This document shows, one piece after another, positions 1 to 64,000 of a stretch of 64,000 bases of DNA; positions within the stretch are counted from its first letter, which is position 1; the number at the start of each line of letters is the position of its first letter. The notes under the pieces were generated by a model, which made no database searches, was not told where the DNA came from, and saw only the letters and a program-made list of their open reading frames with translations. The DNA comes from a phage, in the sequence record NC_129898.1. The stretch is one strand, 5' to 3'. The translations under genes and the position numbers were made by a program.

Positions 1-27
1 GTAAAAAGAGGGGCCCAAGCCCCTCTC
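1..27 (-). terminator. intrinsic terminator-like hairpin
   Basis: Stem AGAGGGG (7-13) / CCCCTCT (20-26); on the minus strand the hairpin is followed by a T-run (complement of 1-6); lies 3' of minus-strand ORF 35..340. Confidence 0.5.
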
Positions 28-34
28 TTTGTCA

Positions 35-340
35 TTATTCTACAGAGCGTTTGAACAGAATGTCTGCCTCGGACATGTGTTCAACCTCTTCTTCGATTTT
101 AGCTCGACGTTTTTCAGCCTCATAGCGAATATCGAACTCGGTAGCCACTAGAGATTTGATGAATTTAGGAGAATACAGATGATCCTGCTTCTCAACAAGA
201 ATGATATCCTTGATGGCATCTTTCAGATCTTTAATCTGAAGCTGGAGTTCCACCAGTTCTTCGATTGTTTTGCGAAGGCGATCACGTTCTGCAGTGTCAG
301 AAGGAAGAGAGGTGAACAGTTCAACTTTAGATTTAGCCAT
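35..340 (-). CDS. hypothetical protein (charged, coiled-coil-like)
   Basis: 101-aa ORF in co-oriented dense gene array; no recognisable motif. Confidence 0.5.
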   Translation of the reverse strand: MAKSKVELFTSLPSDTAERDRLRKTIEELVELQLQIKDLKDAIKDIILVEKQDHLYSPKFIKSLVATEFDIRYEAEKRRAKIEEEVEHMSEADILFKRSVE

Positions 341-368
341 AGTAAGAGTCTCCTTATGTTGTTTTAAA

Positions 369-686
369 TTAACGTTCTACAAAAATACCGTTCAGTTCAA
401 TAACCAGGAATTTCTGGTCTTCACTATCGTCACGAGCCAGCACCTCGCAGACGTAGCGGTCATCTCCGTCATCATCACAGTCAAATACAAGGCTGAGGAC
501 TTTATCATGATAAATCTTCGACACTACTGCCTCGTAAGTATTGCCGATTGTGAATCCAAGATAATCCCCGATGCATTTGACAACAACATGGTCGCCAGCA
601 TTTAAGTCAATCTTCGTCATTACTGTGCTCCTTGGGTGATAATATGGTATGTAAAACTTTAACCAGAGATGTGAATAACGCCCCAA
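369..686 (-). CDS. hypothetical protein
   Basis: 105-aa ORF, co-oriented array. Confidence 0.5.
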   Translation of the reverse strand: MGRYSHLWLKFYIPYYHPRSTVMTKIDLNAGDHVVVKCIGDYLGFTIGNTYEAVVSKIYHDKVLSLVFDCDDDGDDRYVCEVLARDDSEDQKFLVIELNGIFVER

Positions 687-775
687 AACACACAGATAGC
701 GCTAAAACGGATAAGGCCATCATTAAAGCTTCAGTAAAATCAGTCCTTCCTCACCTCTTGTTAGTAACTATACTA

Positions 776-1039
776 TCATTTATCTTCGCCGTCAAGAACT
801 TTTTTAAATCTCTCAGGAATATCTCCTGTTCTTAGATAGCTCATGACCTCCCAAGGTTTCCACTTGAACTTCTTGCACAGTAAGGCAGCCGAGATCGTCT
901 CGTTGCGAAAAGAAAGGATATTAATATCCCACTCTGAGAACCCCAATTTCCGAAGAGTGGCTATAGAAATCCTCACAGCAACCCAACAAGAGAGGCACGC
1001 AACAAACGCCACTGCCACAACCCACATCAGGATGTTCAT
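776..1039 (-). CDS. hypothetical small membrane protein
   Basis: 87-aa ORF with N-terminal hydrophobic helix ILMWVVAVAFVACLSCWVAV. Confidence 0.45.
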   Translation of the reverse strand: MNILMWVVAVAFVACLSCWVAVRISIATLRKLGFSEWDINILSFRNETISAALLCKKFKWKPWEVMSYLRTGDIPERFKKVLDGEDK

Positions 1040-1128
1040 ACAGCCCCCTTAATGAAATACAAGGCATAGTGTTAAGGTTGCTACCCAGCAAATAATTAAC
1101 AGTGCCGTTGCAACCTTGGCAAGATTTA

Positions 1129-1416
1129 TCATAGTGTCTCTAAAATTTCATACCCTTCGGGTCGGAAAACAAGCCACTCAGGTGCTCCATTTGGTCGATA
1201 CGCTTTATACAGAACAACCTGATCTCGGCACATGCACATGGCTACATAGTTTTCATCAACACCTGCCTCCTGCATTGCATCTTCTTCTCCGGCAACAGCC
1301 TTGCTTACAACTTCCTTGGTAGGCAGGTGGGCGATCAGCTCGTCACCATCGTTAATTCCAAAATGACTGAGTTCTCCATTGGTATCTTTAATCTTGATCT
1401 TAACCAAATCTTTCAT
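1129..1416 (-). CDS. hypothetical protein (MK-I/V-K... small protein family)
   Basis: 95-aa ORF; start overlaps upstream stop; acidic C-terminus EGYEILETL. Confidence 0.5.
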   Translation of the reverse strand: MKDLVKIKIKDTNGELSHFGINDGDELIAHLPTKEVVSKAVAGEEDAMQEAGVDENYVAMCMCRDQVVLYKAYRPNGAPEWLVFRPEGYEILETL

Positions 1417-1745
1417 TAGTCTTCCTCCAGGTTCAAAGGTCCTAAGATTTCATATGCTAGATTAGAAGTTACCAGAGGGTCTTCTGCATCTTTAGTATTA
1501 TACCATCCGTGAATAACCAGAGTCCCACTTTGCTTCATGTCTAACTGGAACTGTTCTGCCGTTTCCTCATCCATCTCCAAGATCTCCATGAGGTATTTGA
1601 TGTTAGGAAGGTATGCAGCTGTTACAGTCCCCTCTACCAGGCCTTCAGGCCAACCTACATCCGGATGACAAGTAGGGACCAGAGAGGTCAGCTTGATAGT
1701 GTATGCTTTTTCTGCACGAGCCTTCAGTAACGGATCAATTTTCAT
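1416..1745 (-). CDS. hypothetical protein
   Basis: 109-aa ORF; stop/start coupled to neighbours. Confidence 0.5.
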   Translation of the reverse strand: MKIDPLLKARAEKAYTIKLTSLVPTCHPDVGWPEGLVEGTVTAAYLPNIKYLMEILEMDEETAEQFQLDMKQSGTLVIHGWYNTKDAEDPLVTSNLAYEILGPLNLEED

Positions 1746-2095
1746 TATTCTTCCTCCTCTTCGGTGCCTGCTTCCAGTAGTAAGTTAAGAACATCTTCAG
1801 CAGAAGGTTCGTAGAACTCTTGGCCTTCGTTGTCGATGATGCGATAGTCATCACCCCGAATAATCAGAGGATCGTCATCAAAACCTTCAAGACCTTTAAC
1901 AACGACAACACGGTCGATTGCCATCATTGTAAGAACTTTATCGACATCTTCCTCTGCTACACCATACTGCAGCAGAATGTCTTTGGTAGGAGGGACAGCA
2001 TCCACCACAACACCGTTACCAAAACCTTCCGGAAGTTTAGCTAAAATATCTTCCGGAACCACATTCATATCAAAACCTGTGATCTCTACTTTCAT
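1745..2095 (-). CDS. hypothetical protein (MKV-family, poly-E C-terminus)
   Basis: 116-aa ORF starting MKVEITGF, ending EEEEE. Confidence 0.5.
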   Translation of the reverse strand: MKVEITGFDMNVVPEDILAKLPEGFGNGVVVDAVPPTKDILLQYGVAEEDVDKVLTMMAIDRVVVVKGLEGFDDDPLIIRGDDYRIIDNEGQEFYEPSAEDVLNLLLEAGTEEEEE

Positions 2096-2356
2096 TTACA
2101 GAACCTCTTCGTCAACTACTTCATAAAAATGGCTTGGGATTGCAATGGCGTTCTCGCCTTCACCTAAGAACACTGTCCCACTAACGATTAACATTAGAAG
2201 AACGTCTGCGATACCTTCCTCGGGGACGTTGCCAAAACCTTTAATCAGCTCGTAGGTTGGAAGATTTACCTCTAAGATGTCACCATCTTTGGAGCGGAAA
2301 TCAACACCATCCTGAATCTCTGCCGTTTCAAGGTTTTTCAATTTAATCTTCATCAA
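2096..2356 (-). CDS. hypothetical protein (MK-I/V-K family)
   Basis: 86-aa ORF, MMKIKLKNLE..., C-terminal VVDEEVL. Confidence 0.5.
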   Translation of the reverse strand: MMKIKLKNLETAEIQDGVDFRSKDGDILEVNLPTYELIKGFGNVPEEGIADVLLMLIVSGTVFLGEGENAIAIPSHFYEVVDEEVL

Positions 2357-2432
2357 TCAGTCTCCTGTCTTGTTAAGATGAAGGTATTATTGCACACAGG
2401 GTTGGTGTTGTCAACACCTGTGTGGAATAAAA

Positions 2433-2828
2433 TTACTGAAACAGTGCAGATAAATTACCTTCTGGTGGGAACTTATCTGCCAAGAACGGAGTCAGAACAG
2501 TGGCCTTCTGAAGATCTGGAGTCCACTCGTTGTTCAGAACATCCCAGTAGTACGCAATGTTGCTGTGTGGGTGCCGCATTACGAACTTTTTCCCTTCGTA
2601 GTCAGTTGAAACCTCTACAGAAGAAATAACAACAGAATCTTCAAGAGTTTCTTCATAGAAAGATCCACCCTCGAATTTCCAACGAGATGCAAGAGCTCCT
2701 GCCTTAAACGCTGCAGATAACGGACTGTCGGCAAGAACATACATTTCTTGCACTCTGTCGCTACGATCTTTGCTTCTTACGTTGTATACAGTATCTGAGC
2801 TATACTCAACACGGTATAGACTTACCAT
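2433..2828 (-). CDS. hypothetical protein, paralog of 4644..5042
   Basis: 131 aa; shares H-P-x-S-x-(6)-YW-(5)-W-T-P motif with 4644..5042. Confidence 0.55.
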   Translation of the reverse strand: MVSLYRVEYSSDTVYNVRSKDRSDRVQEMYVLADSPLSAAFKAGALASRWKFEGGSFYEETLEDSVVISSVEVSTDYEGKKFVMRHPHSNIAYYWDVLNNEWTPDLQKATVLTPFLADKFPPEGNLSALFQ

Positions 2829-3187
2829 TACCGCACCTCCTCAATAACTTCCACATCTGAACCTACCACAAATGCAAAAGGGCAGGTTTCATGAAAGACA
2901 TCCGGATCGCCGCCAAGCTTGCTAACTATTTCTCCACCACTAATAAACACAAGCTCACCGATATTCATCAGATTGCTGAAATAGTATCCATAATGATTAA
3001 AGAATGCAGCAGGGTCAGGCAGACTGGTAGCCTCAAGCTCTACATCGGTTGAGATTACTTTCTTATCATACCCTCTGGCCTTTTGAGATGCAAGATCTGC
3101 AGAATCCTCAGGCGACCGGAGATGCACAGGAATTGTTTCACCAATAAAGCGTACTTTCATATTCTCACCCAACAACCATAGCTTCAA
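2828..3187 (-). CDS. hypothetical protein (VEIVE-tail family)
   Basis: 119 aa; contains MKVRFIGE and C-terminal DVEVIEEVR. Confidence 0.5.
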   Translation of the reverse strand: MKLWLLGENMKVRFIGETIPVHLRSPEDSADLASQKARGYDKKVISTDVELEATSLPDPAAFFNHYGYYFSNLMNIGELVFISGGEIVSKLGGDPDVFHETCPFAFVVGSDVEVIEEVR

Positions 3188-3428
3188 AAGGGGTCATAAA
3201 CGAATAAACAGCATTATCATCTGCTTCAGGAAATGCCCCCAAAGACTTCATGTCTGAGCCCTTGACAAATACAAGGTTCTGATCAAAAGCTTCTTGTGGA
3301 TCAATCCGATACATATTTCGTAGGGTATCACTTACCTCCTCATCAAGAGGTGAGTATGCTGTGCACGTTTTTCCGATCAAGCTTTGAGAATCAGGATATC
3401 CACCTGAAGTTTTAAAATAAACAATCAT
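3165..3428 (-). CDS. hypothetical protein
   Basis: 87-aa ORF, co-oriented. Confidence 0.45.
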   Translation of the reverse strand: MIVYFKTSGGYPDSQSLIGKTCTAYSPLDEEVSDTLRNMYRIDPQEAFDQNLVFVKGSDMKSLGAFPEADDNAVYSFMTPFEAMVVG

Positions 3429-3523
3429 ATAGTATCACCTCTAGTAAGAGATTGGGATTCCTTTCCCACAAATAATTACAAACTTTTCTTTTTATTGAGA
3501 GAAGTATGCTAATCCAAGCAGGA

Positions 3524-3793
3524 TTACTCTTCTACAATCTCATACACATCAGGAGTTACAATCAACTCTTCTCCGTTACCCGGTGCAACAAACACCACCA
3601 AGCCTTCAGGTGTGTGCTTTTTAGCCATCTCGATAACATCTTCTCGCAGAGCTGGCTCCATCAGATCAAAGCCTTCACCCAAGGCATCACGAACTACCTT
3701 CATGTAGTCCACTGGTTGTGCTTCAACGATCATGCCTTCAACCAGTCCGCAGTTTTTGTCTTCCAGCTCAGTTTTGAATAATTTAATTTTCAT
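3524..3793 (-). CDS. hypothetical protein (MK-I/V-K family)
   Basis: 89 aa; MKIKLFKTE..., C-terminal DVYEIVEE. Confidence 0.5.
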   Translation of the reverse strand: MKIKLFKTELEDKNCGLVEGMIVEAQPVDYMKVVRDALGEGFDLMEPALREDVIEMAKKHTPEGLVVFVAPGNGEELIVTPDVYEIVEE

Positions 3794-3930
3794 TTAGAGG
3801 TCTCCTCAATTATTTGATATTAATAGCCGTAACCTAACACATTAACTACAACTGCGATTGCAAACATAATTTCAAAGCATGCAATCTCTACATTTGGGAC
3901 TAATTTCTTAATCACGCCCATTGTAGCACC

Positions 3931-4248
3931 TCATTCTCCAAAGTAAATCTTTACTTTGCCTTTCCCTTTACCTTTCTTTCCACCGCATTTAGCCAACTGA
4001 CGTGCTGCAACATCTACCATACGGTCAGTTGCCTCGTAAGCGTCACTGCCTTTAGCTTTGGCAATAACTTCTTTTCCGGAAGTGTCAAAAATGAACGCCA
4101 TGACTTCCTGGTGATCATTTTCAACTTTTACACTCACACGTGCATAGTTGGCAGAGGGGTGCAAACGCTCCAGCTTAGACATTTTGTGGGAAATGAAAGA
4201 CACCATACCTTCAGTGATTTCTACGTTGCCAGTGATTTCAATTTGCAT
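3931..4248 (-). CDS. hpf: ribosome hibernation promoting factor / YfiA-RaiA family homolog
   Basis: N-terminal MQIEITGNVEITEG matches the HPF/S30EA signature (E. coli HPF begins MQLNITGNNVEITEA); KLE, VKVE and RQLxK elements conserved; 105 aa. Confidence 0.8.
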   Translation of the reverse strand: MQIEITGNVEITEGMVSFISHKMSKLERLHPSANYARVSVKVENDHQEVMAFIFDTSGKEVIAKAKGSDAYEATDRMVDVAARQLAKCGGKKGKGKGKVKIYFGE

Positions 4249-4335
4249 AACGTGCTCCTTTTAAGGAAGAGAGAATAACAACCATCTCTCTTTGAAAACA
4301 ATAATACTATAGCTGAAGCGTTGTGTCAACAGTTT

Positions 4336-4626
4336 TTACAACTTATTATCGATAGTATCTAAAATATCTACAGCAAGATCTGCCATTTTTCGAACATACT
4401 CTGCAAACTCAACAGGATCCTTGATCAAAGAATTCACAGGGTCGTACCCTAGAGCGTTCAAAATGGCTGCAGCATCTACAACCTTCTCATCATTTGCGAA
4501 GATCTCTCCGTCAAACTTGTGGGTCCATTTTGAGTCAATCTTGGCAGAGCATGGTTGGTCAATGCTTGTTACACCATCGTCTTTAAACTCTCCTGCGTTA
4601 TCAATATTCAGAACTAAATCCATCAT
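4336..4626 (-). CDS. hypothetical protein
   Basis: 96-aa ORF. Confidence 0.5.
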   Translation of the reverse strand: MMDLVLNIDNAGEFKDDGVTSIDQPCSAKIDSKWTHKFDGEIFANDEKVVDAAAILNALGYDPVNSLIKDPVEFAEYVRKMADLAVDILDTIDNKL

Positions 4627-4643
4627 AGTGGCACCTCACTGTT

Positions 4644-5042
4644 TCAGTCTAGCTTTTCTTCAACAACCCCGTAGCTCGGGGCAGAGTCAAGAGCTTTTTG
4701 GTTTAAAAGTGGTGTAGCAGAATCTGCAAACGGTGTCCAAGTTTTTGTTCTGGCATTCCAGTAATGCTTCACTCTGGAATCTGGATGCACTATAACAAAA
4801 ACTTTTTCACTTGTCAACACATTAATTTCTTCTACACCCTTGCTGATAATTTCTCCGTCATAGCCCCCAGTCTGGTATCCTTCGTACCAGGTTCTTGCAT
4901 AGGCATAGCCAGCCTGCCAGCATGCAGCCTCCTCCGAGGTGGAGACTACGTAGAAGTCTTTCTCAAATTCTGGGATACGTCCTTGCTTTACGCTCCAAGC
5001 TCCGCGAATTTTCATTGTTACTTTGAAAAGCTTGTTCTTCAT
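4644..5042 (-). CDS. hypothetical protein, paralog of 2433..2828
   Basis: 132 aa; HPDSRVKHYWNARTKTWTP motif shared with 2433..2828. Confidence 0.55.
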   Translation of the reverse strand: MKNKLFKVTMKIRGAWSVKQGRIPEFEKDFYVVSTSEEAACWQAGYAYARTWYEGYQTGGYDGEIISKGVEEINVLTSEKVFVIVHPDSRVKHYWNARTKTWTPFADSATPLLNQKALDSAPSYGVVEEKLD

Positions 5043-5043
5043 A

Positions 5044-5298
5044 CTACCGCTCTACAATCTCTACGTCTGTTCCTACACCGAAGGCATAGTAATGTTCTTC
5101 CCCAAAGTAATACTTGGGGACACCAGCTTTGATCAGGTCTAACCCGCGAATAAATACCACACCGTGTGATACAGTGGAATGCTTCTGACGCACAGGATCG
5201 TTGTCAGGCAACCATTCAAAGTACACCGCAGGTACAACCTTCCCTTTAAGAAAGGATTGCCCCAAGTAGACGTTAGAATCAAGAATTTTGACCTTCAT
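5044..5298 (-). CDS. hypothetical protein (MKVK / VEIVE family)
   Basis: 84 aa; MKVKILDSNVYLGQ..., C-terminal DVEIVER. Confidence 0.55.
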   Translation of the reverse strand: MKVKILDSNVYLGQSFLKGKVVPAVYFEWLPDNDPVRQKHSTVSHGVVFIRGLDLIKAGVPKYYFGEEHYYAFGVGTDVEIVER

Positions 5299-5512
5299 GA
5301 TCGTCCTCCACTATCTCCACATCCTCCCCTAGGGCAAAGTTGTAGGTCCACTGACTGTCAAAGCAGTCCTGAGATGCTCCAGCGGCAATAAGATCTGCAC
5401 CCTTTATTTTTAAAAGGTCAGGATAATCTTCGTTAGGGACAGCGGTAAACACTTTACCCACTAAAGGCTCCTGACCAATATAGAAGTTTGAATCTAAAAC
5501 TTTAACTTTCAT
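5279..5512 (-). CDS. hypothetical protein (MKVK / VEIVE family)
   Basis: 77 aa; MKVKVLDSNFYIGQ..., EDVEIVEDD; clear paralog of 5044..5298. Confidence 0.55.
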   Translation of the reverse strand: MKVKVLDSNFYIGQEPLVGKVFTAVPNEDYPDLLKIKGADLIAAGASQDCFDSQWTYNFALGEDVEIVEDDHEGQNS

Positions 5513-5796
5513 CAGCGGTCTCCATCGGGCGGTTGTGGAACGTAAACACTGTTACGAATCTCGTCAGCAGTGTAGTAACAAGTTTTCCCCTCTCTGTCCC
5601 TGGCAGCAATGTATTCAGCTATACCAATAAGTGCCATAGCCTTGGTGGCGTATCTCTTAAGCTCGTTAGCTCCCCAGCAAAATCTCTGCCAAAACGGTAT
5701 GAAACCGAATAGGTACACCTTCTGTTTCACTATCCAATAAGTTCCTTTACAGATCACTTTAAACTCTGCAGCACTGTTACTGACACCATTGCTCAT
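5512..5796 (-). CDS. hypothetical protein
   Basis: 94-aa ORF. Confidence 0.5.
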   Translation of the reverse strand: MSNGVSNSAAEFKVICKGTYWIVKQKVYLFGFIPFWQRFCWGANELKRYATKAMALIGIAEYIAARDREGKTCYYTADEIRNSVYVPQPPDGDR

Positions 5797-5808
5797 TATC
5801 TTCTCCTT

Positions 5809-6093
5809 TTATTTTTCTGGGTTTGGCAGATATTGCACATTGGCAGGAGGAACACCGGATAGCTCCCAAACAACCATAGTGCTGTACCCTGGCACACTTC
5901 TAACATTTAAAAGAGTAGGAGCACCAACACATTTAAACTTCCTTTTCCCAAATCCGTTCTCCATCATAACCCAGTATCCTGTATCCTGATCACCTGGAAT
6001 TTGTGTTCCATCATCGTCCACCCAGCGGACGGTCCATTTCGATACAGCAACGGCTCGGTATTTAAACTTTTTAAACCACTCAAACAGTTTCAT
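5809..6093 (-). CDS. hypothetical protein
   Basis: 94-aa ORF. Confidence 0.5.
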   Translation of the reverse strand: MKLFEWFKKFKYRAVAVSKWTVRWVDDDGTQIPGDQDTGYWVMMENGFGKRKFKCVGAPTLLNVRSVPGYSTMVVWELSGVPPANVQYLPNPEK

Positions 6094-6096
6094 AAT

Positions 6097-6186
6097 TCAG
6101 CCTCGCATAGCCATAATAACTATAAACAGACAAATAATGAATCCGAATGCCACGCCACCCATAAACGTTAATATTGATGCGACCAT
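6097..6186 (-). CDS. small hydrophobic peptide (29 aa, single predicted TM helix)
   Basis: ATG at 6186-6184 preceded by GAGGA; translation MVASILTFMGGVAFGFIICLFIVIMAMRG; below the 60-aa ORF cutoff. Confidence 0.3.
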   Translation of the reverse strand: MVASILTFMGGVAFGFIICLFIVIMAMRG

Positions 6187-6188
6187 AA

Positions 6189-6374
6189 TCAATCATCCTC
6201 GTTTGGCAGCTCTTCCATTTTGACATACCGGAAAGTGTTGCCGTAATAGTTGATCCATGACATCAGCTCGCTTTCTTGCTCTTCCTCTGGGATTGACTCT
6301 CGTATGCTGACAAGTTTTAAGAAAATCCAATCACAATCTGCACCCATCCTACCAGACAGGCAATAGTGCTTCAT
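6189..6374 (-). CDS. hypothetical protein
   Basis: 61-aa ORF. Confidence 0.4.
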   Translation of the reverse strand: MKHYCLSGRMGADCDWIFLKLVSIRESIPEEEQESELMSWINYYGNTFRYVKMEELPNEDD

Positions 6375-6392
6375 AGAACCCTCCCGACCGGT

Positions 6393-6587
6393 TTAGAATA
6401 TTGCTTCTTCCATTGCACCTGAGAGCAATAAAGAGGTAATATGGCTAACATTCATCTCAGACTCTACTTCCTCCCCTTTGAAAGGTTCGCGGCAGAATAG
6501 GACTGTTTCAGGACTTTTACTTCGAACAATATAATACAAATCATTCAAAGTGTTGTAGTAATAAGTGTTAAAACGTAAGTTTTTCAT
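6393..6587 (-). CDS. hypothetical protein
   Basis: 64-aa ORF. Confidence 0.4.
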   Translation of the reverse strand: MKNLRFNTYYYNTLNDLYYIVRSKSPETVLFCREPFKGEEVESEMNVSHITSLLLSGAMEEAIF

Positions 6588-6871
6588 TTTCTAGTCCCCT
6601 TCTTAGATTTTTGTGAAGAAACGCTTTCTGCAATACGAGACAGGCGTTCTTCTGAAGCTTTACCTACCCCAGGTTTCTTGAGCGGGTTATCTTTATGACC
6701 GCAATCCAATTGGATGCTAGATACCTCCCCAACCTTGTAAGTCAATTCTAGCAAAAGGTTGTCGTCCTTGTCAAATGTTTTTACGATAAATTTTTTATCG
6801 TTCTCCTGAACTTCATATCTGGTACCTGCAGTATACAGCATGGTGCCATCAGCATAGGATATCCAGATCAT
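6584..6871 (-). CDS. hypothetical protein
   Basis: 95-aa ORF; overlapping stop/start with neighbours. Confidence 0.5.
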   Translation of the reverse strand: MIWISYADGTMLYTAGTRYEVQENDKKFIVKTFDKDDNLLLELTYKVGEVSSIQLDCGHKDNPLKKPGVGKASEERLSRIAESVSSQKSKKGTRK

Positions 6872-7215
6872 TGAGCCTCCTTCTGCTGCAACAGCATTAA
6901 CTCTTTGTTGGAAATCTTTACTGCTGTCTTTATTGTTCCATCTTCACGGAACCACGACCAGAATTCTACAGTGTCACCACTATCAAGCAAGGCATGACCA
7001 TGGTAAAAATCCTTGTCCTTAGACAGTTTCTCATCTATATCTGCATCGACACATTCGTGATCCATAGCATTTTGCCTGAATGCATCGGTTATGCCAATGC
7101 ATGCCTTGCTCTCAAGACTGGCATATCCGATATCTTTTAATTCAGTTTCCCAAACCCAGAACCCTATAAAAGCCACAACAGCTACCCACATTAATATCGA
7201 TTTAATCTTTGACAT
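6868..7215 (-). CDS. hypothetical signal-anchored / secreted protein
   Basis: 115 aa; N-terminal hydrophobic segment ILMWVAVVAFIGFWVW. Confidence 0.5.
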   Translation of the reverse strand: MSKIKSILMWVAVVAFIGFWVWETELKDIGYASLESKACIGITDAFRQNAMDHECVDADIDEKLSKDKDFYHGHALLDSGDTVEFWSWFREDGTIKTAVKISNKELMLLQQKEAQ

Positions 7216-7275
7216 TCTCTCTACCTCTTTCTTAATTTGTTTAATTATGGCACATCCTTTGTGCCTTGTTGCACA

Positions 7276-7746
7276 CTACTTAGACAACAGTTCAAAATAG
7301 TGCAAAATTAACAGAAGTTGAATTACGCCTAGCACAACGGCAAGTATGTTAATCTTAGAATCAAAAAACTTCTTAACTTTTACTCTAAAAGGTTCCTTAA
7401 TGTCCTTTACGATCCTATCTATAGATGACCTCATATCTCTGATTACCATCCTGAACATTAAAGACGGATGCTCCCCCATCTCTGTAACGGAATCGAAAAC
7501 ATACTCTCTTCGGTCATAAGGGCCGCCAGCTCTGCGTATTAACCTCTCCACAGAGACCTCGAACGTCACACCTGTAACGTAATCATCTATAACAAGTCGT
7601 GACGGGTCTTTACCTTTACTATCAAGAGGTATCAAAGTTATCTTTCCAGATTTTGTTAAAATTTCTCCTTTTTCAAGCAAGGTGTACCAATGCTCTCTAC
7701 CAAGATTGTTGAGGCACGTTTTTACATATTTAACAAACATCGTCAC
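7276..7746 (-). CDS. hypothetical protein with C-terminal TM anchor
   Basis: 156 aa; C-terminal ILAVVLGVIQLLLILHYF. Confidence 0.5.
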   Translation of the reverse strand: MTMFVKYVKTCLNNLGREHWYTLLEKGEILTKSGKITLIPLDSKGKDPSRLVIDDYVTGVTFEVSVERLIRRAGGPYDRREYVFDSVTEMGEHPSLMFRMVIRDMRSSIDRIVKDIKEPFRVKVKKFFDSKINILAVVLGVIQLLLILHYFELLSK

Positions 7747-7928
7747 CCCTTATCGCACGTCTGATATAACCATTCTATGAAATCTTGATACCACTCTCCC
7801 TCTGAGCGCTCCGTAGGCCAATAATCTTCCCCCTCTCTTGCATTAAAATCTGAGTATTCGACTTTCCACTCCTTTACCAGCTCGTGGAGAAGGTTTTCAG
7901 CCTGTTCTAAGGATTTATTTTTTGTCAT
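7743..7928 (-). CDS. hypothetical protein
   Basis: Track ORF 7743..7946 begins at TTG; first ATG at 7928 (MTKNKSLEQ) with AAGGGG RBS. Confidence 0.45.
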   Translation of the reverse strand: MTKNKSLEQAENLLHELVKEWKVEYSDFNAREGEDYWPTERSEGEWYQDFIEWLYQTCDKG

Positions 7929-8034
7929 TACTGTCCCCTTTTTCAAGATAATTATACATCAGTGCCGCGCCACCCAAAATGGCTACTAGCAGTAATACTC
8001 CAGAGAGCATTTCAATAAACATGGCTTGAAACAT
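7915..8034 (-). CDS. small hydrophobic peptide (39 aa)
   Basis: MFQAMFIEMLSGVLLLVAILGGAALMYNYLEKGDSNDKK; overlaps start of 7743..7928; below ORF cutoff. Confidence 0.25.
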   Translation of the reverse strand: MFQAMFIEMLSGVLLLVAILGGAALMYNYLEKGDSNDKK

Positions 8035-8148
8035 TAGAAGGCCCCCTCTAATTTCACGCACCATTTTAAATACATACTCTTTTCCCATGAAGATGCTAAA
8101 CTAAGGTCTGTATAGAATGCAATCTCCCTAAGAACAGCATAAACAGTT

Positions 8149-8385
8149 TCAGGCACTGTTACCATTCTTATCTGCCTCCTTCATTTTCCTGACGGTTTTA
8201 CAGTGATCTACCAAGCACATAACCACAATGAAGAGAACAACAGGCCAAAAAGGTGCGGCAGTGATTATAGTTATAAAGTCGTCAAACTTAATTTTTCTAC
8301 AAGATATGATGCAAAGAGTTGCTAAAACAACCATTGTCAGAAAGGTCAATGCGCAATACCAAACCAGCACAGTGTCTATAGTCAT
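8149..8385 (-). CDS. hypothetical membrane protein
   Basis: 78 aa; two hydrophobic helices. Confidence 0.45.
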   Translation of the reverse strand: MTIDTVLVWYCALTFLTMVVLATLCIISCRKIKFDDFITIITAAPFWPVVLFIVVMCLVDHCKTVRKMKEADKNGNSA

Positions 8386-8386
8386 A

Positions 8387-8914
8387 CTATATCTCCTGGT
8401 TCAAACTGTTAAGAAAGGATACCCTGTCTTCGCTATTTTTCTCTGTGATGTACCCTCCAAACATGGAAAGAATCACATGCTTCAAGTAATCTTTTTCTGG
8501 GTCGCTTAGATGATTGCGTGGCTTTATTTCCACATCATGGTAGTCATACAATCCACAATCATGATACCCCCAGTATCGACACACCTCAATACTGATCGGG
8601 AGTTTTTTGTCACACGAAACTTTCCAACGGGTTACGTTGTTACCAGGAGATAAATCCTCTCCCACCTTCACGAATGACAAATCATAATTCATAAACTTTT
8701 CGTACAGTTTAAGTACAAAACCTTCTACCTGTGGAGAAACACCAGCCACTAGCTGGGCGTATCTATATTTACTTTCAATAATTTTTCGGCGCTTTGCTGT
8801 AAGGTTTATTGCAGCAATTTGACTCTCCGAGTATCTCCAAGGCTTATATATAAATGCTTTCGGGTCTTTATCGCCATAAAAATCTTTCCAATCAACTAGC
8901 AGCATACCTGTCAC
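8387..8914 (-). CDS. hypothetical protein
   Basis: 175-aa ORF. Confidence 0.5.
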   Translation of the reverse strand: MTGMLLVDWKDFYGDKDPKAFIYKPWRYSESQIAAINLTAKRRKIIESKYRYAQLVAGVSPQVEGFVLKLYEKFMNYDLSFVKVGEDLSPGNNVTRWKVSCDKKLPISIEVCRYWGYHDCGLYDYHDVEIKPRNHLSDPEKDYLKHVILSMFGGYITEKNSEDRVSFLNSLNQEI

Positions 8915-9144
8915 TCCTCCACAACTTCAAGGCCTTTGCCGCCTCGTTCTGGTAGATTACTTAAAGACAGGTAATACGTATAGTCAGGAGAGATCCTACC
9001 AGACTCTGCACCTGCAGATAGTAAATCTTTTCCCTTAACCATGACAACATTATCGTTTGCAGATAGTCGTTTTGCTTCCACAATTTTACCAACGCAGTCA
9101 ACCAAGGAAGGGTACCCTAAATCTGTAAGAAATTTAACTTTCAT
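8911..9144 (-). CDS. hypothetical protein (MKVK family)
   Basis: 77 aa; MKVKFLTDLGYPSL..., C-terminal LEVVEE. Confidence 0.5.
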   Translation of the reverse strand: MKVKFLTDLGYPSLVDCVGKIVEAKRLSANDNVVMVKGKDLLSAGAESGRISPDYTYYLSLSNLPERGGKGLEVVEE

Positions 9145-9183
9145 GCTACCTCCTACTTCTACCGTCCCTAGTAAGATAAATTA

Positions 9184-9582
9184 TTACTGAACAAAGCGCG
9201 GAGCTGGGAAGGATAACTCTTCTAAAGAGAAGATTTCATTCCCCACAATCCATGTTGCAGGATCATCCGGGTTGACTGGATAGATGATCATCACCTCGTC
9301 AGTGTTACATACCCGCTTTTTACCTGTGGAGTCATCAGCAACCAGCATGCGCGGTTCTTCAGAAATGCACAGGTAGCCTCCTCGGCCCACTGTTCCTTCC
9401 ACAGGGTCTTGTCCTTTGATCACGATGATTATCTTCTCTCCTGAGGCGATATTACCTTGCACACTCACCGTTTGACCAACCTTGGATGTGCCAATCTTAG
9501 TGACTTCGAACATTACATCCCGAATTACCGTTGCATAATCGCCAGACACTTTCTTACCTTCTTTAGTGATCTCAATCTTCAT
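9184..9582 (-). CDS. hypothetical protein
   Basis: 132 aa, MKIEITKEG... Confidence 0.5.
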   Translation of the reverse strand: MKIEITKEGKKVSGDYATVIRDVMFEVTKIGTSKVGQTVSVQGNIASGEKIIIVIKGQDPVEGTVGRGGYLCISEEPRMLVADDSTGKKRVCNTDEVMIIYPVNPDDPATWIVGNEIFSLEELSFPAPRFVQ

Positions 9583-9818
9583 ACACTGGGCTCCTTAAAT
9601 GAATCTATGTAATCAATTAAATCCCAAGCATCCCTATGACCTGTCAGAGGGTATACTTCTTCAAGAGGGATCATAGCAGTAAGTCTATCAAAAACCCAAT
9701 CCGGACGCAACATCTTATGGTGATATTCCCACTCACCTTCTACAGACTTTTTCTGAGTGATCAGAATCTCTGTGTAGTGTTTTGCCTGTCTTGAGTAAAT
9801 TGAAAATGACTTATACAT
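9579..9818 (-). CDS. hypothetical protein
   Basis: 79-aa ORF. Confidence 0.45.
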   Translation of the reverse strand: MYKSFSIYSRQAKHYTEILITQKKSVEGEWEYHHKMLRPDWVFDRLTAMIPLEEVYPLTGHRDAWDLIDYIDSFKEPSV

Positions 9819-9855
9819 AGATGACCCTCCCTCTTGTTGAAAACAAAATACACTA

Positions 9856-10140
9856 CTACCAAGTCACTGTCAAGTAGGCAACCGTGTTATTTTTCTCCGG
9901 AGAGATGCCAACAACATCCACCTGCAGACCTCCTGCCCTCAAATCTCCAACGATGTGTGGAAAGTAGTCTGAGAGGTGTGATGGGAGATTTATCGAAAAT
10001 CCACATCCCAGAAAGCCTGCTAACGCTTTATTTTGTATATCCCCTACAATCGCATCATAAATAGAGTTAAGCTCGTCAGGAAGCGTTACAGGACGTTTTA
10101 GAGCTAACTGGTGCAACTTGTCCTTAGCACTCATTTTCAT
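9856..10140 (-). CDS. hypothetical protein
   Basis: Start moved to ATG at 10140 (MKMSAKDK) forming an ATGA overlap with the methyltransferase stop. Confidence 0.4.
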   Translation of the reverse strand: MKMSAKDKLHQLALKRPVTLPDELNSIYDAIVGDIQNKALAGFLGCGFSINLPSHLSDYFPHIVGDLRAGGLQVDVVGISPEKNNTVAYLTVTW

Positions 10141-10670
10141 TTCAAGTCTGCCTCTGGTGGTGCCAACCACATAAATGGCGGCAAGTCTAGACGGTTTTTC
10201 TTGTCCCATACAAAATATGCATATGCCTGCCCATCCGTTCTACCATTGGATTGGAATGACGGACGCTTAGATATTGTGATCACAGTGGTAGGTGCATTAT
10301 CAAGCCACCATTCAAATCTGGCCTTGCTTTCCAGAAAATTAAGACGCAAAAGCATAATAACTACATCGGCATCTTTCAACGCCTTGTCTACAAACTCACG
10401 AGCCAAGCTGTACGGTGGGTTGGTGATAATACAGTCAACATGGTTGTATTCTGTATTCAGATAGTCAACACCTTCTTGGATTTCTCCCCATGCAGATCCT
10501 AACGGCATACGGGAGTAGAACACACCTGAGGCACTATTCCTGCAAGGCTCTAAGTAAGTCCAGTCTTCTGGGAACGGAATAAGGTCATACAGCCCTTCTG
10601 CACACCACTCCGGTGTCACATACTCATCGTAAGCGTTACGTTGTTCATCAGGTTTTCTAGCACAAGTCAT
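10137..10670 (-). CDS. DNA N6-adenine methyltransferase (NPPY motif)
   Basis: DCIITNPPYSL catalytic motif; 177 aa; no adjacent restriction enzyme. Confidence 0.65.
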   Translation of the reverse strand: MTCARKPDEQRNAYDEYVTPEWCAEGLYDLIPFPEDWTYLEPCRNSASGVFYSRMPLGSAWGEIQEGVDYLNTEYNHVDCIITNPPYSLAREFVDKALKDADVVIMLLRLNFLESKARFEWWLDNAPTTVITISKRPSFQSNGRTDGQAYAYFVWDKKNRLDLPPFMWLAPPEADLK

Positions 10671-10688
10671 GCAAATCTCCAGATCATA

Positions 10689-10710
10689 AAAGCCCTCCGA
10701 AGAGGGCTTT
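10689..10710 (-). terminator. terminator-like hairpin
   Basis: AAAGCCCTC-CGAA-GAGGGCTTT perfect 9-bp stem with tetraloop 3' of 10722..11771; weak U-tract. Confidence 0.4.
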
Positions 10711-10721
10711 AGGATTAATGT

Positions 10722-11771
10722 TTAAGCTTCTTCGACAATTCCTGCGCCCAGGATTTTTTCATTGAGCTCTTTTGCTGTTTTAATAATATTGTCCACCAGA
10801 CGCTTACGAGTCTTATCTTTCACCTGAACTTCTTCTCCGCCGTTCAGGGTGGTTTTCAATTGGGACAAAATGTCCTGAAGCTCTACCACAGAGAATCGCT
10901 GCAGATCTTCCGAGGTAATCTCACCCAGTGCAATCTTAACGGTCTCACCACTCTCCATCTGCAGATTCAGGAACACAGTGTGAACATCACCTTTCATACC
11001 ATTTTCTTTTGCAGACTCAACAGCATGAACCAGCTCGTCCAAAGATGTGCATTGGTGAATCTCTGGCAGGCCTGCTTCGCCTAGCACACCTTCTTCATCA
11101 CTTTTTGCCAAAAGCTTTTTCGGTTTCTGTCCATTCTGAATGCGCTGAATGTTTTCATCGTCCAGAATAATAGCACCAGTTCGAGATGCCAGCTCTTCTC
11201 CATCTAACCACACTTCGCCGCCAGCTGTGATGGATGCGATCTCATCTTCTGTTAGCACTCCACCGTAGTATTTTTCGATCAGGCGTTCAAAACGTTTCTT
11301 CCAGTAGTTGACCTGGGTATTCATGTTCACACCGTTACCATAGGTGCCACCTTGATAATAGTGGAACATAAATTCTGTGTCCGGAGCCACAGTTCGTTCT
11401 TTGCAACCCATCCATAAGATTGTTCCTGCTGAACAGCACATCCCTTCAGCGTGTACAACAACGCTTGCCTGAGACTCGCGGAATGCCTGCAAATACGCCA
11501 TAGCAATGTGAACGCAACCACCAGGGCTGTTAATGATTACACGGATACTTTCTTCTGGCTGAGCCATACGAATCGTCTGTAGACGAGACATATGATCTTG
11601 CAGGTCGTCCAAATCGTCAATATAAAGAACGTGGTCAACAACAGGTGTTGGGTAGCTGTATGTTTCCATAATACCACCCGGCATACCAAACATTTTGTTA
11701 CTCATAGGTTCGAAACCGTTCTGTTTTTCTTTCATGCCGTGTACCATGGTGCTGCGAGGTGTTAAATTCAT
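10722..11771 (-). CDS. ClpP/S14-like serine peptidase with ~150-aa C-terminal extension
   Basis: INSPGGCVHIAMAYL and GMCCSAGT (ClpP-type oxyanion/Ser motifs); acidic, helix-rich C-terminal half. Confidence 0.5.
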   Translation of the reverse strand: MNLTPRSTMVHGMKEKQNGFEPMSNKMFGMPGGIMETYSYPTPVVDHVLYIDDLDDLQDHMSRLQTIRMAQPEESIRVIINSPGGCVHIAMAYLQAFRESQASVVVHAEGMCCSAGTILWMGCKERTVAPDTEFMFHYYQGGTYGNGVNMNTQVNYWKKRFERLIEKYYGGVLTEDEIASITAGGEVWLDGEELASRTGAIILDDENIQRIQNGQKPKKLLAKSDEEGVLGEAGLPEIHQCTSLDELVHAVESAKENGMKGDVHTVFLNLQMESGETVKIALGEITSEDLQRFSVVELQDILSQLKTTLNGGEEVQVKDKTRKRLVDNIIKTAKELNEKILGAGIVEEA

Positions 11772-11831
11772 GAGAAATCCTTAATATTGGAAGTTGAAAG
11801 CTATTTATTTAAACCTGATTCACATTTACCT

Positions 11832-12191
11832 TTATTTAGCAATCACTATAGAATACTTACGATTGTCAGAAGCATCACAGCTCAATGATTGCCAGTCTAC
11901 CACATACCACGTATCATTGTCAACAATTACTTTATCGCCTGTTCTGTAGCAGGTGCTGCTTTCAATAATCCTAGACTCGATAAAGAATCTGTGTCGGCGC
12001 TCACGTAGCAACGCTAAGTTGATTATATTACCACCACTGTCCTTGGTCCACACATTCTTGGATCCTTTATTTGCCAAAATTGTCTCGCCGTTATATACAA
12101 ACAGGCAGTATATTTTATTCAGTCTCTCTTGTATTGTAGCCATACTGTGTCCTTCTCCTTGTTTTGTCCAGTAATAATATCTAAAGCTCAC
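11832..12191 (-). CDS. hypothetical protein
   Basis: 119-aa ORF. Confidence 0.45.
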   Translation of the reverse strand: MSFRYYYWTKQGEGHSMATIQERLNKIYCLFVYNGETILANKGSKNVWTKDSGGNIINLALLRERRHRFFIESRIIESSTCYRTGDKVIVDNDTWYVVDWQSLSCDASDNRKYSIVIAK

Positions 12192-12246
12192 CTGTTTGTC
12201 AACAACTGTTTTAGATATTTAAGGGTGGAATAACCACCCTTCTGTA

Positions 12247-13035
12247 TTACTCGGAAACAGGAGTCCAAATATGATTTGCACGATCCTCAATAAGATTGAG
12301 TGCAATCTGACGGCCTAACCCGGAACGAACGACATCGTCTGGACTATCAAAGCTAATCATTCCAACCTCAGGATCTGGATGACGCGTAAAGAAATCTGTC
12401 ACCCATGCAAGGCCAGATTTACCAGGGATGTCACGTTGGCTGTTATCGCCCATAATTACAAGGGTGGCCTGATCAGAGATCCTTGTGATAATTGACAACA
12501 TTTCTTCAGGATTGGTTTGCTGTGCTTCATCAATAAGGACAAAGCATCGTTCATCAAAACTACGACCACGAATGCTTTCAACCTCACAAATCTCGATACG
12601 GCTGTTCTGACCGTCTCCAAGCATTGCTGCAAAAGCACCTTTGCCAACACGACGACAAATCGTGTCCATCATGCTTCTAAGATAGGGCCACAGTTTCTGC
12701 ATTGCATTTCCAGGTTTAAATCCTGAAGTCTTTCCTGTCTGAACGTAAGGGCGTGCAACAATGATCTTATCAATCTCGTTCTTGCGCAGAAGATCCCCTG
12801 CATATGCAGATGCCATGAATGTCTTACCGGATCCAAACACACCGTTTACAATGATAATCTTACGCGACCCTAGATAATCAAGATACTTTTGCTGCTTTTT
12901 ATTCATTGGTCGGAGAGCTGGAGCGGTGTGCTCTCGTTCGTCAGCAAATTTTTCAGCAGCCTTACGCAGGCGATCAGATTTGCGAGCCTCTCTAGCTTCA
13001 TCACGCATGCGTTTTGTTTCTTTAGCTCGACCCAT
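12247..13035 (-). CDS. phoH: PhoH-like ATPase
   Basis: Walker A GVFGSGKTF and Walker B VLIDEAQ in PhoH-like arrangement; 262 aa. Confidence 0.8.
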   Translation of the reverse strand: MGRAKETKRMRDEAREARKSDRLRKAAEKFADEREHTAPALRPMNKKQQKYLDYLGSRKIIIVNGVFGSGKTFMASAYAGDLLRKNEIDKIIVARPYVQTGKTSGFKPGNAMQKLWPYLRSMMDTICRRVGKGAFAAMLGDGQNSRIEICEVESIRGRSFDERCFVLIDEAQQTNPEEMLSIITRISDQATLVIMGDNSQRDIPGKSGLAWVTDFFTRHPDPEVGMISFDSPDDVVRSGLGRQIALNLIEDRANHIWTPVSE

Positions 13036-13073
13036 GTTGGGACTCCTTTCAGATTGAGATGTGCCAAGTACTT

Positions 13074-13424
13074 TTACTGCAATAGTTTTTCAATAGCCGC
13101 TTCCATGCTGCTTGCAACAGCCTGAACTCGGATATTCATCTCTTCTTGGTGGATCAGCTCCTTAAGCTCTTTAATGGTAAATTCTTTAGAGAAACCTTCT
13201 ACCATAATCTTGTGTAAGGCTTCTTGCGTGTCTACCTGCAAGAACTTTTCCAGTTTGTTGGCAGAGGCTTCTAAATCAGCCCGAATACGAGGGTCATCTG
13301 TGCGATTCAGCATCAGGCGTAAGCCATCAAGATTAGTAGAAATAGCGTCTGCATGTTGAGTAACTAATCGTGGCAAAATGAGATCTACAAACTTATTAGC
13401 CAAATCGATACGTTCTTGTGTCAC
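13074..13424 (-). CDS. hypothetical protein
   Basis: 116-aa ORF (GTG start). Confidence 0.5.
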   Translation of the reverse strand: MTQERIDLANKFVDLILPRLVTQHADAISTNLDGLRLMLNRTDDPRIRADLEASANKLEKFLQVDTQEALHKIMVEGFSKEFTIKELKELIHQEEMNIRVQAVASSMEAAIEKLLQ

Positions 13425-13596
13425 TGTTGCACCCCCTCTTCATCCTCATGATGTTTCTTTTCACGCTTGTGTTTTTTCTTAAGCTCAAGCGCAATCTCTT
13501 TTTTGTACGCCTTCTTCAAGGCCTTTTTAGCCATTTGGCACCTCCTCTGCTTTCATTACGCTAATTATAACCAACTTAACAAGACTTTGTCAACAA

Positions 13597-14070
13597 TTAG
13601 TCAACCTGAACCCAACCGCCTGCTACCTTTTTAAACATTCTTTGGTTATCACTGCCTCGGAATGGTTTCTTGGTTGGTAAATCTTTTACATACTTTCCAT
13701 CAATGACGATATCAGCCAGTTTAAGAACATCACTAGAGATATGCTCAAATGTGAACCCAGTATACACAAGAATAGTTTTCTTGTCACCAAACTTTTCCTT
13801 AATTCTCCTCATAAGGTTGATAATATCTGGCTCATTATAAGTAGCCAAAGGCTCTCCACCAAGTAAAGAAATACCGCATACAGATTCATTGTCTAAATCC
13901 AACAAAATTTTCTGCAAATCTTCTTCGGTGAACTCTCTTCCTTTATCTTTTGACCAAAATGCTTGATTAAAGCAACTGGGACAAGCGTGTGGGCACCCAG
14001 ATACCCACAAAGCTGTCCTAATACCTGGCCCCTCGGTGTAAGATATCTCTGTATACCCGACAATATTCAT
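13597..14070 (-). CDS. nrdG: anaerobic ribonucleotide reductase activating protein (radical SAM)
   Basis: CPHACPSC radical-SAM cysteine motif; start set to ATG at 14070 (MNIVGYTE) overlapping the upstream stop. Confidence 0.8.
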   Translation of the reverse strand: MNIVGYTEISYTEGPGIRTALWVSGCPHACPSCFNQAFWSKDKGREFTEEDLQKILLDLDNESVCGISLLGGEPLATYNEPDIINLMRRIKEKFGDKKTILVYTGFTFEHISSDVLKLADIVIDGKYVKDLPTKKPFRGSDNQRMFKKVAGGWVQVD

Positions 14071-14183
14071 ACATACTCCGCATCGCATTTAGGACAATGC
14101 CAAATAAAATCGTCCAGTGCCTTACACCAACGAAGATTGCAATGACAACCACACTTGCAAATTTTATAAATACCTGTAGACAT
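14067..14183 (-). CDS. small Cys-rich (zinc-ribbon-like) peptide, 38 aa
   Basis: GGAGG RBS 7 nt upstream of ATG 14183; MSTGIYKICKCGCHCNLRWCKALDDFIWHCPKCDAEYV; stop overlaps nrdG start (ATGA). Confidence 0.35.
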   Translation of the reverse strand: MSTGIYKICKCGCHCNLRWCKALDDFIWHCPKCDAEYV

Positions 14184-14246
14184 GCTGCACCTCCTAGTTT
14201 ACTGTGTGACAACAATATGCAACATCCTTGTGACTTTTGTCAAGTA

Positions 14247-15239
14247 TCAGCAACCACAACTTCCGTAGTGCTTAACCCGTTCTATAACCTCCGCTTGCTT
14301 ACCTTTATTGTAAGGACGGGAGTTTGGACTGGACAGATACCCGGATACACGTCTAATCACACTGATCGTTCCCTCTTCATGGTTTCCACACTCTGGGCAT
14401 ACAAAGCCTTTAGCTGTTGCACTGAACTCACCAGAGAATCCACACTTAAGACATTTATCCACAGGCTGGTTAATACCAAAATACATAATGTGTTTATATC
14501 CGAAATCAACAAGAGCTTCCAAAGCATCTAAGTTGTTTTTCAGATTTGGTGTCTCTATGTACCCAATGTTGCCACCAGAGGAGATCATAGCAAAACCTTC
14601 CTCATACTTCCACTTATCAAAAGGCGAGCTATTGATCCATACTGGCTGATGGAAACTGTTGGTGAGGTATTCATGCTCGTGCTTCAACACTTCTGGGTAT
14701 TCACGATCCAGACAGGTTGCAGCTTTATAGCATAAACTCTCAGAAGGTGTGCCGTACAAGCTAAATGCTAGTCCACTTTCCTTCTTGTATCGCTCACAAG
14801 CATCTTTCATGTGCTGAAGGATTCCAAGAGCTAAAGCCTTGTCACCCTCTCTGCCCAAAATCTGACAGGTTTCATACACACCAATATACCCAATACTGAT
14901 GGAAGCGTACCCGTCATAGAAGAGTTTATCGATACTCTCTTCAGGATCCAGGCTAGCAAGAGCTCCTTCACACCACATGATAGGGTTATGCCCTGCCTTT
15001 GTTCCTTTTAGACGGTTAACTCTTACAAGGTGAGCCTCATATGCCAAATCCAAATATTCGTCAAGAACTGCAAAGAAATCAACACCTTCCGTTTTAGCTT
15101 TTGCCGCAATCATTGGTAGGTTAAGGCTAACAACACCCAAGTTGAATCTGCCAAGGTATTTCTCCTCGCCTGTTACAGGGTCGCTATATTTCGATAAGAA
15201 ACTTCTACACATTATGTTCAAGGTGGTTCGCAAGGCCAC
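14247..15239 (-). CDS. nrdD: anaerobic ribonucleoside-triphosphate reductase, C-terminal part
   Basis: Glycyl-radical-type RVSGYL motif and C-terminal Cys cluster; reading frame remains open upstream of the GTG at 15239. Confidence 0.85.
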   Translation of the reverse strand: MALRTTLNIMCRSFLSKYSDPVTGEEKYLGRFNLGVVSLNLPMIAAKAKTEGVDFFAVLDEYLDLAYEAHLVRVNRLKGTKAGHNPIMWCEGALASLDPEESIDKLFYDGYASISIGYIGVYETCQILGREGDKALALGILQHMKDACERYKKESGLAFSLYGTPSESLCYKAATCLDREYPEVLKHEHEYLTNSFHQPVWINSSPFDKWKYEEGFAMISSGGNIGYIETPNLKNNLDALEALVDFGYKHIMYFGINQPVDKCLKCGFSGEFSATAKGFVCPECGNHEEGTISVIRRVSGYLSSPNSRPYNKGKQAEVIERVKHYGSCGC

Positions 15240-15962
15240 CCCCGCACCATTACGTGCTGCTGCATGTCCCCATGCAGATCAGACTATATCTTCACACTTA
15301 GTGTGTCTACCATTTCGAGTGTCATCAGCTTACACCCTACACCGCTACATTCATCACGGTTAGTCGTTAGGCATTTCGTAACAGAACTCGTAATCATAGT
15401 TATTAGGTGCACCACGTTTCAGGATAGCAGATATTCTTTTTCTATCTATTCCTAAAACATCAGCACAACATCTCAGACTCTTAAAGTGAATAACCACACC
15501 AGTTAATTTGTGGGTGGCTTTCACCCCGTGACATCTTGTGTAAAAAGCATAACAGTTGTTGTCGTATCCTTCTTGAGTATTGTCTGGGCAAGCTCCCCAC
15601 TCAAGGTTGTATACGCTGTTATCTTTCCTGTTGTCACCTTTGTGCTTAACATATGGTAAATTGTCTGGATTTGGTAAAAACGCTTCAGCAACAAGTCTGT
15701 GAACCCTTAGGCAAACAGTCTTTTTGTTCTTGCGTATCCTGACAAGACGGTAACCTGTGTTTATCTCTTCCCACGAATGAATAATTCTTTCATTTTCGTA
15801 TCGGGTGCAATAAACATTGCCCATCTCGTCAATTTCATAACCTTCAAAATCACGAATTTGTTTTCTCATTTCAGGACTCCTCTTAGTCAGGAGTTCTGTT
15901 ACGTTTAGCACGGGATTGTCCGTTCTGGAGTTTCCCCGTTTAGATAGATTTTACATGAGCAG
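15240..15962 (-). mobile_element. intervening sequence splitting nrdD (group I intron or free-standing homing-endonuclease insertion)
   Basis: About 720 bp between the two nrdD reading frames, containing an HNH endonuclease ORF on the same strand. Confidence 0.5.
15360..15869 (-). CDS. HNH homing endonuclease
   Basis: VHRLVAEAF...HKGDNRKDN...NLEW HNH core; ATG at 15869 preceded by AGGAG. Confidence 0.75.
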   Translation of the reverse strand: MRKQIRDFEGYEIDEMGNVYCTRYENERIIHSWEEINTGYRLVRIRKNKKTVCLRVHRLVAEAFLPNPDNLPYVKHKGDNRKDNSVYNLEWGACPDNTQEGYDNNCYAFYTRCHGVKATHKLTGVVIHFKSLRCCADVLGIDRKRISAILKRGAPNNYDYEFCYEMPND

Positions 15963-17132
15963 TTATAGTTTACCCATGCTTGTTACTTTGCCGTCTGTTG
16001 AACCTGTCACTTTACGATTTAGTGGAACAGAAACAAAGTCAGGATAAATCCGCTCTGCAGAGCATTCTAGAGCCAATCGTTTCAAATCGTAGTTAGGATC
16101 CCCAGGGTTCATGTTGACACCCTCCTCTAAGAAGAACAGCACTTTAGGAAACACAGGGGTGATCCGTTCTTCACCAAGACCCATTTTGTGGACTTTCAAG
16201 TAGTTTTTGGTAATCATTCTACCAAAGACCGAGGTATCCAGTCCTAAACTTAATGTGATGAATGGAGTTTGCCCGTTGACAGAAGTTAACGTATTGATTT
16301 GGTAGAGCAAAGTTTGCATACTATCAAACACGTCTTTATCTGTCATTTGCATTGCAACAGTCTCAGCATCTGGCAACCAATGCTCCTGACAAAATTTAAG
16401 GTTCTTCTCATAGGTTGCTTCAGCATACTGTGCCAGATAATGATCAATATGGCTCATGGTTTGACCACCATATTGAGCACTAGCTACTGCACTAGAGATT
16501 TGGCTAAGGATTGTTGTTGCAACCCCTATTGACTTCGGCTTACTGACATGGGCGTTGCCAATGTTGAATCCGTTTTCCAGCATATCCGGATAATTTACCA
16601 AACAACAGTTTGTTAACGGACTGATCAGGTAGTCAAGATCATGCACATGGATGAAGCCTTTGTTGTGCTCTTCGGAGACACGGTCTGGCAGGATCTGTGT
16701 TGATGCAAGATGTTTGCTAAGGATGCCTGCAAGCAGGTCACGATGAGTGTGTACATGATTAGTAGGCTTATTTGCGTTTTCTTTTGTAAATTCATCACAA
16801 GTACGATCCAAGAAGCCACTAATATCTGCAAGCAGTTTTCCACCTGCCTCTCTGTTATTATCTCTTGTCTGTCTATACTGGATGTATTCTCTGGCTGCAC
16901 ATTTTAAACCCATATCCATAAGAGCATCTTCAACAAGGATATGGATATTTTTTACAGAGATCGTGCACTGGTCGGTTGGCAGATTGTTGGCAACAACTTC
17001 ATTAACCGCACAGGCAATCCGGTAAGCTTCTTCTTCAGTATGTCCAGACTCAAGTAAGGCGGACTCTGCCGCCTTGATCACCTTAATTCCGTTATAAAAC
17101 TCTTCTCTACCGTCCCGTTTTACAACTTTCAC
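15963..17132 (-). CDS. nrdD: anaerobic ribonucleoside-triphosphate reductase, N-terminal part (ATP-cone)
   Basis: N-terminal VVKRDGREEFYNGIKV ATP-cone; terminates at a stop immediately 5' of the HNH region. Confidence 0.85.
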   Translation of the reverse strand: MKVVKRDGREEFYNGIKVIKAAESALLESGHTEEEAYRIACAVNEVVANNLPTDQCTISVKNIHILVEDALMDMGLKCAAREYIQYRQTRDNNREAGGKLLADISGFLDRTCDEFTKENANKPTNHVHTHRDLLAGILSKHLASTQILPDRVSEEHNKGFIHVHDLDYLISPLTNCCLVNYPDMLENGFNIGNAHVSKPKSIGVATTILSQISSAVASAQYGGQTMSHIDHYLAQYAEATYEKNLKFCQEHWLPDAETVAMQMTDKDVFDSMQTLLYQINTLTSVNGQTPFITLSLGLDTSVFGRMITKNYLKVHKMGLGEERITPVFPKVLFFLEEGVNMNPGDPNYDLKRLALECSAERIYPDFVSVPLNRKVTGSTDGKVTSMGKL

Positions 17133-17407
17133 TTTTTCTCTCCAAAACCATTCTTAACAAAAGAGATGAAATCGTCAGCACCACCTATGTGGATACTGTC
17201 AAGGTTGCTTTCCAAGAAGATCTGAGGCAACGTTCTGGGAACAAATGGGCTACACTTCTCGATAAGCTCTTCTTTTGTGTATCCCTCACCTAGCGTCTTG
17301 TATACGAAAGGTATGCCTTTGCTGACTGCAAATTCTTTTGCTCTTACACAATGTGGGCAGTTATCCTTGCCGTAAATGATGATGAAAAAAGATTTTTCGC
17401 AGCTCAT
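17129..17407 (-). CDS. nrdH: glutaredoxin-like protein (NrdH-like)
   Basis: CPHC redox motif near N-terminus; 92 aa; between nrdD and nrdB. Confidence 0.7.
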   Translation of the reverse strand: MSCEKSFFIIIYGKDNCPHCVRAKEFAVSKGIPFVYKTLGEGYTKEELIEKCSPFVPRTLPQIFLESNLDSIHIGGADDFISFVKNGFGEKK

Positions 17408-17410
17408 ATA

Positions 17411-18499
17411 TTAAAACTCCCAAATTTCTTCTTCAGCGTCGTTAACGGTTGTGTTGACGCGGTAGTCGGTGTTAGACATTTCCTGGTTAGCCGTCTGTTG
17501 CAGTGAAGGTTTCATCCACACCTGCATAAACGGTAGCGGGTCCTTTGTTGGCGGCACAAAGTCTTTGTCGATGTCGTAATAATCATAAATCGGTGAGCAG
17601 TTATAGTCAACCCATTCTTTAAGCAACGGGGAATTAAGACCTATAATCGCTCTTCCTTCGCTGAAAATATAGTCACTCCAACCGTACTCCTTGGTCCGCA
17701 CTTCGTCAAGAATTTCTTTTAACTCACCCTTAATCTCAAGAAAGCTTTGCTCCCATGCAGGATCATCAAGCAGGATATCGATGATAGCAAAATCACCTTT
17801 CGAATGCAGCATTTCATCAAGCATAATTTTTTGAACAAGTTGTGCCACTTGAACAAAAATACCTTGCTCAGCTACTGCGAACGTACATGCAAAACTTGCA
17901 ATAAACTCAATACTTTCTAGAGCTAAAAGTGCAAAAAGTGCTCTAAGGATACATTTCCGTACAACATCTTCTTCAACACTGGAAGGATCCAGTCGGTATT
18001 TTGCACCAATAACCTCAAGCTCTTGCATATATTTGACAATAACTCCAGATCTGCTCAGCACGTTCTGGTTTTCCTGAATCTCTTCTATAATCTCGCGAGC
18101 ATTAGGAAGGCATTGTCTAACAATCTCTGAGTAAGTTAGTGCATGAAGAACCTCAATCTCAGACTGCTTCATCAACAAGGTGAAAAGCTCACTGTTGGTG
18201 ATAAATGGTGAAAACAGACAAATGATAGATCTTGCTGCAACACTGTCTGCCTCCCATTGCCACATCAGTGTCTGCACCATCACATCGTAAGTTGACTTTG
18301 AGCATGTTACGAAATCAGAAATAGACTGTGACAAATCTACTTCGTCCTCTGCCCAATCTTGTTCTTTTTGTTTTTTGTATAGTTCAAACAGCTGTGGATA
18401 CTTTTTGTTAATAGAGTCGTACATCCCCATCTGCTGTCCTAGAAACAGCGGATAATCACCAGTTTTATGAGCAGTGTTCTCAGTATTAAATACGGACAT
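17411..18499 (-). CDS. nrdB: ribonucleotide reductase class I beta subunit
   Basis: 362 aa; di-iron ligand helices (E..H patterns); directly downstream of nrdA. Confidence 0.85.
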   Translation of the reverse strand: MSVFNTENTAHKTGDYPLFLGQQMGMYDSINKKYPQLFELYKKQKEQDWAEDEVDLSQSISDFVTCSKSTYDVMVQTLMWQWEADSVAARSIICLFSPFITNSELFTLLMKQSEIEVLHALTYSEIVRQCLPNAREIIEEIQENQNVLSRSGVIVKYMQELEVIGAKYRLDPSSVEEDVVRKCILRALFALLALESIEFIASFACTFAVAEQGIFVQVAQLVQKIMLDEMLHSKGDFAIIDILLDDPAWEQSFLEIKGELKEILDEVRTKEYGWSDYIFSEGRAIIGLNSPLLKEWVDYNCSPIYDYYDIDKDFVPPTKDPLPFMQVWMKPSLQQTANQEMSNTDYRVNTTVNDAEEEIWEF

Positions 18500-18516
18500 T
18501 ATTCTACCTCTAAAAT

Positions 18517-18530
18517 GGGGCCGAAGCCCC
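18517..18530 (-). terminator. intergenic hairpin between nrdA and nrdB (attenuator/terminator-like)
   Basis: GGGGC-CGAA-GCCCC flanked by A- and T-runs on both sides. Confidence 0.4.
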
Positions 18531-18537
18531 TTTTAAA

Positions 18538-20853
18538 TTACAGTGCACAACTTTCGCAATACGGATCTTCAACTGAACTATCTGCAATCAAAGGATAGTT
18601 CTTTCTGGTTTCATCTTCAGCCTGTTTCTTCGCGTGAAGCTCCTCTGTCAAAGAGTCACCAGCACCAACCCGAGAGTTTAAGTAATACCATGTCTTCATC
18701 CCGAATTTAGTAGCACGGATAAGATACCCAAGCTGCTCCTTCATTGAAATTTTACCATCTTTCAACTTGGTGTAATCAATATATAGGTCAGCACTGATTG
18801 CCTGTCCTGTGAATTTTTGAATCACAGCATACATATCAATCATGTCGTTAGTATCAACGTCCCAAGCCGAGGTATAATACTCTTTCAGTTCATCATATTC
18901 AGGAACGATAAACAGCACCTGCCCTTGTGGTGACTTTTTAAAGATAATGTGTTCACGGACAGGATAAACCCCGTTAGTGGTGTTTGTTGCCAACGAAGAG
19001 CTTTCATTAGGCATGTATGCTTCAAGAACGCTATTACGTAGTCCACCGTTTTCAATAATTTCTTTACGTAACCCTTCCCAATCCTGCTTAAGAGAAGGAT
19101 CTTTCACCACACTATCGACCTCTTTGTTATAAGTGTCGATTGGTAACCAACCATCTGGGTATTTTGTTTTATGCATCCACTCGCAGACACCACGCTCTTT
19201 TGCCAATCGTAAACTTGCCTTATGCAAGCTGTAGCTGTGGAGCTCTGCAAGATCGTGAACAAGCTGTTTACTTTCAGGAGATCCGTAAGCAACCTTGTGG
19301 CTGGCAATAAAATGTGCAACATTGGTAAGGCCAACCCCGATGGATCTGCGTTTTTTAACAGTGCTCTCCATATTTTCATACGGATATGTCATGATTTCCA
19401 TAACATTGTCAATCATAAGCACAGTGTAGTATGCAACATCCTCATACTCCTCTGGGGTAACCCTTCCCGCTACAAGAGATGACAGGAAGCACAATGCAAC
19501 TTCGCCATCATCAACATCGTACTTGAAGATATTACGCATATCTGAATAGCCTTTTGTCGGGAGGGCTATTTCTGCACACAGGTTACTTGAATAGATTACA
19601 TCTTTAAAAGGTGTATGTCTATTCATCTCATCTGTCCAGTACACATACAATCTGCCAACCTCGGTACGCTGAGTGATCAGTTCAACAGCAAGGTCTCTAG
19701 CACGGATCCATGTTTTAGGAATGCTGTCATCTTTAGCAATACGATCAACCTCTGCATCAAACTCCTCCATAGACATGGTGAAGATACCCTCGTGCAGTTG
19801 AGGCGCGTGCTTATAGGAAACAAGCATCCAATCTAAATTCTTAGCCACACGGTTGATAAATGACCTATTAATACCTATAGAGTAGTCCATGGTGTTGATT
19901 CTTTTTGAAGCAACAGTCATAGGGTTTCTCAAACGGATTAGCTCATCAATCTGTGGGTCTAGCGCAAGAAATGATACCGTTGCCGAACCTCCGCGTGATT
20001 GTTGTCTATTCTCCTTAACCCCAGCATCAATACCTCGATAATATGGAAGCTTACCCATATGTTTAATAGTGTTACCACGAACACCATCACCTGCAGATCT
20101 TGATGATAAATAGTAGCCAATACCTGCTTGGTTAACCGTCATTGTGTACGCAACTTCACGTGCCACACCAATAGATTTTGCTGTATCGTCAGCTTTTATT
20201 ACACAACAAGATGCATACCCTGTCTTACCTGTGCGTAGACCGTTTAAGTACGGTGTCGGGGCATTGATCTTTAAGTCTGACAGATAAGTGTATAATTTTA
20301 CAACATCGTCAATACGGCGTTCTTTCGGCATATTTTTCATGACAGCCATCGCTATCCCCATGAACATCATCTGTGGGGATTCGAACAGGGTGTCTTTAAG
20401 AGTATCCTTGATCCCGTATTTGTCTCGAAACTGTTTAAGGACTGCATAGCCATAACCAAGGTCTTTACTGTGATCAATAACAGTGTCTAAAGTGTTTAAC
20501 TCGGTAAAGCTATAACCCATATCCTCCCAATACCCTTTATCAACCATGGTGTTGTAAAATGATGGTAAGGAAGGGATCTTTGTAAATCCTCCAAAAGCCT
20601 CTTTATAAATCTGACCGATAAGAACACGACCAGCCATACGAGAATGTGCTTCGTCCTTACGGCTAACACAGGAGTCTATAATAGCTTGGTTAACTTCTTT
20701 GGTTGTGCATCCATCATACAGCCGTTTGTATGCATCAAGTGCAATATGTGACCAATTGCCGTTACCGTCGTCACCGAAAATAGCTGCCTTATTTAAACGT
20801 TCCGGATCGAATGCCACTTCACATCCGTTGCTTTTAATTACCTTGGTGATCAA
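18538..20853 (-). CDS. nrdA: ribonucleotide reductase class I alpha subunit
   Basis: 771 aa; N-terminal ATP-cone (VIKSNGCEVAFDPERL), catalytic NLCAEI and C-terminal CxxC tail. Confidence 0.9.
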   Translation of the reverse strand: MITKVIKSNGCEVAFDPERLNKAAIFGDDGNGNWSHIALDAYKRLYDGCTTKEVNQAIIDSCVSRKDEAHSRMAGRVLIGQIYKEAFGGFTKIPSLPSFYNTMVDKGYWEDMGYSFTELNTLDTVIDHSKDLGYGYAVLKQFRDKYGIKDTLKDTLFESPQMMFMGIAMAVMKNMPKERRIDDVVKLYTYLSDLKINAPTPYLNGLRTGKTGYASCCVIKADDTAKSIGVAREVAYTMTVNQAGIGYYLSSRSAGDGVRGNTIKHMGKLPYYRGIDAGVKENRQQSRGGSATVSFLALDPQIDELIRLRNPMTVASKRINTMDYSIGINRSFINRVAKNLDWMLVSYKHAPQLHEGIFTMSMEEFDAEVDRIAKDDSIPKTWIRARDLAVELITQRTEVGRLYVYWTDEMNRHTPFKDVIYSSNLCAEIALPTKGYSDMRNIFKYDVDDGEVALCFLSSLVAGRVTPEEYEDVAYYTVLMIDNVMEIMTYPYENMESTVKKRRSIGVGLTNVAHFIASHKVAYGSPESKQLVHDLAELHSYSLHKASLRLAKERGVCEWMHKTKYPDGWLPIDTYNKEVDSVVKDPSLKQDWEGLRKEIIENGGLRNSVLEAYMPNESSSLATNTTNGVYPVREHIIFKKSPQGQVLFIVPEYDELKEYYTSAWDVDTNDMIDMYAVIQKFTGQAISADLYIDYTKLKDGKISMKEQLGYLIRATKFGMKTWYYLNSRVGAGDSLTEELHAKKQAEDETRKNYPLIADSSVEDPYCESCAL

Positions 20854-21080
20854 TTTGCTTCCTCCACTTCATCAACGTATTTATCAAGGCAGGTATCAGT
20901 ATCTTGTTGGATAAAGGTATCCTCTTCTACGGAGATATTTATAATTTTACCTGTATACTCGTCATAATAAACATCATCATACATTTTAATATCATTTGTC
21001 AGGCCGTTGAACCAAAGCCAACCAACATACTCTGACCGACTTGCAAAACCAAGATCCTTCCACTTGGAGTTATGACTCAT
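20850..21080 (-). CDS. hypothetical protein
   Basis: Start set at ATG 21080 (MSHNSKW) with AAGGTGG RBS, after the stop of 21091..21591. Confidence 0.45.
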   Translation of the reverse strand: MSHNSKWKDLGFASRSEYVGWLWFNGLTNDIKMYDDVYYDEYTGKIINISVEEDTFIQQDTDTCLDKYVDEVEEAN

Positions 21081-21090
21081 CTTCACCACC

Positions 21091-21591
21091 TTAGCTTTCA
21101 ATACCGAATAATTTTTCCAGGCGATGCAGATCTTCAAAATTGAAAGGTTCATCAACAATATGAATATCTTCAGCCTTTTCAGATTGTTTTGTATACTTTC
21201 TTACATTAACACGATCTTCTACAGGGATATCATACGGAAGATCTTGAACAAGCATTGCCTCACCGGGTGCTTTATCTACATCTAAAATATCTACACCGTT
21301 ATACATTTGCGGGTATCTAAAGTCTGCACGCATGACACCAGCAAATACATCTGCCTTTCGATAATGGGTTGGCTTATTTTTGCATCGAACGTTTTTTCCA
21401 CGAAGAACATCAATATTTTTTAAATCAAACCCTACAGCAAAGAGTGCAGCTCGGAGACCGTTTCGTGTGCGAACGTTAAATCCGGGAACAGTAGATAGGA
21501 AATCTAAAGTAACTGAAATAAATGTCTTTTTAGGAATCATAACATTACTCATATCTGTCTCCATTTCTGGCTCACCAACAAAGTGAGCCAT
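21091..21591 (-). CDS. hypothetical protein
   Basis: 166-aa ORF. Confidence 0.5.
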   Translation of the reverse strand: MAHFVGEPEMETDMSNVMIPKKTFISVTLDFLSTVPGFNVRTRNGLRAALFAVGFDLKNIDVLRGKNVRCKNKPTHYRKADVFAGVMRADFRYPQMYNGVDILDVDKAPGEAMLVQDLPYDIPVEDRVNVRKYTKQSEKAEDIHIVDEPFNFEDLHRLEKLFGIES

Positions 21592-21650
21592 TATTATAGA
21601 TTATCTGATGCTATTAGTCAACACAAAAGTTACCTATCGCTGTGATAGGA

Positions 21651-22634
21651 TTAACCTTTCATGAAGTGGTTATTAAGCAGCTGTCTGTGCTGAACCCACC
21701 CACAAAAGTTGGCAGACCAGAATTTACCATCACGGTCTTGATGGGTTACACCTTCCTGCCAAACACAGCTGTCCTGTGTGATTTCACATGAAGACAGGTA
21801 GTAGTTTAAACGTTCCATTGCGTTATCGTGATCCATAGGTGTTGCCTGGTGCTCGTAGGGGCTTGCATGAATACGATCCCCACCAATCAATTTTTTAGCC
21901 ACACTGTCTGCCTTTTCAAACGTGCTGTCAATATTTCGATAAGATACTTGTGCACAGCAACTAGCACTAATAGACAGAGCTTCTTTAGTATCGAGAATGC
22001 AGAGCTTTCCTTCTGTGTCACGTACAGCGTAGTTAAACTCTCCGTCCAAATAAACATGCTCTACATATGGGGTGTGCCATTGACCCGGTTTAAGGATTTC
22101 AGGAGTGCTATTCATAATAGCATCCTGCATGCAATTAGCCAACATCTGAATCGTAGGATCCGCATCGTGCCAGCAACGTAGGTGGAAAAAATTATTCCAC
22201 TCGGTGCTTGTTACAACTGTTTTCATGCGCTGAAACGGCTCTACTAAGCGGTTACATACTTGCTTATGGTAACCAGCAAGGGCGAACTTCTCTGCATGCC
22301 AAGCGGCGTTTTTTGCAGCTTCTTTCCAAAACTCTTCAGGGGTCATCTCCATGTCAGTGTATTCTACACGGATCTTTTGATCGTGTTCCCCTCCATCTTC
22401 CATTCCTCGCTTATTTACACCGAAGCGAACTGGCATTGCCGGATTCTCAACAATCTGCTGCAGCATCTTGCTGACAGGCACTGCACGAGAAGACATGGCG
22501 TTTCGGCTGAACATTCGATGTGTCATAAGCTCTGAGTGAATAATTCGAGGATATTCTAGCTCAAAAGTAGTGATACGCTTACCTTTCTCGGAAATGCTGT
22601 CGGCAATAATCTTTGCAGTGCACAGTTTTAGCAT
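21651..22634 (-). CDS. thyX: ThyX-like flavin-dependent thymidylate synthase homolog (atypical length)
   Basis: TFELEYPRIIHSELMTHRMFSRNAMSSR aligns with the ThyX signature (F..P...HR..S.N..S.R) and NFFHLR second motif; 327 aa is longer than typical ThyX. Confidence 0.65.
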   Translation of the reverse strand: MLKLCTAKIIADSISEKGKRITTFELEYPRIIHSELMTHRMFSRNAMSSRAVPVSKMLQQIVENPAMPVRFGVNKRGMEDGGEHDQKIRVEYTDMEMTPEEFWKEAAKNAAWHAEKFALAGYHKQVCNRLVEPFQRMKTVVTSTEWNNFFHLRCWHDADPTIQMLANCMQDAIMNSTPEILKPGQWHTPYVEHVYLDGEFNYAVRDTEGKLCILDTKEALSISASCCAQVSYRNIDSTFEKADSVAKKLIGGDRIHASPYEHQATPMDHDNAMERLNYYLSSCEITQDSCVWQEGVTHQDRDGKFWSANFCGWVQHRQLLNNHFMKG

Positions 22635-22834
22635 TATTTAGCTCTCCTTGTTTTAATTTTGGAAATTTCGTCTGGGTTTATGTTGGCCTTAAATGCAAGG
22701 TATCTGTTAAACATATCGGAGCACATATCTTGGGTGATCCTAGAGGCATACACCAGCTTACCGCCCAGATCATACACCTCTATCCAGTCACCGTATCTGA
22801 CTACAGGATCGCCACCTTTAGAACATCTGCCCAT
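22634..22834 (-). CDS. hypothetical protein
   Basis: 66-aa ORF. Confidence 0.4.
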   Translation of the reverse strand: MGRCSKGGDPVVRYGDWIEVYDLGGKLVYASRITQDMCSDMFNRYLAFKANINPDEISKIKTRRAK

Positions 22835-22835
22835 T

Positions 22836-23429
22836 TCAAATACCTTCTAAAAACTTCCCTATTTTATACCAGCTGTTAGCGGTATAGTCAACACTAACCT
22901 TCAACTCCTCGAATTGCTCGTAAGGAGTGTCTTTTAAGATTTTAATAACTTCAGGACGTGAAGCGAATTGATTCAGGTATTCATGCCTGTCGTCAATTAT
23001 AACATCTACAGCCACATTACCTTTGAAATGTGTGGCGTAGAAGCCGTGACCCTGGGTGTGATCGTCCAGATCCATAAAATCGCTGGTCCAACGCTTTAAG
23101 AACCTTGATTTAGATGCAAGGTGACCTTTCTTACATACAGAGATAAATGCAAGCTTGTGACCACGAGCCACCAAATCTTTCATAACCTCAATAGCCCCCT
23201 CTTCAGGCTTAAGAAAGTCGTAGAGGAACGGGTCACTCCAGAAATCAAAAGGCCCTATGATGTTTTCTTTGGGGCGATCAGGCCAATACTTTGACAGATC
23301 GTAATACATCAGTCCGTTAGAAGGTTTAGCGACTGTCTTGCTGGCTGGGCCATACAAACGCTCTAGCCATTCCCACCATGCTGTTCCTGAGTCTACCAGT
23401 GTTAAATCTACATCAATTCCGATCAGCAT
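22836..23429 (-). CDS. HAD-superfamily 5'(3')-deoxyribonucleotidase-like hydrolase
   Basis: N-terminal IGIDVDLTLVDS (DxDxT) HAD motif I; DDR motif late. Confidence 0.6.
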   Translation of the reverse strand: MLIGIDVDLTLVDSGTAWWEWLERLYGPASKTVAKPSNGLMYYDLSKYWPDRPKENIIGPFDFWSDPFLYDFLKPEEGAIEVMKDLVARGHKLAFISVCKKGHLASKSRFLKRWTSDFMDLDDHTQGHGFYATHFKGNVAVDVIIDDRHEYLNQFASRPEVIKILKDTPYEQFEELKVSVDYTANSWYKIGKFLEGI

Positions 23430-23434
23430 TGTTC

Positions 23435-24037
23435 TCAGACCTCTTTAGCATCAATATACTTGCACACAATCTCAGATGCGCACTCCCAAGGAGCTCCCTC
23501 AGGGTTAACAACATCAAACTCGATACCTTTTATCCCGTTCTTCTCTAGGCTAAGGTAAGTTCTGGAATCATTTCCCCAATCATATCCTGCACGGTGGATA
23601 CGGAACAGTAGAAGATCGCCACCTGTGCTGTATGCGTACTCGCCAAGGCATGCCAGCTCCTCTTTGAAGCCACCATCGGAGTAAACAACAACCCCTTTAC
23701 CTTCAGGGAAATCTTTCTTCAAGGATGCGACTGCGGCCTTACCGAAAGCATCTTCACCAAAGATAGGTTTAATCAGATTTTCACTACAATGGATCATCCA
23801 TTCTCGCGGAGAAACATGCTTGCCGTCTATCATTAAGAACGGGCACGGTTCTTCTTTGTAGCGGCGATCATAAAGTGCATTCCACAACTGTGGTGAAATA
23901 CCAGCTGCCTTAATTGCCACACTGAATAGCATTTCCTTTACCTCGCGGTGATGCGAGTTTGGAATGGCTTCCAACAAAAGATCTGCGATATGGTCTTTTC
24001 CAGAACTTGGTGGAGCATTAAGAACAATAATATCCAT
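23435..24037 (-). CDS. deoxynucleoside monophosphate kinase-like P-loop kinase
   Basis: P-loop LNAPPSSGKDHIADLL resembles T4 gp1 dNMP kinase N-terminus. Confidence 0.55.
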   Translation of the reverse strand: MDIIVLNAPPSSGKDHIADLLLEAIPNSHHREVKEMLFSVAIKAAGISPQLWNALYDRRYKEEPCPFLMIDGKHVSPREWMIHCSENLIKPIFGEDAFGKAAVASLKKDFPEGKGVVVYSDGGFKEELACLGEYAYSTGGDLLLFRIHRAGYDWGNDSRTYLSLEKNGIKGIEFDVVNPEGAPWECASEIVCKYIDAKEV

Positions 24038-24240
24038 TAAAAACCTCCGTGGTATTCTTCAACTGCATCAATAATACTTTTACACTTATCTACCAGTTCG
24101 TTAGCTACTACGGCATCGTCTTCCCAAACAGCCTCCTCAATCTGATCAAGCAGTGATCGCATCTTATTCATCATTTCTGGAACAAAGCTTTCTGAAAAGC
24201 TGTCTGGGATTGTTAACTCTGGTGTCATTGCGGTCTCCAA
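24037..24240 (-). CDS. hypothetical acidic protein
   Basis: 67-aa ORF. Confidence 0.4.
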   Translation of the reverse strand: METAMTPELTIPDSFSESFVPEMMNKMRSLLDQIEEAVWEDDAVVANELVDKCKSIIDAVEEYHGGF

Positions 24241-24255
24241 TCATACTGTGCGTTA

Positions 24256-24714
24256 TTAGAAGTTTGTTTTTACACGTCCCTTTTCATCTACTTCGTTGTT
24301 AGCTAAAAGCGTTACAAAGTCTGTAAAACGAACATGAAGAACTCTTTTCTTATCCAGGTATCCTAAAGCCACACCTGAGAAATTTACCATCAAAGGTGCT
24401 AAAGAAGCTCTAGCACTGAAATGCTGCTGTTCCACTCTTCCAACACCCTTAGTATAAGAAGGGTTGAGATTGTAAGTTCTGAATCCAAGTTTTGTTGGAG
24501 CTTTAGAATTAAAAACAACTTTATAACGTTTCTTACTCAGCTTATGTTCCAGAATAAGCATGCCCTTTTCGCCACGGATAAGCTGAAAATCTGTAAAATG
24601 CTCTTTTAAGACAAAAGGTAGTGCCAGCCCCATAGCCTGCCCCCTTTGCACGGCTGTCTCACCAAAAGCTTTTGCATCAGTAAGCTCTTTAGTCAAGTCT
24701 ATACTTTTGATCAT
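24256..24714 (-). CDS. hypothetical protein
   Basis: 152-aa ORF. Confidence 0.5.
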   Translation of the reverse strand: MIKSIDLTKELTDAKAFGETAVQRGQAMGLALPFVLKEHFTDFQLIRGEKGMLILEHKLSKKRYKVVFNSKAPTKLGFRTYNLNPSYTKGVGRVEQQHFSARASLAPLMVNFSGVALGYLDKKRVLHVRFTDFVTLLANNEVDEKGRVKTNF

Positions 24715-25525
24715 ACCTGGTCTCCAAAATGTATTGTAGTTCTTTCTTGCCTATACTCTTCATTCCAGCAGTCTTACCTGCTTCTTCTTGAAAAGAAGAA
24801 TAGCATTCAGCAAACACTCTGTCAACACCATCAACTAAAGATTTTATGAAATATGTTGATTCTTCAGATTTTGGGTCATCCTTCCCCAATACTTTTCCAG
24901 CATTATACCCAACACGCCTTATGCAGAAGTCGTAGTCATCTGGTGTACTAAAAGAAAATAGCTTATTCTCCCCAATCTCTACAGGATCCCTATTGCACAC
25001 CTTTTTCTCCCAAATTTGGAAAACACATGGCACGTCATAAGGTTTGCCGTTGAGTAAAAACGAGTTCTTGGGGCACCTTTCGCTGTAAATAAGGTGCATC
25101 GACATGTCCAGTTTGTTTGCAAAAAATATTTTTTCAAATGTCCGTGGCAAGATGAAGGCTATAGCCCCACCAGGCTCTAGCAATGATGCACAGTGGTTAA
25201 AAAACTTGCAAGCTAAAGACGAATTTTTGCCGAATGGAGGATTACCTATGAAGACATCAGCTTTAGGGTACACCTCTAAGAAGTTTGCCTTAATACACGG
25301 TGTTGGGCCTTCAAATTCAGGATCTGGTACCAAATCGTACGACAGTATCTCTGAAAATAGTTTTGAAAAAGAACCCTTTCCAGCAGAAGGCTCAACGTAT
25401 GCACAACTCCCATACTTACCTTTTACTTTACCAACAAGATATTCTGCATACTCAGGGTCTGTGTAATATTTGTCGTTGGACTCTTTCTTGCTCAAGGTGC
25501 CTCCAAAATGAAAAGGGAGGCGCAA
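24689..25525 (-). CDS. DNA N6-adenine methyltransferase (NPPF motif)
   Basis: VFIGNPPFGKNSSLA catalytic motif; 278 aa. Confidence 0.65.
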   Translation of the reverse strand: MRLPFHFGGTLSKKESNDKYYTDPEYAEYLVGKVKGKYGSCAYVEPSAGKGSFSKLFSEILSYDLVPDPEFEGPTPCIKANFLEVYPKADVFIGNPPFGKNSSLACKFFNHCASLLEPGGAIAFILPRTFEKIFFANKLDMSMHLIYSERCPKNSFLLNGKPYDVPCVFQIWEKKVCNRDPVEIGENKLFSFSTPDDYDFCIRRVGYNAGKVLGKDDPKSEESTYFIKSLVDGVDRVFAECYSSFQEEAGKTAGMKSIGKKELQYILETRYDQKYRLD

Positions 25526-25533
25526 GCCTCCCT
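25505..25533 (-). terminator. intrinsic terminator
   Basis: AGGGAGGC-GCAA-GCCTCCCT; on the minus strand followed by TTTTCATTTT; 3' of 25541..26524. Confidence 0.6.
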
Positions 25534-25540
25534 CTACTTG

Positions 25541-26524
25541 TCAGATTATCTGAATCAGGGTGTTTTTCATCTCTTCTCGGGTACGGATGTTGTTACGATC
25601 ACGAACAACAGACCCACAACCTTCGCAGCGGTAGGTTTTAAATGCACTCAGTTGAGTATACGCCAAAGCCTCTTCCTCGTGAAGGTGTTCTCCACCACAA
25701 CGTGGGCAACGAACTTTTGACTCCTCATCTTGGTAGTACAACGACATGTTGGGGTGCTGCTTAGCAAACGGACGCGCCAGCAAATACAGTCCTTCCAGAG
25801 ACAAGATGTCCCCAACATTATACTCCCGCATCTGTTTAAACGCCTCAAGATCACCATGAACACACTTGATCCACATTTCAAATGTGTGGTCAATTAGTTT
25901 CTGTCTGGCCAGTTGGAAGTATTTACATGCATACTCTAACGTGTTTGCATTCAAACGGAATGCCTTTTTAATCATCTTGAGGGTGTCAACCTCTTTGTAT
26001 GGGCTTGTTGGCGGCAAACCGTGAAATGCAAATCGTTGGTTAGCCCACCCACAGTCAAAACCAGAGTTGTGTGCTACTGCGACATCACATTTATCCAAAT
26101 AATACCACAAATCTTGAATCAGCTCAAGATCGTTGTGGATATCCTCGCCCCACATTTTGTAATCAGGAAGAGCACAGTCAACCACGCTAGGGCTGTCTAA
26201 CCATTTACCTGCGAAAGTTAGCATATAGGGCATAATTTCAATACCGCAGGTTTGAATGTTGGTCTTATAATGCCCAAAGAACCAGCCGTTTGTTGGGGAT
26301 GTCTCTGTATCATACACCCAAACTTTAGCACCTTTGTGTTCTTCAAGGAAGCGCTCCGTTGCCTCTCCTACAATCTCTGACATATTCTCTTGTGCACGTT
26401 TAAGCTGTAGCCGGATCCAGCTCTCACGTGACTCACTACCTAAAAATTCACGAGCAATTTGTCTATTAGTGTATCCCTGTTGCTTCAGTGTTAAAATTTG
26501 CTCAAGAGTTAACTTTGTCATCAT
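25541..26524 (-). CDS. DEDD-family 3'-5' exonuclease with N-terminal HTH
   Basis: VWVYDTETS (Exo I), VAHNSGFDCGW (Exo II), H...D (Exo III); N-terminal GYTNRQIAREF HTH-like segment. Confidence 0.6.
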   Translation of the reverse strand: MMTKLTLEQILTLKQQGYTNRQIAREFLGSESRESWIRLQLKRAQENMSEIVGEATERFLEEHKGAKVWVYDTETSPTNGWFFGHYKTNIQTCGIEIMPYMLTFAGKWLDSPSVVDCALPDYKMWGEDIHNDLELIQDLWYYLDKCDVAVAHNSGFDCGWANQRFAFHGLPPTSPYKEVDTLKMIKKAFRLNANTLEYACKYFQLARQKLIDHTFEMWIKCVHGDLEAFKQMREYNVGDILSLEGLYLLARPFAKQHPNMSLYYQDEESKVRCPRCGGEHLHEEEALAYTQLSAFKTYRCEGCGSVVRDRNNIRTREEMKNTLIQII

Positions 26525-26536
26525 CGTTAAGATTCC

Positions 26537-26758
26537 TTAGTAAAACTGAAGAATGTCTTTTAAAGCGAAGTCACGATATTCGCCCTTGTCTACATCAAAT
26601 GCATGCATCAACCACTGCTCTTCTTTATGATACTCTGTAGATCCAAACCATAAACTAGGCTCAGTAACGCAGCGATCTGCAACAACACCTTTCCAGTTAC
26701 GGTATTTCATTCTGATCAGAACTGAATCGCAAGGATTGAATACCTTTTTCATCCCCAT
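26537..26758 (-). CDS. hypothetical protein
   Basis: 73-aa ORF overlapping the 3' end of 26697..27302; uncertain. Confidence 0.3.
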   Translation of the reverse strand: MGMKKVFNPCDSVLIRMKYRNWKGVVADRCVTEPSLWFGSTEYHKEEQWLMHAFDVDKGEYRDFALKDILQFY

Positions 26759-27302
26759 AGAAATCTCTCTCCTCAGTTTTCTTTATAAACTCCTGCATGT
26801 ATGCCTCAATAGCCTCATGCTTGGTGTACTCTGAATTAATGACAAGATCGAGATCCGATTCTGCCCGTGCAATAATCGTAGCCTTAGAGCATCTCCTCAA
26901 GAACTTTGTCATATCATCTCTGTAGTTTTTGTGGAGCGGGAAGTCGCTGTAGTCTTTCTCCAGATAGTCAGCCATCCGGCGCAACGCCTCTGATAAACTG
27001 CAATCTGTGTACTCGTTACAGTATTTCATCCAGTATTTAAGCACATACCCCTCGAAGGTATTAGTGCATTGGGACAAAACACCCCTGCAACGACCAGTCA
27101 GATGATCATGATCTAAACAAGGCTTACGAAGTGGTTCACACAAGATCGGATCAAGACCATCCTGCTCTTCTGACAATTCTTTTCGAAAGTTGGCTATGTC
27201 CTTAGAATCTTTTAGCCACCCGCTATGAACGGGGGCTTTGACAGCTTTCTTTCTTATTTTACGCTTTGCGATAATCCCTCCAGATGCGCCCTGCCTATCC
27301 AA
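26697..27302 (-). CDS. recombination endonuclease VII-like (His-Cys box)
   Basis: CEPLRKPCLDHDHLTGRCRGVLSQCTN matches the endonuclease VII Zn/HNH core. Confidence 0.7.
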   Translation of the reverse strand: MDRQGASGGIIAKRKIRKKAVKAPVHSGWLKDSKDIANFRKELSEEQDGLDPILCEPLRKPCLDHDHLTGRCRGVLSQCTNTFEGYVLKYWMKYCNEYTDCSLSEALRRMADYLEKDYSDFPLHKNYRDDMTKFLRRCSKATIIARAESDLDLVINSEYTKHEAIEAYMQEFIKKTEERDFYGDEKGIQSLRFSSDQNEIP

Positions 27303-27883
27303 TAAGCATCTGCAAGATCGGCCTTACCTTGTACCAAATTGATCCCATCCAGGAACCCCGGTTCAGATACTTCGCAGGCCTTAACCATCAACTTTTTATC
27401 CATCGTAACAGGTTTCTTCACAGTATGCTCTTTACCTGTCCTTTTGTCAAGCTTTTTCTTCTCCTCAAAAGCAAGTTCTTCAGGAAGATGACTACGAGCA
27501 AACTTTTTGGCAGTTGTTGGTGTCACTGTGTGGACCTTAAACAGGCCGTCATTTTCACAATCTGCTAAAGCATCCCAAAGCATAACTTCAAGACCATAAA
27601 ACAACCCAGCCAGTTCACGTGTGGCATCTCCTCGCGATCCGAAGGAGAGCCCTTCCATAACCACGGTGTCAACGCCGTGCGTGTGGATATAATATCTAAC
27701 CTGTTTGCAGATCCAGTCAATACGCTCAGCAGCTGTTGCAAAAGAAACCGTCCCTGGTTTCTTTTCTTTTGCAGACGAGCTTTGGGTTCGTAACACAACC
27801 TTATGAACAGGCCTACCATCGTCCCATACAACGCAGGCCGTGTGGGTAAGAGACTGGTCTATAGACAGCAGTCTTTCTCTCAT
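27254..27883 (-). CDS. RuvC-like Holliday junction resolvase
   Basis: N-terminal LSIDQSLTHTACVV (catalytic D), C-terminal DLADAYWIG resembling RuvC DAADA. Confidence 0.55.
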   Translation of the reverse strand: MRERLLSIDQSLTHTACVVWDDGRPVHKVVLRTQSSSAKEKKPGTVSFATAAERIDWICKQVRYYIHTHGVDTVVMEGLSFGSRGDATRELAGLFYGLEVMLWDALADCENDGLFKVHTVTPTTAKKFARSHLPEELAFEEKKKLDKRTGKEHTVKKPVTMDKKLMVKACEVSEPGFLDGINLVQGKADLADAYWIGRAHLEGLSQSVK

Positions 27884-28206
27884 GCTGTCTCCTCTTCATC
27901 TGGGGCATAAGCTTTGTCTTTGAACAACACAAGGGAGCAAAGCTTAACATCTGTTTCCACACTGGTAAACATGCATAACCGCTCGCCCTCGATCAGCTCA
28001 CAGTCCTCTTTTAAAACAGCAGACCATACACGATCATCTGCGTAATCATCAGTATACAAGATGTATGCAATAGTGTCATCTTCATACAACCGCCACATAC
28101 CTGTGGCAACAATAAATGTATTTTTTGTTTTAATGGTGCCTGTTGTATGGTCATCCTCAAAAACAGCTTCCATAATTGCATTATCTACAGAGTTTTTAGT
28201 CATCAA
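27880..28206 (-). CDS. hypothetical protein
   Basis: 108-aa ORF. Confidence 0.45.
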   Translation of the reverse strand: MMTKNSVDNAIMEAVFEDDHTTGTIKTKNTFIVATGMWRLYEDDTIAYILYTDDYADDRVWSAVLKEDCELIEGERLCMFTSVETDVKLCSLVLFKDKAYAPDEEETA

Positions 28207-29342
28207 ATTGCTCCAACATTTCTAAGAACATTAACAAGTTTTGTTTGGTCATTGAATGATCGCTTCATATACAAACAGTCGAAAATTATACTCATCCACT
28301 GACCTACGGAAATCCTACGGTCGATACCATTGAAATCAGTATACTTAACGGCACCTTTCGGAAACCATTTTTTATACTGATCAATGATTGCTAACCACAT
28401 CTCCTTCGGTGTGCTGCACTGAGACAGCAAGGAGAATGCAGATGCATCTCCAAACTTTCCTTTACCAATAAGCCCTTGGTAAGGCTTAATATTGTCAGCT
28501 GAGTCACCACATAGCATTTGATAACCGAAGAACAACATTCCATACCCACCAACATCTCCGTTTGGTTTCATGAATATGTTACCCATACCGTTATCAATAA
28601 GCATAGGAGTTTCTCTTACAAAATCACCTTTATCGTTCCTCATCGGATCGAATACAAGCCCAGGAAGTGTTCGCTGGTCCTTATCTATAGAGATAATAAA
28701 CTTGTTGAACTTACCTGTTTTCTGGTAGTGGTTCCAACCTTCAAATTGCTGGATAGCTAACCAGTCGTCAGCTTCAATACCGTTGATCACCTGAGCGTTA
28801 TACTGCTTTTGGAGATACTGTCTTGCATCTTCAAGCAACAGTGGTCGAAGAGTATTGTTACGGTTGGCTTTATATCGTTCCGGCATGGGAAGATCTAGTC
28901 TGAAATTACCTGTGCCTCCAAGCACTCCTACGCACCGATCTTCAGGAATACCAAGATAGTTAAGGACTGCGTTAGCTTTACACTTAATTGTGTGCAAGCA
29001 GTTCTCTACAGGATCAGGGGTTTGGATATCCAAGACATCGAAATCTTCACGTGTCCACGGAATAAACTCCTTGCCAGCTTTTTTACATGCAGCTTCACGG
29101 TTGGTGTTCTCAGCCTTTAACCAACCGCCAACTGCGTTCTTCTGCCTCCCCCAAAACTCTGTTCGTGTTTTGAACACCTTCTTACGTCCGGAGGCTTTAT
29201 GTGTTACCTCAATTGTCCTTTTTTCACAACTTGCTGCAGCTTGATATGCAACCTGATCGAAGTCATAATAAACTATAGCGTCAGGTTCAAGAAGATCAGC
29301 TAGACAATCTATGGACTCAATAAGTGGATATTCTCTACTCAA
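28203..29342 (-). CDS. FEN-family 5'-3' exonuclease / RNase H-like
   Basis: IVYYDFDQVAYQAA, GIEADDWLAIQQF and FIISIDKDQRTL match the three acidic motifs of Pol I 5' nuclease / T4 RNase H. Confidence 0.7.
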   Translation of the reverse strand: MSREYPLIESIDCLADLLEPDAIVYYDFDQVAYQAAASCEKRTIEVTHKASGRKKVFKTRTEFWGRQKNAVGGWLKAENTNREAACKKAGKEFIPWTREDFDVLDIQTPDPVENCLHTIKCKANAVLNYLGIPEDRCVGVLGGTGNFRLDLPMPERYKANRNNTLRPLLLEDARQYLQKQYNAQVINGIEADDWLAIQQFEGWNHYQKTGKFNKFIISIDKDQRTLPGLVFDPMRNDKGDFVRETPMLIDNGMGNIFMKPNGDVGGYGMLFFGYQMLCGDSADNIKPYQGLIGKGKFGDASAFSLLSQCSTPKEMWLAIIDQYKKWFPKGAVKYTDFNGIDRRISVGQWMSIIFDCLYMKRSFNDQTKLVNVLRNVGAI

Positions 29343-29643
29343 AGACCCTCCTGTTAGTTACTCTGCAAGATGGTTGGATGCTGTAATGGAATGCATCATC
29401 ACTCTCTGCAATAAGCGACTCAACATCCCAATATTTTTCAAAAAGGAACGGATTAGACCCCCAGTGGTGGGTTATTTTCATCAAGGAGTCTGGTATCAGA
29501 TAACCAGAGATCTTAACTACATCACCAGGTTGAATTGTGTTTTCATGAAGGTTGCTTGCCTTCTTCAGGATCATACCTTTATGATTCTCGTTTGCATACA
29601 ACTGGACAATATCTTTATCTTCAACAATAAAAATTTTAAGCAT
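29335..29643 (-). CDS. hypothetical protein
   Basis: 102-aa ORF. Confidence 0.45.
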   Translation of the reverse strand: MLKIFIVEDKDIVQLYANENHKGMILKKASNLHENTIQPGDVVKISGYLIPDSLMKITHHWGSNPFLFEKYWDVESLIAESDDAFHYSIQPSCRVTNRRVFE

Positions 29644-29702
29644 ACCTAGTTCTCCTAGTTTATAAATATCTGACTGATACTATCAGATTAATGACACTTT
29701 TG

Positions 29703-29996
29703 TCAAGACTTTTTAGTCTTCCTTGGAGAGCTTTTTGTTGATCTTTTCCGTTTGTGGTAGATTCCAAGTGCAGCGTTTTCTTGTGCGCACGTTTTAACAG
29801 TTCTCAGACAAGAACTTTCAGCTTTAGGCAGGTTTAACTCCCACCAACCAAGCCAGTAAAGTTCTGATTCAGACAACTGCTCAGATTCAGCCTTCCGATA
29901 CAATGATTGCATACCTCTAATAATGTCGTCCAGAGGCGTATCGAATACAAAAGCTGTCTTATCAAATTTCTCTTTTACAGGTTTCTTAGCCATCAA
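29703..29996 (-). CDS. hypothetical basic protein
   Basis: 97-aa ORF, Lys/Arg-rich C-terminus. Confidence 0.45.
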   Translation of the reverse strand: MMAKKPVKEKFDKTAFVFDTPLDDIIRGMQSLYRKAESEQLSESELYWLGWWELNLPKAESSCLRTVKTCAQENAALGIYHKRKRSTKSSPRKTKKS

Positions 29997-30450
29997 GGTA
30001 ACCCTCTATCCACGAAAAGTCAGTCTTCCATTCCGGAACTTTACTAAGCTCACGCCACTCTGCAAAGCAGTCTCGGTAATAGGCCTCTGCCATACCTTTA
30101 GTGATCTTATTCACCTTAGCCAACTGATTAACTGCCTGAGCATACTTCCCACGGATATTTGCTAACCCAGGGTGCACCGATGTGTGACAATCCGGGCACA
30201 GAGCTATCAGTCCGACAAGCCGGATCACCCCCTCTTCGAAGGTGTAAAGTTCATGACACTCCACAGGGTGTTTGCTACCTTTGCCGCCACACACCTCGCA
30301 AGTGTAGTTGGCCTCTCTGTAGCACTTCTTACGGATCTTATCCCACTCACTCTTCTTCACAGCGTTTCGGAGGTTATTATACCAAGCTGTTTCTGGGATC
30401 AGTTGTACAATAAGCCTGCGTTCAGACTTCATTAAACGTCCGTCTTCCAC
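29986..30450 (-). CDS. zinc-binding HNH-like nuclease candidate
   Basis: CEVCG...ECHELY...LCPDCHTSVH Cys/His pattern. Confidence 0.4.
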   Translation of the reverse strand: MEDGRLMKSERRLIVQLIPETAWYNNLRNAVKKSEWDKIRKKCYREANYTCEVCGGKGSKHPVECHELYTFEEGVIRLVGLIALCPDCHTSVHPGLANIRGKYAQAVNQLAKVNKITKGMAEAYYRDCFAEWRELSKVPEWKTDFSWIEGYLDG

Positions 30451-30459
30451 GTATCCTCC

Positions 30460-30666
30460 TCATTCAAAGAAATGGGTGCGAGGGCAGGAACCTGCCTCAC
30501 CTTGCTTCACAAGCTCATATAGCTCACCTTGGCTTGTCTCATAAAGGCAAATACGTTTACCATTGTCCCGATATACATCTACAAGGTACGCTGTCTCACC
30601 TGCAAACACGACACCACAGGCAAGGCATGCAGCCATGAACAAAATTGCCAACAGAAAATCTTTCAT
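30460..30666 (-). CDS. small secreted / lipoprotein-like protein next to endolysin
   Basis: 68 aa; signal peptide MKDFLLAILFMAACLACG with lipobox-like LAC. Confidence 0.45.
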   Translation of the reverse strand: MKDFLLAILFMAACLACGVVFAGETAYLVDVYRDNGKRICLYETSQGELYELVKQGEAGSCPRTHFFE

Positions 30667-30729
30667 AGTTAAATCCTCCTTAACATTCTATGAGGTAACA
30701 ATACCACGTCCGTGTGGTCATGTCAATGA

Positions 30730-31200
30730 TTAATCTAGGACAACACCGCCTGACTTTTTAAACACCTCGATCAACTTTTCGATCTTCTGTTCGTGCTGAC
30801 CGTACCCTGCACCTGGAAGGCTTGCCCATCGAGATCTGCAAAGATGGATGGCCTGGTGAATACGACCTTCATCAATATCATCGAGCGCCTTACACTCACG
30901 GATCAGTTGCAACGCAATCTTGTCCTGACTGGCAGGGCCAAAATCTGGTAATCCTAACTGTTTCATATAGTGTTTAGCAAACTTCTCCAGAATCTGGTAA
31001 CGCCCAGCAGCAGAGGAGGTAAGTTTAGCATTTAGCTTAACGTAAACACCTGGATGCTTACTGTAATCGCTAAACAGCTTGCCCCCGACTATGACATCGT
31101 AGCCCCGATCCTTGGTAGGTTGTCTACCATTATCTGTACCTTCTGAATATGCGATCATATCCAAGAAAGCTTTTCGTTGAACATTTTTATCAAGTTTCAT
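30730..31200 (-). CDS. endolysin, lambda R-like lytic transglycosylase family
   Basis: AYSEGTD...YDVIVGG...SAAGRYQIL motifs typical of lambda-lysozyme-like enzymes. Confidence 0.75.
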   Translation of the reverse strand: MKLDKNVQRKAFLDMIAYSEGTDNGRQPTKDRGYDVIVGGKLFSDYSKHPGVYVKLNAKLTSSAAGRYQILEKFAKHYMKQLGLPDFGPASQDKIALQLIRECKALDDIDEGRIHQAIHLCRSRWASLPGAGYGQHEQKIEKLIEVFKKSGGVVLD

Positions 31201-31341
31201 TTTTCATACTCTCCAGTTCACTCATAACGAGCCCTGATCAGCACGTGGCTAGGTTGCACAGTGCATACATCAGGGCATATGTAGGTGCCAATTGAAAACA
31301 CTCATTCAATTGGCTACCGTTATCTACTAAACATACCTACA

Positions 31342-32625
31342 CTATTCCAGAACATCCCAAGTGTCTGGATTAACATTTCGGACGCAGATACCGACAGGGA
31401 ATTGGTAGTTGTTGTCTTCTGTCCTTGCTTGATATTTAAAGGTGACAAACTTGCCGATCATTTCCTGCATCCTGCTATAGCTACGCTCCTCGTGCGTGCC
31501 TTTCATCTTCATTTTAACAACGATGCCTTCCTTGTCAACGCAGATAAGAACACCCTCATCATTCTTATCTTTCTCAACGTCAATAACTTTCACCTCTGCG
31601 TCGTTGAACTTTTTCCATTTCAATGCTTCAGATGTTCGCTGACCGTATTCGTATTTACCACAGAAGTTACGCATGATAGTACCTTCATACCCTTCGGACA
31701 TGAATACACCAACAGATTCTTCGCAATGATCAACTGTGTACGCAATCTCTGCGTCAACAACCTTGATATGGTCAAGCATCAGAGTGGTAATGGTATCTTC
31801 TGCATCCATAAGATCCTTGCAGCGTCCAGACTCTGTTTCTGGATCCCACCACACCTTGTCACTAGGGATATCAAAAATGTGATACTCTAAGTCATAGCTA
31901 CAGTACCCTCCGTAACGCAAATCATCACGAACAGGCTCAACATCAACAGGAATATCTACCTTATTGAAGTTTTTGTATGTTGATAAGCCTGCCTTAATTG
32001 CGGCATGACGGCGTTTTTTATCTGCCTCGTAGTCTTTATCGATCTCGGCCTGAATCTCTTCCTGTGTGCGCCACCGTTTAGCAAGAGACACTATTTTCTG
32101 CAGAGGCAGACCATGAATATAGATCTCTCCGTCGAGCTGTTTAATCCCGGTGGTGAAGTGGAAAGAACGAAGTTGCTCCAGAAGCTTTCCTTGAATAGGG
32201 TAGGACTTATTACCACGGGAAATAAATTTAGGCTCCCCATTTTGGAAAACAACAAGTAGACGAAGGCCATCTAACTTACGCAAGATCCAGCAAGGTAATT
32301 TAAGTGCCTTTCCACGCTTCAGGTAGTCATGCACCAGCATGGGTAAAAGGTCAACGCCCTGCTCGCAATCTTCCATATTTTCAACATACCCCAGACGGAC
32401 TTGTTTTTCCCACTTACTGATCGCTTCCAGCTCAGCCTGTTGCTCAGCTGTAGTTTCATTGGCACGACCAACGTTCTTAGGTGTGCAGATCGTCTCTTTG
32501 TATTGCAGTTTACCGTCAAGCTTGCCAAACTCTACGATAACCTTATCACCATCCGTGAATACTTTCCACTGTTGGTAGCTGCCATCTTTGTTCAGTGCGT
32601 ACAGTGTTGTTTTGATCTGATGCAT
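31342..32625 (-). CDS. ATP-dependent DNA ligase
   Basis: Motif I RKLDGLR (KxDGxR), motif IV EGTIMRN, motif V ALKWKKF; 427 aa. Confidence 0.7.
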   Translation of the reverse strand: MHQIKTTLYALNKDGSYQQWKVFTDGDKVIVEFGKLDGKLQYKETICTPKNVGRANETTAEQQAELEAISKWEKQVRLGYVENMEDCEQGVDLLPMLVHDYLKRGKALKLPCWILRKLDGLRLLVVFQNGEPKFISRGNKSYPIQGKLLEQLRSFHFTTGIKQLDGEIYIHGLPLQKIVSLAKRWRTQEEIQAEIDKDYEADKKRRHAAIKAGLSTYKNFNKVDIPVDVEPVRDDLRYGGYCSYDLEYHIFDIPSDKVWWDPETESGRCKDLMDAEDTITTLMLDHIKVVDAEIAYTVDHCEESVGVFMSEGYEGTIMRNFCGKYEYGQRTSEALKWKKFNDAEVKVIDVEKDKNDEGVLICVDKEGIVVKMKMKGTHEERSYSRMQEMIGKFVTFKYQARTEDNNYQFPVGICVRNVNPDTWDVLE

Positions 32626-32894
32626 TACTCAGCCTCTTCCTTAAAAATTTTAAACATCTCTTCTTTGCTCATTACCAACCAGTCTCCCATAAAGTCAACT
32701 AACCAATCCCCTTGGTACAAGACAAGGTTACCAAACGGCTCGACAAGCTCGCACATGCGAAGAATATCTCTGGTTCGAACAGGTGACGATGTAAACACAC
32801 CTGTATCAATCCACCGTTGCAGATCAGATACTGATGAAGAGCTTCCGTCAAACTGGTGTGCCTCTACAGGTTTAGCAAGATTAAATAACGGCAT
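32625..32894 (-). CDS. hypothetical protein
   Basis: 89-aa ORF. Confidence 0.45.
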   Translation of the reverse strand: MPLFNLAKPVEAHQFDGSSSSVSDLQRWIDTGVFTSSPVRTRDILRMCELVEPFGNLVLYQGDWLVDFMGDWLVMSKEEMFKIFKEEAE

Positions 32895-33189
32895 TGCAGT
32901 CCTCCTTCTCTAATAGGTCTTTTATCGGGTAAACAAGCAGGTGCGGATCGTAATAACTTATAGTCTTATTCTGCCACACTATGAACTTAATTACAACTAA
33001 ATTTACCACATCTTTATCCCCATGTAGTCCAACACACAAATTTGTCCATATTTTGTGGTTGAATACTTTGCTGTCGATGTAGATCTTAGTGTCAAACTTA
33101 TCCTCTATCCTACCTATAAGTTTAACCAATTCTTTCATCTGATCACCAAACACAGCATCGTTTTCAAGATCTCTGGAGTGCTTGTACAT
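32881..33189 (-). CDS. hypothetical protein
   Basis: 102-aa ORF. Confidence 0.45.
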   Translation of the reverse strand: MYKHSRDLENDAVFGDQMKELVKLIGRIEDKFDTKIYIDSKVFNHKIWTNLCVGLHGDKDVVNLVVIKFIVWQNKTISYYDPHLLVYPIKDLLEKEDCNAVI

Positions 33190-33228
33190 AACTTTCTACC
33201 TCACTTGCATACTTTCCGAAACAAGTAA

Positions 33229-33247
33229 AGCCGGGATCGCCCCGGCT
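33229..33247 (-). terminator. terminator-like hairpin
   Basis: AGCCGGG-ATCGC-CCCGGCT 3' of 33254..33967; weak U-tract. Confidence 0.35.
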
Positions 33248-33253
33248 ATGTTA

Positions 33254-33967
33254 TTAAATATATTCTGTTACATCCTTGAAGCTCGAAGGCTTCATAATCT
33301 TACCTTTACTGTCGAGGAATATGATAACTTTATTTCCGTTGTAGAATTCTTCTTTAGCAACAAAACCTTCATAGCGACCATCAAAGCGTCGCTCAAGATC
33401 TTTAATCTCCAACTCGATGAGTTGTTCAGCAGGCATATCTGCACTGGCACCGTGTGAATACCGCAGATGGTTGACGCGTGCAAACTTGCTGTCATTAGAT
33501 TTTAGAACCTTCCGCATCATCCCGCACACATCACCGCGAAGCTGGAACAGCAAAGCTGTTGACAACTCTGCTAAGCGGTAAGCAGACGCTCTTTGCTTAG
33601 AGGTATTTTTCGCAGCGATCAGTGTATCATAAAATTCACCGATCTTAAACTTAAGACCTCGCGGATTATCAAACAGGTTTGACCACTTTTCATGGTTATC
33701 GTTAACAAGATAAGCGGCATAACTTGTGACAACGTGAAGATCGCAGGCCTCTTTTAGGAGATGATCCCCACCATCACCTTTCTCCAACTCTTCCAAAACT
33801 TCATTGAACTCTTCCTCAATGAAACTCAGCTGAAGTTCGAATGGTGTGTATGATTTTTTCACTTTAGCTGCTACACGGTTCCAATTTTCCACCCAGTTGG
33901 CAGACCAAAGGTAGTTTTCAGGCTGAGACAGTTTTTCCAGGTTGTCGATCAGTTTAGTATTCAGCAT
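33254..33967 (-). CDS. MazG-like nucleotide pyrophosphohydrolase candidate
   Basis: IEEEFNEVLEELEK...KEACDL resembles the MazG/HisE EExxE helix; 237 aa; assignment tentative. Confidence 0.4.
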   Translation of the reverse strand: MLNTKLIDNLEKLSQPENYLWSANWVENWNRVAAKVKKSYTPFELQLSFIEEEFNEVLEELEKGDGGDHLLKEACDLHVVTSYAAYLVNDNHEKWSNLFDNPRGLKFKIGEFYDTLIAAKNTSKQRASAYRLAELSTALLFQLRGDVCGMMRKVLKSNDSKFARVNHLRYSHGASADMPAEQLIELEIKDLERRFDGRYEGFVAKEEFYNGNKVIIFLDSKGKIMKPSSFKDVTEYI

Positions 33968-33981
33968 TAAAAGGCCTCCGC

Positions 33982-34743
33982 TTACAGTTCCATAAAGTTT
34001 TCTACGATGTCAATGAATGTTTTATCAGAGAAAGCGTCAACCGCCCCGTTAAACCAAACTGGGATGCCGCGATCCTCATACTGGTAAATGTCACTACGTG
34101 AAATGCCATTCTCCCCTAAATGCTGTGAGTCGTATTTGTTAACGATCAGTAGTTTAGTCCCCTTATTACAGGCAGGGAATAGCTCCCAGTTAAAATTGAT
34201 AACTGTGTTGGAGCACCCTACAAGGATAACCATATCATTGCTCGTCAGAGAAGTCAACAGGTCATACATGTCTACATACTTTGGAGCTACTTCTCCGAAG
34301 AACACTACATTAGGCTTGACCCAAGTATACTCGCTTGCATCTACCTCAGAGTATCCAATGTCTTTAATGACGTCATTCCCTTCATCATCCTCGTAGACTA
34401 TTTCTGGCAAATATCCGTGGACATGTAAAATATCTTCATGTTTTACACCAGCACGCTCCAGCAAATCATCTACATTGGTGGTCAGGTTGATCACACGACC
34501 AGACCAGCGGGAATACCATTCAGCTATCCGGAGATGTGCAAGGTTAGGATCAACACTGCCCAGAGCTACACGCCGTGCATTATAAAAGTCATGCACCTTA
34601 TAGTAGTTCTTGGCAAAGGTGTGGATGTTACACACCTCATCGATGCTGAAATTCTCCCACATTGCAGTGCCACCAGATCGGAAAGTTGGGATACCAGATT
34701 CAGCGCTCAAACCAGCACCGGAGATAATGATCAGTCGTCGCAT
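33982..34743 (-). CDS. Sir2-family (sirtuin-like) NAD-binding protein lacking zinc-ribbon cysteines
   Basis: GAGLSAESGIPTFR, PNLAHxxIA, TTNVDDL and HG motifs in canonical order; no CxxC...CxxC after the HG. Confidence 0.7.
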   Translation of the reverse strand: MRRLIIISGAGLSAESGIPTFRSGGTAMWENFSIDEVCNIHTFAKNYYKVHDFYNARRVALGSVDPNLAHLRIAEWYSRWSGRVINLTTNVDDLLERAGVKHEDILHVHGYLPEIVYEDDEGNDVIKDIGYSEVDASEYTWVKPNVVFFGEVAPKYVDMYDLLTSLTSNDMVILVGCSNTVINFNWELFPACNKGTKLLIVNKYDSQHLGENGISRSDIYQYEDRGIPVWFNGAVDAFSDKTFIDIVENFMEL

Positions 34744-34751
34744 AAGTGTCC

Positions 34752-35102
34752 TCAGTAGATGTTTTGTTTAATTTCTATTCCAAACTTTTTAAACGAGTCA
34801 GCAGCAAGCATGAATTTACGAGCCGCTGATGGGTTAGAAGTATGCACGAAAATCTTCACGTTGTCAACTACAGGAGGCTTACCAAATACAAATTTTTCCT
34901 CCAGTATGCAGAAGCAATCGTATCCTTCAAAAATTTCTCCCAAGTCGCTGTCAAAATGCCACTCAGAAACGCGTCTATATAGCTTTCCCTTGTCATTAAT
35001 GAAATCCATGAACTCAGAAGAACTCTTTAGCCAAAGAGCGTCTGGGAGCCCATAATTTGACGGATCTCTCAAATCATCTAGCCACACAATCAGCTTCTTC
35101 AT
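34752..35102 (-). CDS. hypothetical protein
   Basis: 116-aa ORF. Confidence 0.45.
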   Translation of the reverse strand: MKKLIVWLDDLRDPSNYGLPDALWLKSSSEFMDFINDKGKLYRRVSEWHFDSDLGEIFEGYDCFCILEEKFVFGKPPVVDNVKIFVHTSNPSAARKFMLAADSFKKFGIEIKQNIY

Positions 35103-36034
35103 TGCATATAGTCCTCGTTGTGGAAATAGCAGTCAAGTATCTCACGGCGTTCCTGCTCCAGGAGGCAATTCCACACATCTTCTGTGTAGTTTCTACGAAT
35201 GAAGTTTACCATGCCGTAAAACTCTTCGTCAACACGTTTAAAGATATCATCATCCCAAATCTTCCAAGCTCTACCCCTCATTACGACCTTCCGTGCCAGA
35301 TAGTAGGGAGACTTGATCTTTAGTTGCAGGTCATAAGGGTAGTAAGGCTTACGGATCATATACCCTTCGCCCCTTGTTTCTGCAGCCAACTCTTTTGCAT
35401 AGCTGAACGGAATTTCACGCACAGTGTGAGGACGTTTTGCACCAAGGTATTTGGCAATACCGTCTAAAGCTGCTTCTGGTAGCATTATTCCAGAATCATT
35501 GTATCGGCAACCGATCAAATAGGCACCATGATCTTCCTGAACAATATGCGGGTCTGAAGGGTGACAAATTTCAAACATGAATGTCATGTTTTCATGGCCC
35601 ATAACCTTCTTGATAAGATCTAAATTACCACATTGCTCCTGGATTGTTTCCTTTGCGAGGTTACAATATGGAGAATCAAGAGACCCTGTTGTTGAGAACA
35701 ACAGTTCACCTTTGTGAGATGATACCACACCAAGGAATCCGTTCTTTTTCTCTACCGCCGTCACAAGTTTATTGTCAGGCAGGTTGGTGGAATTTTCTCC
35801 CAAGTTAAACACTTTTGTGAAGGGCCATGCCACAACATTTCCTTCATTACCGACAACAATTCCTCGGCACTCTAGTAAACGCGGAGACAAATGCCATAGA
35901 TTGTTGTAAAATACTTTTCTGGCATATTTATAGATCTTTAACCCAAGATCTGGATAATACCGACTGGTTACAAGACCTTTATTCACTAAATCATCTGCAT
36001 TAAAATACTTCATCATACATTCCTCGTTTGTCAT
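35099..36034 (-). CDS. ligase-family nucleotidyltransferase, probable RNA ligase
   Basis: Motif I VEKKNGF (KxNG, no Arg at +5), motif IV EGYMIRK, motif V LKIKSP; 311 aa; a separate DNA ligase exists at 31342..32625. Confidence 0.55.
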   Translation of the reverse strand: MTNEECMMKYFNADDLVNKGLVTSRYYPDLGLKIYKYARKVFYNNLWHLSPRLLECRGIVVGNEGNVVAWPFTKVFNLGENSTNLPDNKLVTAVEKKNGFLGVVSSHKGELLFSTTGSLDSPYCNLAKETIQEQCGNLDLIKKVMGHENMTFMFEICHPSDPHIVQEDHGAYLIGCRYNDSGIMLPEAALDGIAKYLGAKRPHTVREIPFSYAKELAAETRGEGYMIRKPYYPYDLQLKIKSPYYLARKVVMRGRAWKIWDDDIFKRVDEEFYGMVNFIRRNYTEDVWNCLLEQERREILDCYFHNEDYMQ

Positions 36035-36077
36035 TTTGTCACTCTATCTTGCCACACAAATAAACTAGTGTCAACAC

Positions 36078-36106
36078 TTGAAATGAACAAAAGAGTTATG
36101 TATACT
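36078..36106 (+). promoter_or_regulatory. sigma70-like promoter for the plus-strand kinase operon
   Basis: TTGAAA (36078-36083), 17-nt spacer, TATACT (36101-36106); RBS GGAGG before ATG 36135. Confidence 0.55.
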
Positions 36107-36134
36107 ACCATTAAAATTAAAACGGAGGATTACT

Positions 36135-36545
36135 ATGTCTAAAATGCTATATATCGTGCGTGGTCTACCAGGTTCTGGCAAATCAACACTGGCAAATGCA
36201 CTATCTTTAGAGGGGCTGTACCCACATTTTGAGAACGACATGTTCTGGTACGACGACGATGGAAATTACAACTGGGATGCAAGTAAAGTAACACTTGCAG
36301 CAAAATGGTGCAAAGATAACGTAGAAGATATGATGCGTATGGGATACGACCGTGTCGTGGTAAGTAATACGTTTACAAAAGAAAAACATGTGCAAGAATA
36401 TGTTGACATGGCAATCAGTCATGGGTATAGTTATACTGTGATCGTGGTTGAAAACCGCCACGGTAATAAGAGCATTCATGATGTTCCAGATAGGGTTGTG
36501 GACCGTATGGAGCGTGAGCTTAAAAACTGCATTAAACTAAAATGA
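36135..36545 (+). CDS. P-loop kinase (polynucleotide-kinase-like)
   Basis: Walker A GLPGSGKST near the N-terminus; 136 aa; operonic with a metallophosphoesterase. Confidence 0.6.
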   Translation: MSKMLYIVRGLPGSGKSTLANALSLEGLYPHFENDMFWYDDDGNYNWDASKVTLAAKWCKDNVEDMMRMGYDRVVVSNTFTKEKHVQEYVDMAISHGYSYTVIVVENRHGNKSIHDVPDRVVDRMERELKNCIKLK

Positions 36546-36552
36546 GGGATGT

Positions 36553-37107
36553 ATGAAATATTTTGTAACAAGCGATACACACTTTCTCCACCAGCGAGTC
36601 ATGGAGTTTGATTCATGTCAAAAACACAGATCTCAGTATGATCACAATCTTGACAGTATGAACGAAGGAATCATTGCAGAGTGGAACTCTGTTGTATCAC
36701 CAGAAGACACTGTGTTTCACTTGGGCGATATTGCATGCACTAAGGATAAGAATATCAACAACTTATTTCCAGATATTCTAAATATGTTGAACGGACATAT
36801 TATTCTTGTTCGTGGTAACCATGACACAAGGACGACTGTCAGAATTATGAAAGAGTTCGGTAATGAGGTTGTAGATTATTACGAGCTTCGCCACAACAAG
36901 AATTTGATCTGTATGAGCCATTACCAGTTTGCAAAGTGGAACAGAAAGCCTCACGGATCAGTCCAACTGTTCGGTCATGCTCACGGAACCACACAGCAGT
37001 TGTTTGGCAGGCAGTTTGATGTCGGTTGGGATGTGTGGGGGAGACTCTTACCATTAGAAGAGGCATACCGTATTGCAATGAGTCTTGCTATTGACAGCGG
37101 GGAGTAA
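36553..37107 (+). CDS. calcineurin-like metallophosphoesterase
   Basis: SDTHF (DxH), LGDI (GD), GNHD, GHAHG motifs in order. Confidence 0.75.
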   Translation: MKYFVTSDTHFLHQRVMEFDSCQKHRSQYDHNLDSMNEGIIAEWNSVVSPEDTVFHLGDIACTKDKNINNLFPDILNMLNGHIILVRGNHDTRTTVRIMKEFGNEVVDYYELRHNKNLICMSHYQFAKWNRKPHGSVQLFGHAHGTTQQLFGRQFDVGWDVWGRLLPLEEAYRIAMSLAIDSGE

Positions 37108-37154
37108 TCCCTGCTATTTTAAAGAAAATTGCCACACAAGGAGAATCAGGAGAT

Positions 37155-37505
37155 ATGAAAGAGGAGGATAAGCTGCCATACCTTAAAGTCCCATTTGGAA
37201 TACTGTCTATGTCAAAAGTTTTGAATGATACAACTGGAGAGGTTGTTGTTCTTGACTTGTATGACAAGATCGTATACTGCTACCTGCACAACTGGTATAA
37301 GCTTGGAGGAAATTCACGCTTCACACCCAGCACAAGGAAAATTGCAGCAGATGTTGGGATAAAGAAAACAAAAGCAGCAGCGTGCGTTAAAACTTTAGAA
37401 TGTGCAGGAGTGGTTGAAATATCCACACAAGGGAGAGGTAAAAGATGCACATTTTCCAAAGTTTTGCCACCAGAAGAGGTTATTCGAATGTCAACAACTG
37501 GTTAG
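37155..37505 (+). CDS. helix-turn-helix DNA-binding protein candidate
   Basis: STRKIAADVGIKKTKAAACVKTLECAGVVE HTH-like segment; 116 aa; immediately upstream of the palindrome array. Confidence 0.45.
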   Translation: MKEEDKLPYLKVPFGILSMSKVLNDTTGEVVVLDLYDKIVYCYLHNWYKLGGNSRFTPSTRKIAADVGIKKTKAAACVKTLECAGVVEISTQGRGKRCTFSKVLPPEEVIRMSTTG

Positions 37506-37580
37506 ACCAGTAAAAACTTAAATATCTGTACTATAAGGATTCGTATGTTTTATGTCCATCCAAGAGCAGAGGGTAGTAAC

Positions 37581-37661
37581 TGTCCGTGATACGGACACTA
37601 CTGTCCGTCACGCGGACACATCTGCCCGTAATACGGACACTAACTGTCCGCAATACGGACA
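37581..37661. repeat. array of four 17-bp palindromic operator-like sites at ~21-bp pitch
   Basis: TGTCCGTGATACGGACA (37581-37597), TGTCCGTCACGCGGACA (37602-37618), TGCCCGTAATACGGACA (37623-37639), TGTCCGCAATACGGACA (37645-37661); half-sites TGTCCGT/ACGGACA. Confidence 0.7.
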
Positions 37662-37800
37662 CATAAAGAATATAACTAAAATAACTAAATAATAAAAAAA
37701 AATAAAAGATCTAGTAATTATGGTACTAAAGTACATATACTTAACTTATGTAGAATATACTAGATCCTAAGTACCATGTTTTAAATTTATTACTTACTAT

Positions 37801-38160
37801 TGGTAGTGTCGGCCCTTCATTGGCACTCGCCTACGAGGGGCGAGATGCCGGGCCTCCATAGTGCACACAATGACAGGAGTGCATACATGCAGGACTGTTA
37901 ACATGTGTGGGAGCGAAGCTATAGCGCAGGCCAAAGGCCGAGCACTAATGTGGACCACCGACGAAAGCTTGCCAGCGCCGTAAGGAGTCGGTTGAGAGCC
38001 TCCCGCGCGAGTTTAGTTAAAGTTTATGTGTGGAAACGGACAGGAAGGCCCCTAAATCGCCACACAGCTGCGTAAACTATACCAAGTAAGGCAATCGCAC
38101 CAGTTTGATAGAAAAGCTCGTTACAAAGCGATACAGTGAGTTTTTCTATAACTTGAAGAG
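37801..38160 (+). ncRNA. GC-rich ORF-free structured block (candidate non-coding RNA or leader)
   Basis: No ORF >=60 aa on either strand; nested helix GGCCC/GGGCC, GGCA/TGCC, CTCGCC/GGCGAG at 37811-37854. Confidence 0.25.
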
Positions 38161-38169
38161 GAGGCAGTT

Positions 38170-38748
38170 ATGAGTTCACGCAAAGATGACCGCGAAAAGA
38201 TTGCAAAACGTTATCAGAATGAAGAACAGATGGAGAAAACTTTCAAGTGGAAGCCAGGTTTCCAGCGTAATCATTCTAACGCTCGTGATCGTAAGCATCC
38301 GGATAAGTGGCTAACACCGCCAAATGATGGCATGCAGGTTGGTGATGAGAAGGAGCTATCGCCTGGAAAAGATGGCAACTACATTCGCACTAAGGACGCT
38401 GGTCCAAAGGATGACAGCTATCTTGTAGATAAGGTTCTTGATGGTATTGATGTAGATGTTGACACCACACGGAACTTTTTTCTTGGGTGGTATCGCACAG
38501 GTTTTTTCGACATCAAGGCCATTCGTCGTGTTTGTGATATTAAAAAGTCTGCATATGATGACGACTCGTTACATCGCACCCTGAGGCAATATTCAGAAAG
38601 ATATGGTCATCCGGTTATCACTCTTGACGATGTTGACGAAGTGATGTATCATGCAGAGGTTGTTGCAGGCAGATTTGGTGATGCATATCTTGATATCCTT
38701 TCTGCAAACGATGAGGTAATGTTGAATAAGATTTACTACGAACGTTGA
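38170..38748 (+). CDS. hypothetical protein
   Basis: 192 aa; GAGGAGG RBS upstream. Confidence 0.55.
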   Translation: MSSRKDDREKIAKRYQNEEQMEKTFKWKPGFQRNHSNARDRKHPDKWLTPPNDGMQVGDEKELSPGKDGNYIRTKDAGPKDDSYLVDKVLDGIDVDVDTTRNFFLGWYRTGFFDIKAIRRVCDIKKSAYDDDSLHRTLRQYSERYGHPVITLDDVDEVMYHAEVVAGRFGDAYLDILSANDEVMLNKIYYER

Positions 38749-38758
38749 GGAGAGCTTA

Positions 38759-38947
38759 ATGAACAATCCGGTAGCAAAGAACTGTAATAAGTTCAACAAG
38801 TCTGCAATTCACACTGACAGGAAAAAGAGCTGGTCACCGGACATTGACGAGGAGCTTGAGAATTACTTTGAAGATCTGGTTACCAATGCAGGTGAGGTTG
38901 CGATTAAAGAATACGCAGACAGGAGGGATAAGGCCGGAATCTGTTGA
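38759..38947 (+). CDS. hypothetical protein
   Basis: 62-aa ORF. Confidence 0.4.
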   Translation: MNNPVAKNCNKFNKSAIHTDRKKSWSPDIDEELENYFEDLVTNAGEVAIKEYADRRDKAGIC

Positions 38948-39023
38948 CAAAAATAATGTTACCTGATAAGATCTGCAATATGATGTGATACAATTTTAAC
39001 TTACGAGGTCTACAGGTAATGCT

Positions 39024-39266
39024 ATGTTTAAGGTTAAGCTCGTTTTCCGTTCCATGAATGAGGATTATTTAGAAGATGAAGGTGAATTTCGTGCACTAGA
39101 TGATGCAATAGATTTTGCCAACGACTTAGCTTGTATGAACACGGGTTATGGGTTGTGTTGTTGGGACGGTGGTATTCAGATCGGTGATAGCAAAATCTTC
39201 TACTTCTACCCTGAGCCGGATAACAAACAAATTAAGTATGTTTTATTTATTTGTGCTTTACAATGA
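39024..39266 (+). CDS. hypothetical protein
   Basis: 80-aa ORF. Confidence 0.45.
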   Translation: MFKVKLVFRSMNEDYLEDEGEFRALDDAIDFANDLACMNTGYGLCCWDGGIQIGDSKIFYFYPEPDNKQIKYVLFICALQ

Positions 39267-39553
39267 GGTTGTTTTCGTGTATCATGATGAATATCCAATT
39301 TAAAGATGAATTTGATGGCTTTATCTCCGGATGCTTTGAAACAGGGTTCGGAGAATGCTGAGTTCCCATTAGAGGGCTTGATAGTGCACCACACTTAAAA
39401 TGGTAGGGGCAGCCAGCACATGACGATGTGACCCCAGCCAACCTGTAATAAGGTCGAGCCAAAGCGCGGTAATGGGTCTCTGGTAACCCACTTGTTGGGT
39501 CTTGTGGTCCAGGACGCTGGGCAAGTCGCAGGGAATACCACCCTGCGGCGAAC

Positions 39554-39599
39554 TTGACAATCAGTATTTGCCGTGATAAAATCCACCTATCACGTGATA
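39554..39599 (+). promoter_or_regulatory. sigma70-like promoter with overlapping 12-bp palindrome
   Basis: TTGACA (39554-39559), 17-nt spacer, TG-n-TAAAAT (39574-39582); perfect palindrome TATCACGTGATA (39588-39599). Confidence 0.55.
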
Positions 39600-39610
39600 A
39601 TGGAGGAAAC

Positions 39611-39949
39611 ATGGCGGATACAACTAAAAAGCGTCGCCGTAGAGGCAGACCTCTGAAAGAGGAGTCCAACGCCATTCAGCTAGAGAAGAACATTCTTGAT
39701 ATGAAGGAATCTTTTATAGCGATGGTTCCAGAAGCTCACAAAGTTTTAAGAGAGCTGATGTTGGATCCGAAAACCAAGCAAAATATTCGTCAAAGCATTG
39801 CAGAGTATGTTCTTGATAAGGCAGACCGAATGCAGGAAGAATATGATGAGATGTTTGGTGAAGAGGAAGAGGTGGTAGTAGAAGAGGCTGAAAAACCAGC
39901 ACCTTTTATGCCATTTACCACAGAAATACAGCCTGTTAGCAATAGCTAA
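39611..39949 (+). CDS. hypothetical protein with Arg-rich DNA-binding N-terminus
   Basis: ATG 39611 with GGAGG RBS; MADTTKKRRRRGRPLK then acidic C-terminus; possible small terminase or regulator. Confidence 0.5.
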   Translation: MADTTKKRRRRGRPLKEESNAIQLEKNILDMKESFIAMVPEAHKVLRELMLDPKTKQNIRQSIAEYVLDKADRMQEEYDEMFGEEEEVVVEEAEKPAPFMPFTTEIQPVSNS

Positions 39950-40045
39950 AATATTTTCTTGACAAACTTTGCTTAACAGTGTAATATTGTAAACATGGTC
40001 TCCCACCTTTTCTGGCGGCTAAGGTGTAAAAGAAAGCCACCCAGT

Positions 40046-40117
40046 GCCCTGTTAGCTTAGTGGATAAAGCAGCGGCCTTCTAAGCCGTTGACACTGGTTC
40101 GAGTCCAGTACGGGGTG
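40046..40117 (+). tRNA. tRNA-Arg (anticodon TCT)
   Basis: Acceptor GCCCTGT/ACGGGGT, D-stem GCTT/AAGC, anticodon loop CTTCTAA, T-loop TTCGAGT, CCA encoded. Confidence 0.8.
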
Positions 40118-40250
40118 CCAAGTTCTTTTTAATGTAGCTTACTTTAGCAGAGTAAATCTTCGGCAAGTGGCGGTAACCACTTTACCGATACCTCATAGTT
40201 AGTGGTGAGAACACTAGCTATTTTAAAAAGAATTTAAATATTAGTATTTA

Positions 40251-40335
40251 GGTGAGTTAATTCCGTAGGGGTAGCGGGGCAGACTGTAAATCTGTTATCA
40301 TTGCGATTCGGGTGGTTCGACTCCATCACTCACCA
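40251..40335 (+). tRNA. tRNA-Tyr (anticodon GTA), long variable arm
   Basis: Acceptor GGTGAGT/ACTCACC, anticodon loop CTGTAAA, T-loop TTCGACT, discriminator A, CCA encoded. Confidence 0.75.
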
Positions 40336-40452
40336 CCAAATTTATATTTTTAAATGCATAAATCATACAGATAATGGCATTGATATTTATCGTCGTTTAT
40401 ACTAGTCACTAACTGCTCGAAAATCAGTGTCATTATCAGTATTGTTTATAAA

Positions 40453-40540
40453 AGAGGGTAGGGAGCAATGGTGCTCAAGCGGTCTTGAAAACCGTCCCGT
40501 TGAGGATGACTCGATGATGGTTCGATTCCATTATCCTCTG
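40453..40540 (+). tRNA. tRNA-Ser (anticodon TGA), long variable arm
   Basis: Acceptor AGAGGGT/ATCCTCT, anticodon stem GCGGT/ACCGT with loop CTTGAAA, T-loop TTCGATT, discriminator G. Confidence 0.7.
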
Positions 40541-40640
40541 CCATATTGTTGACCTTGTAATTAAGCGAAAGCCGGAAGCAGAACCGGATTATCAAATGTT
40601 ACAGTCGTCATCGCCGACTAGCCACATGGTCAACATATTG

Positions 40641-40737
40641 CGCTAGGTAAGCCCTTTGGCAAGGGCGAGGATTTTTAATCCTGAAAATAGACGAGGTAGT
40701 CGTTGAATACATAGATGGTTCGATTCCATCACCTAGC
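40641..40737 (+). tRNA. atypical 97-nt tRNA-like element (anticodon loop TTTTTAA, possibly UUU)
   Basis: Perfect acceptor GCTAGGT/ACCTAGC, D-stem GCCC/GGGC, canonical T-arm GATGG-TTCGATT-CCATC, but ~30-nt variable region with ACGA-GGTAG-TCGT hairpin. Confidence 0.35.
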
Positions 40738-40743
40738 ACCTTT

Positions 40744-40816
40744 TGCTGATGTAGCACAATTGGCAGTGCAATTGATTTGTAATCAATAGGTTGCAGGTTC
40801 AAGTCCTGCCATCAGC
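40744..40816 (+). tRNA. tRNA-Thr (anticodon TGT)
   Basis: Acceptor GCTGATG/CATCAGC, D-stem GCAC/GTGC, anticodon stem ATTGA/TCAAT with loop TTTGTAA, T-loop TTCAAGT. Confidence 0.8.
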
Positions 40817-40820
40817 ACCA

Positions 40821-40892
40821 TGGCCCTGTAGCTGGAAGGTTCAAGCAAGCGACTCATAATCGCCAGACGGTGGTTCAATTCCACCCAGGGCC
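40821..40892 (+). tRNA. tRNA-Met or Ile2 (anticodon CAT), elongator-type
   Basis: Acceptor GGCCCTG/CAGGGCC with paired 1:72, anticodon loop CTCATAA, T-loop TTCAATT. Confidence 0.7.
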
Positions 40893-40907
40893 ACCAAATT
40901 ATAAATA

Positions 40908-40981
40908 CTCCGCGTAGCTCAGCTTGGTAGAGCGCCTGATTTGGGATCAGGAGGTCGAGTGTTCGAATCACTCCGTGGAGA
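40908..40981 (+). tRNA. tRNA-Pro (anticodon TGG)
   Basis: Acceptor CTCCGCG/CGTGGAG (C1:G72), D-arm GCTCAGCTTGGTAGAGC, anticodon stem CCTGA/TCAGG with loop TTTGGGA, T-loop TTCGAAT. Confidence 0.8.
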
Positions 40982-41030
40982 CCACCTTTAGTTATACTTT
41001 AAACATATACACACAAAAGGAACCTTTAAA

Positions 41031-41300
41031 ATGTATACACTTAAAATTGTAGAGCGTGTAAATCCAACCCATACTGTAGATTTTCGTGACGATTTCAATC
41101 CTCTGGCTGTAAATCTTCGAGAGTCATATCATGAACTCAGCTGCGATGCAGTGGTGGTCTTTTTTGAAGACAACTCTGAAGGGGCGGTAGCTTGTGTTGT
41201 TGATAGTGAGCAGAAGTTTTATATTTACAGAGATGTAGATGCATACTTGATGAATGAAAATGCAGTTACTGTTAGAATCATCCACCGAGTGCCTCGATAA
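41031..41300 (+). CDS. hypothetical protein
   Basis: 89-aa ORF with AAAGGAAC RBS-like upstream. Confidence 0.45.
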   Translation: MYTLKIVERVNPTHTVDFRDDFNPLAVNLRESYHELSCDAVVVFFEDNSEGAVACVVDSEQKFYIYRDVDAYLMNENAVTVRIIHRVPR

Positions 41301-41356
41301 GTATTAGTCTCCTTTTAGTTAGTTTCGATCTATTTAGGTTACTCAATTTTAACCCG

Positions 41357-41392
41357 CCCCGTTAGCTGTATAGCTGCGGGGTTTTTTCGTTT
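41357..41392 (+). terminator. intrinsic terminator
   Basis: CCCCG-TT-AGCT-GTAT-AGCT-G-CGGGG hairpin followed by TTTTTTCGTTT. Confidence 0.7.
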
Positions 41393-41405
41393 CTGGAGCC
41401 TTAAA

Positions 41406-41804
41406 ATGATTTCAGTTTTAACATGGCTAGGTAGGTATAGAGGGATCATAAAAGGTTTAGTTTTTGCAGCTGCTCTAGGCACAGCATACCTTGGGGCCGT
41501 GTATTGGTTTAACTCTAAGCTTAACGCTGCTTATCAGGAAGGTGTAACAGCAACAGAGTTGAAGTGGGAGCAGATCCTTGACCAGCAACAAAAGCGAGCC
41601 GACAGGATTAAAATGGGACATGCCGAGGAGGTGAAAAACCTTGAAAAATCCCTTTCTGACTTACAGGATAAGCTGGAGGCAGCTAAGATGGCAGGTAAAG
41701 AAAAGCAGATTATTTACCTCCAGTCACCTGAGGGTAAGAAGTCAACACTCCCTGACCAGCTTATAGATATCTATAACGAGAGCATCAATCAGGAGGGTAG
41801 ATGA
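41406..41804 (+). CDS. i-spanin (Rz-like) candidate
   Basis: N-terminal TM helix GLVFAAALGTAYLGAVYWF followed by a charged coiled-coil periplasmic domain; overlaps the next ORF by 4 nt. Confidence 0.55.
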   Translation: MISVLTWLGRYRGIIKGLVFAAALGTAYLGAVYWFNSKLNAAYQEGVTATELKWEQILDQQQKRADRIKMGHAEEVKNLEKSLSDLQDKLEAAKMAGKEKQIIYLQSPEGKKSTLPDQLIDIYNESINQEGR

Positions 41805-42088
41805 GAGCCACCGTATTATTAGTTGCTTGCTTGCTTCTGTGCGGATGCGCGACAAGTGTCGAAAAAGAATATAAGATTGATCCTCCGGATGTGGGAAGAT
41901 TGATTGTTAAACCGCCCGAAGGTGCTATGAAGCCTCCTGCTAAAGCTATACCTTTAAAGAAAGGTGCGCCTGATGCGGTGAATTCTGGCATTATGAGGGA
42001 TAATAACCTGTCTTGCAGTAATGATAGGGCTAAATTGATCATTTTGCAAGACTATATTAGAACACTGTTTCCAAAGGAGAGAGGTTAA
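41801..42088 (+). CDS. o-spanin (Rz1-like) lipoprotein candidate
   Basis: Signal peptide with Cys-containing lipobox-like LLLCGCAT, proline-rich mature region (DPPDVG, KPPEG, KPPAK). Confidence 0.55.
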   Translation: MRATVLLVACLLLCGCATSVEKEYKIDPPDVGRLIVKPPEGAMKPPAKAIPLKKGAPDAVNSGIMRDNNLSCSNDRAKLIILQDYIRTLFPKERG

Positions 42089-43635
42089 TGTCTAAGATTT
42101 ACGGACCGTGTTCTGAAAAGCAGAAGATGATCCTTGAAAACGATGCAGACATTCTTGTCATTGGTGGTGCGGCTGGTTCAGGTAAGTCGTTCCTCCTGCA
42201 GTTGATGCCGCTTAAAATTATTGATGATCCGCACAGCTCTGTGGTTATGTTCCGAAGAACAACTCCACAGTTGGAAGGTGAGGGTGGGCTATGGCCTAAA
42301 GCAGTAGCTATTTACAGTGATCTGCCTGAAAACATTAAACCAAAGTTCAGAGAGAAGGATCATAAGTTTATTTTTCCACGGTTTGATCCGAGCACTGGCA
42401 AGTGGGACAGGAGCAAAAAAGGGGCCGTTGTAAAATACTGCCACATGGAGTATGTCCAAGATAAGCTTAACCATCAAGGCCTTGAGTACACCATGGTTTG
42501 CTTCGATGAAGGCACGCAATTCGAATGGGAGCAGATAGACTATTTGATGTCTCGTCTGCGATCTCAGTCAAAGTATCCATCAAGAATGGTTATCAGTTGT
42601 AACCCCGACTCAGAACACATGCTTGCCAAACTGGTTAGGTGGTGGTTGGACGATGAAGGGTATCCAGATCCGGAGAAATGTGGTAAGAAAAGATATTTTA
42701 TCCGACGCGACGGTGAGTTTATCTGGGGAGACTCTAAAGAGGAGTTAATAGAGAAATACACCACGGTTAACGGACTGGGTGTGGAGATCAAGCCAAGACC
42801 GTTGTCATTCTCGTTTATAGGTGCAACAATTTTCGATAATCCTGTCTGCTTGAGAGACAACCCAGAATACCTTGCTTTCCTTGAAGGTCTACCAGAGCTT
42901 GAAAAAGCCCAGCTTCTTCATGGCAACTGGTTTGCCAAACCTGAGGGTGCAAACTATTTCCAAAGATCTTTCCTTCGTGATGCCGATAGAGTACCTCTTG
43001 GATCAGTATCTTGCAGGGCATGGGATAAGGCAGGAACCGAGAGAACTTCCGGTAATAAATTTCCTGACTTTACTGCCAGTGTTAAGGTAAGTAAAGATAG
43101 CGACGGTTTTTATTACCTGTCCGGGGATTATTGTCCTGAGAACGTGGATGACGGTAGGTATTCCACAGGTCTGGAAGGTAAGTTCTGTAAAAAGGCTGGG
43201 GAACGAGATGTGATCATCAGGAAACAGGCGCAGTTTGATGGAGATGATTGCATAATCGTATTTTCTGTGGACCCCGGTCAGGCAGGTAAGAGTGAGTTCT
43301 TAACCTCGTCCAGATCCTTGCTCGCCGAAGGGTTCAGGGTTGAAGAAGATCCGATGCCTTCCAACAAATCTAAACTGACAAGGTTCTCACCTTTTGCCAA
43401 TCTTGCCCAACAAGGAATGGTGAGGATTGTAAAATCCAGTTTCCATCCTGACACTCTGGAAGCATTTTTGACTGAACTTGAAAAGTTCAACGGGGAAAGA
43501 TCAACATTTAACAGAAAAGACGACTGGGCCGACTGTGTAGCTTCTGCGATTAATTTCCTGGAGAAAGAGGAGGTAGCGCTGCCTTGTGTTATTCCATCAA
43601 TCTCATCACCTTCTATGTTCAAGCGTTTTATCTAA
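42088..43635 (+). CDS. terL: terminase large subunit
   Basis: Walker A VIGGAAGSGKS and Walker B MVCFDEGTQ in the N-terminal ATPase; 515 aa; heads the structural module. Confidence 0.85.
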   Translation: MSKIYGPCSEKQKMILENDADILVIGGAAGSGKSFLLQLMPLKIIDDPHSSVVMFRRTTPQLEGEGGLWPKAVAIYSDLPENIKPKFREKDHKFIFPRFDPSTGKWDRSKKGAVVKYCHMEYVQDKLNHQGLEYTMVCFDEGTQFEWEQIDYLMSRLRSQSKYPSRMVISCNPDSEHMLAKLVRWWLDDEGYPDPEKCGKKRYFIRRDGEFIWGDSKEELIEKYTTVNGLGVEIKPRPLSFSFIGATIFDNPVCLRDNPEYLAFLEGLPELEKAQLLHGNWFAKPEGANYFQRSFLRDADRVPLGSVSCRAWDKAGTERTSGNKFPDFTASVKVSKDSDGFYYLSGDYCPENVDDGRYSTGLEGKFCKKAGERDVIIRKQAQFDGDDCIIVFSVDPGQAGKSEFLTSSRSLLAEGFRVEEDPMPSNKSKLTRFSPFANLAQQGMVRIVKSSFHPDTLEAFLTELEKFNGERSTFNRKDDWADCVASAINFLEKEEVALPCVIPSISSPSMFKRFI

Positions 43636-43685
43636 GTGTTGCCAATCTTAATTAGATGTGGTAGAATAGAGTAATCGGAGATACT

Positions 43686-43713
43686 AGCCCTCTGACACGA
43701 GGGCTATTTTGTT
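43686..43713 (+). terminator. intrinsic terminator
   Basis: AGCCCTC-TGACAC-GAGGGCT followed by ATTTTGTT. Confidence 0.6.
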
Positions 43714-43737
43714 ATACTGTTTTGAGGGGTAAAGCTT

Positions 43738-45294
43738 GTGTCCAAAAAGAACCGCAGGAAACACAACGCCACAGCCAAAACTGTGAATAAATCTGGGAAC
43801 GCAGGCGCACCAACTCATAATGTTCGTATGAGTGAGATCGGTTCTGGCGCACTTTCCCAAATTATGGCAGAATCACAATCTATGATGGTTGAGGAATTGC
43901 GTTGGCCTCAGCTGATTGCCACAGTGGAGACTATGAAATGTGATTCCACAGTTGCTACTGCCTTAGATACAAAATATGTTTTCATCACGAAAGCATTTAA
44001 TGATTTTAAGATCCTTTATAATGTTAAAAGTGAAGACTCTAAGAAAGCTGCCGAGCTTATAGAGTATTCTTTGCGTAATTTGGCAAACCAGCAAACTCTT
44101 CGAGATATTGCAAGAAGCGCAGCTACCTTTAACGAGTATGGTTTTTCACTGTTTGAGAAAGTATACCGCAGAGAGAAAGAAGGTAAATATGCCGGGATGC
44201 TTCTTATTGATAAAATTGCATTCCGACCTCAGGCCAGTTTGTCCAGATCAGAGCCGTTTGTCTTTGACAAGAATAGTAGAACACTGACAGGTATTTATCA
44301 ATCACCTAATGCATTTCTAAACACGCAGAATGCACGCTGGGCTGGTCCTCTTGCTGCAATGCCTTCAAAAGGCTTTAACGAGCCTGAAATTTTCATCCCT
44401 GCCAAGAAGCTTATGCTCATGACCTTGTCAGGAACAGAGTCTAATCCTGCAGGTGTGTCACCGATGATAGGTTGCTACAGATCTTTCCGTGAGAAAGTTC
44501 TGATTGAAAACCTTGAGGTTGTTGGCTGCTCCAAAGACCTTGGTGGTGTGCTTGAGCTGAAAATTCCTTCCAATATTCTGAACAAGGCCAGCATTGACCC
44601 GAATTCAATGGAAGGGAGAATGGTTGCAGATCTTATGCTTGACGCAGCAAATGCCCACAGTGGGGAGCAAAGTTTCTTTATACTTCCGTCTGATAGAGAT
44701 AAGTCTGGTAAAGAGCTTTACTCCATGACCCTGAAGGGTGTTGACGGCATGGGTAAGCAGTATTCAACTAAAGATTTGATTGATGCCCGTAAGAAGGCGA
44801 TTCTTGACCGTTTCGGTGCTGGATTTATTAACCTCGGTAACGATAACGTTGGATCCTTCTCCCTGTCTGAGTCAAAACAGTCTATCCATGGGCATTTTGT
44901 TCAGCGTGATATAGATATTATCACTGAGGCCTTCAATAAAGATCTTATTCCACAGCTTCTGGCATTGAATGGTATCATCCTTGAAGATGATGATATGCCT
45001 AAACTGAAACCTGGTCTGATTGAAGAAGTGGACATGGAGAGCTTCTCCAAGTTTGTCCAGAGGATCGGTGCTGTAGGTTATTTGCCAAAAACTCCTGCAG
45101 TAATTAATAAGATTCTTGAAGTAGGCGGGTTTGATGAAAGATTTGACGAGGACATGGATCAGGAAGAGCTAATGAAACTCTTGGGCCAGGACATCAGTAG
45201 AGCTGGTGATGGAATGGCTGCAGGATCCACTGGCAACGGCACTTCTAAGATGTCATCAACCAGAGATAACTCCATATCTAACATGGAAAATTAA
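43738..45294 (+). CDS. portal protein candidate
   Basis: 518-aa ORF immediately after the large terminase; size and position typical of portal. Confidence 0.6.
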   Translation: MSKKNRRKHNATAKTVNKSGNAGAPTHNVRMSEIGSGALSQIMAESQSMMVEELRWPQLIATVETMKCDSTVATALDTKYVFITKAFNDFKILYNVKSEDSKKAAELIEYSLRNLANQQTLRDIARSAATFNEYGFSLFEKVYRREKEGKYAGMLLIDKIAFRPQASLSRSEPFVFDKNSRTLTGIYQSPNAFLNTQNARWAGPLAAMPSKGFNEPEIFIPAKKLMLMTLSGTESNPAGVSPMIGCYRSFREKVLIENLEVVGCSKDLGGVLELKIPSNILNKASIDPNSMEGRMVADLMLDAANAHSGEQSFFILPSDRDKSGKELYSMTLKGVDGMGKQYSTKDLIDARKKAILDRFGAGFINLGNDNVGSFSLSESKQSIHGHFVQRDIDIITEAFNKDLIPQLLALNGIILEDDDMPKLKPGLIEEVDMESFSKFVQRIGAVGYLPKTPAVINKILEVGGFDERFDEDMDQEELMKLLGQDISRAGDGMAAGSTGNGTSKMSSTRDNSISNMEN

Positions 45295-45349
45295 AAATTA
45301 TCAACACAGGGGGTTGCAAAACCTCCTTTGGCGTGATAAAATAATCCAC

Positions 45350-45781
45350 ATGGGGAATAAGATGCCACAGGAAGAAATGATTTCCTACGAAATCATCTAC
45401 GAACCTGACACTAAAGATGCTCACGGTGAGTGGATGAGTAAAGACACCATCAAAAAGGCTAAAGATAACTGGGACGCAGCATACGCCGCAGGACTAGTTT
45501 CTGAAAACCTTTTTCACTTGACCTCTACAGATGCTTTCACTATTGAAAAGACGTGGATTCAAGAAGAGTTTGATGTTGTAGTAATTGGCACTGAGCAGGT
45601 CATCAAGGCTGGCTCTTGGGTTGCTAAAGTTAAATACAATAATCCTGAATTATGGGAAGCTAAGAAGGCTGGCATTGTTGGTGGCCTAAGCATTCAGGCA
45701 ACAGGTAATGTTGATGAAGAGACTGGTGAAATTACCAACGTAAACTTCGGGATCAGTGTTGTAGAAGAGGGCAATGAATAA
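45350..45781 (+). CDS. hypothetical head-module protein
   Basis: Track ORF 45206..45781 trimmed to the first ATG after the portal stop. Confidence 0.4.
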   Translation: MGNKMPQEEMISYEIIYEPDTKDAHGEWMSKDTIKKAKDNWDAAYAAGLVSENLFHLTSTDAFTIEKTWIQEEFDVVVIGTEQVIKAGSWVAKVKYNNPELWEAKKAGIVGGLSIQATGNVDEETGEITNVNFGISVVEEGNE

Positions 45782-46758
45782 TGTCTGAAAAAACGATTAC
45801 TATTAAAGAGAAGGGGATTGCCCTGTGCCATAAGGCGCAAGGCTATAGCGCTAACAACAGACCTGTATCTCTTTTGATGAAGAGTGATCTTCAGCCTGAG
45901 CAGTTAACAGACGATATTGTTAAGGCACTTCGCCAAGTTACTGTGGAGCTTAGTTTTGAAGAATACCTGCGTCGTTTCTTCGATATGTGGTATGATGATG
46001 CCAAAGCACTTGCACACATGCTTGGTTTTGAGATTGAAGAGGAAGCTTGGGCTAAAGAGCATCCTGATTGGGAATGGGCGCAAGCTGACGCAGAGTCTTG
46101 TATTGCATGGCTGGAAGAGCGTTGTGATAACGTGACCATTCATAAAGCTGCAAAAGAAGGCAAGCAGCTTAGTGTGGTAGATCAGTACAGCCTGCTAAAA
46201 ACACAACAGATTTTTGAACAAGTAACCGCTGATCTCTTCGATAAAGAAGGGAACCTGATCAAGGCGGTACAGGAACCTACTGAGGTAGATAAAACTACCG
46301 AGGTGGATGATGTTGCAAAATCCGCAAATACCGAGGAGAATCCGGTGGACGTAACCAAAACTAAAGAGTATCTGGATCTGCTGAAGCAAGTAGAAGAGCT
46401 GAAAGCAACCCAGAGTAAAGCTGAAGAAATCATCAAGGCTCAGGTTGAAGTTGAAAAAGCTAAAATGCTGACTAAAGCTCAAGCTTTAAGCTTTGTTGGT
46501 GAAGAAGATCATGCAACCCTGGTTGACTTCATGCTGGAAAAAGCTAACGAACCTATTGTAGCTATGCTGGAGAAAGCTCAAGCCAAAATTGAAGAGCTGG
46601 AAGCAGAGGTGCATAAAACCAAAGAAGAGTTTGCCACCACTGAACATGGTAATGATGGCGAACCTGTTGTGGATGATATTGCAAAATCCGCAGAAGAAAT
46701 TCTTGCTGAAAACGTTGCAAAAGCACTTGCTCGTGCACGTGCAGAATCTACTAAATAA
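45781..46758 (+). CDS. scaffolding protein candidate
   Basis: 325 aa, acidic, long predicted coiled-coil (KTKEYLDLLKQVEELKATQSKAEEIIKAQVEVEKAK); between portal and capsid. Confidence 0.5.
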   Translation: MSEKTITIKEKGIALCHKAQGYSANNRPVSLLMKSDLQPEQLTDDIVKALRQVTVELSFEEYLRRFFDMWYDDAKALAHMLGFEIEEEAWAKEHPDWEWAQADAESCIAWLEERCDNVTIHKAAKEGKQLSVVDQYSLLKTQQIFEQVTADLFDKEGNLIKAVQEPTEVDKTTEVDDVAKSANTEENPVDVTKTKEYLDLLKQVEELKATQSKAEEIIKAQVEVEKAKMLTKAQALSFVGEEDHATLVDFMLEKANEPIVAMLEKAQAKIEELEAEVHKTKEEFATTEHGNDGEPVVDDIAKSAEEILAENVAKALARARAESTK

Positions 46759-46778
46759 GACATTAACGGGGGAAATAA

Positions 46779-47168
46779 ATGATTACCGCTCAATATTCTG
46801 ATATCGTGCTCGGCAAAGTTGATTCTAGCGATGCTGGCTACAATTTTAAAGAGATGGAAATTACACTGACAGAGCACCATCATGCTGGTACTGTTGTAAC
46901 AAAAACTGGCACTATCGCTAACGATGATGGCTCAGATGTTTATGGTGTTATTGTAGACCGAGCTCTGGTAAAAGATGCAGGAAAAGTTCATCTCGCTGAG
47001 CCTCTGCAAACAGGCCAGAAATATAAACTGGTTGTTGCAGTTCACGGTGTTACCTTTGCAAAAGATAAGCTGCTGGGGTCTAACGGTGAAGCAGCTAAGC
47101 AGGCTGTTCTTGAAAAGCTTGAAGCTCTGGGTAACAAAGTTCACGTCCAGACTCTTGGTGAAGAGTAA
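46779..47168 (+). CDS. small head protein (decoration protein candidate)
   Basis: 129 aa directly upstream of the major capsid gene; biased codon usage. Confidence 0.35.
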   Translation: MITAQYSDIVLGKVDSSDAGYNFKEMEITLTEHHHAGTVVTKTGTIANDDGSDVYGVIVDRALVKDAGKVHLAEPLQTGQKYKLVVAVHGVTFAKDKLLGSNGEAAKQAVLEKLEALGNKVHVQTLGEE

Positions 47169-47216
47169 GCCCTAAATTGTTCGGGAAAATATTTAAGTTT
47201 TACTTTGGAGAAATAA

Positions 47217-48227
47217 ATGATTACTCGTAAAGATGAATTTGGCATTGTTGATTTAGGTGCTACTCTGGACCTTGTTCCGCGTCAATTTCGCCTGATCACC
47301 GGTATGGATCTGTTCGAAACTCGTCTTGGCACCTCAACAATTGCTCAGATCGAGCGTGTTGATGAAGTTGTAACCGACATTCCGGCACGCCGTCGTGGCG
47401 GTGAGCGTAACTACGTTGGTAGTGAACGTGCTCAGGTTAAAAACCTGAACATCCCGTTCTTCCCTCTGGACAAAGGCATCACTGCCGCAGATGTTCAGAA
47501 CTTCCGTCGTTACTTCACCCCTGACGCTCCGAAAACTGTTCAGGATGTAGTAACCCGCGTTGTTCGCCGTATCCGTGTTTCTCATGAAGCACTGCGTGAG
47601 AAAGCGCTGTTCCAGGCTATTCTGGGTAAATCCTATGCACCTGGTGACACCACCTGTCAGTATGATTACTACACTCTGTGGGGCGTGTCTCAGAAGTCTG
47701 TTGAGATTGACCCTGCAAAAGCAGATCAGGATCCTATGGAGGTTCTGGAAGAAGCTCGTCTGCACATCGCACTGCAAGCTGGTGATAACGCAGCTGGCTA
47801 CCGTATTGTAGCTCTGTGCTCACCAGAGTTCTTCAGTGCTATTACCCATCACCCGCTGGTAGAACTGGCATACACCTATTACGGCTCTGCTCAGGAACCT
47901 CTGCGTCGCCGTCTGGGTGCTGGCGGTCAGGACAGCGTATACCGTGTGTTTGAACATAAAGGTATCACCTTTATCGAAGATATCTCTGGCAATATTCCTA
48001 AGAAAGAAGCTCGCATTCTGCCGATGGGTATTGATCAGATGTTCCAGCTGCACTTTGCTCCGGCAGATGATGTTAACGAAGCAAACACTCCAGCACAGGA
48101 ACTGTACATGTGGTACAAACACTCTGCATACCTGCGTGAAGAGAAGATTGAATCTGAAACTTCTATGCTGGCAGTTAACACCCGTCCAGAGTTGGTTGTT
48201 AAAGTAACTCTGAAAAACGGTGGCTAA
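47217..48227 (+). CDS. major capsid protein candidate
   Basis: 336 aa; strongly biased codon usage (CTG, CGT, GGT); followed by the strongest terminator in the window. Confidence 0.6.
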   Translation: MITRKDEFGIVDLGATLDLVPRQFRLITGMDLFETRLGTSTIAQIERVDEVVTDIPARRRGGERNYVGSERAQVKNLNIPFFPLDKGITAADVQNFRRYFTPDAPKTVQDVVTRVVRRIRVSHEALREKALFQAILGKSYAPGDTTCQYDYYTLWGVSQKSVEIDPAKADQDPMEVLEEARLHIALQAGDNAAGYRIVALCSPEFFSAITHHPLVELAYTYYGSAQEPLRRRLGAGGQDSVYRVFEHKGITFIEDISGNIPKKEARILPMGIDQMFQLHFAPADDVNEANTPAQELYMWYKHSAYLREEKIESETSMLAVNTRPELVVKVTLKNGG

Positions 48228-48251
48228 TCACTAAGGTGATTCATCCCATAT

Positions 48252-48285
48252 GGGGAGGGGGTTCTCCCCTCCCCTTTTTATTTAT
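48252..48285 (+). terminator. intrinsic terminator
   Basis: GGGGAGGGG-GTTCT-CCCCTCCCC followed by TTTTTATTTATT. Confidence 0.8.
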
Positions 48286-48307
48286 TAGGGTTTAACAGGA
48301 GTGTCCC

Positions 48308-49123
48308 GTGAAGAGAGCCGTATATCCAGTTGAGTATGATCCTCTATTAAGAGTTTTCAACAATCAGTTAAGTTTCTATCAATTTTTAGCACAATATAAC
48401 CCAGAAATCAATGTTGGTTTATCAGCCCTGCTGCCACCAACAGAATTCGTTATTGGCAGTGTTCACTATCCGTGCAGAACGATTGTAGACTTCTTCGAGA
48501 AGATTGCAAAACACACAGGCCTGCCAATTGATACTGGTATTTCAACTATCCGTATGGGTGTTATTCTTCTGTTCTTCACAGAGAACCTTGATGAAAGCAC
48601 TTTAACACTGCAAAGCGGTGATGTCAATATCACACTCACCCCGTCAGTGTTTAAAGAGGTAGATGCCGCTTTCAAAGTTTCCGTGGCAGAGGGCCATCTG
48701 TGGGATCCTGCAGGGATGCCTAAAAAAGTGACCATAAACGATGAGCAATGCAGCATTGTTTATGAAGAAGATACCCAAACTTTCACCATCGAATGGCCTA
48801 AGAAACGCTCTCAGGTTGTAAATCTTGGACTGACCTCTACAGTGGCCCCAGAGCCTGAACCTGAAGTTCCGGAACCACCTCTTGAGGGTGACGGTGAAGG
48901 TCCTGTAGCAGATCCACAAGATGTGGCTGTAGCCTCTTTCGCATCTGCAGCTGTTGAGAATAAGGATGAAATCCTTAAACAGGCCGCAGCTCTTAACAAC
49001 GAAGATGACAAAAGTGGTTCAAAAGATGCACTCCAAACCTTTGCTAAAGAGTATGGTGTTACCTTAAGTAAGGCAAAAACTTTCCAAAATATGATGAAAG
49101 ATTTTGAGGCTGCACTGGCATAA
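48308..49123 (+). CDS. hypothetical structural protein with Pro/Glu-rich linker
   Basis: 271 aa; PEPEPEVPEPPLEGDGEGP linker. Confidence 0.5.
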   Translation: MKRAVYPVEYDPLLRVFNNQLSFYQFLAQYNPEINVGLSALLPPTEFVIGSVHYPCRTIVDFFEKIAKHTGLPIDTGISTIRMGVILLFFTENLDESTLTLQSGDVNITLTPSVFKEVDAAFKVSVAEGHLWDPAGMPKKVTINDEQCSIVYEEDTQTFTIEWPKKRSQVVNLGLTSTVAPEPEPEVPEPPLEGDGEGPVADPQDVAVASFASAAVENKDEILKQAAALNNEDDKSGSKDALQTFAKEYGVTLSKAKTFQNMMKDFEAALA

Positions 49124-49132
49124 TTTTGTTAA

Positions 49133-49170
49133 GGCCCCTTCCAAGTCAGGAATGGGGCTTTATTTTTACG
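49133..49170 (+). terminator. intrinsic terminator
   Basis: GCCCC...GGGGC hairpin with inner TTCC/GGAA pairing followed by TTTATTTTT. Confidence 0.6.
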
Positions 49171-49182
49171 AGGTATTTTCAA

Positions 49183-49803
49183 ATGGCATGGTATGAAGAT
49201 GAAGAGATTATCCCGTCCCCTCCTGACCATGATGGCGTAGTCGATACCCCAGAAGAACCACCAAAAGAAGATCCTGCACCTTCTGAACCTGATCCAGACC
49301 AACCTCTTATTGATATTATGAGGTTATTGCTTGGCAATGTTGATGAGGAAACACTTCCTGATGAGGTAATTAAAACATTCCTCGACATGGAGAAGCTGAA
49401 ACTAAATTACCCGGCAAATCCTGATAAGCTACCCCTGCTTAAGTACAATGTGCTTGTGCAGCTTGTGCGGTGGCTGATGATGCAGGAAGTGTCTAGCGGT
49501 AATGCAAGTATAACTTCCCGTCTGGAAAAAATAGGTGATGAGACCATAGAGATTCGTGGTGGATCTTCCTACGCCCAGTGGAAAGATTTCCTTGATTGGC
49601 TGCTGGCACACCCAGACTATGTAGACTCAGAGCTAGATGCTTATAGCAGAATGATTATCATTGGCGGTGTTCGTGTAGACGAGGGAATTCGGGTTAAATT
49701 CAATGAAAACAGTAACGGCCCGTTCGATGTTCAGGGGATTACACCTATCAGTGGTCTAAATAATCAACCTCCTCGCCACCCAAGACGCAAACGCAGTTTT
49801 TAA
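49183..49803 (+). CDS. hypothetical head-tail joining protein candidate
   Basis: ATG 49183 (MAWYEDEE); Pro/Glu/Asp-rich N-terminus. Confidence 0.45.
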   Translation: MAWYEDEEIIPSPPDHDGVVDTPEEPPKEDPAPSEPDPDQPLIDIMRLLLGNVDEETLPDEVIKTFLDMEKLKLNYPANPDKLPLLKYNVLVQLVRWLMMQEVSSGNASITSRLEKIGDETIEIRGGSSYAQWKDFLDWLLAHPDYVDSELDAYSRMIIIGGVRVDEGIRVKFNENSNGPFDVQGITPISGLNNQPPRHPRRKRSF

Positions 49804-49856
49804 AAATTGTTGCTTTTGATGTATCTTTGTGGTAAAATACATTAGTGAGGAATATA

Positions 49857-50321
49857 ATGCTAAAGGTTAAATGTCAAACTAGGTTCAACCTAAAGCGTTT
49901 AGATCGCTTTTACAAAGACCTTGTGAAACTAGAAAGCAAAACAATAACCTACGGCTTTTATGATGAACCTCACCCGTCAGGCTTAAATATGGCAACATTG
50001 GCAGCTATTCACAACTTCGGTTGGAACGGGCTGCCTGTTCGCAATTTCATGGAGACGGCCTTTGCATTTCACAGCACGCAACTGCAGACCTTGACAGAAA
50101 AATTGTTGAGAGCTATGGCTAGAGGATCAAGTGCAGAGGCTGTTCTTAAGCAGATGGGGGACACAGGGGCCAAAGCTATCCAGTTTGTTATTGAGGCTGG
50201 GCAGTTTAGTAACCCTACTGTTAGTGAGAAGTGGGCACAAGAGAAGGGCTTCAACGAGGCTATGCGGCATTACGATGTGCTGCTGGAATCTGCAACCTTT
50301 AAAATTGGACAGCAAAAATAA
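49857..50321 (+). CDS. hypothetical structural protein
   Basis: ATG 49857 with GAGG RBS. Confidence 0.5.
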   Translation: MLKVKCQTRFNLKRLDRFYKDLVKLESKTITYGFYDEPHPSGLNMATLAAIHNFGWNGLPVRNFMETAFAFHSTQLQTLTEKLLRAMARGSSAEAVLKQMGDTGAKAIQFVIEAGQFSNPTVSEKWAQEKGFNEAMRHYDVLLESATFKIGQQK

Positions 50322-50330
50322 GGGGGTTGA

Positions 50331-50756
50331 GTGGCAGCAGGTTATAAGCTGATAGGAAAGAACAGGCTAATACCCCGTAAAACATTCAAAGGTCGCCACA
50401 GAGTGTATAACAAAACAGTTGGTGGTCCTTTTGCTAACGAGGGGTTAGAACTTGAGTATGAAGAGTTTGATGTCTTAGAGTGTGTTGTGCAGCCGTTGAC
50501 AGGAAGGGCAGCTAAAGATTACTCCTCTCAAATAAATCCTGAAGGTGACAGACAGTACGAGGCTTTTACAGTTTACTCCTCAACCAAGTTGTACAGTCCA
50601 GATGAAGGAACATATGCAATGGCTGATCAAATTCAGCTGCCTGACATCCGTGGTGACTTGAAATGGTTTACCGTTTTAAAATGCGATGCATATGTAACGT
50701 CTGGTGGTGGAAGATATAGATTTTTTGTGGTAGAAGAGCCTGAAGGAGAAGATTGA
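50331..50756 (+). CDS. hypothetical structural protein
   Basis: GTG start with AGGGGG RBS. Confidence 0.5.
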   Translation: MAAGYKLIGKNRLIPRKTFKGRHRVYNKTVGGPFANEGLELEYEEFDVLECVVQPLTGRAAKDYSSQINPEGDRQYEAFTVYSSTKLYSPDEGTYAMADQIQLPDIRGDLKWFTVLKCDAYVTSGGGRYRFFVVEEPEGED

Positions 50757-51307
50757 TGGAAGCTTTCGAAAAAGTTTTTTCTGATCTTGAAACAACCATT
50801 GCTAAGCTTGTCAAGGTTGCCACAGGAAGAACTGTAGTTCTGGCAGAAAGCTCTACCATACCGAAGCCGGAAGGTGAGTTTGTACTTTTACAAACCTTGG
50901 CGATCAATCCAACCACTTGGGAAGATAACGAGTTTCAAGATGCGGAGGGTAATGCTTACGTAACACACAGTTACACTGTTACTTATCTGTTAACAGCTTA
51001 TCGTGGCAGGGCATATGCTGCACTTAGCAGAGTATTGCAAGCAATAAATCTTCCAATGTTTTATGACAAGTATTTCCCTCTGGGATCGTGCTTTGCTTAC
51101 TCTAACAATTCAACAATCTCCCCTCAAAGGGTGCCGTTGAATAAGCAGACGTATGAAAATAGAGCCACGGTAATGCTGACATTTAACGTAAGGTTTGTTG
51201 AGACAGACATTGGGGCTTTTGAGGATCTTCAGGGAATTAAGGCTGAAATAACCACACACTTCCCTTCACCCAATTCTGATAAATCGGTTACAGACAGTGG
51301 TCAGTAA
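50753..51307 (+). CDS. hypothetical structural protein
   Basis: 184 aa, start overlaps upstream stop. Confidence 0.5.
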   Translation: MMEAFEKVFSDLETTIAKLVKVATGRTVVLAESSTIPKPEGEFVLLQTLAINPTTWEDNEFQDAEGNAYVTHSYTVTYLLTAYRGRAYAALSRVLQAINLPMFYDKYFPLGSCFAYSNNSTISPQRVPLNKQTYENRATVMLTFNVRFVETDIGAFEDLQGIKAEITTHFPSPNSDKSVTDSGQ

Positions 51308-51379
51308 TCGTTATAATTGTGTAGTGTAATGATTACACTGCGTGTTTGATATCCGTGCACAGATATTAAGAGGAAACAA

Positions 51380-52756
51380 ATGCCATATTTAGATAAAGTG
51401 GTAGATGTTACAGTTAACCTCGGAACCCAGCCTATTGACACTGTAGGTTTCGAAACTCCGCTGTTCATCGCTATCCACAACAACTTCACTGAGCGAGCTC
51501 GCGTATATGCGGAGCTGGATCAGATGGTGGAAGACGGTTTCGCACAAGGCTCTGCAGCTTATGAGTTTGCAGCAAAAGCTTTCGGCGGTGTATTCCCTCC
51601 GCAGTATGTTATGATCGGCAGACAGGCAAAAGAAAAAACCACTGTAGATTTTAAAGGTATTGCTGCCGCAGCTGATACTGATGTCGTAATGACTATTGCA
51701 AAAGGTAGCTACAATACTTCTCTGATAGTGCCTATCTCTGGTGGAACAGGTGCAACTCAGATTGCAGAGTCAATGAAGACTAAAATTGAAGCAGATGATA
51801 GCTTGAACGATATCACTGTAGCGGCTGAAGACGGTGTTCTCACCATCACGGGTGACTGTACTGTTGGTTATCATACTGGTAACTATACAATCAAAAATAT
51901 CGCCAATGCTGAAAAACCTTCTACAGTAGTTGATAAGATCAATGCTGAGCGTGACAATTGGTACTTCCTGTGCCATGAAGACCACACCGACATTGAAGCA
52001 TGTGCTAAGTGGGCTCAGGCTAACTACAAGCTGCATGTCTACTCTACTGCAGAAGATGTGACTGGTAAAGATAATAACATCGCCACCAAACTAATGGCTG
52101 CACAATATGACAGTGTTGGCATGTACGATCCTCGTGCAGATAAGGACTTCCCGGAGGGTGGTATCATAGGTGCTATGGCATCCAACGATCCGTCCTATGG
52201 TGACAGTTTGCACTTAAAACAGATGCCGGGTGTGATTGCACCATCTTTGACTTTAACTCAGCGTATGGCGATTTGGGAAAACCACGTTAACTTCTATAGA
52301 ATGATTAACGGTGTCGGCGCTTTCTGGGAAGGTAAGTGTGCTTCAGGTCAGTATGCAGACGCTATTCGTTTTGCACACTGGATCAAGTTCAGATCTGAAG
52401 AATCCATGTTCGGGTACATGCATCGCCGCTCCAATATGGGTTTAAGCATGAAGATGTCTGATGATGATCTTCCGGTTATCAAGTCTGTTCTGATGAACAA
52501 CCCGATCAATACTGGCATTAAGAATGGTGCGATCCTGACAGGTTTTGACGAAGACAACAATGTGTTCTACGACCCGATCATCACAGTTCCTAAACGTGCA
52601 GAAATCCCAACCAATCAGTTGGCTGCTCGTGTTCTGGAAGGTGTGAAAGTAGAACTGGTGTATAACAACGCCCTGCACTTCGTTCGTATCCGGATCAACG
52701 TCCTCCTGGACAAAGTTGGTTCTAAATCCACCAATGCTGTTGCAATGACTGAATAA
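51380..52756 (+). CDS. tail sheath protein candidate
   Basis: 458-aa ORF directly upstream of a ~157-aa tube-sized ORF, chaperone and tape measure; biased codon usage. Confidence 0.55.
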   Translation: MPYLDKVVDVTVNLGTQPIDTVGFETPLFIAIHNNFTERARVYAELDQMVEDGFAQGSAAYEFAAKAFGGVFPPQYVMIGRQAKEKTTVDFKGIAAAADTDVVMTIAKGSYNTSLIVPISGGTGATQIAESMKTKIEADDSLNDITVAAEDGVLTITGDCTVGYHTGNYTIKNIANAEKPSTVVDKINAERDNWYFLCHEDHTDIEACAKWAQANYKLHVYSTAEDVTGKDNNIATKLMAAQYDSVGMYDPRADKDFPEGGIIGAMASNDPSYGDSLHLKQMPGVIAPSLTLTQRMAIWENHVNFYRMINGVGAFWEGKCASGQYADAIRFAHWIKFRSEESMFGYMHRRSNMGLSMKMSDDDLPVIKSVLMNNPINTGIKNGAILTGFDEDNNVFYDPIITVPKRAEIPTNQLAARVLEGVKVELVYNNALHFVRIRINVLLDKVGSKSTNAVAMTE

Positions 52757-52766
52757 GGAAGACTAG

Positions 52767-53240
52767 ATGGAAACTCAAATTTTAACTCCTTATGCATATG
52801 ACCCTAAAAAGGTCAAACTGTATCTGATGCAGCAGCGTGTCACTGGCTTCGCTGCTGACACCAAGATCGTTGTTTCAAGAAACGAAGACAACATCTACCC
52901 TCACGTCGGTGTGGATGGTGAAATGTCTGCAGCTCTGTCTCGTAACCAATCTGGTGTTATGACTGTGTCCTTGCAGAACACTTCTGTATGGAACGCTTAC
53001 CTTTCTGACTGGCAGAAACAGGCATCTATTACTGGTCTGGTATTCTTCCCGGTTCTGCTGGAAGGTAGCCAAGGTCCTGGTATTTCTACAATCGGTTGGA
53101 TCCAGAAACAGCCTGACCTGACTTATGGAACCGAAGTAGGTCAACTGGACTGGGATATCGGTATTCTGGATGCATGGCTCAACCGTGACAACATCACTGG
53201 TGCTCTCACTGGCCTCGCAGGTCTTGCAGGTATTATCTAA
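52767..53240 (+). CDS. tail tube protein candidate
   Basis: 157 aa between sheath-sized and chaperone ORFs; followed by a strong terminator. Confidence 0.55.
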   Translation: METQILTPYAYDPKKVKLYLMQQRVTGFAADTKIVVSRNEDNIYPHVGVDGEMSAALSRNQSGVMTVSLQNTSVWNAYLSDWQKQASITGLVFFPVLLEGSQGPGISTIGWIQKQPDLTYGTEVGQLDWDIGILDAWLNRDNITGALTGLAGLAGII

Positions 53241-53258
53241 GGGCACACTTTAGCATAG

Positions 53259-53290
53259 GCCTCACCTTCGGGTGGGGCTTTTTGCTTTTA
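53259..53290 (+). terminator. intrinsic terminator
   Basis: GCCTCACC-TTCG-GGTGGGGC followed by TTTTTGCTTTTA. Confidence 0.8.
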
Positions 53291-53402
53291 TGGTTTTGAC
53301 ACACGCTCTTGAATTGCTTGAAAGGTTAAATTGACAATGCACCGTAATCATGGTAAAATACACAAATATGGTGCACAACATGACTAATAAGGATGCTATA
53401 AA

Positions 53403-53876
53403 ATGGCTATAAACTTTAGACCTACAACAGAGATTGATTTAGCAGGGCACAACTTTGTGATCACCCACTGGGGTCCGATGAAAGCAATGAAAAACATGCC
53501 TAAAATCGGTAAGATTGTGGCTGTCCCGCTAGGTGCTATCGGTGGATCTATTCTCTCAGGCGGTCAGAATATGGCAGAGGTCCTTCCTACAGCCCTGGCT
53601 TACCTGTTCCAAGAACTTGATGATAACTCTATTGAAGAGTTATTTAAAATCTTGTTCGAAGATATTACCGTGGATGGTGTGGATAAGCTTAACCCTGATG
53701 TTGTGTTTGCAGGGCATCTGCTGGAGATGATTAAGCTGGCAGGTAAGGTTCTGGAGGTTAACTACGGCTGTTTTTTCACACAAGACGGTTTAGGAAGCCT
53801 TCTGGAGATGTTACAGCAGATGGGTATGATTCAGCAGGTGAACAATCTGGATCAGACTCCGGAAGAGCAGGAATAA
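53403..53876 (+). CDS. tail assembly chaperone (gpG-like)
   Basis: 157 aa upstream of tape measure; contains in-frame slippery heptamer T TTT TTC at 53771-53777. Confidence 0.55.
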   Translation: MAINFRPTTEIDLAGHNFVITHWGPMKAMKNMPKIGKIVAVPLGAIGGSILSGGQNMAEVLPTALAYLFQELDDNSIEELFKILFEDITVDGVDKLNPDVVFAGHLLEMIKLAGKVLEVNYGCFFTQDGLGSLLEMLQQMGMIQQVNNLDQTPEEQE

Positions 53877-54136
53877 GCAAGGTTGTTGTGAGGGCCAGTG
53901 AGTGGGCAGCCAAGAACAGTTCACTCAACTGGTTCGACTTTCTTTGGTGCAGGGTGCTCAAGAATTTCAAAGGGGAAAATTTTGAATCGCTAAATCTTGC
54001 AGATATGGCGTATTTCCTGAAGCTCTGTGAGTATCTTGATATCGAAGAATTCCTAGATACCGTCCAAAACAGGGAAATGGAGCGGGAGCAGAAGGCTGCC
54101 GCAGCTGCTGCGAAAGCTAAACGCAGGAGAGGATAA
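53777..54136 (+). CDS. tail assembly chaperone -1 frameshift extension (gpGT-like)
   Basis: The -1 frame is open from the slippery site through 54136. Confidence 0.5.
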   Translation, partial: HTRRFRKPSGDVTADGYDSAGEQSGSDSGRAGISKVVVRASEWAAKNSSLNWFDFLWCRVLKNFKGENFESLNLADMAYFLKLCEYLDIEEFLDTVQNREMEREQKAAAAAAKAKRRRG

Positions 54137-54141
54137 TCTAA

Positions 54142-54180
54142 GGGCCGGATTCCTTTTCTGGGATCTGGCCCTTTTTATTA
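54142..54180 (+). terminator. intrinsic terminator
   Basis: GGGCCGGAT...ATCTGGCCC hairpin followed by TTTTTATTA. Confidence 0.7.
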
Positions 54181-54190
54181 TGAGGAAAGC

Positions 54191-56530
54191 ATGGCTACAA
54201 ACAAAATAGTTGCCACAACAGTCAACAAGATTGGCTTTGAGATAGAGAACTCCTCCTACAAAAAAGCTGTAGAGAAAATTCGCAGTATTGGGAGGGAGTT
54301 CAGGAAACTGGGCGAGGATTTTAACTCAGCCAACCCAATGAGTAGATGGCAGGCAGTGGCTGTTAAAACCCAGCAAACAATGCAGCGGGTTGCCAGACAG
54401 CAATCTCAGGCAAATGCTAAACTTCACAGGGAGAGCGTAGCACAAGCCAAGAAAGAGGCTGCAGTAAGGGCTGCAATAGAACGTAGGGAAAACGCAAGAC
54501 GTAAACAGGCTGTAGGTAATCTTACCGCTAAAAATCCAGAAATGGCCAGGATGCGTAAGTTCTACCAGCAGCAAGCTAAAGAGGCCAAAAAGGCTGCCAA
54601 ATCTACACCAGTGTCTTACGGCGGTTATAAGGCACCAAAGGCAAGAGTTTTGGCTAATGCCAAATCTTTCAAGTATATCCCAGGTAACCCTAATATGGGT
54701 GGTGTGGCTTCCGACCCTAACCTTGTGAAAGCTCAGACAGCCGCTATGAATCGTTATCATAGACAGCTAAGAAGAGACAGTAAAGCTGGTATGGATAATA
54801 AGCTTATGTCTGATCGTGAGGCAAGGAGAACCCACCTCTACAACTCTGCGATAAGACTTTCTGCCAAGTATGGGGCCGGATTCCGTGGAAGCTTGGCAGG
54901 ATACTCAGAGTTAGAGTCCAGGTTTGCTCGCGGGGAGATGAAAAAGTCAACCTTTAACGCCCACCTGTCAGCTCTGCAGTCTGGATTTAAAAGCGCCACC
55001 AGCCAAACGCTTACACTAGGTGATGCCATGAGGGACTTACGTAGGTCTGTTATTAATGCAACAGCTGCGTATACTGCTTTCTCTGGATTTACTGCTGTGA
55101 ACAGATCTGGTCACATGATGGAGGGGGCAAGTGCTGCTCTTACTGCTGTTACTGGAGATCCAAACAAAGCCAACAGTGAGGTTGCGTTTGTCCAGCAAGA
55201 GGCTATGCGTCTTGGTTTTGATCTCAAATCTGGTCTTCAAGGTTACGCCCAGATGGCGGTAAACGCCAAAAACCAGATGACAAATCAAGAGGTGCATGAG
55301 CTATTCTCTGCATACTCACAGTATGCTGCTGCTTACGGTGCCGATGAGGTAAAATACCAGCGTGGCATCATGGCAATCCAGCAAATGCTCGGTAAAGGAC
55401 AGGTAATGTCCGAAGAACTGAAGCAACAACTTGCTGAAGCATTGCCTGGTGCATACGAACCTTTTATCAAAGCCACCAAAGAGGCTTTTGGTCTTTCTGA
55501 ACTATCCATGGATCAGTTCATGGACATGATGAAGAAAGGTGAGGTTAAAACAGCCAAGATCATGAAGTATGTGGCTAAGTACATGAACGAGGCATCTGCA
55601 GCTGGTTATGAAAGAATGCAGAAGTCTAACGTACTGGCAGAAAACAGGCTGAAAACCTTCATCGAACTATCTCGTCAGAAGCTGTTCACCCGTTGGGCTG
55701 ATGAATTAACAGAGTTCTATTATACACTGATTCGCACAGGTGAGACTTTGCAATTTGTGTGGGATGCCTCTGGTGATTTTGTTAGCGGGTTTGTGAGAGG
55801 CCTCAACTGGGTAGTTGGTGAACTAAACAATACCATAGTCAAGATCCGCATGTTTTTCCTTGAATGGGGGATTAAATGGGGATTCATAACAGCTAAGACG
55901 AAGGAATATTCTGAAGAGCTTAATGACACCTTTAGCTATGCTAAATGGGCAGGGTTTGCTGCTGCCATCATGCTGGTAGTGAACGCCCTGACAAAAGGTT
56001 TTGTCATGGCATCTATGCTTGTAAAAACCTTCAAATTCCTTAGTTCTATAAGAGGCGCAGCTGGAGCAGCAGGTGCAGGTGCAGCTACCACAGAAGGATC
56101 TGGTGGTGGTGCGGCAGGAAAAGGGGGAGGTGGCCTCAAGACACCTGGCGGTAAAGTTGGCCTGCTTGGGAAGCTTGGTATTATCGGTACAATATTAAGT
56201 GCCGGGGAGTTATTTAATGACCGTTTCAACCCGCTGAGTGAGAGAAATCAGCAACTGGATACTATCAGCGATATGATTCGCAAAGATATCATATCGGGAG
56301 GTAACGGGTTTGTTGATCCTTTGGACACCTTACCGGGAGGGACTCTTCCGTTGCCGGGTGGTCCTGGTTTTGCTTCTCAATTAAGAACTATGGAAATGCT
56401 ACCTTTAGAGATCAGTGATGGCAAAATCACGATTTCAATAGATGAGGGGGAGTTTAGCAAAATACTTGATGCAAAACTTGAGTGGGAGAATAACAAAGAT
56501 ATTAACTTTATGTCAACAGATCTTTGGTAA
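54191..56530 (+). CDS. tail tape measure protein
   Basis: 779 aa, Ala/Gln/Lys-rich helical N-terminal half, hydrophobic segment and Gly-rich tract (GAAGAAGAGAATTEGSGGGAAGKGGGG); follows the chaperone pair. Confidence 0.75.
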   Translation: MATNKIVATTVNKIGFEIENSSYKKAVEKIRSIGREFRKLGEDFNSANPMSRWQAVAVKTQQTMQRVARQQSQANAKLHRESVAQAKKEAAVRAAIERRENARRKQAVGNLTAKNPEMARMRKFYQQQAKEAKKAAKSTPVSYGGYKAPKARVLANAKSFKYIPGNPNMGGVASDPNLVKAQTAAMNRYHRQLRRDSKAGMDNKLMSDREARRTHLYNSAIRLSAKYGAGFRGSLAGYSELESRFARGEMKKSTFNAHLSALQSGFKSATSQTLTLGDAMRDLRRSVINATAAYTAFSGFTAVNRSGHMMEGASAALTAVTGDPNKANSEVAFVQQEAMRLGFDLKSGLQGYAQMAVNAKNQMTNQEVHELFSAYSQYAAAYGADEVKYQRGIMAIQQMLGKGQVMSEELKQQLAEALPGAYEPFIKATKEAFGLSELSMDQFMDMMKKGEVKTAKIMKYVAKYMNEASAAGYERMQKSNVLAENRLKTFIELSRQKLFTRWADELTEFYYTLIRTGETLQFVWDASGDFVSGFVRGLNWVVGELNNTIVKIRMFFLEWGIKWGFITAKTKEYSEELNDTFSYAKWAGFAAAIMLVVNALTKGFVMASMLVKTFKFLSSIRGAAGAAGAGAATTEGSGGGAAGKGGGGLKTPGGKVGLLGKLGIIGTILSAGELFNDRFNPLSERNQQLDTISDMIRKDIISGGNGFVDPLDTLPGGTLPLPGGPGFASQLRTMEMLPLEISDGKITISIDEGEFSKILDAKLEWENNKDINFMSTDLW

Positions 56531-56543
56531 TAAACAGCACACA

Positions 56544-56569
56544 GGGGGCTCCGGCCCCCTTTATTTTAT
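56544..56569 (+). terminator. intrinsic terminator
   Basis: GGGGGC-TCCG-GCCCCC followed by TTTATTTTA. Confidence 0.8.
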
Positions 56570-56636
56570 CGGTGTTGTAAAAACGGCTATTTTATGATAC
56601 AATATTTAGATGGTATCGGAGTGTCCTGGAGAGGTT

Positions 56637-57521
56637 ATGCCAAGCAATATAGTTGATGAAAAAGACCTGTACAAGCCTCAAGAGGTTAAATCTCCAAAGG
56701 CTGAAAAGGCAGAACAGCAAACTGAAAGCGATGTAAAGTACACTATGTTTGTCAGCGGTCTTAACTATGGTGGTCGCAATACGGAGATGAAGGGTAAAAA
56801 CTTTACTAACGATCTTGCCATCATCTTCGATCAGATTGAGAACTACTCTTTCAAACATACTGTTGATAAGACTGATTTTGCGGTGGAAGATAAATCTACC
56901 CTGTCAGACCACGCTGTAATTAAAGATGGTGTATTTTCTTTTACTGGTAGGGTAAATACATCACCACATATAATCTATGAGCAAAACTACATTGACAGGA
57001 ATACTGACTCTAAAAACCCTGCAGCATCTATGCGACCGGGCGCTGCACTGGAGGCTTTGACTGAGATCATTAATAAGCGCCAGTTGGTTTCTTTGGTTAC
57101 CGAGGAAAGACTCCTTGAGAACTACATCATAACCAGCCTTTCTGCCAACAAGTCTGTTGGTGAAGGTGCTGCGATGGTGTTTGATGTAGAACTTACAGAG
57201 TTCCGCACATTCTACTTGAACAAGGTTGTTAATGCAACTGTATACAGCAACCCTAAGAAAGTAGGCAAGACCCAGCAAAAAGGTGCTGTCAACGACTGTA
57301 AGAATGGCAGTAACGTAGGTAACAAGAGGGACACAGGGGCATTTGCAGACACTGCCTCCACAAATGCCGCAGAAGAGTGGCAGCCATACAAATCTATGAT
57401 GTGGACGGATGAAAACGGTGTTACCCAATCCGCAGCAGATTGGTATTATCAGGAATATGGAAGACCTTCTACCATAGTCCCATCTGAGCAGGGAAACTAC
57501 AACAAAGTTAACGGAAAATAA
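56637..57521 (+). CDS. tail/baseplate protein candidate
   Basis: ATG 56637 with GGAGAGG RBS; first gene after tape measure. Confidence 0.5.
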   Translation: MPSNIVDEKDLYKPQEVKSPKAEKAEQQTESDVKYTMFVSGLNYGGRNTEMKGKNFTNDLAIIFDQIENYSFKHTVDKTDFAVEDKSTLSDHAVIKDGVFSFTGRVNTSPHIIYEQNYIDRNTDSKNPAASMRPGAALEALTEIINKRQLVSLVTEERLLENYIITSLSANKSVGEGAAMVFDVELTEFRTFYLNKVVNATVYSNPKKVGKTQQKGAVNDCKNGSNVGNKRDTGAFADTASTNAAEEWQPYKSMMWTDENGVTQSAADWYYQEYGRPSTIVPSEQGNYNKVNGK

Positions 57522-57533
57522 GGGGAGCGTGTA

Positions 57534-57914
57534 ATGGAACTTAAAGATTGGTGCATAATCACCTTTGTGTGGGACATTGACGGCTTTCCTGATCAAACCA
57601 TGCGTGTTGTTTTAGACAATGAGACGTATGAAATGCGTATGCAATGGAATGAGAGGGATGAGTCCTGGTGGTTATCTCTTGGTCCGGTAGGTGACAGCCC
57701 TTTAGTAACTAGAAAAGTAACAGCTTGTCAAGATATTCTAGACGGACTGCATTACAGAGACGATTTACCGAAAGGTAGATTGATGGTGCTGTCGTTTAAA
57801 GACGATCAATATTGGGGAAGGGTTGGAAGATACAACCTTGGAGCAAGGTCTGAGCTGCAACTTGTATACGGTACCCCAGTTGATCTTTACAAGGAACAGC
57901 AAGGGTTAGAATAA
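57534..57914 (+). CDS. tail/baseplate protein candidate
   Basis: 126-aa ORF. Confidence 0.5.
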   Translation: MELKDWCIITFVWDIDGFPDQTMRVVLDNETYEMRMQWNERDESWWLSLGPVGDSPLVTRKVTACQDILDGLHYRDDLPKGRLMVLSFKDDQYWGRVGRYNLGARSELQLVYGTPVDLYKEQQGLE

Positions 57915-58912
57915 TGGCAGAGTACAGACGTAGAACATGGCGACTGTTGTTTGGTCGTCCTGTAGAGCATGGCGGTAAATCAAAAACCAATATCCCAAAA
58001 TCTGTTGAAAAGAAAGGAGAGAGTGATTCCGGAGTTTATGAGATTAGTTCGGACACTGGTGCTGCCAATATAGAGTTTGACATACAAAAGGACAATACCA
58101 AAGAGCCAAACAAAGGCTATGTGACAGTTTACAACCTGTCTGACGATACAGTTAACTATCTAGATATGCATCAAGCTGATGCTCTTGCAGTTATGTTTGA
58201 GGCTGGCTATGATAATGAGAACCAGTTGATATTCTCTGGAACTGTAGAGTTTGTTGAGGACAGATGGGAAGGCCCGACCAGAAAAACTAAGTTCATCTTT
58301 GGGGATGGCACTGAGAACATCATTAAGTGCCAAAGCACAAGATCTTATCAGAAAGGTACACCTCTGAACTCTGTGCTTAATGACCTACTGAAGGATATGA
58401 ACTTGCCAAAAGGTAGGGTTGTTGGTTTTGGAAACCAGACTTTGCAATACTCTATGGCTTTCTCTGGAAACACTGCAGAGAACCTCCGCAGGTTTGCAAG
58501 GCTGACCAACTCGACGTTTAGCGTTCAGGATGGGGCTTTGTATTGGACCAAGGTTGGAAAAAGGTTCAAGGATTCTGTGTTTGAAATAAGTGCAGAATCT
58601 GGGATGCACGGATCACCTACTCCTAAAAACCCAGAACCTGCTAAAAAACGAAAAGCTAAAGCTGCTGCGAAAGGTGGCACAAGTAAGAAAAAGAAAAACC
58701 CGAGAGAGGATGTTGGTCTTACTGTAACCACATGTCTCAACGGAGCTATCCTCCCAGAGTCCACCATTTATCTTAAAAGCAGGCAGTACACAGGCTTCTA
58801 TAAGGTGATCACAGTGCATCATAAGGGCACCATAGAAGGTGGTGATTACACTACAGAGCTTGGCCTTGGGGAAACAGTGGGTGGAGTTGTTGACAAAACT
58901 GAGGAGGTATAA
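57914..58912 (+). CDS. baseplate protein candidate
   Basis: 332 aa; overlapping stop/start with neighbours. Confidence 0.45.
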   Translation: MAEYRRRTWRLLFGRPVEHGGKSKTNIPKSVEKKGESDSGVYEISSDTGAANIEFDIQKDNTKEPNKGYVTVYNLSDDTVNYLDMHQADALAVMFEAGYDNENQLIFSGTVEFVEDRWEGPTRKTKFIFGDGTENIIKCQSTRSYQKGTPLNSVLNDLLKDMNLPKGRVVGFGNQTLQYSMAFSGNTAENLRRFARLTNSTFSVQDGALYWTKVGKRFKDSVFEISAESGMHGSPTPKNPEPAKKRKAKAAAKGGTSKKKKNPREDVGLTVTTCLNGAILPESTIYLKSRQYTGFYKVITVHHKGTIEGGDYTTELGLGETVGGVVDKTEEV

Positions 58913-59589
58913 TGGCAATAAATAGGAAAGATGCTGCTGTAAGATCCTTTATAGAAAAAATAATGAGGGACTACCACACCAGTATCAGGGCCAGAGTTGT
59001 CAGTGTAGATTACAGTATCCCCTCCGCAGCAGTGCAGCCAATAGCTGAAACCACGTTTGATGACGGAGATGTTGAGAGATACCCTCTTATCTATGATGTG
59101 CCAATCCAGGTGATGTCTGCAAACAGTGGGAAGGCAAGGTTAACACTTCCTATTAAGGCTGGAGATGTTGTAGGATTGCAGTTTTCAGAGAGAAATGAAA
59201 ACAATAATGATGATCAACAAACTCACGGCCTGTTTCCAGGGTGGGCAATAACCTCTGTTCATTCAGACTCTAACGCTCTGCAGATCGATCCTGATAATGT
59301 AGAGTTATGGAATGATAGGGTTTATTTTAAGCTTACACCTTCTGGTGATTTTGAGCTTCAAACACCCGGTGGGACATTACGGTGCGACAGCAGCGGGGAG
59401 TTTTCTTTCACCAACGGAGCTGCCAATTTACGAGCTGCTGTGGACGGAAATATTAGAATGAATGGTGCCACAATAGACCCATCGGGCAGAATCATAACTG
59501 CTGCTGGTGTGGATTTGGACTCATTCTATGCAGAATATAAAGGTCATACCCACTCTTGCCCTGATGGTGAGACAAGTGGACCGCACTAA
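58912..59589 (+). CDS. baseplate protein candidate
   Basis: 225-aa ORF. Confidence 0.45.
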   Translation: MAINRKDAAVRSFIEKIMRDYHTSIRARVVSVDYSIPSAAVQPIAETTFDDGDVERYPLIYDVPIQVMSANSGKARLTLPIKAGDVVGLQFSERNENNNDDQQTHGLFPGWAITSVHSDSNALQIDPDNVELWNDRVYFKLTPSGDFELQTPGGTLRCDSSGEFSFTNGAANLRAAVDGNIRMNGATIDPSGRIITAAGVDLDSFYAEYKGHTHSCPDGETSGPH

Positions 59590-59601
59590 TAGAGGGCTTG
59601 C

Positions 59602-60318
59602 ATGGCTACGCTTTATAGTGATATATTGATGGACCCACAGACAGGCGATTTGGCGATAGACAAAGGTCTTAAGTTGATAGACTCGAACCAAGTAAGTCTG
59701 CGCCAGCGCCTGTGGATGAGGTTTAATACCTGGAAAGGGAGCTGGTACTTTGACGAATTGTTTGGCTTCCCTTATATGGACTTTCTTAGCAAGAAAGTCA
59801 TGAAGACTGTTCTTGATAACAAGATTATGGAAGTGGCAAGACAAGAGCCGGATGTGCTAAACATCATAAACTTCCAATCTACCATGGATCGAAGATCGAG
59901 AACATATCAAGCGTTCTTTGAGGTTGTTACCAAGGAGAACGAGATTGTAAGACTTGCTTTCGTAGGTCTTGATCAGTTTACCTATCCACAACCTGATTCT
60001 GGGACAACCTCTCTATGTGATGATGAAGGTTGGATTAAGTGGGCTAATAAACTGTATTACCTGATCAACTTCAGGTTGCCTAGAACCGGGGATGCCACAT
60101 GGTGGAACCAGTATGCTGGTCCTGAGATGGAAAACCCGATCCCTGTAGGATCTCTGTTGACTCAGGATAAAGATCTGCTGATGACCGAGGCAGAACAAAC
60201 CATTAACCGCAATACCTGGACGCTTGCTCCAGATGAGCGCGAATACTCTGGTGTTATTGCTACCTCTAATGATGAGGCTATTGCCAACCAGTCTGGTCGT
60301 GCTATTGATGTTAACTAA
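59602..60318 (+). CDS. baseplate protein candidate
   Basis: 238-aa ORF. Confidence 0.45.
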   Translation: MATLYSDILMDPQTGDLAIDKGLKLIDSNQVSLRQRLWMRFNTWKGSWYFDELFGFPYMDFLSKKVMKTVLDNKIMEVARQEPDVLNIINFQSTMDRRSRTYQAFFEVVTKENEIVRLAFVGLDQFTYPQPDSGTTSLCDDEGWIKWANKLYYLINFRLPRTGDATWWNQYAGPEMENPIPVGSLLTQDKDLLMTEAEQTINRNTWTLAPDEREYSGVIATSNDEAIANQSGRAIDVN

Positions 60319-60327
60319 GGAGAAATC

Positions 60328-60996
60328 ATGGCTGTAGCTTATCCTACAATACCAATTCCAGATCTTGAAGATGCAGAAACAGTCCTGAGTGATGACTTCT
60401 TGGTTGTCAATCAGACTGATGGGACAAGAAAGGCTAAGATTGACGATGTTGTCAACGATCTCAGCATTACCAAAATAGTCTATTTCACAGAGGGTGGTTA
60501 TCTTAAGAGCAAGAAGGACTTTGCTTATGACCCAGAGACCAAGCGCTACTACACGTGGAACGGGGATTATCCTAAAATAATCCTTCCAGACTCTACTGTA
60601 GAGGGTGCTGGAGGTGTGTCTGCAAAAGCCTGGTCTGTTTTTGGGGAGCTTGCTGCAACTTCTTCTGGCAGAATAGTTGATTACGGATCTATTGGTGGTC
60701 AGCTTGATATGGATCTTGAAGTTGCGGACACTTTTAAAGTTCGACTAACTTCAAATACCACAATCTCTTTTGAAAATCAAACAGAAGGCCTTGAAGGGGT
60801 GGCGAGAACTATAACCGTATGCATTACTCAGACCTCTGGAGGCAACAAAGTCTATTGGCCTGATAATGTTAAATGGGCATACGGAAGAGATCCTATCCTA
60901 ACATTTACAGCTGGTGCAACAGATATTTTCAAGTTAGAAACCTACGACAACGGGCTAACTTGGTACGGGGCACTGATTATAGCAGGAGCTATCTAA
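60328..60996 (+). CDS. fibre/adaptor protein sharing an N-terminal domain with the ORF at 63631
   Basis: N-terminal DDFLVVNQTDGTRKAKIDDVV ... FTEGGYL ... DFAY ... WNGDYP recurs in the ORF starting at 63631. Confidence 0.45.
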   Translation: MAVAYPTIPIPDLEDAETVLSDDFLVVNQTDGTRKAKIDDVVNDLSITKIVYFTEGGYLKSKKDFAYDPETKRYYTWNGDYPKIILPDSTVEGAGGVSAKAWSVFGELAATSSGRIVDYGSIGGQLDMDLEVADTFKVRLTSNTTISFENQTEGLEGVARTITVCITQTSGGNKVYWPDNVKWAYGRDPILTFTAGATDIFKLETYDNGLTWYGALIIAGAI

Positions 60997-60997
60997 G

Positions 60998-63595
60998 ATG
61001 CGTATTCAACACAACATTGATAACGTATTTCAGATGATTGAGGGGCACAGGAAGTGCCTCGATAACAACACAGGCATTACCAATCTCCCCACGCAGAACA
61101 AACTGGTAAACCAGGATGGACTTATAGCGTCAGGTTGGTCAGGGAGTAAGATAAATAATGATTGGGCAATGCATGAAGCTCAGGCTGTGTTGATTCTGGG
61201 GTACATTGAGGCATACAGGGCATCAAAAAGCGATTTTTACCTAGATAGGGCCAAAGAAGCTTGGGAAGCCTACAACAGTCATCTTCTGGGTGCCTATGCA
61301 GTAGAAAGTAAAATGCAAAGATTGTCCCACTACCCATTATCCACAGATGGGGTTCCATCACATGGTGGATTTAAAGATGTAGTGGTGTCTTTTACCAATG
61401 GTAGAGGAAAAATCCCAGCTGGATCTCCGACATGGGGGGAATACTTAGACAAGGCATTCCAAGCGTATAACGGTGTGCTAGGAAGAAACACTGTAGACTC
61501 TGATGTTTACGGCGGCACAGATGCTAACCCAAATTGGACAACATCTGGATTAAGTTGGTGGGTTGAGTGGTATATAGCATGGGATGGTAACCGCTATTGG
61601 GCCAACGGTAGCATAGCCGACAGTGGTCATACGTCTGTAGAGTTCGGCACAATCCAACTGCAGGATAAGGGTGTTACAGGCAGCCACAAGGTAACCTACT
61701 GTGTAAGATTGCCACAAGAGCAGGGTGGATCGGTGATACCTGCTGGATCCCCTGTAATTGTAAATCCTATAAATGTGGTTGCAGACAATCAAGCCCCAGA
61801 GTTGGATGGGGAAGAAATGTGGTGTGACGCTTGTTATCAACTCTACACCTTGACAGGTGAGGAAAAGTATTACACAGCGTTTAAGCAGTCTTACAACAAG
61901 CTGCTTAATTTCAGCGATATAAATGCCTACGACAAACTGTTTAGAAAGACCACGTTAATTAAGGCACCGTTCACAGATGGTACTTGTCTAGTCGCAGGAA
62001 CAGTTCCTGTCATGAGCAGGGACAGCGACGGGTATATCAATTTTAGAATGAACGCACGTCAGCCTTGCGAAATAATTCAAAAAGGGACTACATACAAGAT
62101 AGGCAGAGATGCTGAAATTGTTATGAATTTCGGAGGAGAAGGGGTTCTGTTCCAGCCACACTTCATCCTTAACGATGGCAACAATAACAAAAAACAGTAT
62201 AGGATAGGTGTCCCTTTTGGAGGGGCAGAGGTAACAGAGACAGTTGCCAAGGTTACTGATTTCGTAGAGGTGGTTGGTAAAGATGGTAACCCGTATCTCT
62301 TACCAAAAGAGGAAAACATTGTCGTAAGCGGTGGCGCTAGTGTTAGTATGCAGTATGATACCGACATTTATAACCACTCCGACAACTTCACCCGTTGCAA
62401 CATAGCAAGAGGCAAGGTAACTTTCAATTTTGGAAGAGAGATTTCTTTAAACTCAGTAACTTATCGATCAGATGATGAGATGATAAGGGTCAAATTTCTT
62501 GACAAAGACCGTTGGTTATGGTATGCTGATCTATATGCCACTAATGGACAATGGATAACAGAAACTCTTACCCTAGGTGATTTTAAACTAGACCCAACAC
62601 AACCTCATCACACAGAAGATGAGATTAAACCTTTCTTTGCTAACCCTAAAGGAATTACCTCTGTAGATTTCAGTCTGAGCGACAGGCAGATAGGCAATGG
62701 CTTGTTCGATCTGTATTGCGTCAACACGCTGCCACAATTTTATGTTGCAGATAGGGATGCTTATCTGATCTGGTTTAGTGTATGGATGGCAAGCAAGACA
62801 GAATCAACAGCCAAGGTTGGTGATTGCTATGTCAGAAACTACAAGCAAGGTGCCTACAGGCACACCCCAGGTGTGTTCCCTGCCGGAAAGGTGATAGACA
62901 AGGAAAATTATCTCTTAGAGGAAAGGCCAAATTGGCCCTATCCTGGAATGCAATATCCGGTAGTCTACTGTATGGGTGCGGAAAACATAGATCGCCAAAG
63001 ATTGGCAAATACCATTGGATTTATGTACGACTCCCAAGTTTGGTATAACAACACATTTAAAACAGAAGGGCCAGTTGCATCTCGCTATGTATGGCAGAGG
63101 GGTAATGAGGGGTTGACTGGTTGGTGGGAGATGGTAGATAACTCTAAACTCCAATCAAGAGCCTTTGTTGCTGCGTGTCGCACACTATATGAGCTTAAGA
63201 AACATAAAGAACCTGTTGATGAAAGACTGTTCCTGTTCTGCCAGAAATGGGCATGGTTCCTCAACAGATTCCAGTCATCTCATTCCGGAAATCTTCCTAC
63301 AGACTTCAACACCTCAGGAGGATATTCTTATCAAGACAGAGGTGACAGGATGTGGGTGGTAGGTGAATGGCTTGCAGGTTGCTGCTGGCTAGGCCTTTGT
63401 GGGTATTCAGAGACAATACCTCAAATAGATATTGTTGTAGAAGCCTGTGTGAAGTTACTGCAAAAGCACCACTTCATTAACGGGGATAATGTTTTAAACG
63501 GCTGCTGGGCAGTTTCTGATCCGGTAGGCTATCACTCTGGCGAAATCCTTCGCGGTCTGGGACTTTATGCTCAATACCGTGGATTGTACCTTTAA
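60998..63595 (+). CDS. large Trp/Gly/Tyr-rich tail protein (possible receptor-binding or depolymerase-like protein)
   Basis: 865-aa ORF between two paralogous fibre-like ORFs; no catalytic motif recognised. Confidence 0.45.
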   Translation: MRIQHNIDNVFQMIEGHRKCLDNNTGITNLPTQNKLVNQDGLIASGWSGSKINNDWAMHEAQAVLILGYIEAYRASKSDFYLDRAKEAWEAYNSHLLGAYAVESKMQRLSHYPLSTDGVPSHGGFKDVVVSFTNGRGKIPAGSPTWGEYLDKAFQAYNGVLGRNTVDSDVYGGTDANPNWTTSGLSWWVEWYIAWDGNRYWANGSIADSGHTSVEFGTIQLQDKGVTGSHKVTYCVRLPQEQGGSVIPAGSPVIVNPINVVADNQAPELDGEEMWCDACYQLYTLTGEEKYYTAFKQSYNKLLNFSDINAYDKLFRKTTLIKAPFTDGTCLVAGTVPVMSRDSDGYINFRMNARQPCEIIQKGTTYKIGRDAEIVMNFGGEGVLFQPHFILNDGNNNKKQYRIGVPFGGAEVTETVAKVTDFVEVVGKDGNPYLLPKEENIVVSGGASVSMQYDTDIYNHSDNFTRCNIARGKVTFNFGREISLNSVTYRSDDEMIRVKFLDKDRWLWYADLYATNGQWITETLTLGDFKLDPTQPHHTEDEIKPFFANPKGITSVDFSLSDRQIGNGLFDLYCVNTLPQFYVADRDAYLIWFSVWMASKTESTAKVGDCYVRNYKQGAYRHTPGVFPAGKVIDKENYLLEERPNWPYPGMQYPVVYCMGAENIDRQRLANTIGFMYDSQVWYNNTFKTEGPVASRYVWQRGNEGLTGWWEMVDNSKLQSRAFVAACRTLYELKKHKEPVDERLFLFCQKWAWFLNRFQSSHSGNLPTDFNTSGGYSYQDRGDRMWVVGEWLAGCCWLGLCGYSETIPQIDIVVEACVKLLQKHHFINGDNVLNGCWAVSDPVGYHSGEILRGLGLYAQYRGLYL

Positions 63596-63599
63596 CATA

Positions 63600-63620
63600 G
63601 GGGGCTGTTTGCCCCCTTTC
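63600..63620 (+). terminator. terminator-like hairpin
   Basis: GGGGGC-TGTTT-GCCCCC followed by TTTC (short U-tract). Confidence 0.4.
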
Positions 63621-63630
63621 AGGAGAAAGA

Positions 63631-64000
63631 ATGGCTGATATTAAAGTTGTCAGAATTGAATCTCTTCCTGCCACTACCGCAGTGGCAGAGGATGATTACC
63701 TGGTTGTTCAACAACCAGACCTGACCCGTCGTGTAAAAATTGGCGATGTTGTCCATATAGATGGGACTGTTTCTCATGTAATCTCCTTTAAGGAAGGTGG
63801 TAAGTTAAACGGCCCAATGGATTTTGCCTACTTCGAAGAGGAAGACCTCTACCTGCGTTGGAAAGGCGAATTTCCGCACACTGTTCCTGCACTGTCTTCA
63901 CCGTACGCCGATGGTGGGATTACCGATGCTGCATGGATGGTATATACAGACCCGTCCTTAAGAGAGGAGCTGGAGTCTACCATTGGCGCATCTATGATCA
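63631..64000 (+). CDS. fibre-like protein (5' part; runs off the window)
   Basis: ATG 63631 with GGAGA RBS; N-terminus EDDYLVVQQPDLTRRVKIGDVV ... FKEGGKL ... DFAY paralogous to 60328..60996. Confidence 0.5.
   Translation, partial: MADIKVVRIESLPATTAVAEDDYLVVQQPDLTRRVKIGDVVHIDGTVSHVISFKEGGKLNGPMDFAYFEEEDLYLRWKGEFPHTVPALSSPYADGGITDAAWMVYTDPSLREELESTIGASMI

What the first reader, a model, noticed from the sequence alone, without database searches (positions are those of the whole stretch)
1129..9582. Expanded family of small MK-(V/I)-K ... (D/E)VEIVE proteins in the early region
At least eight ORFs (1129..1416, 1745..2095, 2096..2356, 2828..3187, 3524..3793, 5044..5298, 5279..5512, 8911..9144) start with MK(V/I)K(V/I/F)L or a close variant and end in an acidic V-E-I-V-E-like tail. 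5044..5298 and 5279..5512 are tandem and clearly paralogous. A tandemly amplified, diverging family of small proteins in an early block is typical of host-takeover or anti-defence arsenals under diversifying selection.
Basis: seen in the sequence. Interest (0 to 1): 0.5.

Follow-up and report, generated by a model that had tools for sequence, protein, structure and literature searches.

The report
Two families of SH3-like phage proteins
Ten small genes in this rV5-like E. coli phage form two old paralog families predicted to share an SH3-like barrel fold; lab E. coli infection does not need them, but published transposon data show two of them, plus a neighbouring gene, are needed on a clinical strain, so they are good candidates for host-specific counter-defence or host-takeover factors.

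Summary
The window is a Vequintavirus (rV5/FV3-like coliphage).

- **Family 1:** 8911-9144, 5279-5512, 5044-5298, 3165-3428, 2828-3160. It has ~70-aa relatives in many unrelated phages and prophages.
- **Family 2:** 3524-3793, 2096-2353, 1745-2095, 1416-1745, 1129-1416. It was found only in Vequintavirus-like genomes.

**Fold.** AlphaFold models (pLDDT 90 and 85) give both families the same five-strand SH3-like barrel. The sequence link between them is only suggestive (hhalign P about 0.001).

**Termini.** The MK(V/I)K start and (V/Y)E(I/V)(V/I)E end are the first and last strands. The extra Glu residues largely double as Shine-Dalgarno sites for the overlapping next gene.

**Age and selection.** The duplications are old: a relative with 34-84% amino-acid identity keeps all ten genes in the same order. 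Selection is purifying (dN/dS 0.10-0.16), not diversifying.

**Function.** No member has a known function, Pfam domain or catalytic motif, and most are acidic. A published phage Tn-seq (Bas54) classes seven of the ten as non-essential on K-12. Insertions in the orthologues of 3165-3428, 2828-3160 and the adjacent 2433-2828 vanish on uropathogenic strain CFE311.

**Most likely role:** small protein-binding host-specific accessory factors.

The parts
8911..9144 (-). Family 1 member H (77 aa, MKVKFL...GLEVVEE); orthologue bas54_0166
   Evidence: phrog_5009 at 8.5e-36. BLASTP to 5279-5512 gives 1.7e-6. 44% identical to an E. coli prophage protein. Non-essential on K-12 and unchanged on CFE311.
5279..5512 (-). 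Family 1 member G (77 aa); the protein modelled; orthologue bas54_0159
5044..5298 (-). Family 1 member F (84 aa), tandem to G and overlapping it by 20 nt; orthologue bas54_0158
   Evidence: 45% identity to G, E 4.5e-16. Only 78-81% identical among close relatives, with dS about 1, which suggests allele replacement. Natural G/F hybrid genes exist.
3165..3428 (-).
   Evidence: Family 1 profile E 8.5e-6 before inclusion. Weak phrog_5009 match, 1.8e-4. Tn insertions fall from 142 to 0 on CFE311.
2828..3160 (-). Family 1 member D (110 aa, start MKVRF at 3160), with a long insert between strands 1-2 and 2-3; orthologue bas54_0151
   Evidence: Profile E 1.8e-5. phrog_13661 aligned from residue 10 of the longer ORF. 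Tn insertions fall from 71 to 0 on CFE311.
3524..3793 (-). Family 2 member E (89 aa, MKIKLF...YEIVEE); the protein modelled; orthologue bas54_0153
2096..2353 (-). Family 2 member C (85 aa); orthologue bas54_0149
   Evidence: Leave-one-out E 2.9e-3, top hit. The DEEVL tail carries the SD for 1745-2095.
1745..2095 (-). Family 2 member B (116 aa, acidic C-terminal extension); orthologue bas54_0148
   Evidence: Leave-one-out E 1.2e-5. The EEEEE tail encodes GAGGAGGA, the SD for 1416-1745.
1416..1745 (-).
   Evidence: Leave-one-out E 1.3e-3, top hit. The LEED tail encodes GGAGGA, the SD for 1129-1416.
1129..1416 (-). Family 2 member A (95 aa); orthologue bas54_0146
   Evidence: Leave-one-out E 1.6e-6. 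The YEILETL tail has no adjacent downstream gene (gap 89 nt).
2433..2828 (-). Linked gene P (131 aa, phrog_7379), start overlapping the stop of D; orthologue bas54_0150
   Evidence: Paralogue of 4644-5042, BLASTP 2.6e-9. phrog_7379. Tn insertions fall from 108 to 0 on CFE311.
4644..5042 (-). Linked gene P2 (132 aa, phrog_7379), directly after F; orthologue bas54_0157
   Evidence: phrog_7379 at 5.8e-74. log2FC -2.14, adjusted p 0 on CFE311. Absent from the divergent relative L004.
2386..2414 (-). Sigma-70-like promoter match (TTGACA-17-AATAAT, TG extended) in the gap upstream of C
   Evidence: 11 of 12 consensus match. This is a consensus match only and is not tested.

Best explanation
**What it is.** The block holds ten genes for small (77-116 aa), mostly acidic, non-enzymatic proteins. 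They form two sequence families predicted to share one five-stranded SH3-like beta-barrel. The conserved MK(V/I)K(V/I/F)L start is strand 1 and the (V/Y)E(I/V)(V/I)E end is strand 5.

**How the paralogues differ.** Differences sit mainly in the loop after strand 1 and in an insertion site after strand 2. That site is short in G and H, 20-40 residues long in F, Y and D, and a three-helix insert in family 2. In SH3 domains these two loops (RT and n-Src) form the ligand-binding face.

**History.** The copies arose by old local duplications. Each has since been kept as a separate orthologue under purifying selection, which points to different jobs rather than one fast-evolving job.

**Proposed mechanism (inferred, not shown).** Each paralogue binds a different host protein, or a phage protein, through its variable loop face and blocks or redirects it. 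They act as accessory factors that matter only in particular hosts.

**What is shown.** For Y, D and the coupled downstream gene P, loss by transposon insertion is tolerated on E. coli K-12 but abolishes growth on the clinical strain CFE311.

**The acidic tail.** The extra C-terminal Glu residues are largely a by-product of tight gene packing. GAG/GAA codons in the tail form the ribosome-binding site of the next, overlapping gene.
For: **Families.** Pairwise and profile statistics support both families.

**Fold.**
- AF2 pLDDT is 90.5 for G and 85.3 for E. Strand order is the same: E2-5, E21-27, insert, then three more strands.
- hhalign of family 1 against family 2 gives P 0.0011, colinear. 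None of 126 control comparisons with 63 unrelated small proteins reached this; the best control was 0.0026.

**No enzyme signature.** There is no Pfam, NCBIfam, PADLOC or PDB sequence match. The invariant residues are Gly or hydrophobic.

**Acidic.** Median pI is 4.4, against 6.7 for other small proteins in the window.

**Old and constrained.**
- 1:1 syntenic orthologues are present in L004 at 34-84% identity.
- dN/dS is 0.16 for family 1 and 0.10 for family 2.

**Accessory genomic slots elsewhere.**
- Its own array of at least five copies next to dam in Krischvirus KFS-EC, and two to three copies in Proteus phage RS51pmB.
- The early-left operon of a Morganella prophage, between RecT/YqaJ, two methyltransferases and integrase.
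- The Q-to-holin moron region of E. coli prophages.

**Experiment** (bioRxiv 10.1101/2025.11.20.689424, Extended Data Table 8), with orthology checked at 80-99% identity.
- On K-12, seven of the ten (A, X, B, C, F, G, H) and both P genes are non-essential. D, Y and E are rated 'Intermediate'.
- On CFE311, P, D and Y counts fall from 108, 71 and 142 to 0. P2 falls by log2FC -2.14.
- Insertions upstream in the same putative operon (HPF, bas54_0154) are not depleted, which argues against strong polarity.
- The authors also argue against widespread polar effects.

**Tail as SD.** and the RBS features in the Mangalyan record.
Against: - No binding partner is known and no member has been studied individually. 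The preprint did not follow up bas54_0150-0152; only bas54_0063 and bas54_0140 were knocked out.
- Y, D and P are translationally coupled. The loss of Y and D insertions on CFE311 could therefore be a polar effect on P alone.
- Seven of the ten members show no phenotype on either host tested.
- D, Y and E are 'Intermediate' even on K-12, which hints at a general rather than host-specific contribution.
- The sequence link between the two families is below the usual significance level (hhalign probability 5-21%).
- The host factor in CFE311 could be something other than a defence system.
- Expression timing is unknown.
Confidence: 0.6

Rival explanations
1. This is a single tandemly amplified family, evolving fast under diversifying selection as an anti-defence arsenal expressed early.
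For: - Shared termini exceed chance.
- Both families are predicted to have the same fold.
- F and C are the least conserved genes among close relatives, 78-89% identity.
- A G/F hybrid shows ongoing recombination.
- There is a conditional phenotype on CFE311.
Against: - No significant sequence similarity joins the two groups.
- dN/dS is 0.10-0.16 and no gene exceeds 0.19.
- All ten orthologues are retained in a very distant relative.
- The low identity of F comes with dS about 1. That is allele replacement by recombination, not positive selection.
- Early timing is not shown.
Confidence: 0.15
2. Only the P-family genes (2433-2828, 4644-5042) matter on the clinical host. The SH3-like genes upstream appear essential there only because transposon insertions in them stop expression of the coupled downstream P gene.
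For: - Y-D has a 4-nt gap and the D stop overlaps the P start, with the SD for P lying inside the D tail.
- P2, which has no coupled family-1 requirement, is also depleted while G and F are not.
- E, further upstream, shows a non-significant -2.78.
Against: - Insertions in HPF and bas54_0154, upstream in the same putative operon, are not depleted.
- The authors report that insertions upstream of essential genes are usually tolerated.
- Depletion of Y and D is as complete as that of P, with zero reads.
Confidence: 0.2
3. The proteins work inside the phage programme rather than against host immunity. For example, they could be KOW/L24-like factors acting on the ribosome or RNA polymerase, or small chaperones.
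For: - The genes flank a phage ribosome-hibernation-factor homologue and lie near a T4 DsbA-like regulator.
- D, Y and E have intermediate fitness on K-12.
Against: - Acidic pI of 4.0-4.6 for most members argues against RNA or DNA binding.
- There is no KOW or ribosomal-protein Pfam match.
- Seven members are fully dispensable on K-12.
- The strong phenotype is host-specific.
- Relatives sit in moron or accessory slots of prophages.
Confidence: 0.12
4. The shared termini are coincidence. MK starts are common in well-translated phage genes, and Glu-rich ends are forced by embedded Shine-Dalgarno sites, so there is no family.
For: - 22 of 108 proteins start with MK.
- Outside the families, genes coupled to the next gene have 1.46 acidic residues in their last six, against 0.76 for uncoupled genes.
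- Five family tails contain the SD of the next gene.
Against: - Within-family similarity spans the whole length and is significant.
- E and A keep the YEI(V/L)E tail with no gene within 89-95 nt.
- Remote homologues from unrelated genomes keep the same last strand.
- Confident models exist for both families.
Confidence: 0.03

Closest known systems
PHROG families 5009 / 13367 / 7345 / 8603 (phage proteins of unknown function)
   Same: F, G and H match phrog_5009 over their full length (E 1e-27 to 1e-39). Remote ~70-aa homologues match both 5009 and 13367. They share the MKVKLL...GxELIxxGA...YxF...E(V/I)(V/I)EE pattern.
   Different: These PHROGs carry no function. Y, D and all family 2 members sit in separate singleton-like PHROGs (13920, 13661, 11868, 12359, 12155, 12457, 12794). 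The paralogy described here is therefore not recorded there.
SH3-like small beta-barrels (SH3 domains, Spt5/NusG KOW, PsaE, retroviral integrase C-terminal domain)
Gp54 of phage Bas11 (PDB 9axb; small beta-barrel of unknown function that triggers CapRelSJ46; PMC11578894)
   Different: It is six-stranded with an unusual topology. There is no sequence relationship. It is known as an immune trigger, not as a factor needed on a host.
Characterised small phage host-takeover or counter-defence proteins and paralog arrays (e.g. T7 Ocr and Gp2, T4 IPI/Arn/Dmd, anti-CRISPRs; my own knowledge)
   Same: Small, acidic and non-enzymatic. Encoded in blocks of unknown genes, dispensable in laboratory hosts and conditionally required in others.
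   Different: No homology or fold match to any of them was found. The target is unknown, and these genes show purifying selection with 1:1 orthology rather than rapid turnover.
bas54_0140 and bas54_0063 (MoxR) of phage Bas54, required against defence system DS-28 (bioRxiv 10.1101/2025.11.20.689424)
   Same: Same phage genus and the same CFE311 screen, with comparable depletion (-5.5 and -7.2, against -6.2 to -7.2 for Y, D and P). The bas54_0140 orthologue lies about 0.4 kb beyond the left end of the window, in the same transcription unit.
   Different: They are not members of either family. Their link to DS-28 was confirmed with knockouts, whereas Y, D and P were not followed up.

Membership tests
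phrog_5009 (family 1 core) | Full-length match to the PHROG profile | tested here: met
   F 4.2e-27, G 8e-39, H 8.5e-36. Y matches only weakly (1.8e-4) and D not at all.
Family 1 as defined here | Significant match to a profile built without the tested sequence | tested here: met
   A profile of F, G and H finds Y at 8.5e-6 and D at 1.8e-5. The next best hit is at 0.51. No other ORF in the window or in FV3 matches.
Family 2 as defined here | Leave-one-out profile retrieves each member as the top hit | tested here: met
   All 5 of 5 were top hits, E 1.6e-6 to 2.9e-3. The next best hits are at 0.09 or worse.
One superfamily joining families 1 and 2 | Significant profile-profile similarity | tested here: inconclusive
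   hhalign P is 0.0011-0.007, probability 5-21%. This is better than all 126 control comparisons but below the usual thresholds.
One superfamily joining families 1 and 2 | Same fold and strand topology | tested here: met
Canonical SH3 domain (Pfam SH3_1 and relatives) | Match to an SH3 sequence profile | tested here: not met
   No Pfam family at E <= 1 for family 1, and only sub-threshold unrelated hits for family 2.
KOW / NusG-Spt5 | KOW sequence motif and Pfam match | tested here: not met
Bas11 Gp54-like barrels | Sequence homology to 9axb; six-strand topology | tested here: not met
   Profiles of both families do not find 9axb at E <= 10. The models have five strands.
Known anti-phage defence proteins (PADLOC) | Match to a defence-system profile | tested here: not met
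   No hits at E <= 0.01 for all ten proteins.
Phage counter-defence / host-range accessory genes (functional class) | Dispensable on a permissive host and required on a particular host | tested here: met
   Taken from published Tn-seq data, not from my own experiment. It is met for the Y and D orthologues (and P), not met for A, X, B, C, F, G and H on the one clinical strain readable, and not significant for E.
Phage counter-defence / host-range accessory genes (functional class) | Identified host target or defence system that is neutralised | not testable with these tools
   No partner is known. The preprint tested only the bas54_0063 and bas54_0140 knockouts.
Genes under diversifying selection | dN/dS near or above 1 | tested here: not met
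   Per-gene values are 0.02-0.19. Pooled values are 0.16 and 0.10. Site-specific tests were not done.

The most novel reading that the evidence does not exclude
Family 1 would be a widespread, so far undescribed scaffold that phages of many kinds use to make host-specific inhibitors. Carriers include Vequintavirus, T4-like Krischvirus, Proteus, Aeromonas and Pseudomonas phages and lambdoid prophages. In each case the scaffold is a minimal SH3-like barrel whose two variable loops are re-tooled to bind different host immune or housekeeping proteins, and it is multiplied into arrays when a phage needs several specificities. In Vequintavirus, pairs of these barrels would work with a P-family protein as a three-gene module (Y-D-P and G-F-P2). 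That module would neutralise an unidentified defence of uropathogenic E. coli CFE311.
Probability: 0.3. Interest if true: 0.7.

Novelty: new member of a known kind. Interest (0 to 1): 0.5.

Why it matters
rV5-like phages are used in E. coli O157 typing and are phage-therapy candidates, yet about two thirds of their genes have no assigned function.

This analysis groups ten 'hypothetical' genes under one predicted fold. It separates real homology from packing artefacts in their termini. It also links two of the genes, and their coupled neighbour, to an unexploited result in a public transposon screen: strict requirement on a uropathogenic strain.

That yields a short, testable list of host-range or counter-defence candidates (3165-3428, 2828-3160, 2433-2828). 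It also gives a family profile that finds relatives in many other phages and prophages.

If the barrel is a general binding scaffold, the paralogues would be probes for host factors that limit phage growth in clinical strains.

Tried and rejected
- **Curated and sequence libraries gave nothing.** Pfam, NCBIfam, PADLOC and PDB sequence searches returned no usable match for any of the ten proteins. Neither did Pfam on remote homologues and tandem-domain fusions. P0101 and P0123 from the representative search are repetitive proteins and were treated as spurious.\n- **Y and D as bridges.** I tested whether Y and D, which have inserts at the same site as family 2, link the two families by profile comparison. 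This is a local hairpin match inside an unrelated protein.\n- **Other Vequintavirinae genera.** Seunavirus 4MG and EspYZU15 and Mydovirus VIK251 have no member of either family within 14 kb of ClpP.\n- **En-bloc duplication of a 'two barrels + P' module.** This cannot be shown. G and F are each other's closest relatives, and P2 is missing in L004.\n- **Literature.** The rV5 genome paper mentions no paralog families. The O177 phage 'proteomics' paper is in silico only.\n- **CFE303 Tn-seq comparison.** It could not be read. Both stored sheets are the CFE311 table.\n- **Promoter and terminator scan.** Totals are not above shuffled expectation: 23 against 20.8 and 8 against 6.8.

Full report
**Context.** The first 10 kb of the window is 92-97% identical to rV5-like coliphages (Vequintavirus: YP-6, FV3, JES2013). 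Genes in 1-36,000 are on the minus strand. In the rV5 genome paper this is the transcription unit 'genes 82-163'. It starts with nucleotide-metabolism genes and ends, after our block, at a gene-free region. All genes in the block are annotated 'hypothetical' in every record examined.

**Checking the observation.**
- All eight ORFs exist, on the minus strand.
- Two have over-long TTG starts. The real starts are the ATG at 2353 and the ATG at 3160.
- Among 108 called proteins, 9 start MK[VI][KERD] and 10 carry [VILY][ED][VIL][VIL] near the C-terminus. Seven have both, against 0.83 expected, and all seven are family members.

**Two families, not one.**
- All-against-all BLASTP gives F-G 4.5e-16, G-H 1.7e-6, D-G 1e-3 and Y-H 0.015.
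- The other four listed ORFs (A 1129, B 1745, C 2096, E 3524) do not match that profile.
- Together with X (1416-1745, also unlisted) they form a second family. In five leave-one-out tests the omitted member was always the top hit among 108 proteins, E 1.6e-6 to 2.9e-3.
- No other ORF in the window (532 ORFs) or in the rest of the FV3 genome matches either profile. The complement is 5 + 5.

**Are the two families related?**
- *Sequence.* hhalign gives P 0.007 with shallow alignments and 0.0011 with deeper ones, at 5-21% probability. The alignment is colinear: strand 1 with strand 1, GxVxxA with GxIxxA, and so on.
- *Null test.* I compared both family profiles with 63 unrelated small proteins of the window. 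None of the 126 comparisons reached 0.0011; the best was 0.0026 and the next 0.025.
- *Structure.* AlphaFold2 gives confident models for G (pLDDT 90.5) and E (85.3). Both have strand 1 at residues 2-5 and strand 2 at about 21-27, followed by a variable segment and then three further strands.
- *Conclusion.* Both families are SH3-like barrels and probably one very diverged superfamily. The sequence link is not proven.
- *Insertion site.* The insertions of F, Y and D in family 1 and the three-helix insert of family 2 lie at the same place, after strand 2.

**The termini.**
- MK(V/I)K(V/I/F)L is strand 1 and (V/Y)E(I/V)(V/I)E is strand 5.
- The additional acidic residues are largely explained by gene packing. 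The tails of X (LEED), B (EEEEE), C (DEEVL), D (IEEVR), G (VEIVEDD) and H (VVEE) contain GGAGG-like sequences 5-12 nt before the start of the next, overlapping or abutting gene.
- The Mangalyan record annotates ribosome-binding sites at exactly these places.
- Outside the families, coupled genes also have twice as many acidic residues in their last six positions as uncoupled genes: 1.46 against 0.76.
- E and A keep the YEI(V/L)E strand with no gene within about 90 nt. Remote homologues keep it too.

**Distribution.**
- Family 2 was found only in Vequintavirus-like genomes.
- A profile search of 1.84 billion representative proteins found 41 family 1 relatives at E <= 1e-3. Most are stand-alone ~70-aa proteins with the pattern MKVKLLxxGGY...VGKVVxA...GxELIxxGA...YxF...E(V/I)(V/I)EE. 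A few have two or three tandem copies.
- These relatives fall in PHROGs 5009, 13367, 7345 and 8603, all of unknown function, and have no Pfam domain.
- tblastn finds them in Proteus, Aeromonas, Pseudomonas, Pantoea, Morganella, Klebsiella, Citrobacter and Iodobacter phages and in T4-like Krischvirus. BFVD structure matches are all uncharacterised phage proteins.
- Krischvirus KFS-EC has its own array of at least five copies next to dam. Proteus phage RS51pmB has two or three copies.
- In a Morganella prophage the gene lies in the early-left operon between RecT/YqaJ, two methyltransferases and integrase.
- In E. coli lambdoid prophages an H-like copy (44% identical to H) lies between antiterminator Q and the holin.
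- Other Vequintavirinae genera (Seunavirus, Mydovirus) have none near ClpP.

**Age and selection.**
- A metagenomic relative (L004) whose proteins are 34-84% identical keeps syntenic 1:1 orthologues of all ten genes.
- Nei-Gojobori dN/dS against FV3, JES2013, ECML-10 and Mangalyan is 0.16 (family 1), 0.10 (family 2), 0.06 (the P pair) and 0.16 (17 neighbours). No family gene exceeds 0.19.
- F is only 78-81% identical among close relatives, but with dS about 1. That indicates exchange of alleles rather than positive selection.
- Some natural genomes carry one 70-aa G/F hybrid in place of the G and F pair. This is direct evidence of unequal recombination between the tandem copies.

**Function.**
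- There is no catalytic signature. Conserved positions are Gly or hydrophobic, plus Tyr11, Tyr57 and Phe59.
- Median pI is 4.4, against 6.7 for other small proteins.
- The most informative evidence is external. HIDEN-SEQ, a transposon-insertion screen of phages, was applied to Bas54 (phage MaxBurger, a Vequintavirus).
- I confirmed orthology by BLASTP: A-X-B-C = bas54_0146-0149, P = 0150, D = 0151, Y = 0152, E = 0153, P2 = 0157, F = 0158, G = 0159, H = 0166, at 80-99% identity.
- On K-12, A, X, B, C, F, G, H, P and P2 are 'Non-essential'. D, Y and E are 'Intermediate', with 69-73% of TA sites hit.
- In the K-12 versus uropathogenic CFE311 comparison, mean counts fall as follows:
  - P: 108 to 0.0
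  - D: 71 to 0.0
  - Y: 142 to 0.0
  - These are log2FC -6.8, -6.2 and -7.2, adjusted p 0.
- P2 falls by -2.14 (adjusted p 0) and E by -2.78 (not significant). A, X, B, C, F, G and H do not change.
- Insertions in the HPF gene and in bas54_0154, upstream in the same putative operon, are not depleted. The authors argue that polar effects are uncommon.
- The preprint's text does not discuss these three genes. Only bas54_0063 and bas54_0140 were knocked out.
- The bas54_0140 orthologue, shown there to be needed against defence system DS-28, lies just beyond the left end of the window in the same unit.

**Interpretation.** The best-supported reading is that these are small protein-binding barrels that act as host-specific accessory factors. 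Y-D-P is a module required on at least one clinical host.
- *Shown:* the families, the predicted fold, their age, the purifying selection, dispensability on K-12 and conditional requirement on CFE311.
- *Inferred:* that they bind proteins through the variable loops, that the CFE311 requirement reflects a defence system, and that the silent paralogues have analogous roles on other hosts.
- *Main caveat:* possible polarity of Y and D insertions on P.

**Verdict.** In kind, this is another set of small phage accessory proteins. The specific families are uncharacterised, and the link to a conditional-essentiality phenotype makes them worth testing.

Noticed in passing
window 2433-2828 and 4644-5042 (minus strand): This is a second paralog pair (131 and 132 aa, phrog_7379, BLASTP 2.6e-9). 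Each copy lies directly after two family 1 genes, giving the orders Y-D-P and G-F-P2. P is conditionally essential on CFE311 and P2 partly so. P2 is absent from the divergent relative L004. No Pfam or PDB match.
   Followed up: partly
L019 3001-3213 and L020 3001-3213 (Logan contigs); corresponds to window 5044-5512: Some natural Vequintavirus genomes carry a single 70-aa hybrid gene (P0015) in place of the G+F pair. Its N-terminal half is G and its C-terminal half is F. This is unequal recombination between tandem paralogues.
   Followed up: yes
window 5044-6587: This is a mosaic hot spot. F, 5512-5796, 5809-6093 and 6393-6587 are only 64-81% identical to otherwise 92-97% identical phages, with dS 0.8-1.9. 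That suggests allele replacement by recombination. Bas54 lacks several genes between 5809 and 8149.
   Followed up: partly
window 3931-4248 (minus strand): A phage-encoded ribosome hibernation factor / RaiA homologue (Pfam Ribosomal_S30AE, 1.9e-12) sits in the middle of the array. It is non-essential in the Bas54 Tn-seq.
   Followed up: no
L002 445-3828 (Krischvirus KFS-EC, NC_055757): A T4-like phage has its own tandem array of at least five family 1-like ORFs next to its Dam methyltransferase. This is an independent expansion of the same scaffold.
   Followed up: partly
L014/L015 8001-8228 (E. coli prophages) and L012 8001-8219 (Morganella morganii chromosome): Family 1 homologues occur in temperate phages. 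An H-like copy lies between antiterminator Q and the holin. Another lies in the early-left operon between RecT/YqaJ, C5 and Dam methyltransferases, NinX and integrase.
   Followed up: partly
protein P0084 (657-bp ENA contig): This is a chimeric 98-aa protein. Its N-terminal 55 residues match Pfam DUF7399, and they are fused to the C-terminal half of family 2 member X. It could be an assembly artefact or a real recombinant.
   Followed up: no
window 35-340 (minus strand): A T4 DsbA-like transcriptional regulator (phrog_639) is 99-100% conserved across relatives (dN/dS 0.01). It is by far the most constrained gene in the block.
   Followed up: no
window 10137-10670 and 10722-11771 (minus strand): A DNA adenine methyltransferase and a ClpP-like protease with a C-terminal extension of about 150 residues lie immediately upstream of the block. 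Family 1 genes lie within about 3 kb of a methyltransferase in three unrelated contexts: this window, KFS-EC and the Morganella prophage.
   Followed up: no
just outside the window, left of position 1 (FV3 103145-106594; Bas54 92785-96509): The orthologue of bas54_0140, shown in the preprint to be needed against defence system DS-28, lies about 0.4 kb beyond the window. Beyond it is a 2-2.5 kb gene-free region between the convergent units. That region took no transposon insertions in Bas54. No tRNA was found in the FV3 stretch containing it.
   Followed up: partly
window 607-747 and 3820-3921 (minus strand): These very small ORFs (46 and 33 aa) are annotated in FV3, JES2013 and Bas54. They fell below my ORF cut-off.
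   Followed up: no
supplementary file 9 of bioRxiv 10.1101/2025.11.20.689424: As stored, both resampling sheets (labelled K-12 vs CFE303 and K-12 vs CFE311) contain the same CFE311 table. The CFE303 result for these genes could not be read.
   Followed up: no

What the first reader, a model, noticed from the sequence alone, without database searches (positions are those of the whole stretch)
2433..5042. Second paralog pair (2433..2828 and 4644..5042) with a conserved HP...YW...W-T-P motif
VMRHPHSNIAYYWDVLNNEWTPDLQ versus IVHPDSRVKHYWNARTKTWTPFADS; both are ~131 aa and interleaved with members of the other small-protein family, indicating local duplication.
Basis: seen in the sequence. Interest (0 to 1): 0.35.

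Follow-up and report, generated by a model that had tools for sequence, protein, structure and literature searches.

The report
Duplicated phage gene cassette, host-specific
Two diverged copies of an uncharacterised ~131-residue early protein of an rV5-like E. coli phage each end a repeated three-gene cassette; published transposon data for a 98.5%-identical phage show them dispensable on lab E. coli K-12 but needed on a uropathogenic strain, so they are probably host-specific (likely counter-defence) factors.

Summary
ORF A (2433..2828, minus strand, 131 aa) and ORF B (4644..5042, minus strand, 132 aa) are real paralogs: BLASTP E=2e-11, shuffle z=16, one PHROG (phrog_7379), the same predicted fold, and dN/dS of 0.03-0.09.

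The window is an rV5-like Vequintavirus. A is rv5_gp144/bas54_0150 and B is rv5_gp137/bas54_0157.

The family is very narrow. An exhaustive search of 1.84 billion representative proteins found only Vequintavirus members and two sister lineages, each of which keeps only one copy in the same gene slot. The duplication is therefore old, not recent.

Each paralog is the last gene of a tightly packed trio. Its first two genes belong to the small family phrog_5009, so the duplicated unit was probably a three-gene cassette.

No known domain or significant structural match was found. The rV5 GenBank note linking gp137 to A118 gp30 (now AcrIIA3) fails on testing.

Supplementary Tn-seq data of the HIDEN-SEQ preprint on phage Bas54 (98.5% identical proteins) give the function lead. 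Both genes are non-essential in K-12. In the uropathogenic isolate CFE311 all three genes of the A cassette fall to zero insertions and B falls 4.5-fold. The authors did not follow this up.

Best reading: early accessory proteins needed on particular hosts, most likely for counter-defence. The target and mechanism are unknown.

The parts
2433..2828 (-). Paralog A, 131 aa (rv5_gp144 / ORF149; bas54_0150). Last gene of cassette A.
   Evidence: ORF. phrog_7379 E=4e-66. 98.5% identical to bas54_0150. dN/dS 0.03-0.09. AF2 model pLDDT 75.9, pTM 0.72. Tn-seq: 25/25 TA sites hit in K-12; log2FC -6.77, adjusted P 0 in CFE311.
2828..3160 (-). Cassette A, gene 2: small-family protein of 110 aa from ATG 3160 (the mechanical ORF extends to TTG 3187). 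bas54_0151 / rv5_gp143.
   Evidence: phrog_13661. Joins the phrog_5009-like family at E=9.9e-5 with seeds that exclude it. Its stop overlaps A's start (TAATG), with GGAGG upstream. CFE311 log2FC -6.17.
3165..3428 (-). Cassette A, gene 1: small-family protein, 87 aa. bas54_0152 / rv5_gp142.
   Evidence: phrog_13920 plus phrog_5009 at E=1.8e-4. HMM E=4.7e-5. 4-nt gap to the next gene. CFE311 log2FC -7.16.
4644..5042 (-). Paralog B, 132 aa (rv5_gp137 / ORF142; bas54_0157). Last gene of cassette B.
   Evidence: ORF. phrog_7379 E=6e-74. 98.5% identical to bas54_0157 read from its GTG start. dN/dS about 0.05. AF2 model pLDDT 83.8, pTM 0.76. Tn-seq: 18/19 TA sites hit in K-12; log2FC -2.14, adjusted P 0 in CFE311.
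5044..5298 (-). Cassette B, gene 2: small-family protein, 84 aa. bas54_0158.
   Evidence: phrog_5009 E=4e-27. Its stop is 1 nt before B's ATG. CFE311 log2FC -0.30, not significant.
5279..5512 (-). Cassette B, gene 1: small-family protein, 77 aa. bas54_0159.
   Evidence: phrog_5009 E=8e-39. Overlaps the next gene by 20 nt. CFE311 log2FC +0.98, not significant.
2508..2582 (-). Conserved motif in A (VMRHPHSNIAYYWDVLNNEWTPDLQ), forming the predicted small three-strand beta meander.
4719..4793 (-). Conserved motif in B (IVHPDSRVKHYWNARTKTWTPFADS), forming the predicted small three-strand beta meander (strands 82-85, 94-96, 101-103).
2386..2414 (-). Sigma-70 promoter directly after A's stop (rV5 'P150'). 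It starts the next transcription unit, so A ends its unit.
   Evidence: TTGACA-17-AATAAT, 11/12 match. Annotated as promoter P150 in rV5.
4301..4329 (-). Sigma-70 promoter between the two cassettes, upstream of the HPF/RaiA gene (rV5 'P144').
   Evidence: TTGACA-17-TATTAT, 11/12 match. Annotated in rV5.
3931..4248 (-). Context only: phage-encoded ribosome hibernation factor (HPF/RaiA) lying between the two cassettes.
   Evidence: Pfam PF02482 E=1.9e-12. Annotated as such. Not conditionally essential in CFE311, log2FC -0.53.

Best explanation
A and B are two anciently diverged copies of one small cytoplasmic protein family (phrog_7379) with a two-lobed alpha+beta fold that has no characterised relative. 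They sit in the array of small accessory genes of an rV5-like Vequintavirus that carries host-type sigma-70 promoters. Each is the last, translationally coupled gene of a three-gene cassette: two phrog_5009-like small proteins, then the ~131-aa protein.

They are accessory genes. The phage does not need them on E. coli K-12, but it needs them on particular natural hosts. Cassette A is indispensable on the uropathogenic isolate CFE311, and B contributes partially there.

The most likely mechanism, which is inferred and not shown, is neutralisation of a strain-specific host barrier, most probably an anti-phage immune system. The two copies would have diverged to cover different host variants.

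Shown here: paralogy, purifying selection, shared predicted fold, cassette anatomy, and conservation of the slots across lineages. Shown in published data: non-essential in K-12, depleted in CFE311. Inferred: early expression, action as a cassette or complex, and a counter-defence function.
For: - Paralogy and selection.
- Same order of secondary-structure elements in two separate models, each with a different paralog as target, built from the same seven family sequences.
- Location in a one-directional array of small genes with 11/12-match sigma-70 promoters that rV5 annotates as P144 and P150.
- Cassette structure and tight coupling (TAATG overlap, 1-4 nt gaps).
- Narrow distribution with differential retention. 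Only nine hits among 1.84e9 representatives, and sister lineages keep either A or B in the same slot.
- A natural isolate (Bas59) lacks the whole B cassette but keeps A.
- HIDEN-SEQ Tn-seq on Bas54 = MaxBurger (orthologs 98.5% identical). In K-12, bas54_0150 had 25/25 and bas54_0157 18/19 TA sites hit, both 'Non-essential'. In K-12 versus CFE311, 0150 gave -6.77, 0151 -6.17, 0152 -7.16 and 0157 -2.14 (all adjusted P = 0). Flanking genes 0149, 0154, 0155, 0156, 0158 and 0159 were unaffected.
- Polarity does not explain A's depletion. A is the last gene before promoter P150, the genes after it (0149 to 0141) are unaffected, and the authors argue against widespread polar effects.
- A validated anti-defence gene of unknown function (bas54_0140, against DS-28) lies ten genes further along the same array.
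Against: - No host target is known. The authors cloned only DS-28 and Gao_Tmn from CFE311 and made clean knockouts only of 0063 and 0140.
- The A/B result therefore rests on one pooled Tn-seq comparison in a preprint, without clean deletions or complementation.
- Conditional essentiality on a clinical isolate need not involve immunity. Differences in host physiology or host factors could give the same result.
- B's two partner genes show no phenotype in CFE311, which weakens the idea that the cassette always works as a unit.
- PADLOC, Pfam and NCBIfam give nothing, and there is no significant structural match.
- Early timing is inferred from promoter type and position, not measured.
Confidence: 0.55

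Rival explanations
1. Host-takeover factor acting on translation or the ribosome. The proteins would bind ribosomes or rRNA and work alongside the phage HPF/RaiA gene that lies between the two cassettes.
For: Both models return the same top PDB family: eukaryotic ribosomal protein eL20 and its archaeal single-domain relative LX. Foldseek E is 0.07-0.3, probability up to 0.99, TM about 0.4 over 85-150 columns. The HPF gene (3931..4248) sits between the cassettes in the window and in the L009 lineage.
Against: No match reaches E<=1e-3 and TM is only about 0.4, which is typical for generic small alpha+beta folds. There is no sequence-level signal to Pfam or PDB. HPF itself is not conditionally essential in CFE311, log2FC -0.53. 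The B-only lineage (L004) shows no HPF in the syntenic stretch. Ribosomes of K-12 and a UPEC strain are essentially the same, which fits poorly with a strain-specific requirement (established knowledge).
Confidence: 0.1
2. Small modulator of host RNA polymerase or DNA, in the manner of T7 Gp2, RNAP epsilon (YkzG) or phi29 p6, that redirects host transcription early in infection.
For: The N-terminal beta-beta-alpha-beta lobe gives weak Foldseek matches to YkzG/RNAP epsilon (4njc, E 0.31-1.6, TM normalised to the target 0.52-0.58) and to phi29 p6 (8pw2, E 2.2). Small size and position in a sigma-70-driven array fit such factors.
Against: The matches are not significant and cover only about 70 residues of a very common topology. 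Nothing explains a strain-specific requirement. No HTH or other DNA-binding signature was found.
Confidence: 0.07
3. The genes have no specific role in host range. On this view the CFE311 depletion is an artefact of pooled Tn-seq (polar or cis effects, bottlenecks, disruption of a regulatory element or transcript), and the pair is simply a retained duplicate ORFan.
For: There is a single comparison, with no clean knockouts. The three depleted genes are contiguous and coupled, so 0151 and 0152 could be polar on 0150. Control read means for 0150-0152 are modest at 71-142. One supplementary sheet is a mislabelled duplicate, which shows that the tables are not error-free.
Against: dN/dS of 0.03-0.09 and conservation at about 40% identity in sister lineages show selection on the proteins. 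59 TA sites across three genes go to exactly zero, while neighbours on both sides are unchanged. The paralog B, 1.8 kb away, is independently depleted. Nothing downstream of A is depleted until 0140, and the genes in between are normal, which rules out polarity on 0140.
Confidence: 0.12
4. Anti-CRISPR of the AcrIIA3 family, as implied by the rV5 GenBank note that ORF142/gp137 resembles Listeria phage A118 NP_463491, a protein now annotated as AcrIIA3.
For: The annotation note in NC_011041, the present name of NP_463491, and similar length (125 against 132 aa).
Against: BLASTP gives E=0.035 over 42 aa for B and E=0.59 for A in single comparisons, and the matches are not collinear. Profile comparison by hhalign gives probability 0.4%. 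The matched stretch is predicted beta-strand in B. tblastn of B against 50,697 phage records at E<=0.01 finds only Vequintavirus.
Confidence: 0.01

Closest known systems
phrog_7379 (PHROGs v4, 'unknown function')
   Same: Both proteins match the 131-position profile end to end (E=4e-66 and 6e-74). They are members, so the grouping of the two paralogs is already in a public database.
   Different: The PHROG carries no function, and nothing in it records the cassette structure, the age of the duplication or the host-specific phenotype.
Conditionally essential anti-defence genes of phage Bas54 found by HIDEN-SEQ (bas54_0140 and the MoxR ATPase bas54_0063, both against DS-28)
   Same: Same phage type. 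bas54_0140 is in the same one-directional array of small genes and also has unknown function. The phenotype is the same: non-essential in K-12 and strongly depleted in CFE311 (0140 -5.48, 0063 -7.23, 0150 -6.77).
   Different: No sequence relationship was seen. 0140 and 0063 were validated by clean knockouts and paired with a cloned defence system, while A and B were not followed up. A comes as a three-gene cassette and has a paralog.
AcrIIA3 (Listeria phage A118 gp30, NP_463491)
   Same: Small phage protein of similar length. The rV5 record cites it as similar to gp137.
   Different: There is no detectable homology, the predicted secondary structure differs, and the genomic context differs (the A118 gene sits next to the AcrIIA1 and AcrIIA2 genes).
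Ribosomal protein eL20 (RPL18A) / archaeal LX fold
   Same: Best, and consistent, PDB fold match for both paralog models.
   Different: The match is not significant (E>=0.07, TM about 0.4, 8-17% identity) and has no sequence signal. It is a resemblance only.
Escherichia phage 4MG (Seunavirus) X824_gp155, taken to be BFVD entry V5KSY8 because it is the only 185-aa CDS in the parts of the genome read
   Same: Foldseek probability 1.00, E=0.013, TM normalised to the query 0.56. hhalign E=0.0018 over 58 columns, sharing the motif Y-[VI]-[IL]-A-x4-S-[AV]-x3-A-G of the N-terminal lobe. It lies in an array of small genes of another Vequintavirinae genus.
   Different: hhalign probability is only 15%. 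The protein lacks the HP..YW..W-T-P motif and has a long basic helical tail. It is at most a remote relative of the N-terminal lobe, and its function is also unknown.

Membership tests
phrog_7379 | Significant full-length match to the family profile | tested here: met
   A: E=4.2e-66 over residues 1-131 of 131. B: E=5.8e-74 over residues 2-132.
AcrIIA3 anti-CRISPR family | Sequence homology to A118 gp30 / AcrIIA3 | tested here: not met
   BLASTP E=0.035 (42 aa) for B and E=0.59 for A. hhalign probability 0.4%.
AcrIIA3 anti-CRISPR family | Location in an acr locus next to an aca/AcrIIA1-type HTH regulator | tested here: not met
   Neighbours are phrog_5009-like small proteins and genes with no Pfam domain. 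No HTH was detected in the flanking genes. In A118 the gene sits beside the AcrIIA1 and AcrIIA2 genes.
AcrIIA3 anti-CRISPR family | Inhibition of type II-A Cas9 | not testable with these tools
   Needs an experiment.
WW domain | Two signature Trp about 20-22 residues apart plus a Pro, in a three-strand meander, with a match to the Pfam WW profile | tested here: not met
   The conserved Trp are 7 residues apart (W95, W102). There is no WW hit in Pfam at E<=10 or in PDB sequences with a C-terminal profile; the only hits were Kelch_1 at E=0.16 and unrelated proteins.
Ribosomal eL20/LX (PF01775) fold | Significant structural or sequence match | tested here: inconclusive
   It is the consistent top hit for both models, but at E=0.07-0.3 and TM about 0.4. 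Pfam and PDB sequence searches are negative.
Phage counter-defence (anti-defence) accessory genes, a functional class | Dispensable on a permissive laboratory host | tested here: met
   Published Tn-seq of 98.5%-identical orthologs: 25/25 and 18/19 TA sites hit, both classed 'Non-essential'. The B cassette is naturally deleted in Bas59.
Phage counter-defence (anti-defence) accessory genes, a functional class | Conditionally required on a host carrying extra barriers | tested here: met
   In CFE311 against K-12, 0150 gave log2FC -6.77 and 0157 -2.14, both adjusted P 0. This is a literature result, not validated by clean knockouts.
Phage counter-defence (anti-defence) accessory genes, a functional class | Pairing with a specific defence system that it neutralises | not testable with these tools
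   The authors tested only 0063 and 0140 against DS-28 and Gao_Tmn. No data exist for A or B.
Phage counter-defence (anti-defence) accessory genes, a functional class | Early expression | tested here: inconclusive
   Sigma-70 consensus promoters lie in the array and are annotated in rV5. The overall count of promoter-like sites is not above shuffles (22 against 20.8), and no transcript data were found.
Known defence-system proteins (PADLOC-DB) | Match to any PADLOC model | tested here: not met
   No hits at E<=1 for A, B, P0007 or P0008.

The most novel reading that the evidence does not exclude
The unit [two phrog_5009-like small proteins + one phrog_7379 protein] is a previously undescribed three-component counter-defence cassette with a new fold. 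It was duplicated long ago within the Vequintavirus early array. Its two copies now neutralise different, still unidentified E. coli immune systems. Copy A is indispensable on the uropathogenic strain CFE311 and copy B contributes there. On this reading the phage carries a small, diversifying family of immune-evasion cassettes that helps set its host range.
Probability: 0.3. Interest if true: 0.6.

Novelty: new member of a known kind. Interest (0 to 1): 0.42.

Why it matters
rV5-like phages are among the most commonly isolated E. coli myoviruses and are used in therapy and biocontrol, yet most of their roughly 220 genes have no known function. Tying two 'hypothetical proteins' and their partner genes to a strong, strain-specific fitness requirement on a uropathogenic isolate gives a concrete, testable handle on what limits the host range of these phages. 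If the target is an immune system, the cassette would add a new inhibitor family with a new fold. It would also give an example of paralog diversification within counter-defence genes. The work further corrects a misleading database lead, the implied AcrIIA3 similarity.

Tried and rejected
1. AcrIIA3 link from the rV5 annotation note: rejected.
2. WW-domain reading of the Y-W...W-T-P meander: rejected by Trp spacing and by Pfam and PDB profile searches.
3. Long repeat proteins P0010-P0013 from the exhaustive HMM search: judged spurious. Each matches through five weak stretches of its own repeats, for example 'RYYWTV' in FN3-like repeats.
4. PDB sequence hit 8pjr, a designed Kelch-like protein (whole-sequence E=0.0018, but no single stretch passes the threshold), and Kelch_1 (E=0.16): the shared feature is a generic aromatic beta-hairpin, not homology.
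5. The 175-aa ORF 8387..8914, which follows another phrog_5009 gene, as a possible third, distant copy: rejected, hhalign probability 0.2%.
6. Pfam, NCBIfam and PADLOC on A, B, P0007 and P0008: nothing. Pfam on the partner genes: nothing except HPF.
7. Foldseek against PDB for both models: no hit at E<=1e-3. Against BFVD: only the protein's own ortholog and a marginal 4MG protein.
8. Position-specific pairing of the small genes between the cassettes: unresolved. Gene 2 of B is closer to gene 2 of A, but gene 1 of B is also closer to gene 2 of A.
9. Search for a B copy in the A-only lineage and an A copy in the B-only lineage within +/-8-10 kb: none found.
10. The CFE303 condition could not be assessed, because the supplementary sheet labelled CFE303 is a duplicate of the CFE311 run.
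11. Literature searches for transcriptomics or functional work on these rV5 genes found nothing specific.
Full report
**What is in the sequence.** The window is an rV5-like Vequintavirus. Positions 2000-6000 are 97.7% identical to Escherichia phage YP-6 and 92-94% identical to more than 100 other rV5-like genomes. From position 1 to about 35 kb almost all genes are on the minus strand. The two ORFs of the finding are exactly as described: A at 2433..2828 (131 aa) and B at 4644..5042 (132 aa), both on the minus strand. In the rV5 reference they are rv5_gp144 (ORF149) and rv5_gp137 (ORF142). In the BASEL phage Bas54 (MaxBurger) they are bas54_0150 and bas54_0157.

**Check of the observation.** BLASTP of A against B gives 28% identity over 111 residues, E=2e-11. 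A Smith-Waterman score of 113 compares with 28.6 +/- 5.2 for 5000 shuffles, z=16, and none reached the observed score. Both proteins match one PHROG (phrog_7379, unknown function) over their full length. There is no third copy in the window. Similarity extends well beyond the HP..YW..W-T-P motif, with 13 columns invariant across seven family members spread over the whole length.

**Distribution and age of the duplication.**
- The word-index searches found only close relatives.
- An exhaustive HMMER search of a profile of both paralogs against 1.84 billion representative proteins returned nine hits. Five belong to the family: the full-length P0007 and P0008, and the short or truncated P0002, P0004 and P0009. 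The other four are long repeat proteins that match through summed weak repeats, and I regard them as spurious.
- P0007 and P0014 are A-type, about 40% identical to A and about 27% to B. P0008 is B-type, about 39% to B and about 27% to A.
- These proteins come from two uncultivated sister lineages of about 120-140 kb. One is a contig in an E. coli assembly. The other comprises IMG/VR contigs.
- Gene order around them is collinear with the window. The A-type gene sits in the A slot after the same three small genes, and the B-type gene sits in the B slot.
- Each sister lineage has only one of the two copies within +/-8-10 kb.
- The duplication therefore predates the split of the three lineages and was followed by differential loss. 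It is old, not a recent tandem event.

**Natural deletions.** Within Vequintavirus, B is occasionally lost. Bas59 (EduardKellenberger) has a deletion that fuses the upstream 'glycosidase' gene in frame to the last 33 codons of B. This removes the whole B cassette and leaves the A cassette intact. P0004 is a deletion that fuses B to the next gene.

**The unit of duplication.**
- The two genes directly upstream of B (5279..5512, 5044..5298) are phrog_5009 members.
- A profile built only from B-side and 8911..9144 members finds the two genes directly upstream of A (3165..3428 and 2828..3160) at E=4.7e-5 and 9.9e-5 in a 597-ORF database, together with their orthologs in the sister lineage.
- The layout [small][small][~131 aa] thus occurs twice.
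- The genes in each trio are tightly coupled. In cassette A the stop and start overlap (TAATG) with a GGAGG upstream. In cassette B the gap before B is 1 nt and the two small genes overlap by 20 nt.
- A strong sigma-70 promoter follows directly after A (2414..2386, rV5 'P150'). Another lies between the cassettes, upstream of the phage HPF/RaiA gene (4329..4301, 'P144').
- Which small gene corresponds to which between the cassettes is not resolved.
- A second small family (3524..3793, 2096..2356, 1745..2095, 1416..1745, 1129..1416) flanks cassette A. The array is therefore a mosaic of three expanded families.

**Structure and homology.**
- AlphaFold2 with only seven sequences still gave a confident model of B (pLDDT 83.8, pTM 0.76) and a usable one of A (75.9, 0.72). 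Both have the same order of elements: a long beta hairpin, an 18-residue helix, a long strand, a small three-strand meander that carries the conserved motif, and a final strand.
- Foldseek found no PDB match at E<=1e-3. The consistent but weak top family for both models is ribosomal eL20 / archaeal LX (E 0.07-0.3, TM about 0.4). It is followed by small beta-beta-alpha-beta proteins such as YkzG and phi29 p6.
- In BFVD the only notable hit besides the protein's own ortholog is a 185-aa protein of phage 4MG (E=0.013, TM 0.56). The one 185-aa CDS I found in that genome, X824_gp155, shares an N-lobe motif with the family, but at hhalign probability of only 15%. It is at most a remote relative.
- Pfam, NCBIfam, PADLOC and PDB sequence searches are negative.

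**Leads tested and rejected.** The rV5 record says gp137 resembles Listeria phage A118 NP_463491, which is now annotated as the anti-CRISPR AcrIIA3. That similarity does not hold: BLASTP E=0.035 over 42 residues and hhalign probability 0.4%. My own impression that the motif looks WW-like also failed, both on Trp spacing and on profile searches.

**Functional evidence from the literature.** The HIDEN-SEQ preprint (bioRxiv 10.1101/2025.11.20.689424) reports saturated transposon mutagenesis of Bas54. This phage is MaxBurger, and its A and B orthologs are each 98.5% identical to the window proteins.
- In K-12 both genes are non-essential, with 25/25 and 18/19 TA sites hit.
- In the resampling comparison of K-12 BW25113 with the uropathogenic isolate CFE311, bas54_0150 (A) falls from a mean of 108 to 0 (log2FC -6.77). 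Its two cassette partners 0151 and 0152 also fall to 0 (-6.17, -7.16). bas54_0157 (B) falls 4.5-fold (-2.14). All four have adjusted P = 0.
- Genes on both sides (0149, 0154, HPF 0155, 0156) and B's partners (0158, 0159) are unchanged.
- The sheet labelled 'CFE303' is a duplicate of this CFE311 run, so no second host can be assessed.
- The authors followed up only bas54_0063 and bas54_0140 (against DS-28) and cloned only two CFE311 systems. The A/B cassette is not mentioned in the text.
- Polarity cannot explain A's own depletion. A ends its transcription unit, and the next nine genes are unaffected. The authors also argue against widespread polar effects.

**Interpretation.** The pair belongs to a narrow, fast-turnover accessory family in the sigma-70-driven array of small genes. 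The family is conserved at the protein level, dispensable on the laboratory host and required on a natural host. That is the profile of a host-range or counter-defence factor, and a validated anti-defence gene (bas54_0140) lies in the same array just beyond the window's left edge. I therefore commit to this reading: host-specific accessory proteins, most likely neutralising a strain-specific immune barrier. A acts with, or at least is co-required with, its two small partners, and B is a diverged copy with partly different specificity. My confidence is about 0.55 for 'host-specific infection factor' and about 0.3-0.4 for counter-defence specifically. Rival readings are ribosome-directed action, RNAP- or DNA-directed action, and a Tn-seq artefact. 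All three are weaker, for the reasons given under each rival.

**Novelty.** The paralogy itself is ordinary and already implicit in PHROGs. New here are the cassette-level duplication, its age, the absence of any significant match for the predicted fold, the rejection of the AcrIIA3 lead, and the link to an unreported conditional-essentiality signal. Overall the pair is a new, uncharacterised member of a known kind, phage accessory or counter-defence genes, and is of moderate interest.

Noticed in passing
window 1129..1416, 1416..1745, 1745..2095, 2096..2356, 3524..3793 (all minus strand): Five further small genes ('MKIKL...YE[IV]VEE') join a second paralog family by iterated HMM search. The array is thus built from three interleaved expanded families.
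   Followed up: partly
window 4789..4817 (minus strand), inside paralog B: A near-consensus sigma-70 site (TTGACA-17-TATAGT with an upstream TG) lies within the coding region of B, at the start of its conserved C-terminal lobe. It is not annotated in rV5. It could drive the downstream gene 4336..4626, or it could be chance.
   Followed up: no
window 2386..2432 (minus strand): The -35 box of promoter P150 sits in the loop of an 8-bp inverted repeat (CACACAGG...CCTGTGTG) directly after A's stop codon. This could be a combined terminator or operator and promoter element.
   Followed up: no
GenBank records MG0656xx ('Campylobacter phage C9, A112b, A142 ...'): Eighteen records labelled as Campylobacter jejuni phages carry this E. 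coli rV5-type region, and the sampled records are 97.7-98.5% identical to B at protein level. They look like mislabelled or contaminant genomes.
   Followed up: no
HIDEN-SEQ preprint, Extended Data Table 8, sheet 'Data S6': The sheet labelled resampling_K-12_vs_CFE303 contains the CFE311 run. Its console line and all values are identical to sheet S7, so the CFE303 results are missing from the supplement.
   Followed up: yes
L019 (Escherichia phage EduardKellenberger, MZ501061) 2135..2602; protein P0004: Two natural deletions involve B. In Bas59 the 'glycosidase' gene is fused in frame to the last 33 codons of B, and the whole B cassette is lost. P0004 is a fusion of B's C-terminal half to the product of the next gene (window 4336..4626).
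   Followed up: partly
L009 8068..8358 and L004 7337..7636: A 96-99-aa gene that is absent from the window replaces B in the A-only lineage and lies upstream of B in the B-only lineage. The B slot is thus a hot spot of gene gain and loss.
   Followed up: partly
window 3931..4248 (minus strand): A phage-encoded ribosome hibernation factor (HPF/RaiA, PF02482 E=1.9e-12) lies between the two cassettes. It is non-essential in K-12 and not conditionally essential in CFE311.
   Followed up: partly
   Followed up: yes

Follow-up and report, generated by a model that had tools for sequence, protein, structure and literature searches.

The gene at 3931..4248 on the minus strand of the window (the whole stretch of phage DNA analysed, 64,000 nucleotides of sequence record NC_129898.1) encodes a member of the HPF/YfiA family of ribosome hibernation factors. 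This assignment is secure, and comparison with cellular homologues suggests that the protein still has its RNA-binding face, though in remodelled form. Both the gene and what it encodes were already known, so that the finding is correct but is no discovery. What is added here is the isolation of the lineage, the loss of three family-conserved basic residues, the gain of β4 lysines and of a disordered Lys/Gly tail, and a re-reading of a published negative result. Ribosome hibernation is a main route of translation silencing in starved or stressed bacteria and possibly in some defence responses, a switch over which a phage with an HPF-family protein of its own may have control. Does the protein lock, protect or unlock ribosomes? 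The answer bears on the infection of non-growing hosts, the more so as the genus in which the gene is fixed is a large one, with coliphages from gut and wastewater that are used in phage-therapy collections.

The hpf open reading frame runs from an ATG start to a TGA stop and specifies 105 amino acids, MQIEITGNVEITEGMVSFISHKMSKLERLHPSANYARVSVKVENDHQEVMAFIFDTSGKEVIAKAKGSDAYEATDRMVDVAARQLAKCGGKKGKGKGKVKIYFGE. A sequence-only reading of this DNA, which gave no strand, had proposed an HPF/RaiA homologue from a set of sequence elements, all of which are there: MQIEITGNVEITEG is residues 1-14, KLE 25-27, VKVE 40-43 and RQLAK 83-87, and the Lys/Gly-rich C-terminal tail that it described is likewise real, GGKKGKGKGKVK being residues 89-100. 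The gene divides as follows:

3982..4248, minus strand: HPF/YfiA-family core domain, residues 1-89, β1-α1-β2-β3-β4-α2 (from Pfam, AlphaFold2, Foldseek and dN/dS)
3934..3981, minus strand: Lys/Gly-rich C-terminal tail, residues 90-105 (GKKGKGKGKVKIYFGE), predicted to be disordered (from AlphaFold2 pLDDT and charge)
3931..3933, minus strand: TGA stop codon (from reading of the ORF)

Profile scores and predicted fold both bear out the proposed homology. Both family models score above their cut-offs: Pfam PF02482 (Ribosomal_S30AE, 'sigma 54 modulation protein / S30EA') gives 48.2 bits (E=1.9e-12) over residues 3-88, where the gathering cut-off is 23.7 bits, and NCBIfam TIGR00741 (HPF/YfiA family) gives 46.7 bits, its cut-off being 40.9 bits. 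In PHROGs the protein falls in phrog_12469 (231 bits), a family to which no function is attached, with a weak match to the S30EA family phrog_8990. The best sequence matches in the PDB are chains of E. coli HPF (2rql, 4v8h, 6h4n), with E about 1e-11 (best 7e-12) and residues 1-89 aligned on 1-89. The AlphaFold2 model has a mean pLDDT of 82.4 and a pTM of 0.73, with pLDDT 85-94 over residues 1-80, and its predicted elements are β1(2-7)-α1(13-29)-β2(33-42)-β3(47-55)-β4(60-67)-α2(70-89); residues 90-105 have pLDDT <50 and are predicted to be disordered. When the model was searched against the PDB with Foldseek, the first 33 places were all taken by HPF, YfiA or pY chains with TM up to 0.93, the best match being V. 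cholerae HPF 4hei (TM 0.90, rmsd 1.1 Å); superposition on the V. cholerae and E. coli HPF structures gave rmsd values of 1.1-1.5 Å. Weak Foldseek matches to Staufen and DCL4 also appeared, the fold being dsRBD-like.

Placing the protein within the family is another matter. The short HPF equivalog PRK10470 (NCBIfam NF007780) gives 55 bits, below its cut-off of 125, and the RaiA/YfiA equivalog PRK10324 (NCBIfam NF007654) only 18.6 bits, below 158; equivalence to either E. coli paralogue, HPF or YfiA, is thus not secure. The RefSeq label 'ribosome-associated translation inhibitor RaiA' is a family-level name only, because of this RaiA score and because the tail is basic (+5), not long and acidic as in RaiA. 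The close match to the family claimed by the sequence-only reading holds in that the resemblance is far above chance, but closeness was somewhat overstated, as both equivalogs fail and 40/94 residues (about 42%) are identical to E. coli HPF. The two E. coli paralogues themselves share 37/95.

Comparison with known systems sharpens this picture. Like E. coli HPF (YhbH), the phage protein is a single domain of about 100 residues with a basic C-terminus and, in the predicted model, the same β-α-β-β-β-α fold (rmsd 1.2-1.5 Å to 2rql, 4v8h and 6h4n). The two also share the N-terminal pattern MQ[LI]xITGN(N)VEITE and the equivalents of K23, K26, E60, R83, Q84, L85, K87 and K91. They differ in that the equivalents of R17, K80, K89, H55, T53 and D51 are replaced in the phage protein, which has extra lysines at 59, 64 and 66 and a Lys/Gly-rich tail 10 residues longer; in that the phage gene has a phage σ70 promoter whereas E. 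coli hpf lies in the rpoN operon; and in that expression of the phage protein was without effect on 100S ribosomes (PMC6375957). With E. coli YfiA/RaiA (protein Y; 1n3g, 4v8i) it shares, on prediction, the fold, the 30S site of the family, a disordered extension past α2, and R83, K87 and K91; besides the equivalog score, YfiA differs in keeping K80 and in having an acidic tail. The long HPFs of Firmicutes and Actinobacteria (S. aureus, B. subtilis, L. innocua; 5nd8, 5njt, 8uu4) have an N-terminal domain with the same fold and binding site. A Pfam search of the 105 residues gave no second domain, however, and the long-HPF C-terminal dimerisation domain is missing, its place being taken by the disordered tail, so the phage protein cannot dimerise ribosomes by the long-HPF mechanism.

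The window comes from an rV5-like Vequintavirus: the 2.2 kb around hpf are 94-98% identical to 115 rV5-like genomes of the genus Vequintavirus, and 117 phage records encode the HPF at more than 90% identity. A search with the window's RNR α-subunit gene retrieved 120 records at at least 90% identity plus 33 relatives from Klebsiella, Proteus and Raoultella phages at 60-80%; in the Klebsiella, Proteus and Raoultella phages of the collection no hpf was found, even at E≤10. When E. coli HPF was the query, 129 of the 50,697 records of the phage collection gave matches, 117 of them belonging to the Vequintavirus hpf clade. By these counts hpf is a near-universal, genus-specific accessory gene, fixed in Vequintavirus. 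With the window protein as query the only 'non-Vequintavirus' match was in 'Salmonella' record AGRM01000002.1, where an hpf 39.8% identical looked like a distant phage homologue; we rejected it, since the record is a misfiled 691-kb chromosomal contig of Salmonella enterica subsp. houtenae and the gene is that of the host. A separate oddity concerns 18-19 'Campylobacter phage' records (MG0656xx, UNVERIFIED, host C. jejuni), which carry the classification Vequintavirus and share >94% identity with E. coli members of the genus; either the host assignment looks wrong or these look like contaminating coliphages.

The annotation history of the gene is tangled. It corresponds to ORF144 of rV5 (GenBank DQ832317), annotated 'sigma 54 modulation factor' with promoter P144, whose product (ABI79209) is 98% identical to that of the window; the annotation dates from 2008, and a published test followed in 2019. 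Other names in use are HPF, RaiA and 'ribosome hibernation factor'. ABI79209 figures in the catalogue of virus-encoded ribosomal proteins by Mizuno et al. (2019; PMC6375957), and Mathieu et al. (2020) again noted hpf as an auxiliary gene of rV5-like phages (PMC6969025); a literature search for Vequintavirus hpf found no transcriptome or functional study beyond these two. Several labels can be set aside. About seven records call hpf 'ATP-dependent protease La type I', which is a mis-annotation. The label 'sigma 54 modulation factor (x2)' suggests a second hpf copy, which we rejected because in APCEc02 the label was shifted to an adjoining ORF and then propagated by similarity:

3524..3793, minus strand: adjoining 89-aa ORF, mislabelled 'sigma 54 modulation factor', with no Pfam match

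The shifted label is found in the GenBank records of APCEc02, A6-1, magaca, nomo and naswa, and in APCEc02 and A6-1 the true hpf is left as 'hypothetical'. As for σ54 modulation itself, the name is a legacy of the location of E. coli hpf in the rpoN operon; nothing here bears on σ54, and this reading was rejected.

Relatives of the phage protein are few. An exhaustive phmmer search across 1.84 billion cluster representatives turned up no more than 26 matches at E<1e-3, of which one was close (P0004, 103 aa, 65% identity); the next-best single-domain matches were cellular HPF-like proteins at 27-44% identity and E 3.7e-7 or weaker. A word-indexed protein search found only five close relatives, and a search with the phage-clade alignment only two IMG/VR loci, both close. 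The P0004 gene occupies the syntenic place in a divergent Vequintavirus-like phage, in the same small-gene array and with a TTGACA box upstream. The phage lineage is old and isolated, and hpf is no recent capture. Among eight orthologues every informative pair had a dN/dS (Nei-Gojobori, codons 1-88) within 0.04-0.20, dS reaching 0.35; the gene is under strong purifying selection. The representative library also held a 1160-aa protein (P0006) in which residues 35-81 of the phage HPF matched nine times (E=1.4e-8); judging by its sequence, it seems to consist of partial S30AE-like units in tandem.

How much of the ribosome-binding surface has survived? In Gram-negative HPF (E. coli numbering) K26 and Q29 contact 16S nucleotides 1496-1498, T53 and H62 touch m2G966, H55 and E60 touch the C-terminus of uS9, and α2 carries a 'strictly conserved' basic track of K80, R83, K87, K89 and K91; β4 and α2 are ribosome-binding elements of both HPF and YfiA (bioRxiv 10.1101/2025.10.07.680626). 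The corresponding residues of the phage protein are:

E. coli K26: phage K25, kept
E. coli Q29: phage R28, changed to a basic residue
E. coli T53: phage F52, changed
E. coli H55: phage F54/D55, changed
E. coli E60: phage E60, kept
E. coli H62: phage I62, changed
E. coli K80: phage V80 (T in P0004), lost
E. coli R83: phage R83, kept
E. coli K87: phage K87, kept
E. coli K89: phage G89 (S in P0004), lost
E. coli K91: phage K91, kept

The α2 track thus keeps R83, K87 and K91 and loses K80 and K89. Measured against 21 cellular homologues, three basic columns are lost in the window protein and in P0004 alike, namely those of E. coli R17 (V16 in the phage), K80 and K89, which are 71-81% basic in the cellular set (K80 81%, K89 76%); the acidic equivalent of residue 51, from a column that is 86% acidic, is lost in the phage clade as well. 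Against the same set the phage clade has gained K59, K64 and K66 in β4, all three invariant within the clade, plus R37, R76 and K92. It is this combination of losses and gains that suggests remodelling.

The tail adds to the positive charge. Residues 89-105 have a net charge of +5, whereas the tail of E. coli HPF carries +2 and that of YfiA is acidic (about -3, from the PDB sequence); the P0004 tail, SKSKGIDKRTAKWDY, is different but still basic. Two isolates have a frameshift in the A/G-rich run from which the GKKGKGKGK tail is translated (APCEc02, +1 G, 101 aa; Murica, -1 A, 99 aa), whereas all other hpf records align over their full length; the extreme C-terminus may be dispensable, or these may be homopolymer sequencing errors. 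In YfiA the tail continues past the end of α2 in the direction of the RMF site (bioRxiv 10.1101/2025.10.07.680626). Because the phage tail leaves α2 at the same point, interference with RMF is conceivable by analogy.

The one published experiment on the protein seems at first sight to speak against ribosome binding. Mizuno et al. (2019) expressed rV5 HPF from pBAD24 in E. coli NM522 with arabinose induction and found its peptides in the crude extract and none in purified 70S/100S ribosomes; in cells at OD600 = 1 the 70S/100S profile was unchanged and no effect on 100S could be discerned (PMC6375957). The ribosomes had been prepared from such cells by 20 h of pelleting through a sucrose cushion with 500 mM NH4Cl, and the authors themselves named salt dissociation and growth phase as possible causes of the negative result; they also proposed that viral HPF might compete with its cellular homologues and so prevent the formation of ribosome dimers (PMC6375957). 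In the same study bS21 of a pelagiphage and bL12 of a Salmonella phage, likewise phage-borne homologues of host translation proteins and auxiliary genes, were shown to enter ribosomes, whereas rV5 HPF was not (PMC6375957). That set also includes the HPF of Cronobacter phage GAP32, a separate and more divergent acquisition (PMC6375957), which tblastn with the window HPF as query did not pick up.

The mass spectrometry tables of that paper (PMC6375957, Supplementary Data 2-5) change the weight of the result. Host HPF and RMF are missing from the salt-washed ribosomes of 3/3 strains, and the crude extract of the phage-HPF strain contains RMF (score 217), HPF (210) and YfiA (188). Because the assay recovered neither host HPF nor RMF, its negative outcome for the phage protein is uninformative. 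Failure to bind ribosomes is what the sequence-only reading had named as speaking against its proposal; nominally this has been reported, yet for the reason just given the report decides nothing. A further detail may point the other way. Host YfiA was detected in the salt-washed ribosomes of both other strains, by 1 peptide for bS21 and by 2 peptides (6 spectra) for bL12, and is absent among the 71 proteins of ribosomes from the phage-HPF strain, though present in its crude extract (PMC6375957). This is a hint, from n=1 and non-quantitative data on samples of 54, 80 and 71 proteins, that the phage HPF displaces YfiA, and the pattern hints at what competition for a shared site would give.

Expression signals lie upstream of hpf, and one further small ORF follows the gene closely:

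4301..4329, minus strand: σ70-type promoter of hpf, TTGACA-17 nt-TATTAT, 11/12 matches, equal to rV5 P144 (from promoter scan and rV5 annotation)
4268..4291, minus strand: short 5' UTR hairpin AGAGAGA...TCTCTCT between promoter and Shine-Dalgarno, weakly supported (from fold energy and covariation)
4255..4260, minus strand: strong Shine-Dalgarno AAGGAG, 6 nt upstream of the ATG (read from the sequence)
3820..3921, minus strand: 33-aa hydrophobic ORF, homologue of rV5 ORF145, MGVIKKLVPNVEIACFEIMFAIAVVVNVLGYGY, starting 9 nt after the hpf stop, with no Pfam match

The TTGACA...TAT[CT]AT arrangement is conserved in 9/9 of the orthologous Vequintavirus upstream regions inspected, and a promoter scan of 1..15000 of the window gave six sites with at least 11/12 matches, every one of them on the strand that codes for the small-gene array. 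For this region the rV5 genome paper gives 88 mainly small ORFs in transcription unit 82-163, and for the whole genome 33 predicted E. coli-type promoters. With σ70 promoters so near consensus, it is a reasonable inference that hpf is transcribed early by host RNA polymerase. The placement in an early region made by the sequence-only reading thus stands as far as the array and its promoters go, early expression itself being deduced from promoter consensus only. The small ORF downstream, which is missing from the divergent relative L002, is probably co-transcribed with hpf. The hairpin was rejected as a functional element: its energy of -11.3 kcal/mol has no significance (z = -1.4), and covariation is inconsistent, with GAGAGA/TCTCTC in the window against GAGGG/CCCTC in rV5 and mismatches in Murica and A142. 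A search of Rfam in and around hpf gave no family, the raiA motif included.

What might the protein do? We favour a model, whose truth we regard as evenly balanced, in which the phage HPF would occupy the 30S decoding channel of idle ribosomes early in infection in competition with host YfiA and HPF, leaving the ribosomes protected, monomeric and loosely locked. Unmodified host RNA polymerase would transcribe hpf soon after infection, and the core of the protein would dock in the tRNA/mRNA channel of the 30S subunit on vacant ribosomes, the site of host HPF and YfiA. Contacts would be made by the retained K22, K25 and R28 (α1), E60, and R83, K87 and K91 (α2), with additional docking by the lineage-specific, ribosome-facing β4 lysines K59, K64 and K66 and by the flexible Lys/Gly tail. 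Occupation of the site would bring the phage protein into competition with host YfiA/HPF, and the tail, leaving α2 as in YfiA, may hinder RMF-dependent 100S dimerisation. Idle ribosomes, whether freed by decay of host mRNA or hibernating in a starved gut host, would be kept intact; because the contacts of K80, K89 and H55 are lost, locking would be only loose, and the ribosomes would stay available for phage mRNAs with no shutdown. Phage translation would benefit, particularly in nutrient-limited hosts. Against this model, the loss of R17, K80, K89, H55 and the acidic residue 51 in the phage lineages could have weakened or abolished binding.

The same substitutions also suit a second reading, which we hold to be possible though improbable: the protein may be a weakened HPF mimic that works against hibernation. 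It would evict host YfiA/HPF and block RMF and, being itself easily displaced by initiation factors or phage mRNA, would wake dormant ribosomes. Such a mimic would have lost the anchors K80, K89 and H55 and gained the β4 lysines and cationic tail, and its target would be the ribosomes of starved or defence-arrested cells, a proposal that we put forward equally tentatively. If true, it would enable the phage to replicate in stationary-phase gut E. coli. The residual value of the present findings lies in three things: the published negative was no binding test, the binding face is consistently remodelled across the lineage and a cationic tail is added, and the anti-hibernation hypothesis is directly testable.

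A classical hibernation promoter, which with host RMF would form 100S ribosomes and shut off translation for takeover or to pause infection in starved cells, is in our judgement unlikely. Profile and structure searches both match short HPF better than RaiA (55 against 18.6 bits, with 4hei, 2rql and 6h4n at the top), and E60, R83, K87 and K91 are kept, yet the protein fails the HPF equivalog cut-off, and its 16-residue tail is YfiA-like in length, the YfiA tail pointing to the RMF site. A blocker of the A and P sites would moreover stop phage translation too, and such a role is disfavoured because the protein was not toxic and left 100S unchanged. Growth to OD600 = 1 with the induced protein argues against strong silencing of translation in growing cells; the silencing of host ribosomes envisaged by the sequence-only reading is accordingly the least likely of the options it offered, the 70S/100S profile of these cells being unchanged.

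Could ribosome binding have been lost altogether? The fold might now serve a different partner, RNA or protein, or the gene might be of marginal benefit, and we rate this below the classical role. It would accord with the absence of the protein from ribosomes in the sole experiment (PMC6375957), with the missing equivalents of R17, K80, K89, H55 and D/E51, with the isolation of the lineage (the 26 matches among 1.84 billion representatives) and with the dsRBD-like fold and its weak Staufen and DCL4 matches. The experiment missed host HPF and RMF too, however, and is uninformative; strong purifying selection and genus-wide retention exclude a decaying gene; and most α1 and α2 contact residues are kept, the binding face being more basic, not less.

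We consider more doubtful still a shield against defence, in which the filled A/P channel of vacant ribosomes would guard 16S rRNA from ribosome-directed toxins, nucleases or abortive-infection effectors, or would counter hibernation that defence sets off, for instance through RMF induction: ribosomes are guarded by HPF-family proteins against nucleolytic decay, as by S. aureus HPF against RNase R (PMC8406268), DRT2 defence reportedly raises RMF (review PMC13434031), and hpf lies in an early small-gene array typical of counter-defence loci, but the idea is entirely inferential and no link to defence systems was found, a PADLOC search giving no match and Pfam none on the seven ORFs neighbouring hpf.

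Two further features of the window deserve record. The small-gene array contains paralogues, all on the minus strand: a pair at 2433..2828 and 4644..5042 encoding ~131-aa proteins (28% identity, E=4e-10), and a set at 2828..3187, 5044..5298, 5279..5512 and 8911..9144 encoding 77-119-aa proteins of a 'MKVK...VEIVE' type (up to 45% identity, E=6e-17); Pfam gave no match on those at 2433..2828, 2828..3187 and 4644..5042. On the plus strand a six-gene tRNA cluster at 40046..40984 comprises Arg-tct, Ser-tga, Thr-tgt, Met-cat and Pro-tgg together with a 99-nt ARAGORN call at 40642..40740 that has a four-base anticodon (atcc).
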